A stretch of 63,868 bases of DNA, filler included, from Basidiobolus ranarum (taxonomy: Eukaryota): the NCBI GenBank assembly GCA_040143965.1. It is 27 parts of 27 records of this genome, joined end to end, with 100 filler letters (N's around TTAATTAATTAA, not from the genome) between each part and the next. Parts side by side here need not be neighbours in the genome. Positions count along the whole stretch, not along the records: positions 11,880 to 14,153 come from JASJQH010003542.1; 26 more parts are not named here. One strand, 5' to 3'. This document shows positions 1 through 63,868 of this stretch, piece by piece (within the stretch, counting starts at the first letter, position 1; each line of letters starts with the position of its first letter). The translations under genes and the position numbers were made by a program. A model generated the notes under the pieces. That model ran no database searches. It was given only the letters and a program-made list of their open reading frames with translations, and was not told where the DNA came from.

Positions 1-853
1 GTATATTAACCTGCCAACAAAGGGCTCTTTTCAATGTGCTCACGGGTTTTTGCATTGTTTGAGCACAATTACAGCCACAAAGCCCAATCCATGGACACAG
101 AGTAAGTACCTCTATAATTGGACTAACTTGCTTGTGTGATAGTTGGATGGTATTTTTACGAAAGCTGTAAGACAGACTTCTTGGTGATATAGTTCCAGAT
201 ATGCAGTATTGTTGCTTTAGCCATGGGGTAATCTATTCAAGCAATGACACATCTACTTATTGCAGGACATTTGTTGACTGTGAGTTGGGGATATATTGGC
301 TGAATTCATTATGGAGATTTGCCAAAATCTAAGAGCTTATTCTCATTGTGAAAGGTAACAAGAGTCAGCTTTTGCCAGTGTTGGTGCTATTCAAAATTTC
401 AGATGCTTAGCAATTTTTCCACCATAGGTTTGCTGGTAAAGTATGTTGCTGTTGTTGAGTTATGTCTAATCAGTCCAGTATGTGCATATGTAGAGACTAA
501 ACACAACAAGATTCTTTTATTTTTTGATTCTCATTATGGCTGGAATACAAAGCCTAAAATTACTAAATAATGGCATGCATATTAATTCAAACTCCTACAG
601 CAGTAAACCCGGTAATTTGCCATTCAAAAATTATAATTTGCAAAAATGCCAGAAATTGAAAATACATTCCAAATATGTGGATCAATATTTTAACTTGTAT
701 GAATATTGTTGTAATACAATCAAGAAACCAACATCACACCATCAAAATCCCTGGCAGAATGCAAGCCACTGATATTGTAATGGTTCTCTGATGGTTTTGC
801 AATTTAGAATGGTGGATCTAATCTGGATCAAATTGATTTCATTTTTGTTTGGG
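1..853 (+). mobile_element. CMC/EnSpm (CACTA-type) transposon: decayed 3' part of the transposase region and one terminus
   Basis: Similar to 58185-58520 (same strand) and 38610-39230 (reverse); ends in ...gatttcatttttgtttggg, a variant of the reverse-complemented CCCTAACAAAAAT terminus. Confidence 0.8.
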
Positions 854-920
854 AGACCAAGAACCTCTCTATTCCTCCAAACCTCTTCCAACAGGCTCCC
901 ACATACTTTAACAACTTGCT

Positions 921-1900
921 TGTTGATGTCACTAATCTCATCTCTAAGGCAGTAATGTGATTGCTCTACTTATCTAACAGGCTCCCAACCTAGGTGATTG
1001 CTATGGTATCTCTATTTAGAGTTGCTTACCAATGAGAGCCAATCTACCTTAGCTTACATTCAGTATATGAGATAATGCAAGAATACATCTCAATATATCT
1101 GGATCAAAATTAATATTGCTTGTTGATGTAGTCTCTGAACTATATTTTCACTCTCATATAGTTGCATCAGTACTTTCCAACTATCTTAGTTGTACTGGGC
1201 TGACTATTTATGATAAAAGTACTAATGGAATTTGGAAGTGTTTTAGACAAGGTTTGGATGTTTAATTTGACAATTTAGTTTTATTGACTGGAATTGGTCC
1301 TATTTATAGTTTACTATGAAGTAGGACTGTTGGATGTGCTTAGGTAACAAACATGCCTGTAAAGCCTGGGTGAAAATTGATAGAGATTTACAGAACTTTT
1401 GAGAAAATAGTGAAAAATGGTAAAAATGATCCAATTGCTATTTGTATGAATTAGAGCAATAAACATGTGTTTTTGAATGGCAAAATTGGGTGGCAAACAA
1501 TCAGAATATGAAAAAACTAATTGTTGAATTATAAGTTGCTGTTTACCTAACTTCAACATTCTGACTGAACTATTTATTATGCATTGTTCTTAAACCTGAT
1601 TTTTATCTTAATAATTCAAATTGTGCTTTAGCTAGGTGGTTGGTCAAGAGGTCAGCAATCATTTTTTCAGTTGGGAAATAGACAGGTTCAATTAGGCCAG
1701 TCTCTATTGCTGTTCTAACAAAATGTTGCCTAATAACTATATGTTTTCTTCTATCATGAAATGTAAGATTTTTAGCTAATGAAATGCAACTTTGATTATA
1801 TTGAAATACCATACTAGCTCATTCTTCCATTTACCCTAAGTTTGTAAATAACTTCCTTAATCACATAGATTCTTGTGTAGTAGCAGATGCTTTCATAAAC
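921..1900 (-). mobile_element. Ty1/copia remnant: RNase H C-terminus plus probable 3' LTR (about 921-1558)
   Basis: NQSCISLAKN..FHDRRKHIVIRQHFVR..MIADLLT; the following LTR-like segment is bounded by TGTTG...CAACA on the minus strand. Confidence 0.8.
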
Positions 1901-1904
1901 TTTG

Positions 1905-2277
1905 CTTCCAAATTCTGTAAAGTTATTCCCCAAACCTTGGGTATCTCTGCCAATCTCTCCACTGCCTTCCATCCCTAATCCAATGGCCAAACAGACAGAG
2001 TTAATCGAGTTTTGGACCAATACTTGCAATGCACTATCAACTATAACCAAGATAATTGGACACTACTCTTCCCCTTGCTGAATTTGCTTAGAACAACTCT
2101 TATCACACCTTAGCAAAACAATCTCCTTCTGTCACAGTAAGGAACTGGACAAGGACGGGAAACAATGACAAGAGGCTAGAAGGCAGGAGAATACTTGGGT
2201 GTAGACCACAAGACAAGACAAGACTGGACAAGCAAGATACTTTGGCAAGAATCTTTATTGATAACTGGTGTTGATCA
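1905..2277. mobile_element. Ty3/gypsy integrase fragment (+, 1905-2129) interrupted by a gypsy LTR end (-, 2130-2277)
   Basis: Translates as LSTAFHP*SNGQTDRVNRVLDQYL..LPLAEFA*NNS; 2130-2277 matches the LTR copies at 27000-27150 and 28688-28840. Confidence 0.85.
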
Positions 2278-2377
2278 NNNNNNNNNNNNNNNNNNNNNNN
2301 NNNNNNNNNNNNNNNNNNNNNTTAATTAATTAANNNNNNNNNNNNNNNNNNNNNNNNNNNNNNNNNNNNNNNNNNNN
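2278..2377. other. Artificial contig spacer N44-TTAATTAATTAA-N44 (first of 26; recurs about every 2.37 kb up to 61508-61607)
   Basis: Identical 100-nt linker with stops in all six frames; the flanking contigs decrease in length along the window. Confidence 0.99.
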
Positions 2378-4653
2378 CTTCAGTCTGTGGCTTGCTACAG
2401 ATTACTGCATATGCACAGACATCATTATTGAAAGTGTTGCACCAGTTCCCTGGCTTATTGCTACTTCTGGAAGAACTTCCAGGTCCTGAATCATCCGCTG
2501 ATGTAATTGGGGAAAGAAATTCAGTTGAATAGGGCTCAGAAACAGCTGGAGTTTTGCCAGACACTTCCTGAATAGTGCTGATTGTGTTTTCTGGATCATG
2601 AACTGGGATTTGAGGTGAAAAATATGCTCTTTCATCAACAATCACATCTCTGCACTTGATTAACTTTGGATTATTGGTATCAAAAGTTTGCAGGCCTTAG
2701 ATCCATCATAGTAGCCTAGAAATATGCATTTACTGCTCTTAGATTCTAATTTAGAGCGTTGTTGAGCTGAAATTTGGCAATATTCTATGCAACCAAAGAT
2801 CCTGAAATGATTCACACTTGATTTTGATCCAAATACAGCTTCAAATGGAGTAGAATTTTGTAGCAATCTTGTTGTGCATGTGTTTGTGAAATATACAACA
2901 GTAAAGACAGATTCAGCCCAATGTTGGTAATCTAACTTTTGATAATGTACCATTGCTCTTGTCATCTCCACTATGGTCCTCCCATTGATCAATTACATTT
3001 TTAGAAAAGAAACTAGCTATGTCTTTAGAGCAGTGTTCTCCACCATTATCACTCCATAATGCCCTTTTTTTTGTGCTACGTCTTTCTCTACTACTGCTTT
3101 CTAGTGCTTGAACATAGTCAAGGCTTCAGATTCTGATATGAGAGGAATACCCAATATACCATGTTTTGTCTCCCATAATGGTCATAAAATACCGTTTGCA
3201 ACCTAGTGAGACATTCTTCATGGGGCCACATCAATCAGAATGAATTAGGGCAAAATTCTGAGTGTATTTGATGCCTCCACGGCTTTAAAACAGCTGTCTG
3301 TGATGTTTTCCATATGTGCAGCCTTCACCAAGATCTAATTTGATGATATTTTCAATATCTGAGCCTGAAACAAGCTGATTTTGGATCAGTTGGGTTGATT
3401 TTTGTTTCTCAATGTGGCCAAATTTTCTATGCCACATTTGATGACATTTTGTATTGGTATTGGCCATGTTTGCATGCTCAGAATGCAATTTATTGCTTTC
3501 TAGCTTGTATAAGTTTTGAGTATTGATCTTAGCAGCTAATTTGGTATTATTCTGATCTGTGATAGTATATCCAGCCTTGTTGAACATGATACTTAGACCT
3601 TAGTTGTTAATTGTTTTATGGCAAGTAGATTCTTGGCTATATTTGGTACATAGAGCACATCTTTATATTTTTCAGATGGTGTATCAGAATTTCAGTCTAA
3701 ATTGAGTACCCTTACAAGCTGCATCCAGTGCATAGTCTGTGTCTAAGTAGATTTTGCTTCTTTGGATGGTTTTTAAGCTGGAAAACCAATCTTTCTTGTT
3801 TGACATATGCTGGGAGGCTCCTAAATCAATGAACCACATTTCTGAGGATTCTATAGCTGTTACTGATAGGCTGGACACCAAAAGCTTGTCCCTATCAATG
3901 CTTACTTGATTTGGTTGTTCTGATTATAGCTTTGTGGCAAAAATCCTTTGTCTGCAATCTTTGATTAAATGACCTGGTTACATGCAATACTTGCAAATCC
4001 CAAAGGCCTTTTTCTTCTCTCTAATTTGCATCTTGAACTTCCAAAGGTGAAAGTCTTGAACATCAAAATGAATGTTGTTGAAGTGCTGCTTACTGAGTCC
4101 TATATTATTTTTAAGTTTATCACTGAGGAGAAGAGACTGTTGGAAGGTGGGACTGAATTCAAGAAGGAGAGTGTGATATATATAAATGAACTCTTGGTTG
4201 GAGCAAAGAATTGCGACAGTAAGGCCAAACTTTATGCTACTATTGTAACAAACCTGGGCTGTTTGCCCAGAACTGCTACAAAAAAAGTTGATATTGTTAT
4301 AAATCTTAAGTAGGTAAGAATCATAGAGGGTTGAATAAGCTAGTATTGTAGTCACTAAAACTTGACTGAGGTTTGTTGTGGGATGTATTTGTATATTTAT
4401 ATCCAAACTGATAGATGAGATCAGTAATGACTCATCTGCTAGTTACTAATCTAAATGCTATATCACATTCTAGCTACATCTTAATGGGGTGGCATAGTTG
4501 TGGGCCAAGACATCCTGGGGTAGTACACCAATCAGCTAATACTATTGGAAGTAGATATACAGCAGCATGTTACTTAGTAGTAGGTTTATTCATATTCTGA
4601 TTATTTGGTTCACAATTCTGATATTTGAAAGTATGTGTTTATTGCTCTGATTG
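2378..4653 (-). mobile_element. Decayed Ty1/copia element (LTR, internally deleted gag, protease, integrase)
   Basis: FHLWKFKMQ joined directly to zinc knuckle CKYC..GH...C; protease WFIDLGASQHM; WHRKFGH; integrase TIVEMTRAM..WAESV..TPFEA..FRIFGC; many stops and frameshifts. Confidence 0.9.
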
Positions 4654-4753
4654 NNNNNNNNNNNNNNNNNNNNNNNNNNNNNNNNNNNNNNNNNNNNTTA
4701 ATTAATTAANNNNNNNNNNNNNNNNNNNNNNNNNNNNNNNNNNNNNNNNNNNN

Positions 4754-5008
4754 ATGATCAACTCAGTTCCGCCAGGTGTACCAATATCACTTTCATCTTC
4801 AGCAGTCACCTCAGGCTCACTATCAGGCAGTACAGGCCCCACTCCTGGTGTTGGATCCAGTGCTGGTCTTTTGCCCACAGTGGGTACCGGGGTAACCAAC
4901 AATCCAGCACCAACCATTATTCCCAGTCAAGCAAGTAATATGCCAATAGGAGCTAGTTTACTGACCTCGTTAATATTGGCCATGATTACTCACCAGCTTT
5001 ATCTCTGA
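4754..5008 (+). CDS. Ser/Pro/Thr-rich GPI-anchored cell-surface protein, copy 1 (5' end cut by contig edge)
   Basis: Near-identical to 6062-6280; hydrophobic C-terminal tail after SQASN. Confidence 0.8.
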   Translation: MINSVPPGVPISLSSSAVTSGSLSGSTGPTPGVGSSAGLLPTVGTGVTNNPAPTIIPSQASNMPIGASLLTSLILAMITHQLYL

Positions 5009-5758
5009 ACATCCAGTAGCTGAGTATTTTGAAATTTTATGCATCTTCTATGGCAATGAAATAGCTTGTCTTGAAGCACTCGATCATCTTTAGCATCAAC
5101 CTTATAAGACCCTGCTCGTCAATATATGTGGCTACTATTACTAGCATTTGCTGATTTATCAAACGTAAATAAATCTTTCATTTATCTTAAATGGTTTGGT
5201 TATGCCTACAAGAAAACGAAGTTAAAGGGTGATCGATAGAATACCAGTAGAAATTATTCAATCTAACAGGGCTATGTCTTAAAGAGAGGGCGACTGTATT
5301 CGATGTGTGCACGAAGTATACATACGTATGTGTATTTAACAATATTTTTTATTGGAATTTTTGCCACAGTAATTAAGTTATTACATGACGTACAATCTCA
5401 GTTGATTCATTTTAATAGAAAAGATGGGATATGAACTTTACAGTATAGCTGGGGAGTTTAAGGTATCCACCTCATGAATAATGTGAATGAAGACATACAT
5501 CAAACACGCATACTGGTTAACGAAGTGTATCCAAACTACAACAAAGACTCTTTTTACTAAATTGCCATATTTGAATTTATTGCTTTCGCTAGCAACATGT
5601 GTGAAATTCTTTCAGCCCAATCGGCATATCTATTCAAGTAGACTCAGCCTAATCTGCCCATTATTTGTGCACCTAAATCTCATATATAAATAGCTCTAGA
5701 GAGAGTACTTTGACCAAGCATCAATTCATACAGCCTCATCTAGCATACAAACTAAACA

Positions 5759-6316
5759 ATGCATTACAGAACATCAGTACTCGCCATAATGGTAGCCATC
5801 TCTCTAGCTATGACATTGACTCTCGCCCAGACATTCGATGATCCCACTTCTGATGAATTGCCAATCTCAAGCGTGACTAAAGGATCGCCTCGCTCAGTTA
5901 CAAGCGAAGTGAGGGAGCCATCTCCATCCTCTGGTAAACCGAAATCTCCTGTGAATGCGAGCAGAAGTCAACCAGCAGGAGGATCAAGCATTGCTACTGG
6001 AGTACCAGGTTCAAGAGGCACTGACTCAAGAGCCTCGACCCATGCTGATGTCAGTGCCACCATGATCAACTCAGTTCCGCCAGGTGTACCAATATCACTT
6101 TCATCTTCAGCAGTCACCTCAGGCTCACTATCAGGCAGTACAGGCCCCACTCCTGGTGTTGGATCCAGTGCTAGTGCTGGTCTTTTGCCCTCAGTGGGTA
6201 CCGGTGTGACCAACAATCCAGCACCAACCATTATTCCCAGTCAAGCAAGTAATATGCAAATTGGAGCTAGTTTACTGATCTCTCTGATGTTGACTATAAG
6301 TGCTTGTCAACTTTGA
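5759..6316 (+). CDS. Secreted Ser/Pro/Thr-rich putative GPI-anchored protein, 185 aa (copy 2, complete, intronless)
   Basis: Signal peptide MHYRTSVLAIMVAISLAMTLTLA; low-complexity core; GPI-like tail SQASNMQIGASLLISLMLTISACQL; TATATAAA about 70 nt upstream. Confidence 0.88.
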   Translation: MHYRTSVLAIMVAISLAMTLTLAQTFDDPTSDELPISSVTKGSPRSVTSEVREPSPSSGKPKSPVNASRSQPAGGSSIATGVPGSRGTDSRASTHADVSATMINSVPPGVPISLSSSAVTSGSLSGSTGPTPGVGSSASAGLLPSVGTGVTNNPAPTIIPSQASNMQIGASLLISLMLTISACQL

Positions 6317-6952
6317 TATTCTAAACTACTAGAAATTACGTTTTCAATCACTCTTGCATTTATTTATTCCAAATGTATAGGAGCTCCAGTCCCTACTACC
6401 TTCATTCCAATTTCAAATAAACCCTTGCCGAGTATGGCTAAATCATATTTATTTCAAGTGAAATACGATTCACTAAATTTTTATCACCAATTCGATGTGT
6501 GCATGAAGTATACATACGTATGTGCATTTAACAATATTTTTTATTGGAATTTTTGCCACAGTAATTAAGTTATTACATGACGTACAATCTCAGTTGATTC
6601 ATTTTAACAGAAAAGATGAGATGTGAACTTTATAGTATAACCAGGGAGTTTAGGGAACTCACTTCATTGACTAGTATGCGTGTTTGCTATGAGCGATTAA
6701 TCACATTATTTATGAAGTGTGTATTCAAACTACAACAAACATTGTTTTTATTAAATTGCCATATTTGAATTTAGTGCCTCAGCCAGCAACACATACGAAA
6801 TCCTTTCAGCCCAATCGTCATATCTATTCAAGTAGGCTCAGCCTAATCTGCCCATTATTTGTGCACCTAAACCCCACATATAAATAACTTCAGAGACAAT
6901 ACCTTGACCAAGCATCAATTCACGCAGTCTTATCTAGCATACAAACTAAACA

Positions 6953-7029
6953 ATGCATTACAGAACATCGGTACTCACCATAATGCTAGCTATCTCTCTA
7001 GCTATGGCATTGACTCTCGCCCAGACATT
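6953..7029 (+). CDS. Same GPI protein family, copy 3 (N-terminus only, contig edge)
   Basis: MHYRTSVLTIMLAISLAMALTLAQT; its upstream region 6491-6952 duplicates 5299-5758. Confidence 0.8.
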
Positions 7030-7129
7030 NNNNNNNNNNNNNNNNNNNNNNNNNNNNNNNNNNNNNNNNNNNNTTAATTAATTAANNNNNNNNNNNNNNN
7101 NNNNNNNNNNNNNNNNNNNNNNNNNNNNN

Positions 7130-8456
7130 AGCAAAGTTTAATTCCATCAGAACCGTACTAGCAGTAGCAGCAAAACACAGCTTAAAAATCCATCAAATGG
7201 ATGTTAAAACTGCTTTTTTGAATGGGGACTTGGAAGAGGATATATTCATGGATCAGCCAGATGGTTTTGTGGATCCTGAGCACCCTGAGGACGTGTGTAA
7301 GCTACAGAAATCACTCTATGGACTTAAACAATCACCCAGGGCCTGGTACACTAAGATAGACACATACTTGGAATCACTTGATTTCCAAAAGAGTACGGCG
7401 GATTTTGGGATCTACTTTAAGACAGATAAGGACAGTAAGGTGATACTTGCCTTATATGTAGATGATCTGATTATAGCTACCAATAATGATGAAGCTCTCA
7501 GGAACACCAAAAGAGATCTATCAGTCCAATTCAAGATGACCGATTTAGGCGAACTTACGTATTTTTTAGGTCTGCAGATCCATACAGATATATTGAGCAA
7601 ATCTATCACTCTGAATCAATCTAAATACATCTCAGACATTCTCAGACGTTACAGGATGGAGAATTGCAAGCCAGTAGCAACTCCCATGGATCCAGGTGTG
7701 AAATTAGTCAAAAATCCCATCAAAAATGATGAAAATCGGCCAAATATGGCTCAAAATATGTCATTTGAAAGCCCTGAGTTCCCTTATCAATCTATGGTAG
7801 GTAGTTTGATCTATGCTATGACTGGAACCCGGCCAGATATCTCTTTTGCAGTGGGAGTAGTCAGCCAACATGTGCAAAATCCAGGATCTGAACATTATGC
7901 AGCAGTTAAGCGGATTTTCAGATACTTGAAGGGGACAATTGATCTGGGATTAAGATACACATATTCTTATGCTAATAAGGATCTAATTGGGTTTAGTGAT
8001 GCAGATTGGGGACGTGATATTGAGGACAGAAGATCAATAACTGGATATACCTTTCTCTATAGTGAAGCAGCAATATCTTGGAATAGCAAGAAACAACCAA
8101 CCGTAGCACTTTCAACAACTGAAGCAGAGTACATGGCAGCTTCACACACAACAAAGGAGGCTATGTGGCTAAGGAAACTCTTTAAAGACTTGGGCATTTC
8201 TCAAAGTTCACCCACCATAATTTTTAAGGATAATCAAAGTTGCATTTCTTTAGCTAAAAATCCGAAATTTCATGCTAGGAGTAAGCACATTGACATTCAA
8301 CATCACTTTGTTAGGGAAGCTATTGAGAATAAGCACGTCCAACTGGAGTACTGTCCAACTGAGGACATGATTGCTGACATCCTTACCAAACCATTACCAA
8401 AACCAAAATTTGAAGAATTAAGATTTAAGTTAGGATTAAGATATATGAATATTTAG
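7130..8456 (+). mobile_element. Ty1/copia family A reverse transcriptase and RNase H, uninterrupted reading frame (partial element)
   Basis: HQMDVKTAFLNG, LQKSLYGLKQSPRAW, LYVDD, FSDADW, VALSTTEAEY, HIDIQHHFVRE, ADILTKPL; polypurine tract TTGAGTGGGAG immediately before the LTR. Confidence 0.97.
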
Positions 8457-8467
8457 TTGAGTGGGAG

Positions 8468-8843
8468 TGTTGAAGTTTATTGTCTTTATCATATTTGTTA
8501 TCTCTATCTTTATACACGTAACTACTTCATATATCACATTTAAGTTTGTCAAGATTACTTAGTCAAATATCACTTAGCTGAAAATTGAACATATATTATA
8601 TATATATGTGAATACTGTGAGAATTAGGAATTCCATATTGGAAATTTGAAACTTGTCCAAATTGCCCCAAAGATAGCTCATTTTACTCCCGCAGATGCTC
8701 TGAACACAACCCAGTGTTAGTTTTCTGTATTTTCATCCAAATGTATGAATGCTTTATATCTGGACAATAAGCAATTATCTCACAAAGCTATTGACAACTC
8801 CACTTTTCTAAGATTCCTCCAAACAGCCCATATTTTCCCAATA
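8468..8843 (+). repeat. Copia family A 3' LTR (376 bp, TGTTG...CAATA)
   Basis: Follows the PPT; matches copies at 15292-15670, 37227-37602, 40124-40231, 52814-53199 and 53876-54253. Confidence 0.92.
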
Positions 8844-8959
8844 AAAAGTACCAATTGCATGCTATGATTGGCTAATAAATATGGACAAGTGAAAAATTGA
8901 TAATAAATAGAAGTAATAGTGTAGTAATAATATGTATAAAACTCACAGCTCTCCAATCT

Positions 8960-9404
8960 CAACTGGTACTTTTAAAAATCTTGAAATTAGCCTCAAACCT
9001 GAAGGCAAGTGAATAGCCACCCAAACACCATAAAGCTCACTGAGTATTGTCACATTACATGGATGTCAAGAGTTAGTAAAGGTGCATCAAGAGTTATTTC
9101 AAGAGTATGAAGGGAAAAATGTATTGAAAGTTTATGGGAAGTGATTTTAAAAGAAGAATTTACATCTTGGCATTTGGTCTTGTGTCAACAATGCAGATAT
9201 CTGGGAAGAACTAAATATAGGGTGCCAGAATATTGCAAGGAATCCCCTAAATAGCTGGAAGCATGTTGATTCAGTATTGTTAATACTGTTAAAGTATTTG
9301 GGAGCCTGTTAGAAGTGGTTCGGAGAATTAGAGGAATTAGTGGTTTTCACTTATTGATTTATTGAGTAGAAAGTTGACAGTTATAGTTTTGTCAAGATAT
9401 AAAT
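8960..9404. mobile_element. CMC transposon ORF2 fragment (+, to about 9287) interrupted by a copia family C LTR end (-, about 9287-9404)
   Basis: 8960-9287 aligns by eye with 52770-52813 plus 53205-53485; the rest is the reverse complement of 35740-35853. Confidence 0.75.
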
Positions 9405-9504
9405 NNNNNNNNNNNNNNNNNNNNNNNNNNNNNNNNNNNNNNNNNNNNTTAATTAATTAANNNNNNNNNNNNNNNNNNNNNNNNNNNNNNNNNNNNNNNN
9501 NNNN

Positions 9505-10290
9505 GTTCTCTGAGATTTTAGCCAATCATTCGCAACTATTTTGCGAGATCTTGAAATTTCACTCCTGAAACTGAAAAAATTGATTAAAATCAAATCTAAC
9601 TTGACGATTTTATGATGGTAAGTAAACGGTCAATCCCAAATGGATTAAAATTGTGACGGTTTTCCTACGATAACAATCCTCAAATTTCTGTTAGGGCATT
9701 GGGAACTTGCAGAATGTATAGCAAGGGCCTATAATCTCTAAGCATTGTGAAAGATGCAGCAGGCAATATATTGAATAACTTCATAGATACAGTCAAGCTT
9801 CTTAAAACCTATGATAAAGATTTTCATATCCAATTACAAAATCTTTGCACAGTTGCTGTATCTGCCTGAGACATGCCAATATGAGTTGATGCCATAAGAA
9901 TATAATAACAATATCCACAAACAACTCCCAATGTTGTCAATAATTAGCAGGCATATATTTTTTCAAGATTCTACATGAATATATACAAATCCAATACTTC
10001 CAGTCTTTGTTTTTGAATAAACACCTAGATGAGTGAATATTGCTGGGAGTCCTGGTAAAATATGATGATATTGTGACATTTTCAAGCATCTTTCCAATCA
10101 ATACAAACTTTGATCCTATCTCAAATGGCTCATTCATATTGATTTTCCACTATACAGCCAAGTAAGTAGGATTGGAATGTTGTTGAATAGTAAGTACATA
10201 GTGCCTAATGGGAAGCTCTGGCTCCTGCTGATCCCCTTTAGCAATATAATCTTAGGCTTATGGCTAATCTCAAGTTTTATGTTAGACTGG
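9505..10290. mobile_element. CMC transposon terminus (ends ...ttctgttaggg at 9696) inserted into a minus-strand transposase fragment of the same family
   Basis: Terminus shared with 29697, 53869 and 61739; 9697-10290 encodes FPLGTMYLLFNNI..KDWKYWICIY..LHLSQCL. Confidence 0.88.
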
Positions 10291-10599
10291 CCATTTGGTG
10301 AAATATTTATTCACTCATGTAAGCTTCTAATTGGGTAAGAATATCTATGGCTTGAGCCATATTTAGCCAATATGGCTGCACAAGCTTTTAATTTACAGAT
10401 ATTTTTCATATAATTGTAGTGAAACTGCTTGTAATAATAAGACATCATTGATTTTTTTTATATATTACAATTTTATGCTATCAGTTTCTCATAAACACAT
10501 AAGCAATCATGATCCAACTGAAGTGATTTATGTTTTATTTAACTGCAATCCATTTTGATTATGCATGATGTGCTCAGCAGTAAAGATAGAATAATATAA

Positions 10600-11779
10600 G
10601 TATTAACAATAGTTTTCAGCCATTGCCCAGGTTTGAAGCAGTACATGCTGTCTCATTTGTGTTATTTTTGTTGTCTCCTTGATATATCCCAGGAGGAACT
10701 TTGCTTGAACCTTTGCACTGTGTTGGTTAGTTTGATCCTGCTGAAATTCCTCTATCTTGGCCAGCATGAGTTGTGGTTTGAGGTAGGTTTGCAGTGGTAT
10801 ATGTTGGCTTTTCTGGTCTAGCTTGCAGTCCATGTGTATCTACAGTCTCTTCTTCAGATGTGTAGCTTTCACTCAGTGGGTCAGCCAGCTATTGCTGCTG
10901 GTGTGCAGCTCTACATGTTGACCCAGAATGTCTCACTTGAGGTCTGTGCTTGACAGCTATTGATTGTTGAACCACCGTAAAAGCTTCACCTTTTTCAACT
11001 GGCCATGGCCACTGTTGCATGGCAGTATGTGTTGGAGCAAGTTGTATACCATGTGGTTTGTGTTTGGCAGTTGTTGCTTCTTCAACCACAGTAGAAGCTT
11101 CATCTTGTTTGACTGGCTATGGCCATGGTTGCATGGCAGTATATGTTGGAGCAAGTTGTCTACCTCAAGGTTTGTGTTTGGCAGTTCTTGCCTCTTCAAC
11201 TACGGTAGAAGCTTCATCTCTATTGACTGGCCATGATCTCTGTGGCATTGAACAATGCGGTGGAATATATCATCTACCTTGAGGTTTGTGTTCAATTGTT
11301 GAGGCTTCTTCAAGCTCAGTAAGAGCTTCCCTATCTCTCTCAAACACCTGTTATCTTGGTCTTGTGGAGGTGTGTGTTGTAACAGATTGCAGTCTTAGTA
11401 GTTTGCCCTCAGGTGTCAGATCTTCATCCAACAAAGTAGAAGGCTCGAAAATTCTTGCATTTGGCCTTTATTGCTGTTACACAGTAGTACACATTAAGCC
11501 AGTATGCCTGTCTGGTGGCATGCCCCTTAGAGCTGACTCTTCTGCAGATGTAAAAAGCTCACTGATAGGTTTGGTTGAATCAGGTAAATTGCACACAATA
11601 ATATGTGATGATCCCAGCTGTCCTCTTGCTAGTACTTTATTAACTGCTTACTTGTCATCAAAAGCAGGTGAAACATCACAGACTCTTCCAAGCTGGCATT
11701 GCTGTTGATGTGTACTACTAGCTGATGAACCAATCATTGGGCTCTTACCCTTATTGGAGGTGTTACCACAATTCCAGTG
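10600..11779 (-). pseudogene. Decayed low-complexity ORF with about three tandem 114-bp (38-aa) repeats, probably transposon cargo or accessory ORF
   Basis: AAGCTTCA recurs at 10981, 11095 and 11209; minus frame repeats DEASTVVEEAxTAKHKPxGxQLAPTxTAMQ; in-frame stops; CpG-poor. Confidence 0.55.
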
Positions 11780-11879
11780 NNNNNNNNNNNNNNNNNNNNN
11801 NNNNNNNNNNNNNNNNNNNNNNNTTAATTAATTAANNNNNNNNNNNNNNNNNNNNNNNNNNNNNNNNNNNNNNNNNNNN

Positions 11880-12989
11880 CCAGTTCACCGTTATGGCAAG
11901 TAGGGCACAGACTTGAAGTTTTAAGCTCATCAGGGAGGTATAGCTGGAAGTCTTTTTTTGCTAACATTCTTCTCATTCCGACGCCTCTATTGAGCGAATG
12001 ATACTTTACATTTCCAATCGACCAGTTACCAAGTATTAATATAGTATCATTCCCAAACTTCTCTCAAAGATTCTTGGCAAGCCGTTAGTCTGATTGTAGT
12101 TGGTTAATGAAACTTGGGAGCTTCATTTTTCTAAAAGGTAACAAACTGCTGGTACGCCGGTCTCCTCCTGCAGAGCGATCTTCATTTGAGTAATGACCTA
12201 AACTTAATTGACTTACTCTTTCTTTGTTGTTTCATCACCTTTTATGTGAGGTCAGTAACGGTTCCCCGAACTACTTCTTTATCCAATAGTAGATTGAGTC
12301 TTTTGCAAATGATAATCTGTTGAATATGAGCCAAAAAGACTATTGATCATATCCAAATCGTTTGAGAAGAGATATTCTTTAGGTATATCTTCAATATTTC
12401 TTGATGAAATAGCCAGCTTGACCTTCTTTATATGCTCTATTATTGTCTTTATGGCTGTCCTAATCTCCTTCACACTTCCCTCACTCTTCTTCATTTTGCT
12501 TTCCAGCACCTCAAACCTTCGTTCTTCAAGAGCAAGTCAAGAATCATTCTCTTTGTTTCCAAATTGAAGGTTGAACCCATTCCAATATGCAGTGACAATT
12601 TTTGCTACTTCATACGAGGCTATCTGATGAGAATACTTCATGTTACCTGGTTTGTAAGGGCAGCACTGAAAGTACTTATACTGAAGCTTGAGTATTAGAT
12701 CTTTGTAGGCTCTTGGTTCTATCAAAACTTTCTGTTAGCTTTGCTTGTAGTTATTGAGGAGTGACAAAAAGGCTTCTTTAAAAGAGCCAACATTAATGAA
12801 AGCCTCCAAAAGAAACTCAGGATCAGCTTCCAGTTACTGAGAGCACATATACTTCAAAAAGGAAGACATACATGACATAAGGGTATGAACACTAGCTACT
12901 GGTGACATGAGTTGTGGGGCATATTATGACTTCTACCCAATACCAGTGATTGCGTTTTTGACAGCTATAATCTTTAGAGATGGTTCCAT
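11880..12989 (-). pseudogene. Fanzor1 (eukaryotic TnpB/IS605 OrfB-like RNA-guided nuclease) pseudogene, internally deleted, 3' end beyond the contig edge
   Basis: Manual translation from ATG 12989 across stops and frameshifts: MEPSLKIIAVKNAI..SFLKY..LEADPEFLLEAFIN..EAFLSLL..HQIASYEVAKIVTAYWNGFNLQFGNK/RMILDLLL..KVKLAIS..YSTDYHLQK/DSIYY, then LPFRKMK..KFGNDTILILGNWS..RGVGMRRMLAKKDFQLYLPDELKTSSLCPTCHNGEL; order and motifs match fungal Fanzor1 proteins as I recall them. Confidence 0.82.
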
Positions 12990-13315
12990 AAAGAGAATAA
13001 GAGAAAAAGCAAATTGATCTCTTGTTTAGTTGATGGATAGAAAGCTTTGTTAATTATATACTCTCAAAAAAACCTGATGAGTTACAACAATGAATTGCAC
13101 AATTCGCTCAGTGTTTTTGTTTACTTATCTCATAGTTGTGTTATTATGTTTACTTAGGTAGTGGCTTGGTTCAGCTGGAGTTGGTGCATTTGACAGATTC
13201 ATTTGTGACAAGGTGCAATATTGATGGCTTAGGCACAAGAAAGAATGATAACATGATAGTGTAGTGGGAGTATAATTAATAATCATAAATGATGGCTAAG
13301 TGCCCACTGCTCCAT

Positions 13316-13362
13316 ATTTTCGCATTCCTCTTTATTTTCACATTCCTCTTTATTTTCGCATC
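13316..13362. repeat. 18-bp tandem repeat, about 2.6 copies (ATTTTCRCATTCCTCTTT)
   Basis: Directly visible. Confidence 0.85.
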
Positions 13363-13964
13363 ATCACTGGCTGGACAGTAATATGACAACATATCAATCG
13401 GTGTTATTAACAGTCAACGTTTTCTAGATGAAACTTCCCCAATTCTTTTTATTTCACAGATGCCATCCGATGTCAGCCAGGGAAAGAAGTCAGTAGTAGA
13501 AACATTTCAGAGTTATATTGACGTAGTACTATTGCTCTTTACACGTGAAATCTTAAGATGCGGTAATGCATCATTTTTTACTTGCTAGACATAGTTCCAT
13601 TCCTCTCCGTGTCCATAATTGAGAATCGGTCAAGTTTCATCATGCAATGGATATACTTTGAACTCAAATCCGGAGTATTCACAAATTGACTACTGTTACA
13701 CTGCAGGTTTGAAAGATCTATGATTTACACGCGTTGAAGTGGATCTTTGGATAACTGAACACATGTTGTTGACTAGTATTGCCATACTTTCAACCATAAT
13801 TGGCCAAAAGTGCGTCCATCGACTTTTTAATAATGAATCATCTAAATTATTCTATAATGGCAGACGTCAAACCAAGCTTCATCATTCCTTAGTGAACAGT
13901 ATACACAATTAGGTCTCAATTCCTGGCAAATAGTCTATTCATCAAATACGACAACTATTTAGCT

Positions 13965-14106
13965 TTTATAGAATTCAATACACATTTATAGAATTCAATA
14001 TACATTTATAGAATTCGATACACATTTATAGAATTCAATACGCATTTATAGAATTCAATATACATTTATAGAATTCAATACACATTTATATAATTCACTA
14101 CACATT
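13965..14106. repeat. 20-bp minisatellite, 7 copies (TTTATAGAATTCAATACACA)
   Basis: Head-to-tail units with 0-2 substitutions and no spacers. Confidence 0.97.
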
Positions 14107-14253
14107 GGTACCTTTATGGTGTTCTATATGCCGATCACATCTTATTATTCTGTNNNNNNNNNNNNNNNNNNNNNNNNNNNNNNNNNNNNNNNNNNNNTTA
14201 ATTAATTAANNNNNNNNNNNNNNNNNNNNNNNNNNNNNNNNNNNNNNNNNNNN

Positions 14254-15693
14254 AGTTTTCCACATTTGTAATATTTCACAGTGCTCCTTTCTGGTTGGCT
14301 ATTTTGAGAATAAAATGCTTGTGTAGTTTTTGTTTCATCTGCAAGCTGACTTTTGTCTTTCCTTATAGATTCTTCTTGACATAGAAAAGAGTTCAGATAA
14401 TGCTGAGTAAGCTTATCCCCAATTGCTTCCAAAGTGTGTACAAGGGCTGAATATGATTCAGGGAGACCATTGATTATGGTGAGAATCATATCCATTTCAG
14501 GTACTTCATAATTCACTGATTCCAGTTGTTAGGCATGTTTCTTAACACTATTTACATATGTCTTAATATCTGATTCCTCAGACATACAAGAGTTCAAGAA
14601 TTATCTTTATAGCATTATCAAGTGAACAAGCCCTTTTTGCTCATGATGGTCCACTACAATTTCCCATGCATTCTTAGCAGAGTCAGCATCTCTGACTAGC
14701 ATAAGGGTTGTGATCCCAGTCTTAAAAATATATTCCTAAATGCCAATCTGTCTTTTTCTTTGAAGGCTCCCCTGGCTTCTTTATGTGTTGGCTTCTTTTT
14801 TTAGTGTCAGAATCTGTACTTTTTCTTCAGAAGTTTCTTCTTCTTCCTCAGGTTGAACTTCTTCCTAGACATGTTTCCCTTCCAGCACAAGTTGCATCTT
14901 GAATTTGCATTCATGGAAATCTTCCATATTGAATGTTGGAATATTTGTAATCTCCTTTTGGGAAGAAGACTGTAATCCACTTGCTCCTACCATGTTGGAG
15001 GATCTTGACATAATGGGGGTAGACTTTGGGTATTAGAAGCTACTTATGATAGTGTGTTTGAGTTACTTTATTCTTAAGAGTATATGGTGACTTATAAAGT
15101 AGAAAAGTAAGTCAATTGTTTGAGATATTCAAGAGTTTGTGTAATAAAATATAATAGATAAGTGGGGGTAATAAGACATACTTGTTATATAGATATTGAG
15201 ATATTCCTATTTTGAATATAAGGGCTATAGATACAATGCTTTCTGTTTCTGATATATATATCATAACTAAAGTTAACTTTGATGTTGAATATATTGGAAA
15301 AATATGGGCTATTTGGATGAACTTTAGAAAAGTGGAGTTGTGATTAGCTTTTGTGAGATAATTATTTATTGTCCAGAAGTAAAGCATTTATATATTTTGT
15401 TGGAAATACAGAAAACTAGCAATGGGATTGTGTTCAGAACATCTGTGGGAGTAAAATGAGCTATCTTTGGGACAATTTGGATGAGTTTGGAATTTTCAAT
15501 ATGGAATTGCTAATTCTCACATTATTCAAATATATGTATAATATATGTTCCAATTTTCAGTTAAGTGATATTTGACTAAGTAATGTTAACTAACTTATAT
15601 GTGATATATGAAATAGTTGGGTGTATAAAGATAGAGATAATAAATAAGACAAAGACAATAAACATCAACAGAATAAAGATTAATTATCCAACA
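14254..15693 (-). mobile_element. Copia family B 5' LTR (14993-15693), PBS-like TGGTAGGAGC and decayed gag
   Basis: LTR TGTTG...CAACA on the minus strand; gag FHECKFKMQLVL..DSAKNAWEIV..ILTIINGLPESYSALV. Confidence 0.85.
15292..15670 (-). repeat. Copia family A solo LTR with 5-bp TSD GAATA, nested inside the family B LTR
   Basis: GAATA at 15287-15291 and 15671-15675; LTR matches 8468-8843. Confidence 0.92.
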
Positions 15694-16526
15694 GTTTTGC
15701 AATCCAGAAGGGTGGATCCAATTGGGATCAAATTGATTTTATTTTTGTCAGGGTACTTCTTTAGCTGCTTTCCCTTCTTTTCCAAGTTGATAGTTGTGTA
15801 CATTTTTGAGATGTTTCACAAATAGGCCTATACTAGCCCAATTGCCATTGGCTTGCAAAAGCCCAGGATAAGCCACATGAAAGAAGTCAAGAACCTTCAG
15901 AGTAATGACTGAAGTCATGTACTATTTGCACACAATTGGCAATCACTGAATTGGGTAAATATTGTTTGTATTTGGCTTTCCTACCATTGATTTTCCATCT
16001 TAAAGTTTTGATGAAATAACCAACATATAGATCATTGATCAAATACCAAAGTACTCACCATAAAGCTGATGGTATTACCTACATACCTGATGATTATAAC
16101 TACCAGAATCTGAAAGGTCAAGGTTTCCTTGAGAATACATATGAACATGAATTTGCTTTGGCTGTGGATGGTTTCTCACTAAACAAATATACTATTGGAA
16201 ATGCTTGCTGGCCAATAATTTCAATTAAATTAAATCTTCCTCCTTCTGAATAGTATAAGTCATAATATTTTGATACAATCCATCATATCTGGACCTAAAT
16301 TACCAGTGCTTATACAAAGCTTCTTGGAGCCTTCAATTGTGGAATTTCAATGGTCATCTAATGGGGTTCAGATTATGAGTATTCTACCCTAACAAGAATA
16401 ATGTCAATTTGATCTGGATTGAATCCACCCTTTTAAAGTGCAAAACCATCAGAGAACTGTCACAATATTGCTGGCTTGCATTCTGCCAGGGATTTTTATG
16501 GTGTGATGGCAGTTTCTTGATGGTAT
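15694..16526. mobile_element. Nested CMC transposon pieces: terminus at 15753, ORF2 scrap, transposase fragment (+, about 15907-16386), second terminus starting at 16387
   Basis: FALAVDGFSLNKY..CWPIISIKLNLPPSE..SGPKLP..FLEP (Tnp2/Transposase_21-like); CCCTAACAAGAAT at 16387. Confidence 0.85.
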
Positions 16527-16626
16527 NNNNNNNNNNNNNNNNNNNNNNNNNNNNNNNNNNNNNNNNNNNNTTAATTAATTAANNNNNNNNNNNNNNNNNN
16601 NNNNNNNNNNNNNNNNNNNNNNNNNN

Positions 16627-18424
16627 GCCTTTCCAACGGTATATTTGCTTAGTGAGAAACCATCCAGAGCCAATGCAAATGCATGATCATACATGTTCTC
16701 AAAGAAACCTTGACTTTTCAGATTCTGGTAGTGATATGCATCAAGTATATTGGTAATACCATCAGCTTTATGGTGAGTGCTTTGGTATTGGATCAATGAT
16801 CTATATTTGGGTAAATTCATCAAAACTTTAAGACAGGGAATCAATGGTATGTAAGACAAATATAAGCACTATTTACCTGCTTCAGTGATTGCAAATTGTG
16901 TGCAAACAGTACATAACTTCAGGTTTTTCAGATCACCAGTCAAAGCCAATCAACCATTTGGACATGAAGGTAGTTTACTGAAAGACTATAAGTCATACAA
17001 TCGACAAGTTTTTTCCACCTGTACCAGGTCTGTTGCAAGTAACAGTTGCCAATCAACTGTGGTAAAAGTGTAAGAAAACCAATAAACACCTAGTTGCTAA
17101 GGTTGAATTGAACTTTCCACTCCTGAATTTTCAAAGCTGCTTCCTTTACAGTAAGCATTATGAGTGGACTAATGTTTACCAATAACTAAGAGTACATAAC
17201 AAAACCATTGTCTTCTTCTTCAACTTCTGATATACTACCATCAGAACATGAATAACCAAGGTCAACATCTACCTGCAAGTTCTCAAAGTTGTCTGGACTT
17301 ACTGGTTCAACCAAAGTTGCATTTTGACCTACATCATTCTGGTCATATAACTGTGTTAACTTCATGGTATCTTGACTTTTGGCTGTGCTACCAAAACTTT
17401 GAGGCAAACTACAGTCAGAGGACTCAATAGGCAAACCTAAAGTCAATTTAGTGCACTTATTTTTGTTATTATACACCAGGCTTTGTGCAGCTGGTGGCTT
17501 TGTACAGTGACCATGCTTGTAATTTTTTTTTCTATGAAGCCTCTGGCTTTCATAGCACAAGAATTTGTGACAATAATAGCAGGGCTTCTTTAAACATTTT
17601 GTTGTGGCATGAGAAGGATATTGTGAAATAAAGAACACCTCCTGTGTATGAATGGTATTCTAGGTATAGCCTATCAATACCTTCTGCTAATTCTTAGATG
17701 GTGTCACAGATGAGCCATCAGGGGATTTACAAAATATTTGAGGTAATGGATGGCAATTTTGGTTAATTTTATGCTATTTCCAAGCAATTTCATTACCCCA
17801 AGTTTACCATCTGAAAGTTTCATTACTATTCAAAAAGCATTGAAAAATAAATCAAAAGCAGCTTCCAAGCCAAAGCGTGCTGGCACAAAAGGAAAAAAAC
17901 CTGCCAGAACAGAGGACTTGATTGATTAGCAGTCTAGCAATCCACTATCTGCTTTGGAAGGCATTAACATGCTGGAAACTAACTTAAGTAAAGATGAAGC
18001 ATTAATCAATTTACCAGAGGTGTTCCTTTCTAGCAATTGTGCAAGTGAAGAGATTGTAGTCCTCCAATTACATAGTAAATCAATAGTTGAGCAAAGTTCA
18101 ACCAAAACACCATCAAGACCATCAACTTCCAAATTGGCTACTTTGCCCACTATTGAACAACCCTCCATAGAAAGTTTGGATAAAATTATCACAACAGGGG
18201 AATTGCAGGCAGAACACCCCCTAACAAAAATAAAATCGTAATGATTTGTATGCAATCATCAGTAAAAACAATGAAGTTGGTATACAGGCCATGAAAAGCA
18301 ATAACATCACAATATTGCAATAAATGCAGCATTTAGAAGCAACTAGTCAACAGTTAGAGTGTCACTCATCGATGATACAAGACCTTCAGAATGCAGTACT
18401 TGAACTACAGCAACATGCTGCTAT
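16627..18424. mobile_element. CMC transposon central region: 5' half of the transposase (-, about 16627-17640) and divergently oriented ORF2 5' part (+, about 17820-18424)
   Basis: YIPLIPCLKVL..DAYHYQNL..ALALDGF on the minus strand; the plus-strand low-complexity frame matches 38390-38610 in reverse. Confidence 0.8.
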
Positions 18425-18899
18425 TGTCATAATTCTGATCTAGGCATACTGATCCCCTATAAATACAACTTCTCTATTATTAGATTATGATATCATATCC
18501 GCTGTGCAATCCCTTCTTAGCAATCTTGTGTCAGTTCATCCAGATTATCCTATATGGAAATTATGTTCTTTGGAAGAATCCATGAAACCTAACCAATCAT
18601 GTAATCCCACACATAGTGTATTTCAGCCAATACCTTCCATGGAAGGTCACCTGATCAGGCTTACATCATTCTTACATCATCCCTCTTTGTATCGGTCTTT
18701 GTAGTCCCCAACACCCCAGCTCAAAAACTTGCCACAATATATTCCCTATTCAGTATATTATGTTTCACCTTGCAATATCTATATAAGTCCCATGTATTCC
18801 TTGATCAGACTGAGGTCTGATCAATGCCAGTTATCAATAAAGATTCTTGCCAAAGTATCTTCCTTGTCCAGTCTTGTCTTGTGGTCTACACCCAAGTAC
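18425..18899 (+). repeat. Gypsy (chromovirus) LTR, truncated by the contig edge
   Basis: Starts TGTCA; matches 26621-27150. Confidence 0.9.
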
Positions 18900-18999
18900 N
18901 NNNNNNNNNNNNNNNNNNNNNNNNNNNNNNNNNNNNNNNNNNNTTAATTAATTAANNNNNNNNNNNNNNNNNNNNNNNNNNNNNNNNNNNNNNNNNNNN

Positions 19000-19624
19000 C
19001 CCTGTTCTAGAAGCCTATGCCATGACTGAGTCTGCCCATCAAATGACATCTAACCCCCTCCCACCAGCTTCTCGTAAACCAGGCTCAGTGGGTATTGGTC
19101 AAGGAGTTCAAGTGGCCATTCTTGATGATCAAGGTAATCGTGTAGAATTAGGGGAAGTGTGTATTAAGGGAGAGAATGTTACCAAGGGATACTTGAACAA
19201 TGCTGCCGCTAATGAATCCTCTTTCACTAAAGATGGCTGGTTCCGTACCGGTGATCAAGGTAAAATCGATAAGGAAGGATATCTTTTCCTTACTGGGCGT
19301 ATTAAGGAGTTGATCAATCGTGGTGGTGAGAAGATTTCTCCGTTGGAAGTTGATAGTACTCTCCTACATCATCCCAAGGTGTCTGAGGTCGTATGCTTTG
19401 CTGTACCAGATGAGATGTATGGTCAGGAAGTTCACGCAGCAGTTATCCCTAAGAAAGGTGAAACAGTCAGTGAAGAGGAACTTCAAACTTTCTGCAAGCA
19501 GAGTCTCGCTAGCTTTAAAATCCCCAAGAAGATATACATAACTGATTTCTTCCCCAAAACTGCCACCGGTAAAATCCAGAGAAGAATCGTTTCTGAATAC
19601 TTCCTTAAGAAGGCCAAATTGTAA
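19000..19624 (+). CDS. PCS60: Peroxisomal acyl-CoA/oxalate-CoA ligase (Pcs60/AAE3-like), C-terminal part
   Basis: EAYAMTESAHQMTSNPLPP, GWFRTGDQG, GRIKELINRGGEKISPLEVD, PKTATGKIQRR; C-terminal PTS1 signal AKL. Confidence 0.9.
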
Positions 19625-20259
19625 CGAAATCAACTCACTTATTCAATACTGAAATTTACTCTAGCTGAAATATACGGAGTCATTCCATGCACAAAAGAAA
19701 GCCTCCCCCCAAATGATTCTCGAAAATAAATGTCAATACCTCGTATACACAGCCAAGTCTTATGATACACACTATAGGGATTGGGACGACTTTTCTAGCA
19801 TGTATTTGTAATATACATGTAAAAGTATGCAAGTACCTGGTTAGCTCAGAGTCTCTCAGTAGGTAGGAAGTAGATGTAGTTCTGTCAGAAGCTCTGCCGG
19901 GTACATCTTCGGCAATTGTATATCGCTTGCAAAGCAACACTTAATCTTGTCACAGGTCATGCCGATCACTAGAAACATCAACCTTGATCTATTCAATGTA
20001 CATACATCTCATTACTCTGATTCAAAGATTTTGGCATTTACAATCTCTCTAATAATCCCAAAAGACTTTCTATCTAGGTGCCATTAGAAGCTTTAAGAAG
20101 TTAGATATCCAAATACAATTTACAAAGTATCATCTATTCATGCCATTATGATTTGCTCTGGATTGGGTAAAAAAGTGGACTAAATTGGAGAAGTCATAAT
20201 GCTAACTGATTATATAGAATGAAAGAAATGTGTCATGACAAATTAGAATTGGGTTTGGT

Positions 20260-21183
20260 TCAACTATCAAATACAACGCTCAAGCCAAGTTTATGTGTAT
20301 CTTTTGTCAGACGAGTGGTATCAAATATTCCCGCTATTGATACCTTGCCACCGCGACGAATAGCTTGAGTATAACTAACCCCAAGTTTGCCGGTATTACT
20401 GATCTTTGCTTTTACAAATGTACTCTTGTCTAGGAAATATTTGGTACCGACCTCGAGGGTAACAGGTGCTTGAGGGGATTTTGAACTCCAAACTGCCTTA
20501 GCACCGGCCTCAACATCAGTATTGACACGATGATAGTAAGAGACAGAGAAGATTGAGAGGGCATTGATAGTCTGCAGGGTAATAGCGTGGTCGGAAGCGA
20601 CATATCCAAGAGTAGCATTGGATTTTGTAACTTTAGCACCAAGAGTATCATACCCTATTTCAGCACCAACTAAAAACCCATCTTGACCAACAACAACATC
20701 AGCATGGAACGTAGGACCCTTCAAAAGATCAACATTGACTCGAGTAAATAATTTGGGTTGCTTGTATTCCAAAGAAACTTTGGCACTTTTCGAACCAACT
20801 GTGGGTAGAAAAGAACCAAAGACATCCACTTTTAACCCCTTGATTTTATCTTTGATTTCGACTTGAGAGGTAATGAGATTACTGGTAGTCCAGCTCTCAG
20901 TATATGTTACACCATTCTTGACATCATTATATTTACTCTTTAACTCAGCATTTATGGCACCAGTCTTATTATCTTGAGCACCAGTCACGCTAAAATTCTA
21001 TACAAAATAAAGTTTCTAGTTGAATAAATTTGACAACCAACAGATAGACGAAAATAAGTGAACCAAATGAGCACGGCTACGTTTGTATTGAAACCGAGTA
21101 CGAAAAAGATAACTTACAACACCGCTGGCAGTGGAGGTTTTAACCTCGAGTTTGACAGTGCCATTGATAAGAAACTGTGGCAT
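20260..21183 (-). CDS. POR1: Mitochondrial outer-membrane porin VDAC; exons 21183-21118 and 20997-20260; usual N-terminal helix not visible
   Basis: GTVKLEVKTSTASGV/NFSVTGAQD..TESWTTSN..SYYHRVN..LEVGTKY..VKAKISNTGKLG..HKLGLS; GTAAGT...TAG intron 20998-21117 keeps the frame. Confidence 0.9.
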
Positions 21184-21184
21184 T

Positions 21185-21272
21185 TTGATCCTTGCCAGAC
21201 TCTTCCCATTACACCTACTCTTAAGGATGCATGGCTATCTGGTTTTACTGATGCAGAAGGGTGCTTCAATGT
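21185..21272 (+). pseudogene. LAGLIDADG homing endonuclease fragment of mitochondrial-intron type (NUMT-like)
   Basis: PTLKDAWLSGFTDAEGCFNV matches the LAGLIDADG helix motif; truncated by the contig edge; left boundary approximate. Confidence 0.8.
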
Positions 21273-21405
21273 NNNNNNNNNNNNNNNNNNNNNNNNNNNN
21301 NNNNNNNNNNNNNNNNTTAATTAATTAANNNNNNNNNNNNNNNNNNNNNNNNNNNNNNNNNNNNNNNNNNNNGAGTTGACTAACAAATTCGTACCCCTTG
21401 AACAG

Positions 21406-23644
21406 CTGACAGATACCTGTGTTAAGAATGGAGGAAACCATTTCTTAATTGAAATAGCCTCCCGAGAGTTTATGGACAATCTAGTAGCAATATTGAAAAA
21501 CTCGGTAAATATTAGTCTTATTAGTCAAGTAGCATACACGTTCAGTGGTAACTTTATTTTTTGACAGACTAGCGTCAATCGAGAAGTGAAATATAAGATT
21601 CTTGACTTAATCAAGTCTTGGGCTGAGGCTTTCCATTCCAAAAACGAACTTTTTTATATTCAACAAGTTTATAAGCGCTTGGAGGTTGAAGGTATATTCC
21701 AGTTCTTCTACAGTTATTTGACCAAATGAACTCACTAAAATGTTGCAGGATATCCGTTTCCCAAAACTTCCAGAGTTAACCCTAATCTATTTGATACCAC
21801 CACCGTATGTTAATTTCAACGTTATTCAATTAACACATATCTCATCTGTCAATATCAACTAGGTTCCTGAATGGTCAGATAGTGATGTTTGTATGCGCTG
21901 TAGAACTCCGTTCACCATTACAACGAGAAAAGTAATATCATACACGGTCTACTATTACTTCGTGATTTAACAATCTAACTTGTTTGTAGCATCATTGTAG
22001 AAATTGTGGACAGACTTTTTGCCAACCGTGCTCATCTAACAACACTCCGCTGCCACACTTTGGGGTTCATGAGAGTGTACGCGTTTGTCATGGATGCTAT
22101 CTAAAGCTCAAGAAAGTTGTAGGGTAAGGCTCTCCCAATATTCGCAAGACAGTATTTCAATTAACTTTAATCACTTTTCACGACTACAGTCCAATAGAAG
22201 TATCTGAGAATATTAACTCCTCACAAACTTCAAGAGCCGCCACCGCTACTGTTGCAACTGGCATTCAGTCAACCCCCAATGAAGATGACGACTTGAAGCG
22301 TGCCATCGAGTTATCACTTAAAGAAGCTCAGAATCGATTTGGTCATGCCTCTATATCTCGCCCTAACTCGATAGAGAATTCAAAGATCGAACCCAATGTT
22401 AATGAGGTTAGTTACAAACAATAGCCATATATATTTTGGATACTCTTTAATTTGGTTTTCAATTTCAAGGATGAAGAAGCTAACTTAGCCACTGCTATTG
22501 CTGCTTCTTTGAGGGAAACCCATATTTCTCAAACGTGGCCGGATCCGACCAAACAACTCCAGTCTAATAATCAGGTTAGCCATATTGCCCTATTGAAGCA
22601 TTTTGTGTAAGCTAATAATCCTGCTTTAGAATCAGAGAACCGCTTCGTTTCCTGGTGAATTGTCAACATCGGAAAAAGAAAATATTGAGATGTTCGCAAC
22701 CCTTGTTAGTAGAATTCAACAAAGCGGAGATGACCCTACGAGAGATTCAAACATTCAGGTGACTTTCTAAGCATTAGAGTACCCTTTGTTAACTACTTGG
22801 TATACTAATTTCAAGATCTGACTTTTAGGAATTATATGGAGAAGTTGGTGCCTTACAATCAAAACTAGTTCAAAATCTTGAAGACTCAATGCAACAGCAT
22901 CGTAAGTTTCGCACCATTTTTCACCCTTTAGTCAAATCTAAATTTTTTAATCAACAAATAGGCAGCTATGTACAACTTTATGACAAAATCACCACTGCTG
23001 TTAAACTTTATGAACGTTTATTAGAGGAGCGTTTATCAAACATTCATATCACACAGCCGTTACAAAGAAATACTAATGACTACCGATTTGCTCATCCGCA
23101 AACCTACCCCCGACTTTCCTCTGTGACTCAACAATACCCTCAAAAGAAGAGTTACGTGGATTATAGCAAATACCCCTCATCATCTAGAGCTTCCCATGAA
23201 GATTTTACATCTAGAGTTGAACATCCTACAAATCATAGCCACCTGCAACAATATGGATACATGTATCCACCTATCTGCTTTACCCCCGAACAAAGAAATC
23301 CTTACACTGAAGTCGTTGCTATGTCGAGTGGTTCAGAGCAAAATGGCTATACGAGACCCGCGGATCCTAGAAGTCAGGCTTATTTCAACTTTACTAATGA
23401 TAATTCAACCAACAGCCAATCTGGGTAAGTACAACCTGTCACTTGAATTTACATCATACCTCGTTAGTAACACATTGTTGAACAGGTACTGCAAAAATGT
23501 GTACCCTCAACAACTAGCACCAGCACCACTCGTCAGTGACTCACTTCAAACCACTCATACCTGGCATCCTGCCAATCCAAGTAATTCTCACTTCGATGCT
23601 GCTACATCTTCATATCACACCTACCCGCCCCCCAAGGATACAAT
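21406..23644 (+). CDS. VPS27: Vps27/Hrs ESCRT-0 subunit (multi-exon, both ends truncated)
   Basis: [64 protein letters not shown]; UIMs [15 protein letters not shown] and [15 protein letters not shown]; many short GT-AG introns. Confidence 0.93.
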
Positions 23645-25658
23645 NNNNNNNNNNNNNNNNNNNNNNNNNNNNNNNNNNNNNNNNNNNNTTAATTAATTAA
23701 NNNNNNNNNNNNNNNNNNNNNNNNNNNNNNNNNNNNNNNNNNNNTGATTTACCAAATAAAATGACAAACCTTATCTTTGTTTGCTACAGTTTTAATGGGT
23801 GACGATCACTACCATGATCACACTCGATCAATTATTAAGGTGTGAGAGGTTGCTACGAAAGAAATGACGACTCTAGATCTTTATATATTAGAAGTATCCA
23901 CTTGACTATCACTTATTCTCACAGCTATCAATAACAACCACCGCATGCATGGTATATCCGAGTGCTTCAGTCTAAATACATTTAACTTAGGTTTACGCCA
24001 AAATATAGTACAAAGTCAATATTTTCCCTTGTTATTATGTCCAAGCAACTAGTAAGGTAGAATTTACATCAAATTGGTATTCATGCACATTATAGAAATC
24101 TATTGCCCTCGTAGTGAGTGCCATTAAGACTTCTCCAAGGCAATTTACTGAAGTGAAACTAATTCACTATTTGTCAAGAAAACTAATATTATGGAGATTG
24201 ATGGCCAGGTTGTTGAATAACCTTCAATTTATAGATGATAAAAAGAAGGCGATATAAGCAGTGATCCTCAGAGAATATTTCCCTTGCCAGGTTTATTATG
24301 AGATTCAAATAAGCATCCAACGAAACAAGAAATATCAAGTAGAGACTATTGAGTCGCAAACTGGTCTGTCTTCAGTGTGCATGGTGTGTGTACTTGAGAA
24401 CATCTAATTTTCACTCATAGGTGTATCTACAAAATAGAAATATCGCTAAAATACAGAGTATAGCCTTTCGTGCTGGATAGTGGCAAAATGTTGAGTATTA
24501 GTGTATTGTTGTAGAGATATGTCTAGAATTCTTCCTTATTCTCTTCACATAAATAACTCTAATTTGTGGAATCACATATCGTATAGACTAACACTCTTTT
24601 ACTGAAGTGCGTGAAAGATGACAGGAAATTTTTTGACCTCATCTTTTGAGCTCGTCCTTTGTGCTGCTTATTCCCTTTGTGGAAGTTGCTCAAACTTAAG
24701 TATTTGGGATGATACTAGCACATGATCCATATCTAGTTTTGAACACAATGGGTATCTGCAGAGTAACCAGCAGATGATTCCTAGTGATGGCTGAGGCTTT
24801 GTGAGACTAAACGTTGCTTACATTGCTTGTATAGTACGCAACCAAATCACTCCATTTGGCTTACAGCGTAACTTGCTTTTAGTACATCCTTTAATAATAA
24901 TGCTAATATTTTTACATGTACCGAATCTATTTTCACCCAGTACATGGCCATATGTAACCCATGCCTACTAAGATATAACGTAGGATGTTAGTTACGTCTT
25001 GAGTCATGGTAGTATACTCAAGCAATACCGGTAGCACAGTATCCACCACCTGATGTGTTTTAAATACAGCATCAATACCTATTTTATATTAGCATCTTGA
25101 ATGATGAAATCCTCCGTCGCTGCTACCCTCCTAACCACTGAACAATCCAGAAGCTGAATGTCATAATACTTTTGAGCTGTCAGTAGTCTAGATGGATGTA
25201 AATACTACCTGTAGAGTGCTTGTAACTAACGGATTGAACTATTCAAAATACGTTTTCTATACTTGTATCAAATAAACTCCTATTTTGGTGCCATTACTTA
25301 TTGCCATTACTTATTGGCCATTATAGGCTTGGTATATTGTTTCACTACTTAATTCTACTCACGGCATATGAGATCTATTTGATATGGAAATATGGTTTTA
25401 CACAGTGAGAAGAAAGTTGACTGCACACCAGTCAGCACACCAGTTGATGAGCTTTTTTTTTCAAATTCCCTGAATTGTTGGAGTACCAGCTGATGAGCTT
25501 TTAAGTGTTCAAACGAAATGCCACCAAGCCTAAAGCTAATTGGTGGTCCTCACATGGTGGCATTGCAAAGTTTACAAGTGGTGTGAGTATAAAAGATTAA
25601 CATCCAGCAGTTCAAAAGACGTTAAATTTGTATCTTCTCTCTGTCTGCATTCCAAAAG

Positions 25659-25847
25659 ATGAAACTATCCGTTGCTACTCTTCTCGTAACTGCCTTTGCT
25701 CTGGTCACCTTGACCATCGAGGCTAATCCGGTTCCAGCTGAGGAAGTAAGTCCTAGCAGTAGTGATACTGTTAAGCCTCTTGCATGCTGTATTGAGTATT
25801 GCTCTGATTCGTGGAGATGTTGTCAGTGGAGTGCTTGTATGCCATGA
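25659..25847 (+). CDS. Small secreted cysteine-rich peptide precursor, 62 aa
   Basis: Signal peptide MKLSVATLLVTAFALVTLTIEA; acidic pro-segment; mature ACCIEYCSDSWRCCQWSACMP; TATAAAA at 25588, AAAGATGA start context, AATAAA downstream. Confidence 0.82.
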   Translation: MKLSVATLLVTAFALVTLTIEANPVPAEEVSPSSSDTVKPLACCIEYCSDSWRCCQWSACMP

Positions 25848-26115
25848 GTCTAGTCTTTTATGTTGTAGCAAACAAATATAATTCTTTTGTTGAAGCTCTA
25901 GGTAGCAAACGAATAAATGTATTTAAGTGCATGCTTTTAACACCTATTGGTGGTATAATTCAATGTGCGGTGACAGCCAACTTTTACTACTCAATAGTTC
26001 GTCAATCTCCGGAAGNNNNNNNNNNNNNNNNNNNNNNNNNNNNNNNNNNNNNNNNNNNNTTAATTAATTAANNNNNNNNNNNNNNNNNNNNNNNNNNNNN
26101 NNNNNNNNNNNNNNN

Positions 26116-27150
26116 TCATAAAAGACTAGGGCCTTTTAAGATTCTTAAGCAAATCAATTCAGTAGCCTTCCATCTTGAACTCCCAGCCCATTTCAAAGTC
26201 CACAATGTATTTCATATGACTCTCTTAGAGCCACATGCCAGAAACACCTTCCAGGGCCAATCCATTGACCCACCCCCCAGCAATCCAAGTTGAACAACAC
26301 CCTGCATATGAAGTTAGCAAAATTCTAGATTCCAGAATTTATTGATGTAGATTGCAATATTTAGTGGAATGCAAGGGATACTCAACAAATGATCAATCAT
26401 GGGAGCCAGCAACAAATCTTTCCAATTCCAAGGAACTTTGCCAGGAGTTTCATGAAGCCTACCTAGAAAAACCTGGCCCTATGATGCCTGGAAGCCATCA
26501 CTAAAGAAGGGGATACTGTCATGATTCTGATCTTGGCATACTAATCCACTGCAAATAGAACTCTTCTATTATTAGATTATGACATCATATCTGCTGTACC
26601 ATCCCTTCTTGGCAATCTGGCGTCATGATTCTGATCTTGGCATACTGATCCACTACAAAGAGAACCCCTCTATTATTAGATTATGACATCATATCTGCTA
26701 TGCCATCTCTTCTTGGCAATCTTGTGTTAGTTTGTCCAGATTACCTTTTATGGAAGTTACGTTCTTTTGAACATTCAATGAAACCTAACCAATCATGTCA
26801 TCCCACAAATAGTGTATTACCACCAAGACCCTCCATGGAAGGTCACCTGATCATCCTTACATCATCCCTGTTTGTATTGGTCCTTGTAGCCCCTAACACC
26901 CCAACTCTAAAGCTTGCCACAGTATATTCCCTATTCAGTAAATTATGTTTCACCTTGCAATATATATACAAACCCCATGCATTCCTTGATCAGACTGAGG
27001 TCTGATCAACACCAGTTATAAATAAAGAATCTTGCCAAAGTATCTTACTTGTCCAGTCTTGTCTTGTCTTGTGGTCTACACCCAAGTTCTCTCCTGCCTT
27101 CTAGCCTCTTGTCATTATTTCCAGTCCTTGTCCAGTTCCTTATGATCACA
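26116..27150 (+). mobile_element. Chromovirus (Ty3/gypsy) 3' end: integrase tail and chromodomain, PPT, 3' LTR (26517 to about 27150, first 104 bp duplicated)
   Basis: HKRLGPFKI..VHNVFH..YEVSKILDSR..YLVE.KGY....SWEP; PPT AAAGAAGGGGATAC then TGTCA; LTR start repeated at 26621. Confidence 0.9.
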
Positions 27151-28385
27151 ATCTTTGAGCATTGTGAAAGATGCAGTAGGAAAAGCATTGAATACTGGCA
27201 TAGACTCTATTTCTCTTCAATAAACCTGTCATCAAGCTTTTTGTATCTAATTGCAAAATCTTTGCATAGTTGCTATATCTGCCTGAGATCTTCCAATACA
27301 AGTAGGTGCTATAAGAATATATTAACAGTATCCACAAACAACTTCCAATGTTGTCAATAGTTATCAAGTGCAAATCTTTTCAAGATTCCATTGCAATAAA
27401 TACAAATCAAATACCTCCAGTCTTTGCATTTGAATACACCTCTAGATGAGTGGATATTGATAGGAGTTCAGGTAAAACATGATGGTCTCTTGATTTTTTG
27501 AAGCATTTTCCATTTGATTGATTCAAACTTTGATCTTATCTCAAATGACTCATTCATATTGAATTTTTGACAATATAGCTGAGTAAGTAGTCCTGGAATG
27601 TTGTGGAATAGTAAGTGCATAGTGCCTCATGGAAAGCTCTGGCTCCAGCTGATCCCCTCTAGCAATATAATCTTAGGCTTACAGCTAACACCAAGTTTGA
27701 TGTTAGATTGACTATTTGGTGAATTGATATCAGTGATCATGTTGAAATCTGACTGGGCACTTGATGGTATAATCTTAGAGTTTAGTATTGTATTTGATAG
27801 TAATAATGCTTATACCTGATAAAGTAAACTCCTTTGATATCACAGAATCTACAGCAAGATAGTGCATTATGGCAGTAAAAACCTACAGGTTTACTGATGG
27901 TGAGAGTGTCACCATTACACAAGTGATATTAGCTTTAATAAAGTATTCACCCATCTGATACCTATTAGATGACCATTCAAAATCCACAATCAAATGCCCC
28001 AAGAAGCTATCTATAAGCACAGGTGATTTAGGTCCAGATATGATAAATAGTATCTAAGTATTAAGATGCTTATGCTGTTGAGAAGAAGGAAGATTTCAGT
28101 TAATTAAAATAATTGGCCAGCAAGCCTTTTCAACAGTATATTTGTTTGCTGATACCATCCCTTGACTTTCCAGATTTTGGTAGTAATATCCATCAAGTTT
28201 ATTGGTAGTACCATCAGCTTTACGGTGAGTATTTAAGCATTGGTTCAATGATCTATATTTGAGTGATTTCATCAGAACTTCAAGATGAGTAATTAATGAT
28301 GTGTAAGCCAAGTATGAACAATATTTATCTGATTCAGTGATTGCCAACTGTGTGCCCACAGTATATGACTTTATGTTTTTTGGAC
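27151..28385 (-). mobile_element. CMC transposase fragment, decayed
   Basis: Same Tnp2-like motifs (CWPIILINLNL, SGPKSP, CCRFC, MHLLFHNI). Confidence 0.87.
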
Positions 28386-28485
28386 NNNNNNNNNNNNNNN
28401 NNNNNNNNNNNNNNNNNNNNNNNNNNNNNTTAATTAATTAANNNNNNNNNNNNNNNNNNNNNNNNNNNNNNNNNNNNNNNNNNNN

Positions 28486-29222
28486 AAAAACAACTGTAAA
28501 CTCAACCGGTAGTGTCTTGACAAGGATGCACTTAGAGCAAGTATCCAAAGGTGGAAGGTACCTTTGCCTTAGCAGGGAAGCTTGGGAAAGATGGGGAATA
28601 AGATGGAAGCTGACCTTGGGGAGTTTCAAGGTTGGAGAACAGGGATGGAAAGAAGTCTATAGGCAAGTGTAAGTAGTTTGATCAAACTGTCACAATAAGG
28701 AACTAGACAAGGACTGGGAACAACAACAAGAGGCTAGAAGGCAGGAGAGTACTTGGGTGTAGACCTCAAGACAAGCCTAGGCAAGACTGGACAAGGAAAA
28801 TACTTTGGCAAGAATCTTTATTGATAACTGGCATTGATCAGCCTGAGATCTGATCAAGGAATACATGGGGCTTATATAGATATTGCAAAATCAAACATAA
28901 TATACTTAAAAGGGAATATACTGTGGCAAGTTCAAGAGTTGGGGTGTTGGGGACTACAAGGACCAATACAAAGAGGGATGATGGAAGGATGATCAGGTGA
29001 CCTTCCATGGAAGGTCTTGGCGGAAATACACTATGTGTGGGATGACATGATTGGTTAGGTTTCATGGAATGTTCCAATGAACATGACTTCCATATAAGGT
29101 AATCTGGATGAACTAACACAAGATTACCAAGAAGGGAAGGCACAGCAGATATGATGTCTTAATCTAATAATGGAGGAGTTCTATTTGCAGTGGATTGGCA
29201 TGCCAAGATCTGAATCATGACA
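28486..29222 (-). mobile_element. Chromovirus 5' LTR (28688-29222, TGTCA...TGACA) and adjacent leader
   Basis: Full LTR copy; the flanks are not a TSD; followed in element sense by GTTTGATCAAAC and a pyrimidine-rich leader. Confidence 0.85.
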
Positions 29223-29697
29223 GATATCTGTGAAGAACTTGATATTAAGTTGCATAATATTGCAGGATATCTGCCAGATGGCTTGAAGAATGTTAATTCA
29301 GCAATGTTAATACAATGGTGGGCTTTGATAGATAAATTGATACACACTCATGTTGGATCTGAGTTAAACCTTGGGTATGAAGAACTCTATAAAAATATTC
29401 ATGAAAATATATTAAAGAAACTAGGGATTTTGAATATGACAAATTAGTATTCTAGTGGTAAATGAGTAAATTTGAGTCAAGTTTTTTGCACATGTGTTGG
29501 ACCATAGTTCTCTGAGATTGTAGCTAATCATATGCAACTGTTTTGCAAGGTCTTGAAATTTCACTCCTGAAACTGAGAAAATTGATTAAAATCAAATCTA
29601 ACTTGACAATTTATGATGGTAAGTAAACAGTCAATTCAAACTGGAATAAAATTGTGGCAGTTTTCCTACAACTACAATCCTCAAATTTCTGTTAGGG
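29223..29697 (+). mobile_element. CMC transposon ORF2 3' end and terminus
   Basis: Matches 53395-53869; ends ...aaatttctgttaggg. Confidence 0.88.
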
Positions 29698-30755
29698 TTG
29701 GTTATACTGCAAATGGATATTAGAACTGCTTTTTTAAATGGTGAGCTTGCTGAGGAGATGTATATGAACCTGACAGACAGATTTGTAAACCTGGAAGACC
29801 CTAAAAAAGTTTGCAGACTCTGGAAAACACTCTATGGTGTAAAGCAATCTCCAAGAGCTTACAATAGCAAGATCAACATATTTTTGGAATTACTCCACTT
29901 CCAAAGGAGTAATGCTGAATATAGTATCTACCTCAGGCCAGACAAGACAAACCCAGTTTTATTAGCTTTATAAGTAGATGAACTTCATTTAGCACCTAAT
30001 GACTTACGACTTTGGAGAGAACCACATCCTACTTATCTACAGAATTCAAAATGACTGATATTGATGAACCCAGATACTATCTGGGACTCCAAATTAAGAT
30101 AGCAAGAACTATCAAATCAGTAACTTTAAACCAGTCTAATTTCATCCTGGATGTACTTAAAAAGTTTAAATTTAAAGTATGTAATCCAATATCCACCTCT
30201 AGGGAGATAAATCTTGACTTGACCAAGAATGGCTAAAATTAGACATTCTTGGTTTCAAATAAAGCCAGAAATTTCCTTATCAATATATAGTTGGTAGTTT
30301 GATGTGTACCATGGTTTGAAAATGGCAAGATGTTGCATACTCTGGGGAAGTTATGAGCCAATATCTTCAAAATTATGGATCTGATCAAAAAATAGCAATT
30401 ATATGCATTTCCAGTTATTTGAAAGGTATTCAGGATTTGTGCTTGAAATACAAATATTTAGGATCAAAAGTTGATCTGATGGGATATTCAGATGCAAGTT
30501 AGGAAAGAGGTATTGAGACAGGATATCTTCAACAAGATATTTATTTCTTTGCTGTAATGGAGCTATTTCTAGATATTCAAAGTTACTGTCATGATTCTGA
30601 TCTTGGCATATTGATCCACTGCAAATAGAACTCTTCTAGTATTAGATTATGACATCATATCTGCTGTGCCATCCCTTCTTGGTAATCTTGTGTTAGTTCA
30701 TCCAGATTACCTTATATGGAAATCATGTTCTTTGGAACATTCCATGTAACCTGAG
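29698..30755 (+). mobile_element. Decayed copia reverse transcriptase fragment interrupted at 30587 by a gypsy LTR
   Basis: QMDIRTAFLNG, LYGVKQSPRAY, FKMTDID..YYLGLQI; TGTCATGATTCTG at 30587. Confidence 0.88.
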
Positions 30756-31560
30756 NNNNNNNNNNNNNNNNNNNNNNNNNNNNNNNNNNNNNNNNNNNNT
30801 TAATTAATTAANNNNNNNNNNNNNNNNNNNNNNNNNNNNNNNNNNNNNNNNNNNNTCTCTTGAAAATAACTGCGGTAGTTTTGGAAGTTTAAAACCATGT
30901 GTCCAGCCCTCAGAGTGACCACTAATATACACAGATATTGTCAGTTATTAACGTAGCAAATTTCCCGCCAGGCGGTAACCTAGTTGGGAACATGATAACA
31001 AGGAGGTGGAATGACAATAATTCTATTTTTATTCCGAGAATCATGTGATATTGGGTGGAAATCCAACGAGTTATCCAAATAACAACCGAACGGCTCCAAT
31101 CAGTGAATTAGATTGTCGTCAGCACTTTTTTGTACGAGGGTTCTCTGCAAAATGAATTATCCTTTACACGCGAGTGTTTAGTTGTGACGATAGCGATCCG
31201 GTTCACCAAGCAACGGTAAGAGGAGTGGGTACGCCATGCTTGATTTAACAATCCATACATATATATAGGCAATAATATCAACGTATGGGTGATTTGACGG
31301 GAGTATGAAGGAAGATGGATTTTAGGGTGCGGAAGGGGAGAGGGATTCACATCAAGGCCATATGAAGATGAGGTGATTTTGGATGAGTTGACAACAAAGA
31401 TAAAGCTGATATGGGGCCTACTGTGACGGGACATTTTTGGTAAGAAAGGACAAACAGATTCGAGCTTGATGATCATTGAACAATCCTTTGTTGGGGGCGG
31501 CGATAGTTACCATTAGGGGCTTTTTTTGGAATTTTAAATGAGGAAATGAAATGTGTGGGT

Positions 31561-32394
31561 CTATTTGTTTGAGCAGATAGTATCGATATGCATAGGATTG
31601 TCCCGAATTTCTTCAAGTTTTTCCTCATCCTCACTATCATCTGACCCTCTATCAATCAAATCTGGAAATCCGATGGAACTACTCCGAGACGCTTGTACAC
31701 TTGACATTCACGGGCTGTCAACCCTAAGCCCAAGGTAAGACGAGGTCAAGCTTGGAAGTGACTGGAATAAAGATAAGCATACTGTGCAAAGAGAGAGCGA
31801 TCGTGAGGAAGCACTTACTGGTCGGGAATGGCTGTGAGGGCTCGACTGAACTGCCCTGATGAACAGAAGGATTTAGTTTTAGTAATCGTTCGACAAATAT
31901 GCGTGCGAAACCGAAACAGAACGTACAGTAATGATCAGCTCGAAGCTTTCTGGGGTCTGTGGTGGTGTGATGATACGACCAGTCATCATGGTGTCAAATC
32001 GAAGGGGAGCAATGGTAGACTCTGCCGATTTGGGGCCTAAATCAACGAAATTTAGCAACCTGGAAGAATATTAACTCCAGTTGAAATGAAACATTTACTG
32101 CGATAGGATCCAGATGTATCATATGCAAGACTATACAGTTGTTGTTCCACGACTCCAAATCCAAGAGGTGATGAATCAAGTGATGCATCTTTGTGTGAAC
32201 TAGAAGCTCGAAATGGCGGCAAGGTATCTTTTGCCACGCCTTTAAATTCGTTCAATGGTACAACCAAATCCCAAAGTGATAAGATTAGATGTGTTGTCCG
32301 TTATAGATAAGGGGGAGTGAAAAAATCTACCCTCACTGGGGTTCGGGAGCGTGGGGGACGAATAGACCTTCAATTTTCTTTTCCTGCGTAGCAT
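31561..32394 (-). CDS. Hypothetical spliced gene of unknown function
   Basis: ACCACCATG start, basic N-terminus MLRRKRKLK, several plausible GT-AG introns that keep the frame, CpG-rich like host genes; 3' exon structure unresolved. Confidence 0.4.
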
Positions 32395-33361
32395 GGTGGT
32401 GTTGGAATGATTTTTGATAGCATTGTCAGGTCTATAAATAGCACCATGTTAAATCTAGGTCAAGATCTTTTTTATGAATAAGTGATGATTACCGTCCAGG
32501 CAATAGCTTCGACATTTCGGCCCACTTACTTCCCATCTGACTGTACAGCCTGAGTATTAAGCCTTCTTCTTCGGAGGAGAAAGGTGACTTGTCAACTAAA
32601 AGCATAGATAGAGAGCAACCATGAGTTATGATGTAAATAAAAATGTATGGATTTATTTACCTAATCTTTGGGTCTAAATTGTCATGCCATCTATTGAGAA
32701 GGCGGTTAACAATCGTGACAAAAAATGACACTGTTACCATCCGATATATACCTTTCACGACACTGCTTGCCAGTGCGTGAGCCTAAGCGACCTGCTATCA
32801 ATACCCATTTCTTAGCGCCTAGTTCGCGAACCAATCCTACTAAACTCCTGTCTTCCTACATCATCATAGGTAGATTAATAAAGTTTGATCCCGAAAACGA
32901 ATCAGATGAGGGCGGAAATACTACCTGTGAGGTCCATGGGCCCTTCACATACTTGAGCCTCTCTTTCTTCCACTAATGAGAAAATTAGGATTTGGATATT
33001 CTAGTGCAGTAACGCAGAAAATCGCACAATTCGAACAAAATGTAGATGGCAGTAAGCTGTACCTCGGGGCTTTGCTAGCTCAACGAGGCCTCTTCAGGCA
33101 TATCTAAGTTTTTTGATATGGTATANNNNNNNNNNNNNNNNNNNNNNNNNNNNNNNNNNNNNNNNNNNNTTAATTAATTAANNNNNNNNNNNNNNNNNNN
33201 NNNNNNNNNNNNNNNNNNNNNNNNNAATTGGTATCTATTCTATAATACAAGTGCACAATTAACCTCACTCCCAAAAATTGGAAACACATAATGGTAGGAA
33301 AGCTTAAAATTAATTCAATTTCCCAATGCTTTATTGTTTAGATATTGGTTAGATTGTATAT

Positions 33362-33985
33362 CTAAGCTCCAACGCTAATTATTGGACGCTTATCGAGTAA
33401 CTCGTGGCCATCACCTTGACCGATATTCATCTCCGGAATGGTAGGATATCCGGGAAGATTGGCAACCATTAGCTTTGGACCAGTAACTTTCCCGCCAGGG
33501 GTTCCACCATTAATAGTAATATCGACACAATTCATGTAGTATTCTCGATTACCTTCAGCATTAACCCAAGTCCATGCTAGAGTGGCCCGCTTACTGGGAG
33601 GGGCGGTTGCTGGAATTGGTACATCAAAAGTAAGTCCATTCTTGAAGCAGTTACGGACAACAGTTTTCAAAACGACAAATGTCTGATCGTTGTCGTAGGA
33701 GAGAGCAAATTGACAATGGCCACCATCATGGGTGTTTCCGGGGGCGAATTGAACCTTAACAGTATCACCAGCATTGTAAGTGTACTCAACCTTCCCTGCT
33801 TTATAGCCCTTGCAAGGGAATGTGCCCAATGGACCGTTCATATCATAATCAATATCCCCAATAGACTGATAGTACTTGCTGAATGTGGATTTGCGAGGGG
33901 CAGGCGATTGAATCTCCATGTGGCCAGACACGAAGCTCAAGATGCAAAGAGAAGCAACAGTTAATAAATGGGATAGACCTCTCAT
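33362..33985 (-). CDS. AA11-type lytic polysaccharide monooxygenase (probably chitin-active), catalytic domain only
   Basis: 21-aa signal peptide then His as mature residue 1 (HMEIQSPAPR); FPCKGY, THDGGHCQFALSYD, WTWVNAEGNREYYMNCVDI, GPKLMVANLPGYP. Confidence 0.9.
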   Translation of the reverse strand: MRGLSHLLTVASLCILSFVSGHMEIQSPAPRKSTFSKYYQSIGDIDYDMNGPLGTFPCKGYKAGKVEYTYNAGDTVKVQFAPGNTHDGGHCQFALSYDNDQTFVVLKTVVRNCFKNGLTFDVPIPATAPPSKRATLAWTWVNAEGNREYYMNCVDITINGGTPGGKVTGPKLMVANLPGYPTIPEMNIGQGDGHELLDKRPIISVGA

Positions 33986-35594
33986 GATAAAATCGAGTTA
34001 CTAAAGAATTAGTTGATATTCAGGCTTTGAAAAGGGTCTCTCTTTATATCCTTCAAGCGCTACATGTGGGTTGATTTGAACGAAGTTCATTGCCTTGTAT
34101 AGCATTTATTGTCCTGGTGCCAGATGATTCGTGTTACTTTATGTACATTTAATAAGTCAAGAAGCAGTGATAACAGGTTACAATGCAACCACTAGCTCAT
34201 GAGTAATAGCTAGCATTCTGTACTGCCTATGAGGGATTAATGCTTTGTACATTGCCATCGCTATCCTAATGTAACCGGAGTGTTAGTAATGTTTCAATGA
34301 CTTAGTTCCCATACACCAAAAGCATATAACACGAAACAGCCTTTGAAAAATAATCAGAATGAACGGAATTTTCAGCGTAAATGAATTAGACTCCAAAATA
34401 TATATTTCTACCTAAACAAACATACTAGCGGAGTGAGCAACCTGTCGACGAACACAGTTTTAGCTGAAAACTAACAACAGATTCAAAGAAAATTTCCGCA
34501 ACAACAAACTACTTTGAATATTTCATGATAGAAAGAACAGTAGGAGTTGCTGAATGACCGAAGCCGTATCCCACGATCCGACTGCTCTTACTTCATTTTG
34601 AGCACTAGCGTAATGATCTATTCCAAAAATAGGTTAATAGTCTCGCGTGTCACATTACTGCTCGGATAATTTAATAAGTGGTAGCAATCACTATAACGCT
34701 GGTAGTTGTGAATGTGGTGTTTCACTTTTACCAGATATCATATTTCTGATTAATATTCCTGTACAATCGAAGTGTGAACACATACTAGAACAAAGTAAAA
34801 GTGAATTATGTACCAGAATAGGCCTTCCGTACAAGAGTAGGCACCCAAATAAGCGCCCAGGAGAAGATCTAATGATTGGCATGGCAAATATGCGAATCAA
34901 AGATAGAGCAAGCTACGATATAGGTATCTGTGATCATCTAGTAACCTTCAACACTTAAAGTTTTAGATAGTCTCAAATTGTGTGTCTGGATCTTTTCAAG
35001 ATAACTATATGATAGAACTCAGTCGAGAGGCTTACAGTAGACACTGTTCTCACTGGGGATTTCTAGACTCAATATGAGAGTCAAGTAATTCGCAAGAATA
35101 CTGCAAGTATTTCCAGCGCAGTATGAGAGTCAAATAATTTGTTGAGTAAACATTGAAGATACTACTATATAAACAATGTACTTTAGGCTTCTAACTACTT
35201 TTCTAAAATCCTTATGTTAATATCTAGATGGTGCATGTAGATACTCTTAAAGCCTATCATTCAATGACCAAACTTATTCATGTGTCTATATCTGTTGCAT
35301 TGAGACGTGCGTAAACAACTGAACTAGAATATTAACATACCTTGAAGTACATCATGTATCCTCGCCAAGGTTAACAATGTAAAAAGAGAAATCGGTGATT
35401 TGAAAGGAAGCCATGTATCCTGATTGATCCACATCGATTCAGTTTAACATTTGATTTTCAATTGTCAGATCGCCCCACCCTATTTCGCAAATGANNNNNN
35501 NNNNNNNNNNNNNNNNNNNNNNNNNNNNNNNNNNNNNNTTAATTAATTAANNNNNNNNNNNNNNNNNNNNNNNNNNNNNNNNNNNNNNNNNNNN

Positions 35595-37226
35595 TTCTCT
35601 ATTGGCATTTACTTAAAATATTTTTACCAACTCAGAAGTTCTCAAATATATAGATTTTTCAAACTTGTGCTAGAAGCCCCAAACTTTGCACACATGTTCC
35701 TGGGACCTTCCTTAACACATTTTACATGTTTGTTTGTTCACATCTGGACAAAACTATAAATGTCAACTTTCTACTCAAAAAATCAATAAGTGAAAACCAC
35801 CAATTCCTCTAATTCTCCAAACCACTTCCAATAGGCTCCCAAATACTTTAACAGGCTATGAGCCCCAAGCTTGCACTCTCTGTAATGTCTACTTCTCAAA
35901 TCTATGGAACTTTTCCCTCCTCCAAAAAATTGGATGGAACCAATTATCAAGTTTGGAAAATTAAAATGAAAATGCTGCTGCAAGAGAAAAGACTCTGGGA
36001 CACTGTTGTAGAAGAAAAAAACAATGCAAAACTATCTGAAACCAAAGTTTAACTCCAGGTTGAAATAGAACAAAGTGCCTTTAACATAATTTGTCTTAAT
36101 GTTAAAGATAAATTGCTAATTCAATGTTCAAGAGCTAAAATTGCTAAGAAGGTATGGTAAGCCTTGGAAGACACCTATCAAACAAGTTCTGCTGCCAACA
36201 AGATGTTTCTAAGAAGGCAATTCTTTAACTTGAAGATGAATTCAGGAGAAGACATTAAGTCACTAATTAATAGAGTCACTATATTAGGGGATGAAAAGCA
36301 TTGGAGTATCTACTACTGATCAAGATATCATAGCTTCTGTCCTGAACAGCCTGCCACACAAGTTTCAGAGCCTTGTAATGGGTCTTGAATTAAGAACCAA
36401 AAATTTGACCTTTAATTATGTATTTGGCAGACTTCTGGATGAAGATTTATGCAAATTGGGATCCAACCAAAAGAATGAAGAAAATGCTTTAATAGGCTAT
36501 AGGAAACCTTCCTATAAAGGTCAAAAGCACTTTAAGAAGAAAAGTAACATATTCTGTGATTACTGTAAAAGAACTGGCCATTTAAGCCAAGATTGCTTTA
36601 AAAGATTTGCAAAAGAAGAAAAATGTACTGAATCTGGAAATGTGGTTGCAATAGAAGATCACTTGTTCATATCTGCTTTATCTATGACTACCAACAAGGA
36701 TTCTCAGACATGGTATATTGATTCTGGAGCTTCCCAGCATTTCACAAATGAAAACCATTGGTTTGTGGAATATGAAGAAATCCCAATTAAAAAGGTTTTC
36801 ATAGGGGATGACTGCACATTGGATGCTATTGGAATGGGAACAATTCAAGTCAATTTAACTGGAGCTTTTGAAGAGAGAGTATATACTTTTAAGGATGTAC
36901 TACATGTTCCAGATATTGCCAAGAATTTAATATCATTATGCCAGGCCTCCTCAGAAGGGCTAAAATTCAATTTTGATAAGTCAGGATGCACCATCACTGA
37001 TCAAAATGGGAATTATTTAGCTTCAGGAGAAAAGGATCAAAGCTTATACAAGCTTACACATAATCTAAGAGGTCTATTTGTAATTATAAGTTATTCCAAT
37101 CAAGAAGCTATTCAACTATTGCATAAGAGATTTGGCCATATTGGATTTGGTTATTTGAGCAAAATGAACACAAATTGCCTAATTTCTGGAATTCAAATTA
37201 ACTCCCCAACCAAAATGGAAATTTGT
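35595..37226 (+). mobile_element. Copia family C: LTR end (to about 35853), PBS GGCTATGAGCCC, gag, zinc knuckle, protease
   Basis: KLDGTNYQVWKIKMKMLL, VLNSLP, CDYCKRTGHLSQDC, WYIDSGASQH, HKRFGH; a few stops and frameshifts. Confidence 0.92.
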
Positions 37227-37863
37227 TGTTGAAGTTTATTGTCTTTATGATATTTGTTATCTCTATCTTTATACACCTAACTAATTCATATATCACATAT
37301 AAGTTAGTTAACATTACTTAGTTAAATATCACTTAGCTGAAAATTGAACATATATTATATATATATGGGAATAATGTGAGAATTAGCAATTCCATATTGG
37401 AAATTTCAAACTTGTCCAGATTTCCCCAAAAATGGCTGATTTTACTCCCACAGATGTTCTGAACACAACCCTAGTGTTAGTTTTCATTATTTCCATCAAA
37501 ATGTATAAGTGCTTTATTTCTGAACAATAAACCATTATCTCACAAAGCTATTCACAACTCCACTTTTCTAAAGTTCCTCAAACAGCCCATATTTTCCCAA
37601 TAGGTTATGAGCCCCATGTTCTAACCTTTACAGCATGACAAAAAGCACTACTACCACTTTTATTAACTCCTGTGTTTAAAAGCTTGATGGAGAAAATTAC
37701 AATTTCTGGAAGTTCAAGATGAATATCATGCTGGAAGACAGGGAGCTCTGGTATGTAGTCTCTGGAGATGAAAAGGAACCTTCTGACCCTTCTTTATTGG
37801 AAGCTTACAAGAAAAGAGACAAGACGGCCTTTAATGTCATTTGTCAAAGTTTGAAGGATTCAC
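37227..37863 (+). mobile_element. Copia family A 5' LTR (37227-37602), PBS GGTTATGAGCCC and gag start, inserted into family C
   Basis: 376-bp LTR as at 8468; KLDGENYNFWKFKMNIMLEDRELW. Confidence 0.92.
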
Positions 37864-37963
37864 NNNNNNNNNNNNNNNNNNNNNNNNNNNNNNNNNNNNN
37901 NNNNNNNTTAATTAATTAANNNNNNNNNNNNNNNNNNNNNNNNNNNNNNNNNNNNNNNNNNNN

Positions 37964-40231
37964 TTAGCTGCTTTTCTTTCTTTTCAAGTCAATAATTGCA
38001 TATATTTTTGAGATATTTCACAAATAAGCCTTTACTAGCCCTATTGCCATTTGCCTCCAAAAACCCTGGATAAGTAACATGAAATAAGTCAAAAACCTTC
38101 AGAGTAATGCCTGGTTTTGGTTTTTCCACAATTGGCTCAAATCAAGGTGATTTTGGGCAAGATTTACACAGTTTCCAAAATATTAAACCACTTGTCATCA
38201 GAGAAAGTGATGGCAGCTCTGACATTCAGAGTCTTTTAGCTTGCCAGTTTTCCTATGAGATTTCTACTTTCCTGTGCCCAAGCAATTATGGGTTGTTTTG
38301 TAGGTTTAATGGTCCAACACACATTCTGCTCTGCTAGATTGTCACTTTGACATTTTATGTATGGTGTGGGATTGATCAAAATCACATATGAGAATGGATG
38401 GAGGGAGCAGCATGTTGCTGCAGCTCAAGTACAGCATTCTGAAGGTCTTGTTTCATTGTTGAGTAACTCTCTAACTGTTGATTAATTGCTTCAGAAAACT
38501 TTGTTAATTGCAATATTGTGGTGTTATTGCTTGCATGGCCTGTATAGCAACTTTGTAGCTTTTACTTATGATTGCATACAAATTGTTATGGTGTTCTGCC
38601 TGCAACTACTGTAGGAATTCAAATTAATATGCATGCCCTTATTTAGATATTTTAGGCTTTGTATTCCAGCCACAAGGAGAAGCAAAATATACATGAATCT
38701 TGTTGTGTTTAGTCTCTACATATGCATATACTTGACTGATTAGACAGAACTCAACAACATCAATATGCTTTACCAGCAAACTAATGGTGGAAAAGTTGCC
38801 ACACATCTGAAATTTTGAATAGCACTGACACTTGGCAAATAGCTGACTCTTGTTACTGTTCACAATGTGAATAAGCTCTTGGATTTTGGCAAATTTCCAT
38901 ACATAGTCCAGCCAATATATCCCTGACTTGTAGTCAACAAATATCCTGCCACAAGTAGATGTGACATTGCTTGAATAGACTACTCCATGGCTAAAACAAT
39001 AATACTTTGTATCTTGATCTATGTCACCAAGAAGTCTCTCTTGCAGCTGATCTAGAAATAACATCAGATTATCTTACAAACCAATCAGTTCAAGTTATAG
39101 AAGTCCTTACTCTCTGTCCATGGATTGGGTTTTACTGCTGTTCTTGTGCTCAAACAATGCCAAAACCTGTGAGCACATTGGAAAGAGCACTTTGTTGGAA
39201 GGTTAATATACTAGGTAGTCTCCTTAATCCATTGCATTACATTTATCACTTATTTTGCTGATACATTGTTAATCAGATTAGCATACAGTAATACTGACAA
39301 TGTCAAACAGAGCATCATTGTACTGCAGGTGTACTCCATTGGGTACTCCCAGAATGTATAGCAAGGGCCTGTGATATCTAAGCATTGTGAAAGATGCAGC
39401 AGGGAATGTGTTGAATACCAGCATTGCTTCAGTCTATCTTCTTTAAACCTGCAATAAAGATTTTCACATCAAATTGCAAAATCTTTTCACAGTCACTGTA
39501 TCTGCCTGAGATCCACCAATGTGAGTTGATGCCATAAGAATATATTAACAGTATCAACAGACAACTCTCTATGTTGCCAATACTTATAAGGCAGAAATCT
39601 TTTCAAAATTCCGCTTGAATATATATAAATCCAATACTTCCAGTCTTTGCATTTCAGTAAACACCTAGATAAATGGATATTGATGGGAGACCTGGTCAAT
39701 ATGATGGTATCTTGATGTTTGCAAGCATTTTCCCAATCAATTGAAACTTTGATCCTATCTCAAATGGCTTATTCCTATTGAATTTTCCACTATATAGCTG
39801 AGTAAGTAGTATTAGAATGTTGTTGAATAGTAAGTGCATAGTGCCTAATGGGAAGCTCTGGCTCCAGCTGATCCCATTTAGCAATATAATCTTGGGCTTA
39901 TGGCTAATACTAAGTTTGATGTTGGACTGACTATTTGGTGAATTGATATCAGTGATCATGTTGAAATCTGACTGGCCTCTTGATGGTAAAATCATGGAGT
40001 TTAGTTTTGTATTTGAATAGTAGTAATGCATATGCCTGATACAGTAGACTCTGTTGATTTGACAAAATCTACAGCAATATAGTGCATTGTGCCCACAAAA
40101 ACCTCCAAGTTTACTGATGGCAGTGTTGAAGTTTATTGTCTTTATCATATTTGTTATCTCTATCTTTATACACCTAACTATTTCATATATCACATATAAG
40201 TTAGTTAACATTACTTAGTCAAATATCACTT
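37964..40231. mobile_element. CMC transposon fragments (ORF2 and transposase, minus strand) with a copia A LTR inserted at 40124
   Basis: AISKLGGFCGHNALYCCRFCQI, FPLGTMHLLFNNI, KDWKYWI; TGTTGAAGTTTATTG at 40124. Confidence 0.87.
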
Positions 40232-40331
40232 NNNNNNNNNNNNNNNNNNNNNNNNNNNNNNNNNNNNNNNNNNNNTTAATTAATTAANNNNNNNNNNNNN
40301 NNNNNNNNNNNNNNNNNNNNNNNNNNNNNNN

Positions 40332-41975
40332 CTTAATTTTTGGATCCAATTTAGAACAATTTTTGGCCATGTTTTGACATAAGCAATGCATCCAAAGATC
40401 CTCAAATGTTTTACATCAGGTTAGCTCCAAACTAAGGTTGATTTGGTGTAGAGCTTAACAGACTTCTAGTAAGACTCCTATCTTTCAGATATATGGATGT
40501 AGCATCAGATTCAGCCCAGAAGCTATAAGATATGAGATATATTTTGTGCATTTATCATAGCTCTTGCCATTTTGATTGTAGATTGGGTAGCTCTTTCAGC
40601 AACTCCAGTTTGTTGAGGTGTATAGGGGACAATAGTTTCTTGCTAGGTTTCATGAACTTTGCAAAAGTGCCTAAATAATGTTGGAGTGTATTTTCCACCA
40701 TTATCAGTATGTATTTTCTTGATTTTAGTTCCAGTTTTAGTCTCCACAAGTGTTTTAAAGTCTCTAAAGATAGAGAGAGGTTCTTCTTTTCTTTCAACAA
40801 AGCAGATCCAATTTTATCTTGTAGAATCATCCATATATATCTTTTTCCACCAAAAGATAAATTTTGCATAGGTCCACAAAAATCTGAATGAATTATATCC
40901 AATTTTTTAGCAGATTAGAATCAACCAGAGCTCTTGAACTGTTAGCTAGCTTGCTTATTGTATGCACAACATTCACAAATTTGCATATTGGTTGGGCAGT
41001 GAATTTGAATTCCAGAAATTAAGTGATTCTTTGACATTTGGCTCAAATAATCAATTCCAATATGGTAAATCTATTATGCCATAATTGAATAGTTTCTTGA
41101 TTAGAATGACTGATTGTTACAAATAAACCTCTTGATTAAATGTAAGTTTGTATAAGTTCTAATTCTTTTCTCCCAAAGCTAAATAATTCTCATTGTGATC
41201 AGTGATGGTGCATCCTGACTTGCCAAAATTGAATTTTAGCCCTTCTGAGAAGGCCCAGCATACAGATATTAAGTTCTTGGCAATATCTGGATCATGTAGC
41301 ACATTGTTGACAGTACACACTTTCTCTTCAGGAGCTCCAGTAAAATTGACCTCAATTGTGCCCATTCCAAATAGCACCTAATTCATGGTCATCTCCCATG
41401 AACACCTTTCCAATGGGGATTTCTTCATAATCCTCAAACCAATGTTTTTCATGTGTGAAAGGTTAAGTGGCTCCAGAAGCAACATACCGCATCTAAGAAT
41501 CCTTGTTGGTAGTTATAGATAGAACAGATATGAACAAGTGATCTTCTGATGTAATCTCATTTCCACATTTAGTACATTTTTCTTCTTTTGCAATTCTATT
41601 GAAGCAATCTTTGGTCCAATGGCCAGTTCTTTCACAGTAATCTCAAAATGTGTTACTCTTCTTCTTAAGGTGCTTGTGATCTTTAGAGGAAGGGTTCTCA
41701 TGGCCTAATAAAGCATTTTCTTCATTCTCTTGGTTGGATCCAAATTTGCATAAATCCTCATCCAGAAGTCTGCCAGATACTTAATGTAAGGTCCAATTTT
41801 CAGTTCTTGATTCTCAAGCCAATACTAGGCTCTAGAACTCATGTGGTAGGCTATTCAGGAGTGTAACTACAACATCTTGATCTGTGGTAGATATTCCTAT
41901 GAATTCAATTTTTTCCACTAAAGTAGCAACTCTTTTAATTGGTGATTCAATGTCTTTTCCTAGCTTCATCTTTAT
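40332..41975 (-). mobile_element. Decayed copia family C gag-protease-integrase
   Basis: Reverse-complement similarity to 36230-37225; IIHSDFCGPM integrase motif. Confidence 0.88.
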
Positions 41976-42599
41976 GACTTGACAAGACTAGAGTGGCAAG
42001 ATACTTTTGCCAGAATCAATATTCATAACTGGAAGTGATCAGACTAAAGTTTGATCAAGGAAAACAGGGAGCTTACATAAATATTGTAGGATGAAGCATC
42101 ACATACTGATAAGTGAATATACTTTAGCAAGTTCAAGTGTTGGAGTGCTGGGGCCTGCAGGGACCAATATATAGGGGGACAATGTCAGGATGATCATGGG
42201 ACCAATACAAAGAGGGATGATGTCAGGATGATGTAAGGATGATCAGGTGACCTTCCATGGAAGGTCTTGGCATAAATACACTATGTGTGGGATGACATGA
42301 TCTGTTAAGTTTCATGGAATGTTCCAAAGAACAGGACTTCCATATAAGGTAATCTGGATGAACTAACACCAGATTGCTGAGAAGGGATGGCACAGCACAT
42401 ATGATGTCATAACCTAATGATAGAAGAGTTCTATTTGCAGTGAATGAGTATACCAAGATTGGAATTGTGACGCTATACCTCCTTTAGTGATGGCTTCCAG
42501 TCATCATAGAGCCAGGTTTTTCTGGGTAGGCATCATGAAACTCCTGGCAAAGTTCCTTAGAGTTGGAATGATTTGTTGCTGGCTCCCAGGATTGATCAC
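41976..42599 (-). mobile_element. Chromovirus 3' end (chromodomain tail, PPT, LTR about 41976-42471)
   Basis: Reverse complement of 26390-27060. Confidence 0.87.
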
Positions 42600-42699
42600 N
42601 NNNNNNNNNNNNNNNNNNNNNNNNNNNNNNNNNNNNNNNNNNNTTAATTAATTAANNNNNNNNNNNNNNNNNNNNNNNNNNNNNNNNNNNNNNNNNNNN

Positions 42700-42968
42700 T
42701 TACATCCACCCAAATCCAGATTACTATATTGAGAAATCACCACCCCGATAACCCTAACCCTCTAAATCCCTATCTATCCGACATTCCGGTGCCGTATCCA
42801 GATAAAGATGAAAATGAATCGAGTTCTTGGAAGCAAAAAAGGTTAGGTGATGGAATGCATCCGCAGTCTGAATTCCGTAGTAAGGCCTTCAACTCAATCG
42901 CTTTGAGCACTGAGATTGTTCCTATTCTCCAATCCGAAATAGAATTCTTGAGAAATATTGCCAAATGA
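42700..42968 (+). CDS. Possible C-terminus of an unidentified host gene
   Basis: Open frame from the contig edge to TGA, CpG-rich; no recognisable motif. Confidence 0.3.
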
Positions 42969-43255
42969 AGCAAATTATCACCTAGAACTGACCGATAGAA
43001 TTTCCTAACTAGAAGCATTGTGGTGTTCCCGTGATTCAGAATCATCTTGTCTTCGAAATGACTAAGAAACGTTTGCGTATATGCTTGTGTTCCCACATTG
43101 GTAAATCTGAGTGAAAAGAGCAATATCAGAGTTTTCCCGGTGACTCGCACTGTTCTCATGCGTGTTGGAGTTGATGGCCACCCATTCATATCCTCAGTTT
43201 TTTCTAGTCCCGTCTCTATATAAGCGAGTAGTTTGGGACGATACTCCAACATACA

Positions 43256-44965
43256 ATGCGACACGAACCTACTACTATATTAGCTGAAAAACAGCTTGAT
43301 TCTTCGGATCCCTTGAAGCTGGAGGACTTAGAAATGAGTCCGTCCAAACTAGCAGATGACCTCCCAGATGGACCTGTCCCTCTGCCTTTTGGAAAGTTGA
43401 TGTTGGTATTCTGTGGCCTTTCAATGGCCATTCTTTTGGCTGGTCTTGATCAGACGATCGTGGCCACCGCTCTACCCAAAATCGCGTCGGATTTTGGAGC
43501 AGTAAACGAAATCGCTTGGGTGGCTACTGCCTATATGTTGACTGCCACGGCAGTTCAACCTCTCTACGGAAAGGTGAGTACACCCTTACAGAGATTCAAC
43601 ATCACATCTTTCACTCGGCTAACCAAGGTTTAGTTTTCTGATATCTTTGGTCGTAAAATAGTATTTCTCTTTGCCATCGTAATCTTCGAGGTGGGTAGCG
43701 CACTATGCGGTGCTTCCAAGAACATGACCATGCTGATCATATCTAGAGCGATCTCAGGAATCGGGGGTGGAGGAAGTAAGTATTTTTCCATTCGTATCTC
43801 CCTCAACACCCGTCTAACACGATCTTTCATCAGTCGAGGGTATGGTGTTCATCATTATCACCGAGATTGTTCCGCTTCGTGACCGTGGGAAGTACCAAGG
43901 GCTCATCGGCGCAACGGTAAGTCAAAGGGGTTGCTGATGACTGACAATAGTAACATGCACTAAAATTCTTTGAATCTACAGTATGGTCTCGCATCTGTCC
44001 TGGGCCCATTATTGGGAGGTATCTTTACTGATGATACCACATGGAGGTAAGCTTTATTCCCTTATCTTCCCCTTTCGTAGATTGTTGACTAACATCAACC
44101 TCTGTAGGTGGTCATTCTACATCAACTTACCGTTCGGTGCACTTACCGTAATCATCGTCACTCTGTTCCTGCAACTTCCTACGCCGAAAGGTTCCCTTAA
44201 GGAAAAAATCAAGAGAATCGATTTCCTCGGGACAGTGTTACTCCTAGGATTCATTATTTCGCTCTTGTTACCAACCGAATGGGGAGGTGGGGAATACTCC
44301 TGGAGCTCACCTAGAATCATCTCTCTTTATTGTGTTTCAGGGGCACTCTTGATAGCATTTATCGTAGTAGAGCATCGATTTGCAACCGAGCCAATTGTCC
44401 CTTTTCGGTTGTTCGCCATGCGTAACCCATTGTTCTCATTCATCACCATGTTCTTCTTTGGGATGACTTTCTTTGGATTGCTCTACTACATCCCAATGTA
44501 CTTCCAGATTGTTCGTGGGGATTCTGCTATTACTTCGGGGCTCGAGATGTTGCCCTTAATGCTCTCTGCTTCGGCATTAAGTATTGTCTCCGGATTATTC
44601 ATCTCTAAGACGGGGGTGGTCGTTGTCTGGTGCTGGGTCGGCTCAGCGATCATGACGGTAGGAGTGGGATTGTTGACTATTTGGAATGCCACCACTGGAC
44701 ATGGAGAACAAATTGGATTTTTGCTTATCGTGGGAGCCGGAGCTGGTTGCTGCTTTCAAACATTGATCATCACAGGCCAATCAGCGGTTGCCCATGAAGA
44801 TGTAGGGGCAGTTACGGCCCTATCGTCGTTCTTCCGCTCGATTGGTGGAGTTTTGGGAATCGCGATTTTCGGCTCAGTATTCAACAACCAACTAATCAAT
44901 GGGCTGTCAAAATTAAGCTATCATATCCCAATCAAGGAGGCGACCAACAACTTCCAATTCATGGC
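43256..44965 (+). CDS. MFS drug:H+ antiporter, DHA2 (14-TM) family; exons about 43256-43573, 43634-43775, 43834-43916, 43982-44046, 44108 to beyond 44965
   Basis: LAGLDQTIVATALP, WVATAYMLT, PLYGKFSDIFGRK, RDRGKYQG, LGPLLGG, WRWSFYINLPFG, KRIDFLG; GT-AG introns keep the frame. Confidence 0.93.
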
Positions 44966-47430
44966 NNNNNNNNNNNNNNNNNNNNNNNNNNNNNNNNNNN
45001 NNNNNNNNNTTAATTAATTAANNNNNNNNNNNNNNNNNNNNNNNNNNNNNNNNNNNNNNNNNNNNCTCTTAAATTCCCCTGCCTGTATTCACACCTGGGG
45101 AATTTTAAGCGATGAGTTGATCTACAATAATTACTGATAATTCAGCCTTGAATCAGGCCTCAAGCTCATCTAGCAAGTATTAGGAAATAAAAAAATATCA
45201 TGCTGTTATTAATCTAAGCGGTTCTCTAATGTTGCCTATTAACTTACCTATGTATTCTATTAATGTTTGCTGTTTCCAGCAAATCTTAGGGCTCATCTGG
45301 ACTGTGACTTGGTAGAGAGTATGCCTTGTAGCTGTCACAGTGAGTCCTGAGTCAATGCTGGAGCACCAGTTTTGGGCGCTGTTGATTTACCAAGGCTAGG
45401 GAGTATTGGTATCAAAAGAAAGAGCTACTTGAGCGACGACGAACAAGGTTACGACTAGATGGAAAGGTGAGAACATCACGATTATTGGGTTGATTAATAT
45501 TGTACGATACACACCAGATGCTTTTATACTTGTCAGAAGTTTGGTCTTTTGTGAAGGAGGGGACGAGAGTGAATTACTCAATGATCAGACGTTAATGATC
45601 TAACTAGAGTCAATTCTTTTGCTGTATATTCATTCCATCTAATAGGAACTGCTTTCTATGAAGAGCATTCCAATCAGCTCATTCAAACCACACGTACTGA
45701 TCAATCAGTTACCATGCTGCTAGTGTAAAACCAATATGACAAGTCCGCGGCTGCCTAGATATTAACTCTCTATATTTCGTTATTTTCTCCTCAGCTCCCA
45801 CGCGACGAGCCTTGTTCTTTTGGTCTATATCCATGCTCTTAGTATCACCATTTAACATAACGTAAACTGGACTACAATGGGAACATTACTCCAGACCAAT
45901 TGTTTGTATTCCATGAACAACTTGCATTTCATATGAAGGCAGGGACAATCAACGGGAATAATATGATTGGGAGTAATGTATAATGAAGCTTGAGGAGGGA
46001 GCCTTATTTATTGTCACAACTGCTAATTAATAACACTTGCAACCCTATTAGCAGTCTCATGAAGAGTACTATTGATTGTCTTTTATTTGTTAGAAGCCCG
46101 CCAATCATTCAGTTTCCCGGAACACTGCCAAATGGCAAGAATAACCCTAAGTGAATACTCGTACAAATAGCATTGATTACACATCCACTTTGGATGAAAT
46201 AGTACGGATATAGTCCTCCCTCTAATTGCTAATTGACTAGTTTCAATTCCCCGCAGTACGATTTAAACCAAGGCAAAAACATTAAGTAAGCTTAGTTAAC
46301 AAGGCACCTTGAATCGTCGAAAACTTTTGTAATAAAGGATTATCAGTAATTTTGATAAGTCTTGCTGATGCTTTGACGGCTAGCTATTATAAACTATGAT
46401 TGTGATAACAAAAAAACCCACATTGCATTTGAATTAGATAGAAATAGGCCACTGGAGCTATGGTATTGGGTAATTCTCGACCCAACGAAATTCCACAATC
46501 CCACAATTGAATCTCATCTCACGTTTGGGTCAAAGAAGAGTATCAATTGTAGTTAGAAAATCAATTCTCAGTAGGAAACTTTTACCTGTTATTTTATAAT
46601 AACAATTAGTTTTCAACATGATGTAATTTGGGAATATTACTCAATTGTGATTAAAATCTCCCAGGTGAGCTCGGATTGCAACCCGGGTAGTTCACCGTTT
46701 ACTGACTTGAGAAATTCACACCATCAAAACAATTCCATCATAACGGGTCCCATATTTCAGAAGATAGATACACTGTCAGTAGTTAGATTTACTACAAATA
46801 GATTAATCTGACTCATGGCAGTAGTAGCATGGCGGATGAGTAATTCTCGACATAATTTATCCCAGATAGCTGTTCAAAATCATCAACCAGAGAGATGCAG
46901 TCTCACAAAATGTTACCCTTCGGAGTACAAATCAATATCCCCCTTTATCCAGTTGCAAATGCTGGTGAGGAAAGGATACTAAATATGCACTCAACATTAG
47001 CAAATGGAATTAACTCACTATGATAGATAACTCGGAGTTCTTTTGACCAGAAACAGGACATTCATCCAGGCAGATGGGGCACTCTTCTTGTGTTGAGGAC
47101 GGGAACTGGGTATTATATGCAATACACAGAAGTGGCGCACTATAGGTGAAATTTGTGAAAGAGACTTTATCTCCTTTAAAAATTCAAAGATACGCCTCTT
47201 AAATAATGATGCTTATCTATTATCCGTTTGAAAGCGAAGCTCTTTCCCGGAGATAACAATTCTATTTCTAGTCCATTATCAATAATAAAAGGGGGATTTC
47301 CTAACTTCATTCAACTTAACACCCTTGATTNNNNNNNNNNNNNNNNNNNNNNNNNNNNNNNNNNNNNNNNNNNNTTAATTAATTAANNNNNNNNNNNNNN
47401 NNNNNNNNNNNNNNNNNNNNNNNNNNNNNN

Positions 47431-49695
47431 CTATATATCTGAGAACTTCTATGTGGGTAAAAATATTCTAAGTAAATTCCAATTGTGAATAATGGGTAAT
47501 GTCTTAGTGAACTATAAGATAACCAAATACTGAGCTATATAAGACTATAAAGGTGTTTAGGCAAAGCTAATTTCAACAGTTACAAGAGTAATATGACCTG
47601 ATTGATGTAGGTAGTAATGCAACTTTAGTTAAACCAGTAAGCCCAGACAACTTTAAGGACATGCTGCTTGATGTTGACCTAGGTTATTCCAGTACTGATG
47701 GTAGTATATCAGAAGTTGAAGAAGAAGATGATGCTTTTGATACAGACTCTTTGTTACTGTCAAGCATTAGTCCACTCATACAACTTACAGTTAAGAAAGC
47801 AACTTTGATTATTGAGGAGTGGAGACTTCAATCCAATCTTAACAACCAGATGTTTATTGGTTTTCTTACACTTTTACAAGAGTTAATTGGGAACTGTTGC
47901 TTGCCACAGCCCTGGTACATGTGGAAAACACTTGTCAATCATATGCTGTTTAATCCTTCAATAATTATACTACCTTCATGTCCAAATGGTTGTTTGGCTT
48001 TCACTGGTGATCTGACAAACCTGAAGTCATGTACTATTTGCACACAATTGGCAATCACTATATCAGGGCAATATTGTTCATCTTTGGCTTAAATAACACT
48101 GATTCGCCATATTAATGTTTTGATGAAATCACCCAAATATAGATCATTGATCCAATACCAAAGTATGCCCCATAAAGCTGATAGTATTACCAATAGACAT
48201 GTTGGATATCACTACCAGTATCTGAAAAGTCAAGGTTTTGTTGAGAACACATATGATCATTGATTTGCATTGGCTCTGGATGGTTTCTGACTGAACAAAT
48301 ATACTGTTGGAAAGGCCTGCTAGCCAATAATTTTATTTACCTTTAATATTCCTCCTTTGGAATGGTATAAGAGTCATAATATTTTGCTACTATCCATCAT
48401 ATCTGGACCTAAATCACCAATGCTTATGGATAGCTTCTTGGAGCCTTTGATTGCAGAATTTGAATGGTTATTTAATAGGGTTCAGATGGTTGAATAATTA
48501 TATTATAGCTAATATAATTGTATGTCTTGAGGACATTCCTGCCATCAGTAAGCTTTGAGGTTTTTGTGGGCCACAATGTACCGTCTTGCTGTAGATTATG
48601 TCAAATCAATGGAGTCTACTTTATCATGCATACACATTACTAGTATCCAAATACAACACTAAACTCCATGATTTTACCATCAAGAGCCTGGTCAGATTTC
48701 AACATGTTCACAGATATCAATTCACTAAATAGTCAGTCTAGCTTCAAACTTAGTTTTAGCTATAAGTCTAAGACTATATTGGTAAAGGAGATCAGCTGGA
48801 GCAAGAGCATCCCATTAGGCACCCTAACAAAAATAAAATCAATTTGATCCAGGTCAGATCCTTGCAACAAAACAGCAAAACCATCAGAGAATCATCTTAA
48901 TATTGATGGCTTGCATTCTGCCAGGTGCATGATCATACATGTTCTCAAAGAAACCTTGACTTTTCAGATTCTGGTAGTGATATTATTCAACTTTATTTGT
49001 AATACCATCCGCTTTATGGTGAGTACATCTGTATTGGATCAATGATTTATATTTGTGTGATTTCATCAAAACTTTAAGACAGGGAATCAACACTCTATAA
49101 GCCAAATTTGAACAATACCTATCTGATTAAGTGATTGCTAATTGTATGAAAACAGTACATGACTTCAGGTGTCCTAGATCACCAGTGAAAGCCAAACAAC
49201 CATTTGGACATCAAGGTAGTTTAATTACAAACAGATTATGAGTCATACAATTGACAAGTGTTTTCCACTTGTACCTGGTCAGTGGCAAGCAACAGTTGCC
49301 AATCAACTGTGGTAAAGGGTAAGAAAACAAATAAACACCTGGTTGCTAAGATTGGATTGAACTCTCCACTCCTCAATAATCAATGCTGCTTCCTTTACTC
49401 CAAGTGTTATGAGTGGACTAATGTTTGCTGATAACAAAGAGTCCATAACAAAACCATTGTTTTCTTCTTCAACTTGTGATATACTACCATTGGTACTGGA
49501 ATAACCAAGGTCAACACCTAGCAGCAATTCCTCAAAGTTGTCCGGACTTACTGGTTTGACCAAAGTTGCATCTTGACCTACATCATTCTGGTTATATAAC
49601 TGTGGTAACTCCACGGTATCTTGACTTTTGACAGTGTTACCAAAACTTTGAGACAAACTACAGGCAGTGGACTCAGTTGGCAAAACTAAAGTTGA
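47431..49695. mobile_element. Copia C LTR scrap (-, 47431-47577), CMC transposase (+, to 48821), inserted CMC terminus (48822-48925) and a further transposase fragment (-)
   Basis: CPNGCLAFTG..CTICT, ALALDGF, SGPKSP..DSFLEPLIAEF; CCCTAACAAAAATAAAATC at 48822. Confidence 0.87.
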
Positions 49696-49795
49696 NNNNN
49701 NNNNNNNNNNNNNNNNNNNNNNNNNNNNNNNNNNNNNNNTTAATTAATTAANNNNNNNNNNNNNNNNNNNNNNNNNNNNNNNNNNNNNNNNNNNN

Positions 49796-50010
49796 TCCCA
49801 CTCCACTTAACAGTGTCTTAGATTCTACTGACTTAACTTTTCTGCTTTGCAACATTCATACAAATACTCCTGATCTCCATACATTAGTTAAGAAACTACA
49901 AAAGTAGTTATGGCTTCTTTGTTTTGTTTGAAATAAAGATTTCACCTGTTGGTGACTGTCTCCCCCCTAAATAGTTTGCACCACCTGGTGCTGTTCATCC
50001 CCCCTAACCC
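49796..50010. repeat. Unclassified dispersed repeat shared with 61870-62080 and 62780-62886
   Basis: Shared blocks CACTTAACAGTGTCTTAGA, AAGAAACTACAAAAG, AATAAAGATTT..TGGTGACT..CCCCTAA. Confidence 0.7.
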
Positions 50011-50367
50011 TGACCAGAACTAAATGGCATTTAAAGAAAAAATACTAACTTAGGGTTAGGGTTTGGATGGACTTTCCCCAATTGGCTATAAGAACAACTC
50101 ATGTCATTTAATATATGAATGATCATTACTTAGTACTGTCAATCTGAACTTGATCAAACTAGATACGCATAATAAATCACAATCTCCAACTACCAATACC
50201 GAGAGCATGTCTTTGGATATTCATGAGCGATCTATTCACACCTAATTAATCTTCAACAAACTCCGTGCATAATTCAACAATCTGTCATGAGAAAAAAATA
50301 CAACTAGATTGTTTATTAACTGGATAGTTTAAAATACAACGGGATACTATGTGATCACAGAATCTAT

Positions 50368-51237
50368 CTAATGTTGATTTCCAATCTTAGAACGCCATGT
50401 ACGGGCTCGTTCGAAGCCATTGATTCCCATGTGATAGTCAGTAAATGTACGTTGAATATCGCTGGCGTGATTCATAACAAACGGCCCGTATTGAACAATT
50501 GGTTCCTTGATTGGTTCACCAGCTACAAGTACAAAATGGACCGCCTTCTCCTTAGTCTCGATGCTAACTGTACCTCCTTCTTCGCTGAGCGTCAATGTGT
50601 AGTGTGCTCTCCCTACTGTATTCTTTGAACCAAAATAGCCCTCCCCTTCCAGGATATACAAGAAGCCTTGATAACTCTCCGGAATGACTTGTTCAAATTT
50701 AGAATTTTTCTCAACTTTAAAGTCTAGATACATGGTAGGTGTCTTGGTGACTACAGGACTACTGACTCCAAAGGAATCACCAGCAATCACTTTAATCGTT
50801 GCATTGACCCCTGGTGGTGATATTCTTGGAATATCCTTGTCTAGGAGCTCCTGGTAACGTGGCTCACACATTTTATCAACAGCGCTCAGGTTAACCCATA
50901 ACTGAAGACCATGACACTTTGTTTGCGGCATCTCCGCATGCACAATACCACGGCCGGCAGTCATCCATTGAAGATCTCCGGGTCCAATTTGACCTTGATG
51001 ACCAGCAAAATCTTCATGAGAAACTATTCCGTCGAGCATATACGTAACAGTCTCGAAGCCACGATGTGGGTGATCCGGAAATCCAGCAGGAGGCTCGACC
51101 ATAAATTCGTCCAGCATTAGGAAAGGATCGAAATTTTCAAGTGCACTAGTTCCAATGCTTCTTCTAACTCGTGCCCCGTCCCCTTCAGATTGGGTAATAG
51201 CTTCAACCTTTCTCGTAACATATCTTTCAAGTGTCAT
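50368..51237 (-). CDS. Pirin (bicupin, quercetinase-like), 289 aa, intronless
   Basis: EGDGARVRRSIG, DPFLMLDEF, GFPDHPHRGFETVTYM, WMTAGRGIVHAEMP, GLQLWVNL, QYGPFVMN. Confidence 0.96.
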   Translation of the reverse strand: MTLERYVTRKVEAITQSEGDGARVRRSIGTSALENFDPFLMLDEFMVEPPAGFPDHPHRGFETVTYMLDGIVSHEDFAGHQGQIGPGDLQWMTAGRGIVHAEMPQTKCHGLQLWVNLSAVDKMCEPRYQELLDKDIPRISPPGVNATIKVIAGDSFGVSSPVVTKTPTMYLDFKVEKNSKFEQVIPESYQGFLYILEGEGYFGSKNTVGRAHYTLTLSEEGGTVSIETKEKAVHFVLVAGEPIKEPIVQYGPFVMNHASDIQRTFTDYHMGINGFERARTWRSKIGNQH

Positions 51238-51552
51238 AGTGTATTAATGGATGTATAGAAATTGACAAATTTAATTAACGAAACTCATTTAATCCAATAC
51301 CTTTTATATATTTCCAACCACGGAAAAATCACCCCAATTAAGGCCATTTATCAGTCTCTAATTTTAGACATATTACTCCGCGACCAGATCCTCGGATAAA
51401 CAGACGTTACAAGCGCTCATAAGCTCCAGATAACTCCAACTATCTTATTAATCACTGCTGTATTTCCCTAACATTCTCTCCACCATTACCAATATTGGTT
51501 ATTATTCTGAATATATGATATTGAAGATGAAATATGGTGAGCAAGAACATGA

Positions 51553-51624
51553 GGGCTCAACCGGGAACTGAACCCGGGACCTCCACGACCCGAACGAGGA
51601 ATCATACGACTAGACCATTGAGCC
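51553..51624 (-). tRNA. tRNA-Pro(CGG), probably degenerate
   Basis: GGCTCAA/TTGAGCC acceptor stem, CCGGG/CCCGG T-stem, TT-CGG-GT anticodon loop; deviations G18>C, A58>G and a T-T mismatch in the anticodon stem. Confidence 0.85.
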
Positions 51625-52159
51625 ATGATTGATAAAAGGCAATATGAGAAATGGGTATTATTCTCTCAAGTTCTAGTAAACTTTTAACGCTGTTGAGATA
51701 CATACCCAAGTGAGTATTCAACTTCTACAATGATATAAAGAATATCAAATATGATTATGTTACCATCAATGGATTAAATAGATTAAGAATACTCTCAATT
51801 TTTTAGTTGTCATGTATTTTGTATTTGCCAAGATCTTTGGAGGTAACAATTGTCATAACATTGAGCAAGTAATTGATAGCAAGGTTTGACCTTCGTTAAT
51901 ATCCGAAATTTCGTCTTAGTATTATTATATATAAGAATGAGAGATATGAACCTATGATTGTAACTTTTGATTAATAATAGTAGGAGATATGGTCAACGCA
52001 TCGGCACAATTTCCCACAGACCAAATAAATGGTTACTGGTAGTTGGTTCCTAATTGTTGNNNNNNNNNNNNNNNNNNNNNNNNNNNNNNNNNNNNNNNNN
52101 NNNTTAATTAATTAANNNNNNNNNNNNNNNNNNNNNNNNNNNNNNNNNNNNNNNNNNNN

Positions 52160-53869
52160 GGACCTTGGATCAATATATTAGAGTAAATGTGATTGAAATT
52201 GATCATGCCAGAGGGTGATGGATAGTGCCAAATTGTGCCACATAAATTTTAGAATACATTATCCAATATGATATATACAGCACAATCTGGCACTATCACC
52301 AAGAACAAGTCTCTTGATTTGAGCCAATTGTGGAAATACCAAAAACCGGGTGTTACTTCAAAGGTTCTTGACTTATTTCATGTGGCTTATCCTTGGTTTT
52401 TGCAAGTAAATGGCAATTGGGATAGTACAGGCCTATTCTTGAAACTTCTTAAAAATGTAAGCAATTATTGACTTGGAAAAGAAAGAAAAGCTGCTAAAGA
52501 AGTACTCAAGGAGCAGGGAGCTAGTAAACCCAAGGGAAAAGCATAAAAGTCAGTGAGTTTAGGCTTTACTCTCCCACTTACCAAATTCTTCACACCATTA
52601 CAAACATCTGCAATTCAAGAGTCAGAGATACTGGCAAAAAAGCTTGATTTCACCATGGAACCAGGTACACCATTTGGAAGAGTGTTAAATTTGGAATTTT
52701 ATCCAAGACCTGGCACCACTCAACAAGCCAAAACACCAGCAAATAAAACTCATGGCTCTTCAATCTCAACTGGTCCTTTTCAAAGTGTTGAAGTTGGCTC
52801 CAAAGTTAAAGGCTATTGTGAAAATATGGGCTGCTTGGAGGAACTTTAGAAAAGTGAGTTGTGAATAGCTTTGTGAGATAATTATTTACTGTCCAGAAAT
52901 AAAGCATTTACATATTTTGGTGGAAATACAGAAAACTAACACTGGGGTTATGTTCACAACATCTGTGGGAGTAAAATGAGCTATCTTTGGGGCAATTTCA
53001 ACAAGTTTGAAATTTCTAATATGGAATTGCTAATTCTCAAATTATTCACATAAACATATAATATATGTTTTGATTTTCAGCTAAGTGATATTGGACTAAG
53101 TAGTTTTAACTAACTTAAAGGTGATATATGGAATAGTTAGGTGTATAAAGATAGAGATAACAAATATGAAAAAGGCAATAAACTTCAATAACTTCAACAA
53201 AGGCTAGCAAAAAGACACACAAACATTGCAAAGCACCCTCAGTAGTGTTGCACTACAAGGACATATGAAAATTGTCAAAGTGCATCAGAATTATTTTCAA
53301 AAGTGTGAAAGGAAAAATGCAGTGCAAGTATGCAGAAAGTGGCTTCCAAAGAAGAACATTCAACTTGACATTCAGTCTGATGTTGACTATGTGGATATCT
53401 GGGAAGAACTTAATACAGAGTGGCACAATATTGCAGGGTATCCACAAGATAGCTGGAAGAATGTTGAGTCAGTGATGTTAATACAATGGTAGGCTTTGAT
53501 AGAGAAATTGATACAAACTTATGTTGGGTATGAGCTAAACCTTGCATATGGGGAACTCTATGAAAATATTCAATACAATATATGAAAGAGACTAGGGATT
53601 TTGAAGGTGACAAATTAGTGTTCAAGTGGTAAATGTGAAAAATTTGAGTTAAGTTTTTTGCACATGCATTGATCCATAGTTCTCTGAAATTGTAGCCAAA
53701 CATGTGAAACTATTTTGCAAGATCTTGAAATTTCACTCTGGAAACTGAAAAATTGATAAAAATAAAATCTAACTGGACAATTTTATGATGGTAAGTAAAG
53801 GGTCAACCCCAAATAAATTAAAATTGTGATGGTTTTCCTACAATAACAATCCTCAAGTTTCTGTTAGGG
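52160..53869 (+). mobile_element. CMC transposon ORF2 3' half and terminus
   Basis: Matches 29223-29697, 58980-59146 and 61608-61739; ends ...ttctgttaggg. Confidence 0.87.
52814..53199 (-). repeat. Copia family A solo LTR with 5-bp TSD AAGGC
   Basis: AAGGC at 52809-52813 and 53200-53204; the empty site AAAGTTAAAGGCAAGCAAAAAG is visible at about 59121-59142. Confidence 0.93.
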
Positions 53870-54422
53870 TGAACCTATTGGGAAAATATGGGCTGTTTGG
53901 AGGAACTGTAGAAAAGTGAAGTTATGAATAGCTTAGTGAGATAATTAATTATTGTCCTGAAATAAGGCATTTATACATTTTGATGGAAATACAGAAAACT
54001 AACACTGGGGTTGTGTTCAGAATTTTTGTGGGAGTAAAATGAGCTATCTTTGGGGCAATTTGGACAAGTTTGAATTTTCCAATACGGAATTGCTAATTCT
54101 CACATTTTTCACATATATATATAATATATGTTTCAATTTTCAGTTAAGTAATATTTGACTAAGCAATGTTAACTAACTTATATGTGATATATGAAATAGT
54201 TAAGTTTATGAGGATAGACATATTACATATGATAAGGACAATATACTTCAACAGAAATTTGGGATTTTTAGCTCAAGAAATACAACTTTGATTAACTTTG
54301 AAAATTATGGTGGGTGAACTTTGAAAAATGCCCAAGTCTTTGAACAGTTTCCTTAACCACATAGCCTCCTTTGTTGTATTTGATGCTGCCATGTACTCTG
54401 CTTCAGTTGTTGAAAGTGCTGT
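53870..54422 (-). mobile_element. Copia A LTR (53876-54253) with PBS stub, inserted into a copia A RNase H fragment (54254-54422)
   Basis: ALSTTEAEYMAASNTTKEAMWLRKLFKDLG, nearly as at 8100-8270; LTR followed by GGTT and then cut by the CMC terminus. Confidence 0.88.
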
Positions 54423-54522
54423 NNNNNNNNNNNNNNNNNNNNNNNNNNNNNNNNNNNNNNNNNNNNTTAATTAATTAANNNNNNNNNNNNNNNNNNNNNN
54501 NNNNNNNNNNNNNNNNNNNNNN

Positions 54523-56784
54523 CTGGCTCCCATGATTGATCATTTGTTGAGTATCCCTTCCAGTCCACTAAATATTGCAATTTACGTTGATAAATTCTGG
54601 AATCTAGAATTTTGCTAACTTCATATTCAGGGTATTCTTCCACTTGGATTGCTGGGGGTGGGTCAATGGATTGGCCCCACAAGGTGTTTCTAGCATGTGG
54701 CTCCAAGAGAGAAAAATGGCTTACATTGTGGACTTTGAAATGGGCTAGAAGTTTGAGGCAGAAGGCTACTGAATTGATTGGCTTAATTATTTTAAAAGGC
54801 CCCAGTCTTTTGTGATCAAGTTTATCACAAGGTCTAGTGGTTTTGATATTTTTATGGAGTAGCCAAACATAATCTCCTGGCTTGAGATCTGGGCTTGGCT
54901 TTCTTTTCTTATCAGCAATGTTCTTGTGTTGGGATTGAGCATGCTCCAACTCAGATATTAATTGTTCATAGATGTCCTTCAGGAGGGTAGCATGGTCTGA
55001 GGCAGCAGGGCAAGGTAGATTGGATGGTGGGTGAATTGTGAAACAAGGATGGAAACCAAAATTGGCAAAGAAAGGAGTTTGTTTGGTTGAGATATGATCA
55101 GAGTTGTTGTAAGCAAATTCAGCAAGAGGCAAGAGGTGTGTCCAATTATCCTAATCATAGCAGATAGTGCATCATAAATATTGTTCCAAAACTTGATTGA
55201 CTCTTTCTGTTTGGCCATCTAATTGGGGATGGAAGGCAGTGGAGAAATTGGCGGAGATACCCAAGACATGGAGGAGACTTTTCCAGAATTTGGAAGCAAA
55301 CTAAGGTCCTCAGACAGAGATGATAGTTTCAGGAAGTCCATGTAGGTGGAAGATGTTTGAGTTATCAATTCTGCTGTTTGTTTTGCATCTATTGACTTGT
55401 GCCAGGGCACAAAGTGGGACATCTTTGTTACACAGTCAACAATTACCAGAATTGAATCACATTTGGCAGATAAGGGTAGATCAGTTATGAAATCCAGGGA
55501 TATGGATTTCTACTGCTGATCAGGAATTGGAAGTGGCTGTCAAAGGCCACAGGGCAGATGTCACAGAGTCTTCACTCAAGCACAAGTATCACAGGAGGAA
55601 ACATAAGTGTTGACAAATGCAAACATTTTGGGCCACCAATAGTCCCTAGAAACCAACATATGTGATTTGGCTACCCCAAAGTGTCCTGCTAGTGGTGAGT
55701 CATGTCTTTCCTGCATGATTTTGAGTCTGGAAGTGTGGTCTGGAATGTAAAGGCGCTCCTTAAAAAACAAGAGATCATCGATGATAGAGAAATGGTGGTA
55801 CGTGTTCAAGCTTGAGAGGTCTTTGGGTGCTTCCTGGGCTTTCTTGATTGATATTACAAATGGGTCTTCAGATTGAAATTTGTGGATGTCTTCATGGAAT
55901 GTGCTTGAACTAGGCAGAGAAAGGGCAGTTGCACTAATTTGAAGTTGGTGATGCTTCAGTAAGGGAGTATTTTGTTGGCCAAAGGCCTGATCCCCTTCTT
56001 TAGACTGATATGCTGCTCTACGTGATAAGGCATTAGGTTTTTCTTGCTGGCTCCCTGATCAGTATGTAATCACAAAATCAAAACTGGCAAGAAGTAATGA
56101 CCATCTTGCTTGATGATGGTTGAGAACTTTGATTGTACTAAAATACTGAAGATTCTTGTGATCACAATAAACTGTGATTTTGTGATTTGTTCCATCCAAG
56201 TATTGTTGCCATTGTTCAAATGCAGCAATAATTACTAATAGTTCCTTGTCATAGATGTCAAAGTTGATTTCTGTGGGAGAGAACTTGCTTGAGTAAAAGG
56301 CAACAGGGTGCAGTAAGTTGTCATCATCAAACTGTGAAAGTACTGCTCCTAGAGCAAACTTGGATGCATCAGGTTCAACAATAAATGGCTTGTCTAGCTT
56401 GGGATGTGCCAGGATTGGTGCTAAGGTAAAAGCACTCTTTAAAGTTTTAAATGCATGTTGGCAAAATGGGTTCCAGTCAAATGGGGGTTCTTTCTTTGTA
56501 AGGTTTGTAAATGGAGCAGATATTTTGGAGTAGTGCTCAACAAACCATCAATAAAAGTTTGCAAATCCAAGGAAAGATTGGACATCCTTCATATTATTGG
56601 GAATATCCCAAGACAGAACAGATTCAACCTTCTTAGGGTCCATAGAGATGCCTGACAGGCTGATGTTATATCCAAGAAATTCAACTTGAGCTTGATCAAA
56701 TTCACATTTCTCAAGTTTGCATAGAGCCCAGTGGTTTTCAACTTATCTAGGACTTGGGAAGCATGAGTATTATGCTCTTCTTGA
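54523..56784 (-). mobile_element. Chromovirus pol, decayed: RT C-terminus, RNase H, integrase, chromodomain
   Basis: KLEKCEF..FLGY, DVQSFLGFANFY, DASKFALGAVLSQ, DIYDKELLVI, DHKNLQYF, HDSPLAGHFG..YWWP..CDTC, LDFITDLP, EYEVSKILDSR..YLVDWKGY..SWEP. Confidence 0.95.
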
Positions 56785-56884
56785 NNNNNNNNNNNNNNNN
56801 NNNNNNNNNNNNNNNNNNNNNNNNNNNNTTAATTAATTAANNNNNNNNNNNNNNNNNNNNNNNNNNNNNNNNNNNNNNNNNNNN

Positions 56885-59146
56885 GAGAGTTCAATCTAAT
56901 CTTAGCAACCAGGTGTATATTGGTTTTCTTACACTTTTACCACAGTTGATTGGCAACTGTTGCTTGCCACAGACCTGGTACAAGTGGAAAACACTAGTCA
57001 ATTGTATGACTTATAATCCTTCAGTAATTACACTACCTTCATGGCTAAATTGTTGTTTGACCTTCACTGGTCCTCTGAAGAACCTGAAGTCATGCACTGT
57101 TTGCACACAGTTGGCAATCACTGAATCAGTTAAATATTGCTCATATTTTGCTTACATACCATTGATTCCCTGTCTTAAAGTTTTGAGGAAATCACCTCAA
57201 TACATATCATTGCTCCAATACCAAAGTATTCACTGTAAAGCTGATAATATCACCAATATACTCAATGGATATCACTCCCAGAATCTGAAAAATCAAGGTT
57301 TCTTTGAAAACACATGATTGTGCATTTGCATTGGTTCTGGATGGCTTCTCAGTAAACAAATATATGTGTTACAACTCTCCAAATACAAAACTAAACTTGA
57401 TGATTTTACCATCAAGAGCCTGGTCAGATTTCAACATGATAACTCATATCAATTCACCAAATAGTCAGTCTAACATCAAGCTTGGTATTAGCCATAAGCC
57501 TTAGATTATATTGCTAAAGGGGATCACCTGGAGCCAGAGCTTCCTATTAGGCACTATGCACTTACTATTCAACAACATTCCAAAACTATGTACCCAGCTA
57601 TATAGTGGCAAATTCAATATGAATGAGCCATTTGAGATAGGATCAAAGTTTGAATCAATTGGGAAGATGCTTGAAAATGGCAAGATCCCATTGCATTTTA
57701 CCTGGACTCCCATCAATATCTATTAATCCAGGCATTTATTCAAATGAAAAGACTGGAAGTTTTGGATTTGTATATATGCAAGTGGAATCTTGAAAAGATT
57801 CCTGGCTGATAAGTATTGACAACATTTGCAGTTGTTTGTGGATATTGTTAATATATTCTGACAGCATCAACTAACATTAGCAGATCTCAGGAAGATATAG
57901 CACTGGTGTAAAGAATTTGTAATTGGATATGAAGAACTCTATTAGAGGTTTAAAGAAGAGAGACTGAATCACTGTTGGTACTCAATACATTCCCTGCTGC
58001 ATCTTTCACAATGCTTAGCAATTATAGGCCCTTTCTATACATACTGGGAGTTCCCGCTGGAGCACACCTGCAATGATATGATGATCTGTGTGAAATCTTC
58101 ACTATTACTGTATGCAAATCTGATTAACAAAGTATCAGCAAAATTAGTAATGGATGTAATGTGATTAGTTCAGGAGACTCCGGAGTATATTAATCTTACA
58201 ACAAAGGGCTCTTTTTAATGTGCTCATGGGTTTTTGCATTCTTTGAGCACAATTACAGTAACAAAGCCCAATCAATGAATGCATGCTAAGTAACTCTATA
58301 ATTTGGACTAATTTGATTGTGTGAATATCTGAAGGTATTTCCAGGAAAGTTGCTAGACAAACTGCTTGGTGATATAGATTGACAACAGAGTATTATTGTT
58401 TTAGCCATGGGGTAATCTATTCTAGCGTATGACACATCTACTAGTGGCAGGACATTTGTTGACCATAAGTTAGGGATATATTGGCTTAATTGTCTTATGG
58501 ACATATGCCTAAATCTAAGTGCCCTAATAAATAGAAATTAGATTTGATCCAAATCAGATTCACCCTTCTAAAGCACAAAGCCATCAGAGAACTGTTACAC
58601 TATTGGTAGCTTGCTTTCTGCCAGGGATTTTAATGGTGTGACAGTAGCTTCTCAATGGTATCTTGATGGTATTCATATATGTTAAAATATTGATCCTGAC
58701 ATTTTTGCATACATTGTTTAATTTCCAGCATTTTTTGCAAAAATATAATTTCTCAATGGCAAATTACTAGGTATACTGCTAAAGGAATTTGAATCAATAT
58801 GTATGCCTTTGTATAGATATTTTTGGCTTGGTATTCCAGCCATAATGAGAATCAAAAAATACAAGAATCCTGATGTGTGACATTGTTAATCAGATTAACA
58901 TTTGGTATTACTGACAATTTCACACATAGCATCTTTTCACCACAGGTGTGCTGCAATGGGAACACCTAGAACATATAGAGCTGGGTACACCAGTTGGAAG
59001 GGTGCTAAATTTGGAAGTTTATCCAACACCAGGCACTCTCAACAAGCCAAAACACCAGCAAATAAAACTCATGGCTCTCCAACCTCAGCTGGTACTTTTC
59101 AAAGTGTTGAAATTAGCCTCAAAGTTAAAGGCAAGCAAAAAGCCAC
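56885..59146 (+). mobile_element. CMC transposase (most continuous copy, to about 58520) interrupted by another CMC terminus at 58522, then ORF2 scrap
   Basis: YFAYIPLIP, ALVLDGF, MHLLFNNIP, KDWKFWI, IHSLLHLSQCL..YWEFPLEHTC. Confidence 0.88.
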
Positions 59147-59246
59147 NNNNNNNNNNNNNNNNNNNNNNNNNNNNNNNNNNNNNNNNNNNNTTAATTAATT
59201 AANNNNNNNNNNNNNNNNNNNNNNNNNNNNNNNNNNNNNNNNNNNN

Positions 59247-59405
59247 AGCAAAGCAAGTGTAAAGGGCGACGTTTCCGTTCTTAGTGGTGTTGTCATCCAT
59301 CATACCACCAGCACCCATACCGTTGATAACGTTGTACATACCGGGGCAGCAGAAGCAGACAAGGCCCACCATGAGGACTTGTCCTATTGGACTGTTGATT
59401 CTCAT
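59247..59405 (-). CDS. UNC-93-like MFS membrane protein, N-terminus (contig edge)
   Basis: NSPIGQVLMVGLVCFCCPGMYNVINGMGAGG..GNVALYTCFA; TATAAAG about 60 nt upstream. Confidence 0.85.
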
Positions 59406-61400
59406 TATTGTATTAGTTGAAGATTGAAAAGTTTGAATTTCATTTCCATGGTATCGAGTGCCTTTATACTCACTTGAAACTATTCTGAGTTCTAAAAATT
59501 TACCCTATTCGGGCCAGCTTGGGAATTACTTGTTCTCCTATCTAGGATAAAACTTCTAGTTCCGATCGAGATACTTTCGTCATTCTAGATCGAAAAAGTT
59601 TGTGCATATTACAACCCGGTTATAGTTCCCCAAATTGAAATAAGCTTTATGACCGCCACTTGTACTCAAAAAAATCTTCAGTTTTTCTTCCCCACATCAG
59701 TTGACTATAATTGTCGTAGGGATGGTTACATGAACCTCTGTAGCAAATCAATTTCGCTAATTCCATTTACCAACGAATGTTCCTTAGCCCAAACCAATGA
59801 TGTTTTAATCTATTTGTACTTACTCCAAGATATAAACCCCGTTTTGTAGTGAGATTCGGGTTGTTTCTGGGCCCGGTTCCTTTTATGGAATGAAACACAT
59901 AGTGGTGTGTATCACCAGGCTAGTGTAACAGCCCATCTGCATCACACTGATTCCATGAGAACACAAACCAGAATATTCCATAACAAGCCCGGAGATTGGT
60001 ACTTTTTCGGTGTTATTTGGGTTGCACTCGAGTTCCATTAGAATATTACACGTATTTTCCCACCCTCATTGTTCGCTTCGGAACTGAGTCGTGATTCTTA
60101 ACCATATCCAGTATGGTTTCTGTAATGGAGACGTCCTTATTGGATACGTACTATGGAGTAAGAGAACCGCATCAAGAATCGTATTTGGCCAGGCTGAAAT
60201 TAACTCACACTTGTCACACCCTCTTACTGTGGAATGTAAGGGGAATGGAAGGAGTCGGTTAAGTAACAATTACGCGATCGGAAGTTGAAGTAATAGCCAG
60301 AAAAGTATCACCAGATTTTTGAAGTAATAGCTAGAAAAGTATCACCAGGATTACTTTAGCGTGTAATTCAGCTCACCCATGTCTAGCCCGCTTGAAAGAC
60401 CTCCTGCCGTACATTCCTTTCATTTATCCTATTCCAGAACGTAATTGAATGACCTCTGATTTCTATTGAAGATTATTTGGAACTCCGCTTCAATAACAGC
60501 ATTTTGGAGATACTCATTTCTAAGTATTATTTGTATCTATTTAAATGACCTTAATAGGCCTCCAACTGTACCAAATGCATAGTGATGGTATTTCTTCAGC
60601 AATGATTTGATAGTCATTGTGGAGTTTTCCTACTTCATAGGTTTGCTATCGTGGGATTAAAAACACTGTGTTGATTGGTGGAAAACCATTTGTTGTGTCA
60701 GGTAGTTTTGAATACTATACCTAGGTATTAGCTTATTTAACTATTTTCGGATTAATCAGTACCTAGAAGTTTCAAAATCCCAGATGATAAACGCACCAAT
60801 GGTAGTGGTTATCTTTGTTTATATATATACACTTGTGATTATTCCCTTTATTCCTTTCATTCCCTATAGAATCAGTACGCTTCACATACCGCATTCGCTG
60901 GCCTCATAGATGGCGAAAATATCAGAGTAAAGTACCTAACTATTCATTTAGCATGTTAACATAAGTAATGCTTATTTACTGAATATTCCAGTTAAAATCT
61001 ACTTTAGATAAATTGAAGAAATTTTTAGTTGACCCAAAGCCCTCCCAAGTATATTTTCCTTTACTTCTTTAGTACTCTTAGAACATAATCTTGTTGTTAG
61101 CTACATAACTTCCTATATAAGTAGAAATGGTCTTTTTGAAATCTGACAAAGCAAACAAGTACAAATATTTTAAATACTGTCAACTCATCACAAATACTCT
61201 ACAACAAAATTTACATATACTGATGAACATTTCCATTATTCCAGTTTGATGTTCACTTGAAAACATGGTTGCCAGGAATACAACGAATAATTGTAAGGAA
61301 TACTACCTTCTAATGGTAGAGTGATCAGGTGTCAAACTACAAAAACTATTGTTGGTATTAGTATAGCCTTAACATCTCTATGGTCATATATAGCTTAGTA

Positions 61401-61507
61401 TTGTTAAAGTATTTGGGAGCCTGTTGGAAGTGGTTTGGAGAATTAGAGGAATTGGTGGTTTTCACTTATTGATTTATTGAGTAGAAAGTTGACATTTATA
61501 GTTTTGT
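61401..61507 (-). repeat. Copia family C LTR end
   Basis: Near-identical to 9287-9393 and reverse complement of 35750-35853. Confidence 0.85.
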
Positions 61508-61607
61508 NNNNNNNNNNNNNNNNNNNNNNNNNNNNNNNNNNNNNNNNNNNNTTAATTAATTAANNNNNNNNNNNNNNNNNNNNNNNNNNNNNNNNNNNNN
61601 NNNNNNN

Positions 61608-61739
61608 CTGAAACTGAAAAAATTGATTAAAATCAAATATAACTTGACGTTTTTATGATGGTAAGTAAACGGTCAACCCCAAATGGATTAAAATTGCAAT
61701 GGTTTTCCTACGATAACAATCCTCAAATTTCTGTTAGGG
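61608..61739 (+). mobile_element. CMC transposon terminus
   Basis: Near-identical to 9565-9696. Confidence 0.9.
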
Positions 61740-63868
61740 TATATTTACATCCTCTAAACATGATTACATTGGTCCTCTAGTTAAGTATGGATATGATCCA
61801 GTATTGTCACAATATTTTAAAAGATTGATGTCTTGATTGACACTTTGTTGAGATCAGTATTTAAGCCAAATACCATCTGGTGCTTTTCATCCCCCCTCTT
61901 TGTTCTAATTGAAATAAAGATTTTGCCTGCTGGTGACTCTCTTCCCCTAACCCTAAATATTACACCCTCTGGTGTTTATCATCCCCCTAAGCAAAACCAC
62001 TTTTACCATTATTGCTCCCTCACACTGCACTTAACAGTGTCTTAGACTCTGCTGACTAAACATTTCTACACTGCAACATTCAAATCTGGTGTGCACCAGC
62101 AAACAAAGTTACTTAACTTCTGCCTATCTTATATAACTTGCACACATATCTGTGTAGTTTATCACCTTTGCTAATGAGTCACCAGATCTTATCCATGTTG
62201 CTTATAACATGACTAACTATCTATTCTTGTATCCCTTTTGTCAGAACATATTACCTGTCACATGGGCATTATCCAATCAGTATTAACCACAGTGTGATCT
62301 ACTAAGACACAAATAAATATAAGTCATGAGAATTATAACCAATGATCTTTCATTGCTAAGACTTCAGCTGATACATGACTGACTTATCTATCAATCTACC
62401 TATCCAATCCTATTCTCATTTATCAGAATTAGTCTTCTATTATCTTGGTGCTGACTAATACACTTTGCTATCAGAAAACTTAAATAAAGCTGACTGAACC
62501 TTTTGGTTAAGTGTTTGTCTCAATGAATACAATTTCCCCTCTCTTTAATATCAAAGCCTAGTATATACTAGCATATACAGAACACCAAGCCTAGTAGGCT
62601 AAAGAGCCTACTCTCTACTCTCACATAGCAACCCATTGCTATTTGCAAGACCTATATTAGTTAGATCAGCTCTGCTAATATCTCCTGCTTAAGCAGCTCT
62701 AAGATTCTGCACTTAACTGTTTCTTGGTTCAGTAAAGTTCAAGACTTTTTACTAGTTGTCTCTTGGACACAACAATACCAATATGCCTGATCTTCACACT
62801 GTAATTAAGAAACTACAAAAGCAGTTATGACTTCTTTGTTTTGTTAGAAATAAAGATTTTCCTGATGGTGACTATCTTCCCCCTAACTCTCCTCATGCCA
62901 ATTACTAGCTATGACTTCCAGTGAGGAAAATAATTTTGGGTAGAGGACAAAAAGAGTCTTTATAATGGGGTATAGGAAATACCATGAGTTTTTTGACCAG
63001 AAAAATACATATATATCCTGTTTACCAATAACATATGACCTTTTTACCCAACCTGTTTTCAGTAAAACAGAATGTAATATAAAACCTATTGGTGCTTATG
63101 AAGTCATATGCAGTAATTCTTTAATACAAGCAATGAAATGTCTGATTTTAATTACATCACTGAGCACCGTTAATGGCTGCAAAGTGGATCTGTATTTGGC
63201 TAGCGCTCGCCATGGGGTTGTAGTGCCTCAAGTAAATACCAAATATATTCAAAATCAGAAAGGTGCTATTGATTTACTATTCCCAGTCACCAGTCAATTC
63301 ATTGGCAGTGATACTTTGATTCTCACTGAGAATCCTTTGAAGAATGACAGGATAGGATCTCCAAGAAAACGACCTTCAGTTTATGGAGTTCACCAGCAGC
63401 TGGTACTACCATCTGATCCTAACGGTATGTGTATTTTTTTAGCTTGTCTTTGTACACACATAGAGGAACAGTGATTATTAGAGTATCAACCTACTATACT
63501 TCCTAACTTAGATAAAGAAAATCCATACGTTATTTCAATATAATTACTCGAAATAAGCACTCCTTGTTAAGTATAGATATAGATGAGGCATATGAGACTT
63601 TTTAAGTATTGAGATGGATGAGCTCTATGAGAAATCAACTGATTGACAAAAATAATAAATGATAATAGAGTTACAACAATACGAAAGAAAGTCACCGACC
63701 ACACAGGCTCCCTAAATCAGTAATAACAATGCTCAACCTCTGGTACCCTTAGTCTTGAAGTACTATGTCCTATCCTGTCACAATATATTAGGAGATATAT
63801 ATAGTACATAGTATGTGTATTCTATCGAGACATTTATTGCTTCAAATTACACTATTGTTAATAATAGT

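Follow-up and report, generated by a model that had tools for sequence, protein, structure and literature searches.

Rhizopus and Mucor have been on the list of Fanzor1 (Fz1) hosts since 2013, when four ROr families were given for Rhizopus oryzae (Bao & Jurka, PMC3627910). SpuFz1 of Spizellomyces punctatus (PDB 8gkh) is intact and is an active nuclease whose omegaRNA was defined (Saito et al. 2023, PMC10432273), and PpFz1 of Parasitella parasitica (PDB 9cf0-9cf3) was assayed and found to have a 5'-ATN TAM and a 75-nt omegaRNA (Xu et al. 2024, PMC11423790). The relocated RuvC-II glutamate (Ealt) follows the spacing rule ExxxxxxCxxC (PMC10711439). The family is well known, and the locus described here adds a new but dead member to this catalogued, assayed and solved group.

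Assignment to Fanzor1 and parts of the relic

The window, i.e. the whole stretch of DNA that was analysed (63,868 nucleotides, or 63.9 kb), is made of 27 contigs of ~2.27 kb from a Basidiobolus ranarum assembly, linked by N44 + TTAATTAATTAA + N44. On the minus strand, the region 13008-11881 almost certainly corresponds, on the basis of its sequence, to the 5' two-thirds of a dead Fanzor1 transposon gene. An earlier note on this DNA had proposed the same identity by stitching reading frames together, and all the peptide strings and coordinates that it gave were found in the sequence: the ATG at 12989-12987, LEADPEF..LEAFIN..EAFLSL and QIASYEVAKIVTAYWNGFNLQFGNK in frame -3, RMILDLLL in a shifted frame, GNWS at 12030-12019 and DELKTSSLCPTC at 11931-11896, with 144 bp between the end of KDSIYY (12286) and the start of LPFRK (12141).

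The Fanzor1 identity was supported by a PDB search, in which the 61-aa C-terminal piece of the relic (its last 61 codons) matched the Parasitella parasitica protein (9cf0_P, E 2.6e-16) and Spizellomyces SpuFz1 (8gkh_P, E 2.6e-5); beyond these two, no match was found under E 9.8. P0006, the closest full relative of the relic, matched PpFz1 with E 1.6e-140 and SpuFz1 with E 3e-50. When proteins of fungal relatives were compared with the 63.9-kb window by tblastn, they aligned colinearly with the relic from Met1 onward. Residues 1-232 of P0013 matched the N-terminal block from Met1 (E 5e-55, 45% identity), as did residues 1-116 of P0006 (E 4e-35, 61% identity), while residues 349-463 of P0006 matched the C-terminal block (E 4e-40). 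In all, 123 of the 123 family proteins tested matched the relic contig at E <= 1e-3, a likeness that chance does not come near to explaining. In the other 26 contigs of the window, the best match of the fungal relatives reached only E 0.99 and no Fanzor piece was found.

In Pfam, five pieces of the relic gave no family above the cut-off, only sub-threshold noise (best E 0.018), and the intact relatives P0006, P0013 and P0046 gave 0 families each in the copy used; PF26935, a tag from the protein search, was either not in this copy or not matched by it. As no Pfam family was found above the cut-off, membership rests on similarity to solved structures and not on a curated profile. A prokaryotic TnpB (IS200/IS605 or IS607), for which the criteria were a canonical RuvC-II Glu ~50 residues before the zinc finger, a match to the Pfam OrfB_Zn_ribbon and prokaryotic relatives, was rejected: no OrfB_Zn_ribbon match was obtained, the Glu is in the Ealt position, and the organism-named relatives, among the 6 matches and 123 rows listed, are all fungal (Mucorales, Coemansia, Syncephalis, Basidiobolus). 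A scan for bacterial promoters and terminators was disregarded, having no meaning in a eukaryote.

As DNA reference for the relic, we used L001, a nearly intact Rhizopus arrhizus-type element (a metagenome copy). Their alignment consists of three colinear blocks; of the 1099 sites aligned, 221 differ (79.9% identity). By blastn, the alignment begins at window position 13008 (L001 2200), 20 nt ahead of both ATGs, and the 5' leader of the element (12990..13008, minus strand) is the last stretch that resembles L001. A weaker common word, TCAATTT, carries the 5' similarity to ~13020; when the upstream sequences were compared by eye, the likeness was gone beyond ~32 nt. From this comparison, the element would start ~20-30 nt upstream of the ATG. 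As to transposon ends, only this 5' limit of similarity (~13008-13020) could be placed in the relic. Scanned for inverted repeats, L001 yielded just short AT-rich pairs (11-25 nt) that look like chance, and none of them links the 5' boundary with a plausible 3' end.

The N-terminal block, from Met1 to ..KDSIYY (12287..12989, minus strand), aligns with L001 2220-2930 (78.6% DNA identity) and is homologous to P0013 1-232 and P0006 1-116. It is followed on the same strand by a middle remnant (LDKEVVRGTVTDLT, a stop codon and KVMK..IKFRS; 12198..12286), which is 75% identical to L001 3115-3203 over 89 nt (blastn) and homologous to P0006 183-215 (tblastn, E 0.003). The junction of a 184-bp deletion (L001 2931-3114) lies on the 5' side of this remnant, between 12287 and 12286. 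At its other end, five unaligned bases (12193..12197, minus strand) form the junction of a 442-bp deletion (L001 3204-3645), the blastn blocks stopping at 12198 and resuming at 12192. The C-terminal block (11881..12192, minus strand; ..YSNEDR..LPFRKMK..FGNDTILILGNWS..RGVGMRRML..PDELKTSSLCPTCHNGEL) aligns with L001 3646-3956 without gaps (82.0% DNA identity) and takes in the RuvC-II region, ending halfway through the zinc finger; the C-terminal piece is 75-79% identical to Rhizopus and B. ranarum proteins.

The Fanzor fingerprint E-x6-CxxC is kept in this block, in PDELKTSSLCPTC. The earlier note had given a relocated glutamate just before a CxxC as a trait of Fanzors; the 'alternative' RuvC-II Glu codon (E of PDELKTSS) is retained at 11926..11928 (minus strand), six residues ahead of the first CxxC of the zinc finger (CPTC, 11896..11907, minus strand). 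The RuvC-I DPG aspartate is missing from the relic: it is residue 272 of P0006, within the missing residues ~216-348, and in L001 the motif CVLIDPGRRD falls in the 442-bp deletion. The relic descends from a Fanzor1 member but is not itself a functional one.

The gene is cut by an artificial linker between assembly contigs (N44, TTAATTAATTAA, N44; 11780..11879), so that the contig edge at 11880 is real. The contig stops 5 codons past the first CxxC, at the equivalent of P0006 residue 463, and the RuvC-III motif WNRD stands at 516 in P0006, in agreement with the proposal that RuvC-III lies beyond the contig end. Because the assembly break cuts the gene after the first CxxC, the second Cys pair of the zinc finger, which would fall past the contig end, RuvC-III and any omegaRNA are absent from the available sequence. 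Past 11880, the element would be expected to continue with ..ETFKKVQNPRPY.. and then its 3' end. The 3' part of the relic may lie just beyond the break, and intact paralogues may be present elsewhere in the genome. The missing 3' part was sought in the other 26 contigs and was not found there, the relic contig sharing no DNA with them; in Rfam, this contig gave 0 matches at E <= 1 and no RNA family.

Lesions and decay of the coding sequence

Seven nonsense codons, all read on the minus strand, were found where L001 has sense codons. They are TAG at 12933..12935 (TGG in L001, the Trp of GIGWK), TAA at 12924..12926 (CAA, Gln), at 12834..12836 (GAA, Glu) and at 12735..12737 (AAG, Lys), TAA at 12244-12242 in the middle remnant (TCA, Ser) and, in the C-terminal block, TAA at 12087-12085 (Lys) and TGA at 12066-12064 (Arg). 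Relative to L001, small deletions of 2 nt at ~12551, 3 nt at ~12528, 1 nt at ~12520 and 1 nt at ~12311 were also observed, and the frame is broken by those of 2, 1 and 1 nt. Some of the small indels may be errors of a low-quality short-read assembly. The two large deletions have exact boundaries with respect to L001 and removed 626 bp of conserved coding sequence. With seven nonsense codons, frameshifts and two large deletions, the copy has no open reading frame, and the opinion of the earlier note that it is dead was borne out. The note had also described the loss of a single middle segment carrying the RuvC-I Asp. This segment is gone, but it was lost through two deletions (184 and 442 bp) around an 89-bp remnant and not through one.

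Differences from L001 were distributed over the three codon positions as 69/370, 62/365 and 90/364, the third position thus differing at 24.7% of sites. As this third-position excess is only mild, most of the divergence was unconstrained. Because the divergence is near-equal at the three positions, the present copy appears to be a neutrally decaying relic, with neither nuclease nor guide function.

It is very improbable that the gene is intact and functional and that its stops and shifts are explained by introns, by a variant genetic code or by errors in the sequencing. Introns do occur in fungal Fanzor1 genes, L001 itself has an unaligned gap of ~44 nt between ..RHGLLR and CKNQQC, and the assembly is fragmented. 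However, the seven stops lie in well-aligned codons (W, Q, E, K, S, K and R in L001) and not in introns; since they replace six different residues, with K hit twice, they are mutations, and a variant genetic code was ruled out as no single reassignment fits them. Moreover, the 626 bp that are gone included the DPG motif, and the codon positions diverge almost equally.

For the neutrally decaying relic, the following history can be proposed. Its ancestor would have encoded a ~690-residue protein of the Rhizopus arrhizus/delemar-type subfamily. By analogy with solved and assayed relatives, this protein would have carried, as all Fz1 do, an omegaRNA derived by transcription of the element's 3' end, and would have cut double-stranded DNA beside a TAM, with a split RuvC site presumably composed of the DPG aspartate, the relocated glutamate before the zinc finger and the RD aspartate. 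The present copy has lost this capacity through the seven nonsense mutations, the small frame-breaking deletions, the 184-bp deletion and the 442-bp deletion which removed RuvC-I.

Host and origin of the copy

The host of the relic is probably Basidiobolus, a gut-associated zoopagomycete. Within the window, one conserved host gene was tested, a pirin at 50368-51243. Four B. meristosporus proteins match it at 81-88% identity, against at most 64% for anything else listed and 57-60% (protein) for the listed Mucorales pirins. As for the relic, its identity with R. arrhizus P0006 is 64.8% over 261 columns, with values of 51-53% for R. microsporus copies and 46-49% for Gilbertella copies. In a 77-row tree, one clade (SH-aLRT 99) united the relic with P0002, a broken protein of B. 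ranarum, and with 8 R. arrhizus/delemar rows; a 43-row tree agreed. The nesting of the relic and P0002 in a Mucorales subfamily, next to Rhizopus, suggests either a horizontal transposon transfer or a contaminant contig.

The chances appear about even that the relic is real, was carried into Basidiobolus by a horizontally transferred transposon, with the Rhizopus lineage of Mucorales or a shared vector as its source, and then died. A tree uniting the 26 Mucorales or unnamed subfamily rows without the relic and P0002 was rejected (p-AU 0.0003), although this 26-row group was picked after the tree was seen. At third codon positions, only 24.7% of sites differ between the relic and the Rhizopus-type element, whereas host genes compared across phyla would be expected to be saturated. 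Over 77 columns, the relic and P0002 also agree in 4 states that none of the 8 crown Rhizopus rows has, and the transfer of Fz among eukaryotes was deemed likely by Saito et al. (2023, PMC10432273). On the other hand, the relic contig has no host gene and no sequence in common with the other 26 contigs, so that its assignment to Basidiobolus comes only from the shared assembly and from P0002; its GC content (35.7%) is compatible with both hosts. A tree holding 12 Rhizopus rows together without the relic gave p-AU 0.11. Nesting inside the genus Rhizopus, which is not significant at this value, was therefore dropped, and only nesting inside the Mucorales subfamily is claimed. In addition, the IQ-TREE searches were of the 'quick' type on 373 columns, with the relic and P0002 on long branches, and transposon families are deeply paralogous, Mucorales rows mixing with Zoopagomycota rows elsewhere in the tree.

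It is rather unlikely that the contig is contaminant DNA of a Rhizopus-like member of the Mucorales, in which case the relic would be an old dead copy of the ordinary kind, still within its native host lineage. The nearest relatives, all of R. arrhizus/delemar, the ~80% DNA identity to the Rhizopus-type element and a contig with neither host gene nor link to the other contigs are consistent with contamination, as is the fact that Rhizopus genomes carry many broken copies of the family, many of the matches being fragments of 317-420 residues. Nevertheless, P0002 was annotated separately, on a 16-kb contig of B. ranarum, and sits at the same position in the tree, outside the Rhizopus crown. It has in common with the relic an otherwise unseen N (NRGVG) and L (FQLYL), and the relic itself is set apart in the tree from the crown that the 8 R. 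arrhizus/delemar rows form (SH-aLRT 89).

Transfer into Basidiobolus concerns the origin of the relic and does not offer another identity for it. We would weigh equally for and against the whole course of events, i.e. that a Fanzor1 transposon entered Basidiobolus from the Rhizopus arrhizus/delemar lineage, across fungal phyla, went extinct there and left only relics (the present one and P0002). The earlier note had foreseen intact copies with their own omegaRNA and TAM in this fungus; this found no support, P0002, the only other Basidiobolus-labelled relative seen, being broken too.

If the transfer is true, the relic shows, on a small and testable scale, how Fanzor elements move from one fungus to a distant one, and it would be a concrete case, open to dating, of an RNA-guided nuclease element passing horizontally between eukaryotes. 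In the sections considered here, the previous reports suggest such transfer in general terms only (Saito et al. 2023, PMC10432273; Xu et al. 2024, PMC11423790), Mucorales mycoparasitism being raised in the discussion of the latter. For annotation, the relic marks a Fanzor1-derived repeat in an assembly that is without any annotation. It also adds Basidiobolus to the hosts with Fz1 remnants; no paper joining Basidiobolus with Fanzor was found in our literature search, and supplementary host tables of Fanzor surveys may list it. The relic matters little for mechanism or tool discovery, because the copy is dead and the family already catalogued, assayed and solved.

Comparison with described Fanzor1 systems

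SpuFz1 and the relic belong to the same family and show the same arrangement of RuvC-II and zinc finger, SpuFz1 representing a distant chytrid subfamily. Homology is likewise seen with PpFz1, also an Fz1: the alignment covers the C-terminal 57 residues (E 2.6e-16), and the blocks GNWS, RxMLxK and DExxTSxCPxC are common to both. Overall identity is only ~37%, the N-terminus of PpFz1 is longer, and the relic is inactive. PpFz1 also has an FRI insertion of ~100 aa which binds cyclophilin. An FRI domain of this type was defined as a ~100-residue RuvC insertion between ..YYGNE.. and ..LPFRKMK, and none is present in the relic, where YSNEDR and LPFRKMK lie within 15 codons; residues 576-682 of P0046 have no counterpart in P0006 or in the relic. 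The relic belongs to a Rhizopus-type subfamily, without the FRI insertion of PpFz1.

The B. ranarum hypothetical protein K7432_007251 (P0002, 181 aa) shows 79% identity with the relic across 61 residues, is broken like it and shares its tree position. It spans the C-terminal third only. P0002 has Q for the catalytic Glu (DQF), F for the second Cys (CPTF) and a 26-residue gap at the expected RLWNRD (RuvC-III), whereas in the relic the Glu is preserved, as are the two cysteines of the first CxxC.

Finally, the Rhizopus arrhizus/delemar Fanzor1-like family (P0006 'G6F57_014079', P0005 and others, with the metagenome copy L001), which is probably one of the four ROr Fanzor1 families of Bao & Jurka 2013, is colinear with the relic from Met1 to the contig end, with 60.6-64.8% protein identity and ~80% DNA identity. 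The relic differs from it by its nonsense codons, frameshifts and 184/442-bp deletions, by the loss of DPG and by its missing 3' third; it is apparently in a Basidiobolus assembly, while that family is in Rhizopus. Both share the short junction from ..YYLNEDR.. to ..LPFRKMK, without an FRI insertion, and the E-x6-CxxC arrangement.

Contig context and identity of the relic

Between 2261 and 2277 bp long (~2.27 kb), the 27 separate contigs of the assembly that make up the window stand in order of size and are joined by artificial linkers of N44 + TTAATTAATTAA + N44 (for example at 2278-2377 and 11780-11879), so that genes adjoining across a linker are not genomic neighbours. The decayed Fanzor1 (Fz1) gene lies on the contig at 11880-14153. 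As the linker occupies 11780-11879, the contig edge at 11880 suspected in the earlier note is real. The remaining, upstream 1.1 kb of this contig is AT-rich, non-coding DNA with two tandem repeats, one of 20 bp (TTTATAGAATTCAATACACA; 13965-14106, 7.1 copies, 91% matches) and one of 18 bp (13315-13361, 2.6 copies). An Rfam search of the contig matched no RNA family.

All the peptides listed in the earlier note were located in the sequence at their coordinates. The proposed start codon occupies 12989-12987 and is the true start, since the alignment with the fungal relative P0013 begins at Met1 (MEPSLKIIAVK versus MEPLLKITTVK). Frame -3 holds FLKY, LEADPEF.LEAFIN, EAFLSL and QIASYEVAKIVTAYWNGFNLQFGNK; RMILDLLL requires a change of frame. 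From the end of KDSIYY (12286) to the start of LPFRK (12141) the distance is 144 bp (about 140 bp had been estimated); further along the minus strand follow GNWS (12030-12019) and DELKTSSLCPTC (11931-11896).

When five pieces of the relic were compared with Pfam, none matched at cut-off (best E 0.018). Among solved structures, a 61-residue C-terminal piece matched the Fanzor1 proteins of Parasitella parasitica (PpFz1, 9cf0_P; E 2.6e-16, query residues 2-58) and Spizellomyces punctatus (SpuFz1, 8gkh_P; E 2.6e-5), the sole further match being RNF4 (E 9.8). Against public proteins, 6 of 18 candidates matched this piece at E <= 1 with 75-79% identity, five from Rhizopus arrhizus/delemar and one from Basidiobolus ranarum. 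The longest, P0006 (R. arrhizus G6F57_014079, 577 aa), matched PpFz1 with E 1.6e-140 and SpuFz1 with E 3e-50. Relatives of P0006 at E <= 1e-5 numbered 224 among 8000 candidates scored; in the 123 listed, the organism-named rows were all Mucorales, Coemansia or Syncephalis, the others being jgi, ena or lgn records.

A tblastn comparison aligned relatives colinearly on the relic. P0013 residues 1-232 matched 12989-12300 (E 5e-55), and P0006 residues 183-215 and 349-463 matched 12286-12188 (E 0.003) and 12225-11881 (E 4e-40), respectively; these blocks show one colinear gene. All 123 family proteins matched the relic contig at E <= 1e-3, and on the other contigs of the window nothing better than E 0.99 was obtained. 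Together with the PpFz1 and SpuFz1 matches, this upholds the assignment to Fanzor1.

Decay relative to a Rhizopus-type element

The DNA reference, L001 (4815 bp), was the sole locus returned when JGI metagenome contigs were scanned with P0013. In the part compared by eye, its Fanzor frame differs from P0006 by two residues. This near-intact copy is itself frameshifted, by a +1 T at 2424 after codon 68, which explains why the annotation of the public R. arrhizus protein P0006 starts at an internal Met; between ..RHGLLR and CKNQQC it also has an intron-like gap of ~44 nt (4042-4085). Upstream of the Fanzor element, L001 carries a tyrosine-recombinase-like frame (1-906, plus strand; Phage_integrase E 6e-4, below cut-off), which may be a Crypton-like element, and a minus-strand frame (1484-1729) that on visual inspection recalls the zinc-binding tail found in non-LTR reverse transcriptases.

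The relic aligned with L001 in three colinear blocks. In block 1 (13008-12287, L001 2200-2930), 150 of 702 coding sites differ (12989-12287; 78.6% identity); block 2 (12286-12198, L001 3115-3203) is 75% identical ungapped or 82.6% gapped, its differences being counted otherwise than in blocks 1 and 3; block 3 (12192-11882, L001 3646-3956) is gapless, with 56 of 311 sites differing (82.0%). Overall, 221 of 1099 aligned sites differ (79.9% identity; 149 transitions, 72 transversions).

Between the blocks, the relic has lost 184 bp (L001 2931-3114; junction 12287/12286) and 442 bp (L001 3204-3645), with 5 unaligned bases (12197-12193) in place of the latter. With the 442-bp segment went CVLIDPGRRD, whose DPG motif holds the RuvC-I aspartate (P0006 residue 272), as had been anticipated from the short spacing. 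Smaller deletions of 2, 3, 1 and 1 nt are found at ~12551, ~12528, ~12520 and ~12311, respectively. Furthermore, seven minus-strand stop codons stand at codon positions homologous to L001: TAG at 12935 (TGG, Trp), TAA at 12926 (CAA, Gln), 12836 (GAA, Glu), 12737 (AAG, Lys), 12244 (TCA, Ser) and 12087 (AAA, Lys), and TGA at 12066 (AGA, Arg). A variant genetic code and introns were both ruled out as their source, because six different residues are replaced. Differences are spread nearly evenly over the codon positions (69/370, 62/365 and 90/364), so most of the divergence arose without selection on the protein.

The stops, the frame-breaking small deletions and the two large deletions confirm that the copy is dead. 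We regard the relic as a Fanzor1 pseudogene from an already known family of fungi, dead, with internal deletions and cut short by the assembly.

Host, phylogenetic position and possible transfer

A complete-looking pirin (bicupin) frame on another contig (50368-51243, minus strand) matches four Basidiobolus meristosporus paralogues at 88, 88, 84 and 81% identity, the next best match among those listed being 64% (Modicella); the assembly is therefore most likely from a Basidiobolus species. Fragments of other host genes encode a eukaryotic porin/VDAC (20260-20997, minus; E 9e-57), the C-terminal part of an AMP-binding enzyme (19001-19624, plus) and, weakly (E 2e-4), a secreted BIM1-like/AA9-like copper-binding domain protein (33362-33997, minus).

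Copia-type LTR retrotransposon pieces occur at 7131-8456 (plus), 36288-37232 (plus) and 14202-14528 (minus), with RVT_2 (E 4e-58), Pol_BBD, gag_pre-integrs and Retrotran_gag_2; the next contig also opens with a gag-like frame that contains a zinc knuckle. A Ty3/gypsy-type pol fragment (54524-56547, minus), in three frames split by stops, has RT_RNaseH, Integrase_H2C2, a Tf2-1-like SH3 domain and a chromodomain, a set that indicates a chromovirus-like element. Related open frames on four contigs (17186-17659, minus; 47592-48092, plus; 49303-49743, minus; 56885-57317, plus) have in common strings including VSPDNFE.L..DVDLGYS..DGSISEVEEE and EEWR.QSNL.NQ.FIGFLTL; the two compared with Pfam matched no family, and the four frames seem to belong to an as yet uncharacterised protein family of this genome, of repeat or transposon type.

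At the protein level, the relic most resembles the R. arrhizus/delemar family (64.8% identical in 261 columns), followed by R. microsporus (51-53%) and Gilbertella (46-49%). A tree was built from family proteins of at least 480 residues among the 123 listed, minus P0042, P0048, P0049 and P0123, to which were added P0002 (B. ranarum K7432_007251, 181 aa), P0004, P0012 and the relic read through with X at each stop and join. The alignment was trimmed to the 374 columns with a relic residue; rows with less than 14% of these filled and all Coemansia except 5 were removed (final n=77). The relic, P0002 and 8 R. arrhizus/delemar rows formed a clade (SH-aLRT 99), with R. microsporus as sister (91), then Helicostylum and Gilbertella. 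P0002 is also broken (DQF instead of DEF, CPTF instead of CPTC, a 26-residue gap over RLWNRD), and with the relic it has, in 4 of 77 columns, common states absent from all 8 crown Rhizopus rows. By the AU test, a grouping of the 12 Rhizopus rows without the relic and P0002 was not rejected (p-AU 0.11); in a 43-row subset, a grouping of all 26 Mucorales-or-unnamed subfamily rows without them, picked after the tree was seen, was rejected (p-AU 0.0003).

Together, these results fit a Fanzor1 element of the Rhizopus lineage that would have entered Basidiobolus horizontally and decayed there, to which we give about an even chance. The relic contig carries no host gene and no sequence common to the other 26 contigs, as would also be found if it were a contaminant from a Mucorales fungus, a reading that we consider rather improbable; its GC content (35.7%) is uninformative on this point.

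Remaining motifs and comparison with known Fanzors

The Fanzor fingerprint persists in PDELKTSSLCPTC, where a glutamate stands six residues before the first CxxC. Yoon et al. 2023 (PMC10711439) name this relocated RuvC-II glutamate 'Ealt'. The relic stops with the contig at the equivalent of P0006 residue 463; the other two zinc-finger cysteines and the aspartate of the RD motif (WNRD, P0006 516) would be located past this point, in agreement with the proposed position of RuvC-III. Fz1 omegaRNAs are described as encoded at the 3' end (PMC11423790; PMC10432273), and any omegaRNA of this element would likewise fall past the contig end. Similarity to L001 ceases ~20-30 nt upstream of the ATG, which places the 5' end of the element near 13008-13020; no terminal repeats of the element could be defined.

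Homology with relatives that have been assayed suggests that the ancestor was an endonuclease borne by a transposon, guided by omegaRNA and dependent on a TAM, and that it cut double-stranded DNA. Missing from the copy as it now stands are one catalytic residue, two-thirds of a reading frame and, in the assembly, the 3' third; we do not see how it could serve as either nuclease or guide locus.

The family itself is not new. Fanzor1 families, of which some bear MuDR-like ends, were recorded by Bao & Jurka 2013 (PMC3627910) for Rhizopus oryzae (4), Mucor circinelloides (10) and Phycomyces (3), and Saito et al. 2023 (PMC10432273) call Fz1 'highly spread in fungi', with transfer among eukaryotes likely. 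The relic is a further, defunct member, of some interest solely for its apparent presence in Basidiobolus, nested among Mucorales copies. Our literature search found no paper with both 'Basidiobolus' and 'Fanzor'; supplementary host tables of Fanzor surveys may already include the genus.

PpFz1, from a mucoralean fungus, has been solved structurally and assayed (PMC11423790); its FRI domain, a ~100-residue insertion in RuvC, is reported there to bind cyclophilin (Xu et al. 2024). The corresponding segment of P0046 (576-682), a relative with the PpFz1-type insertion, has no counterpart in P0006, and in the relic YSNEDR and LPFRKMK lie within 15 codons, which places the relic in a shorter, FRI-less subfamily. 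From L001 and from P0013/P0021, we infer a protein of ~690 residues for this subfamily.
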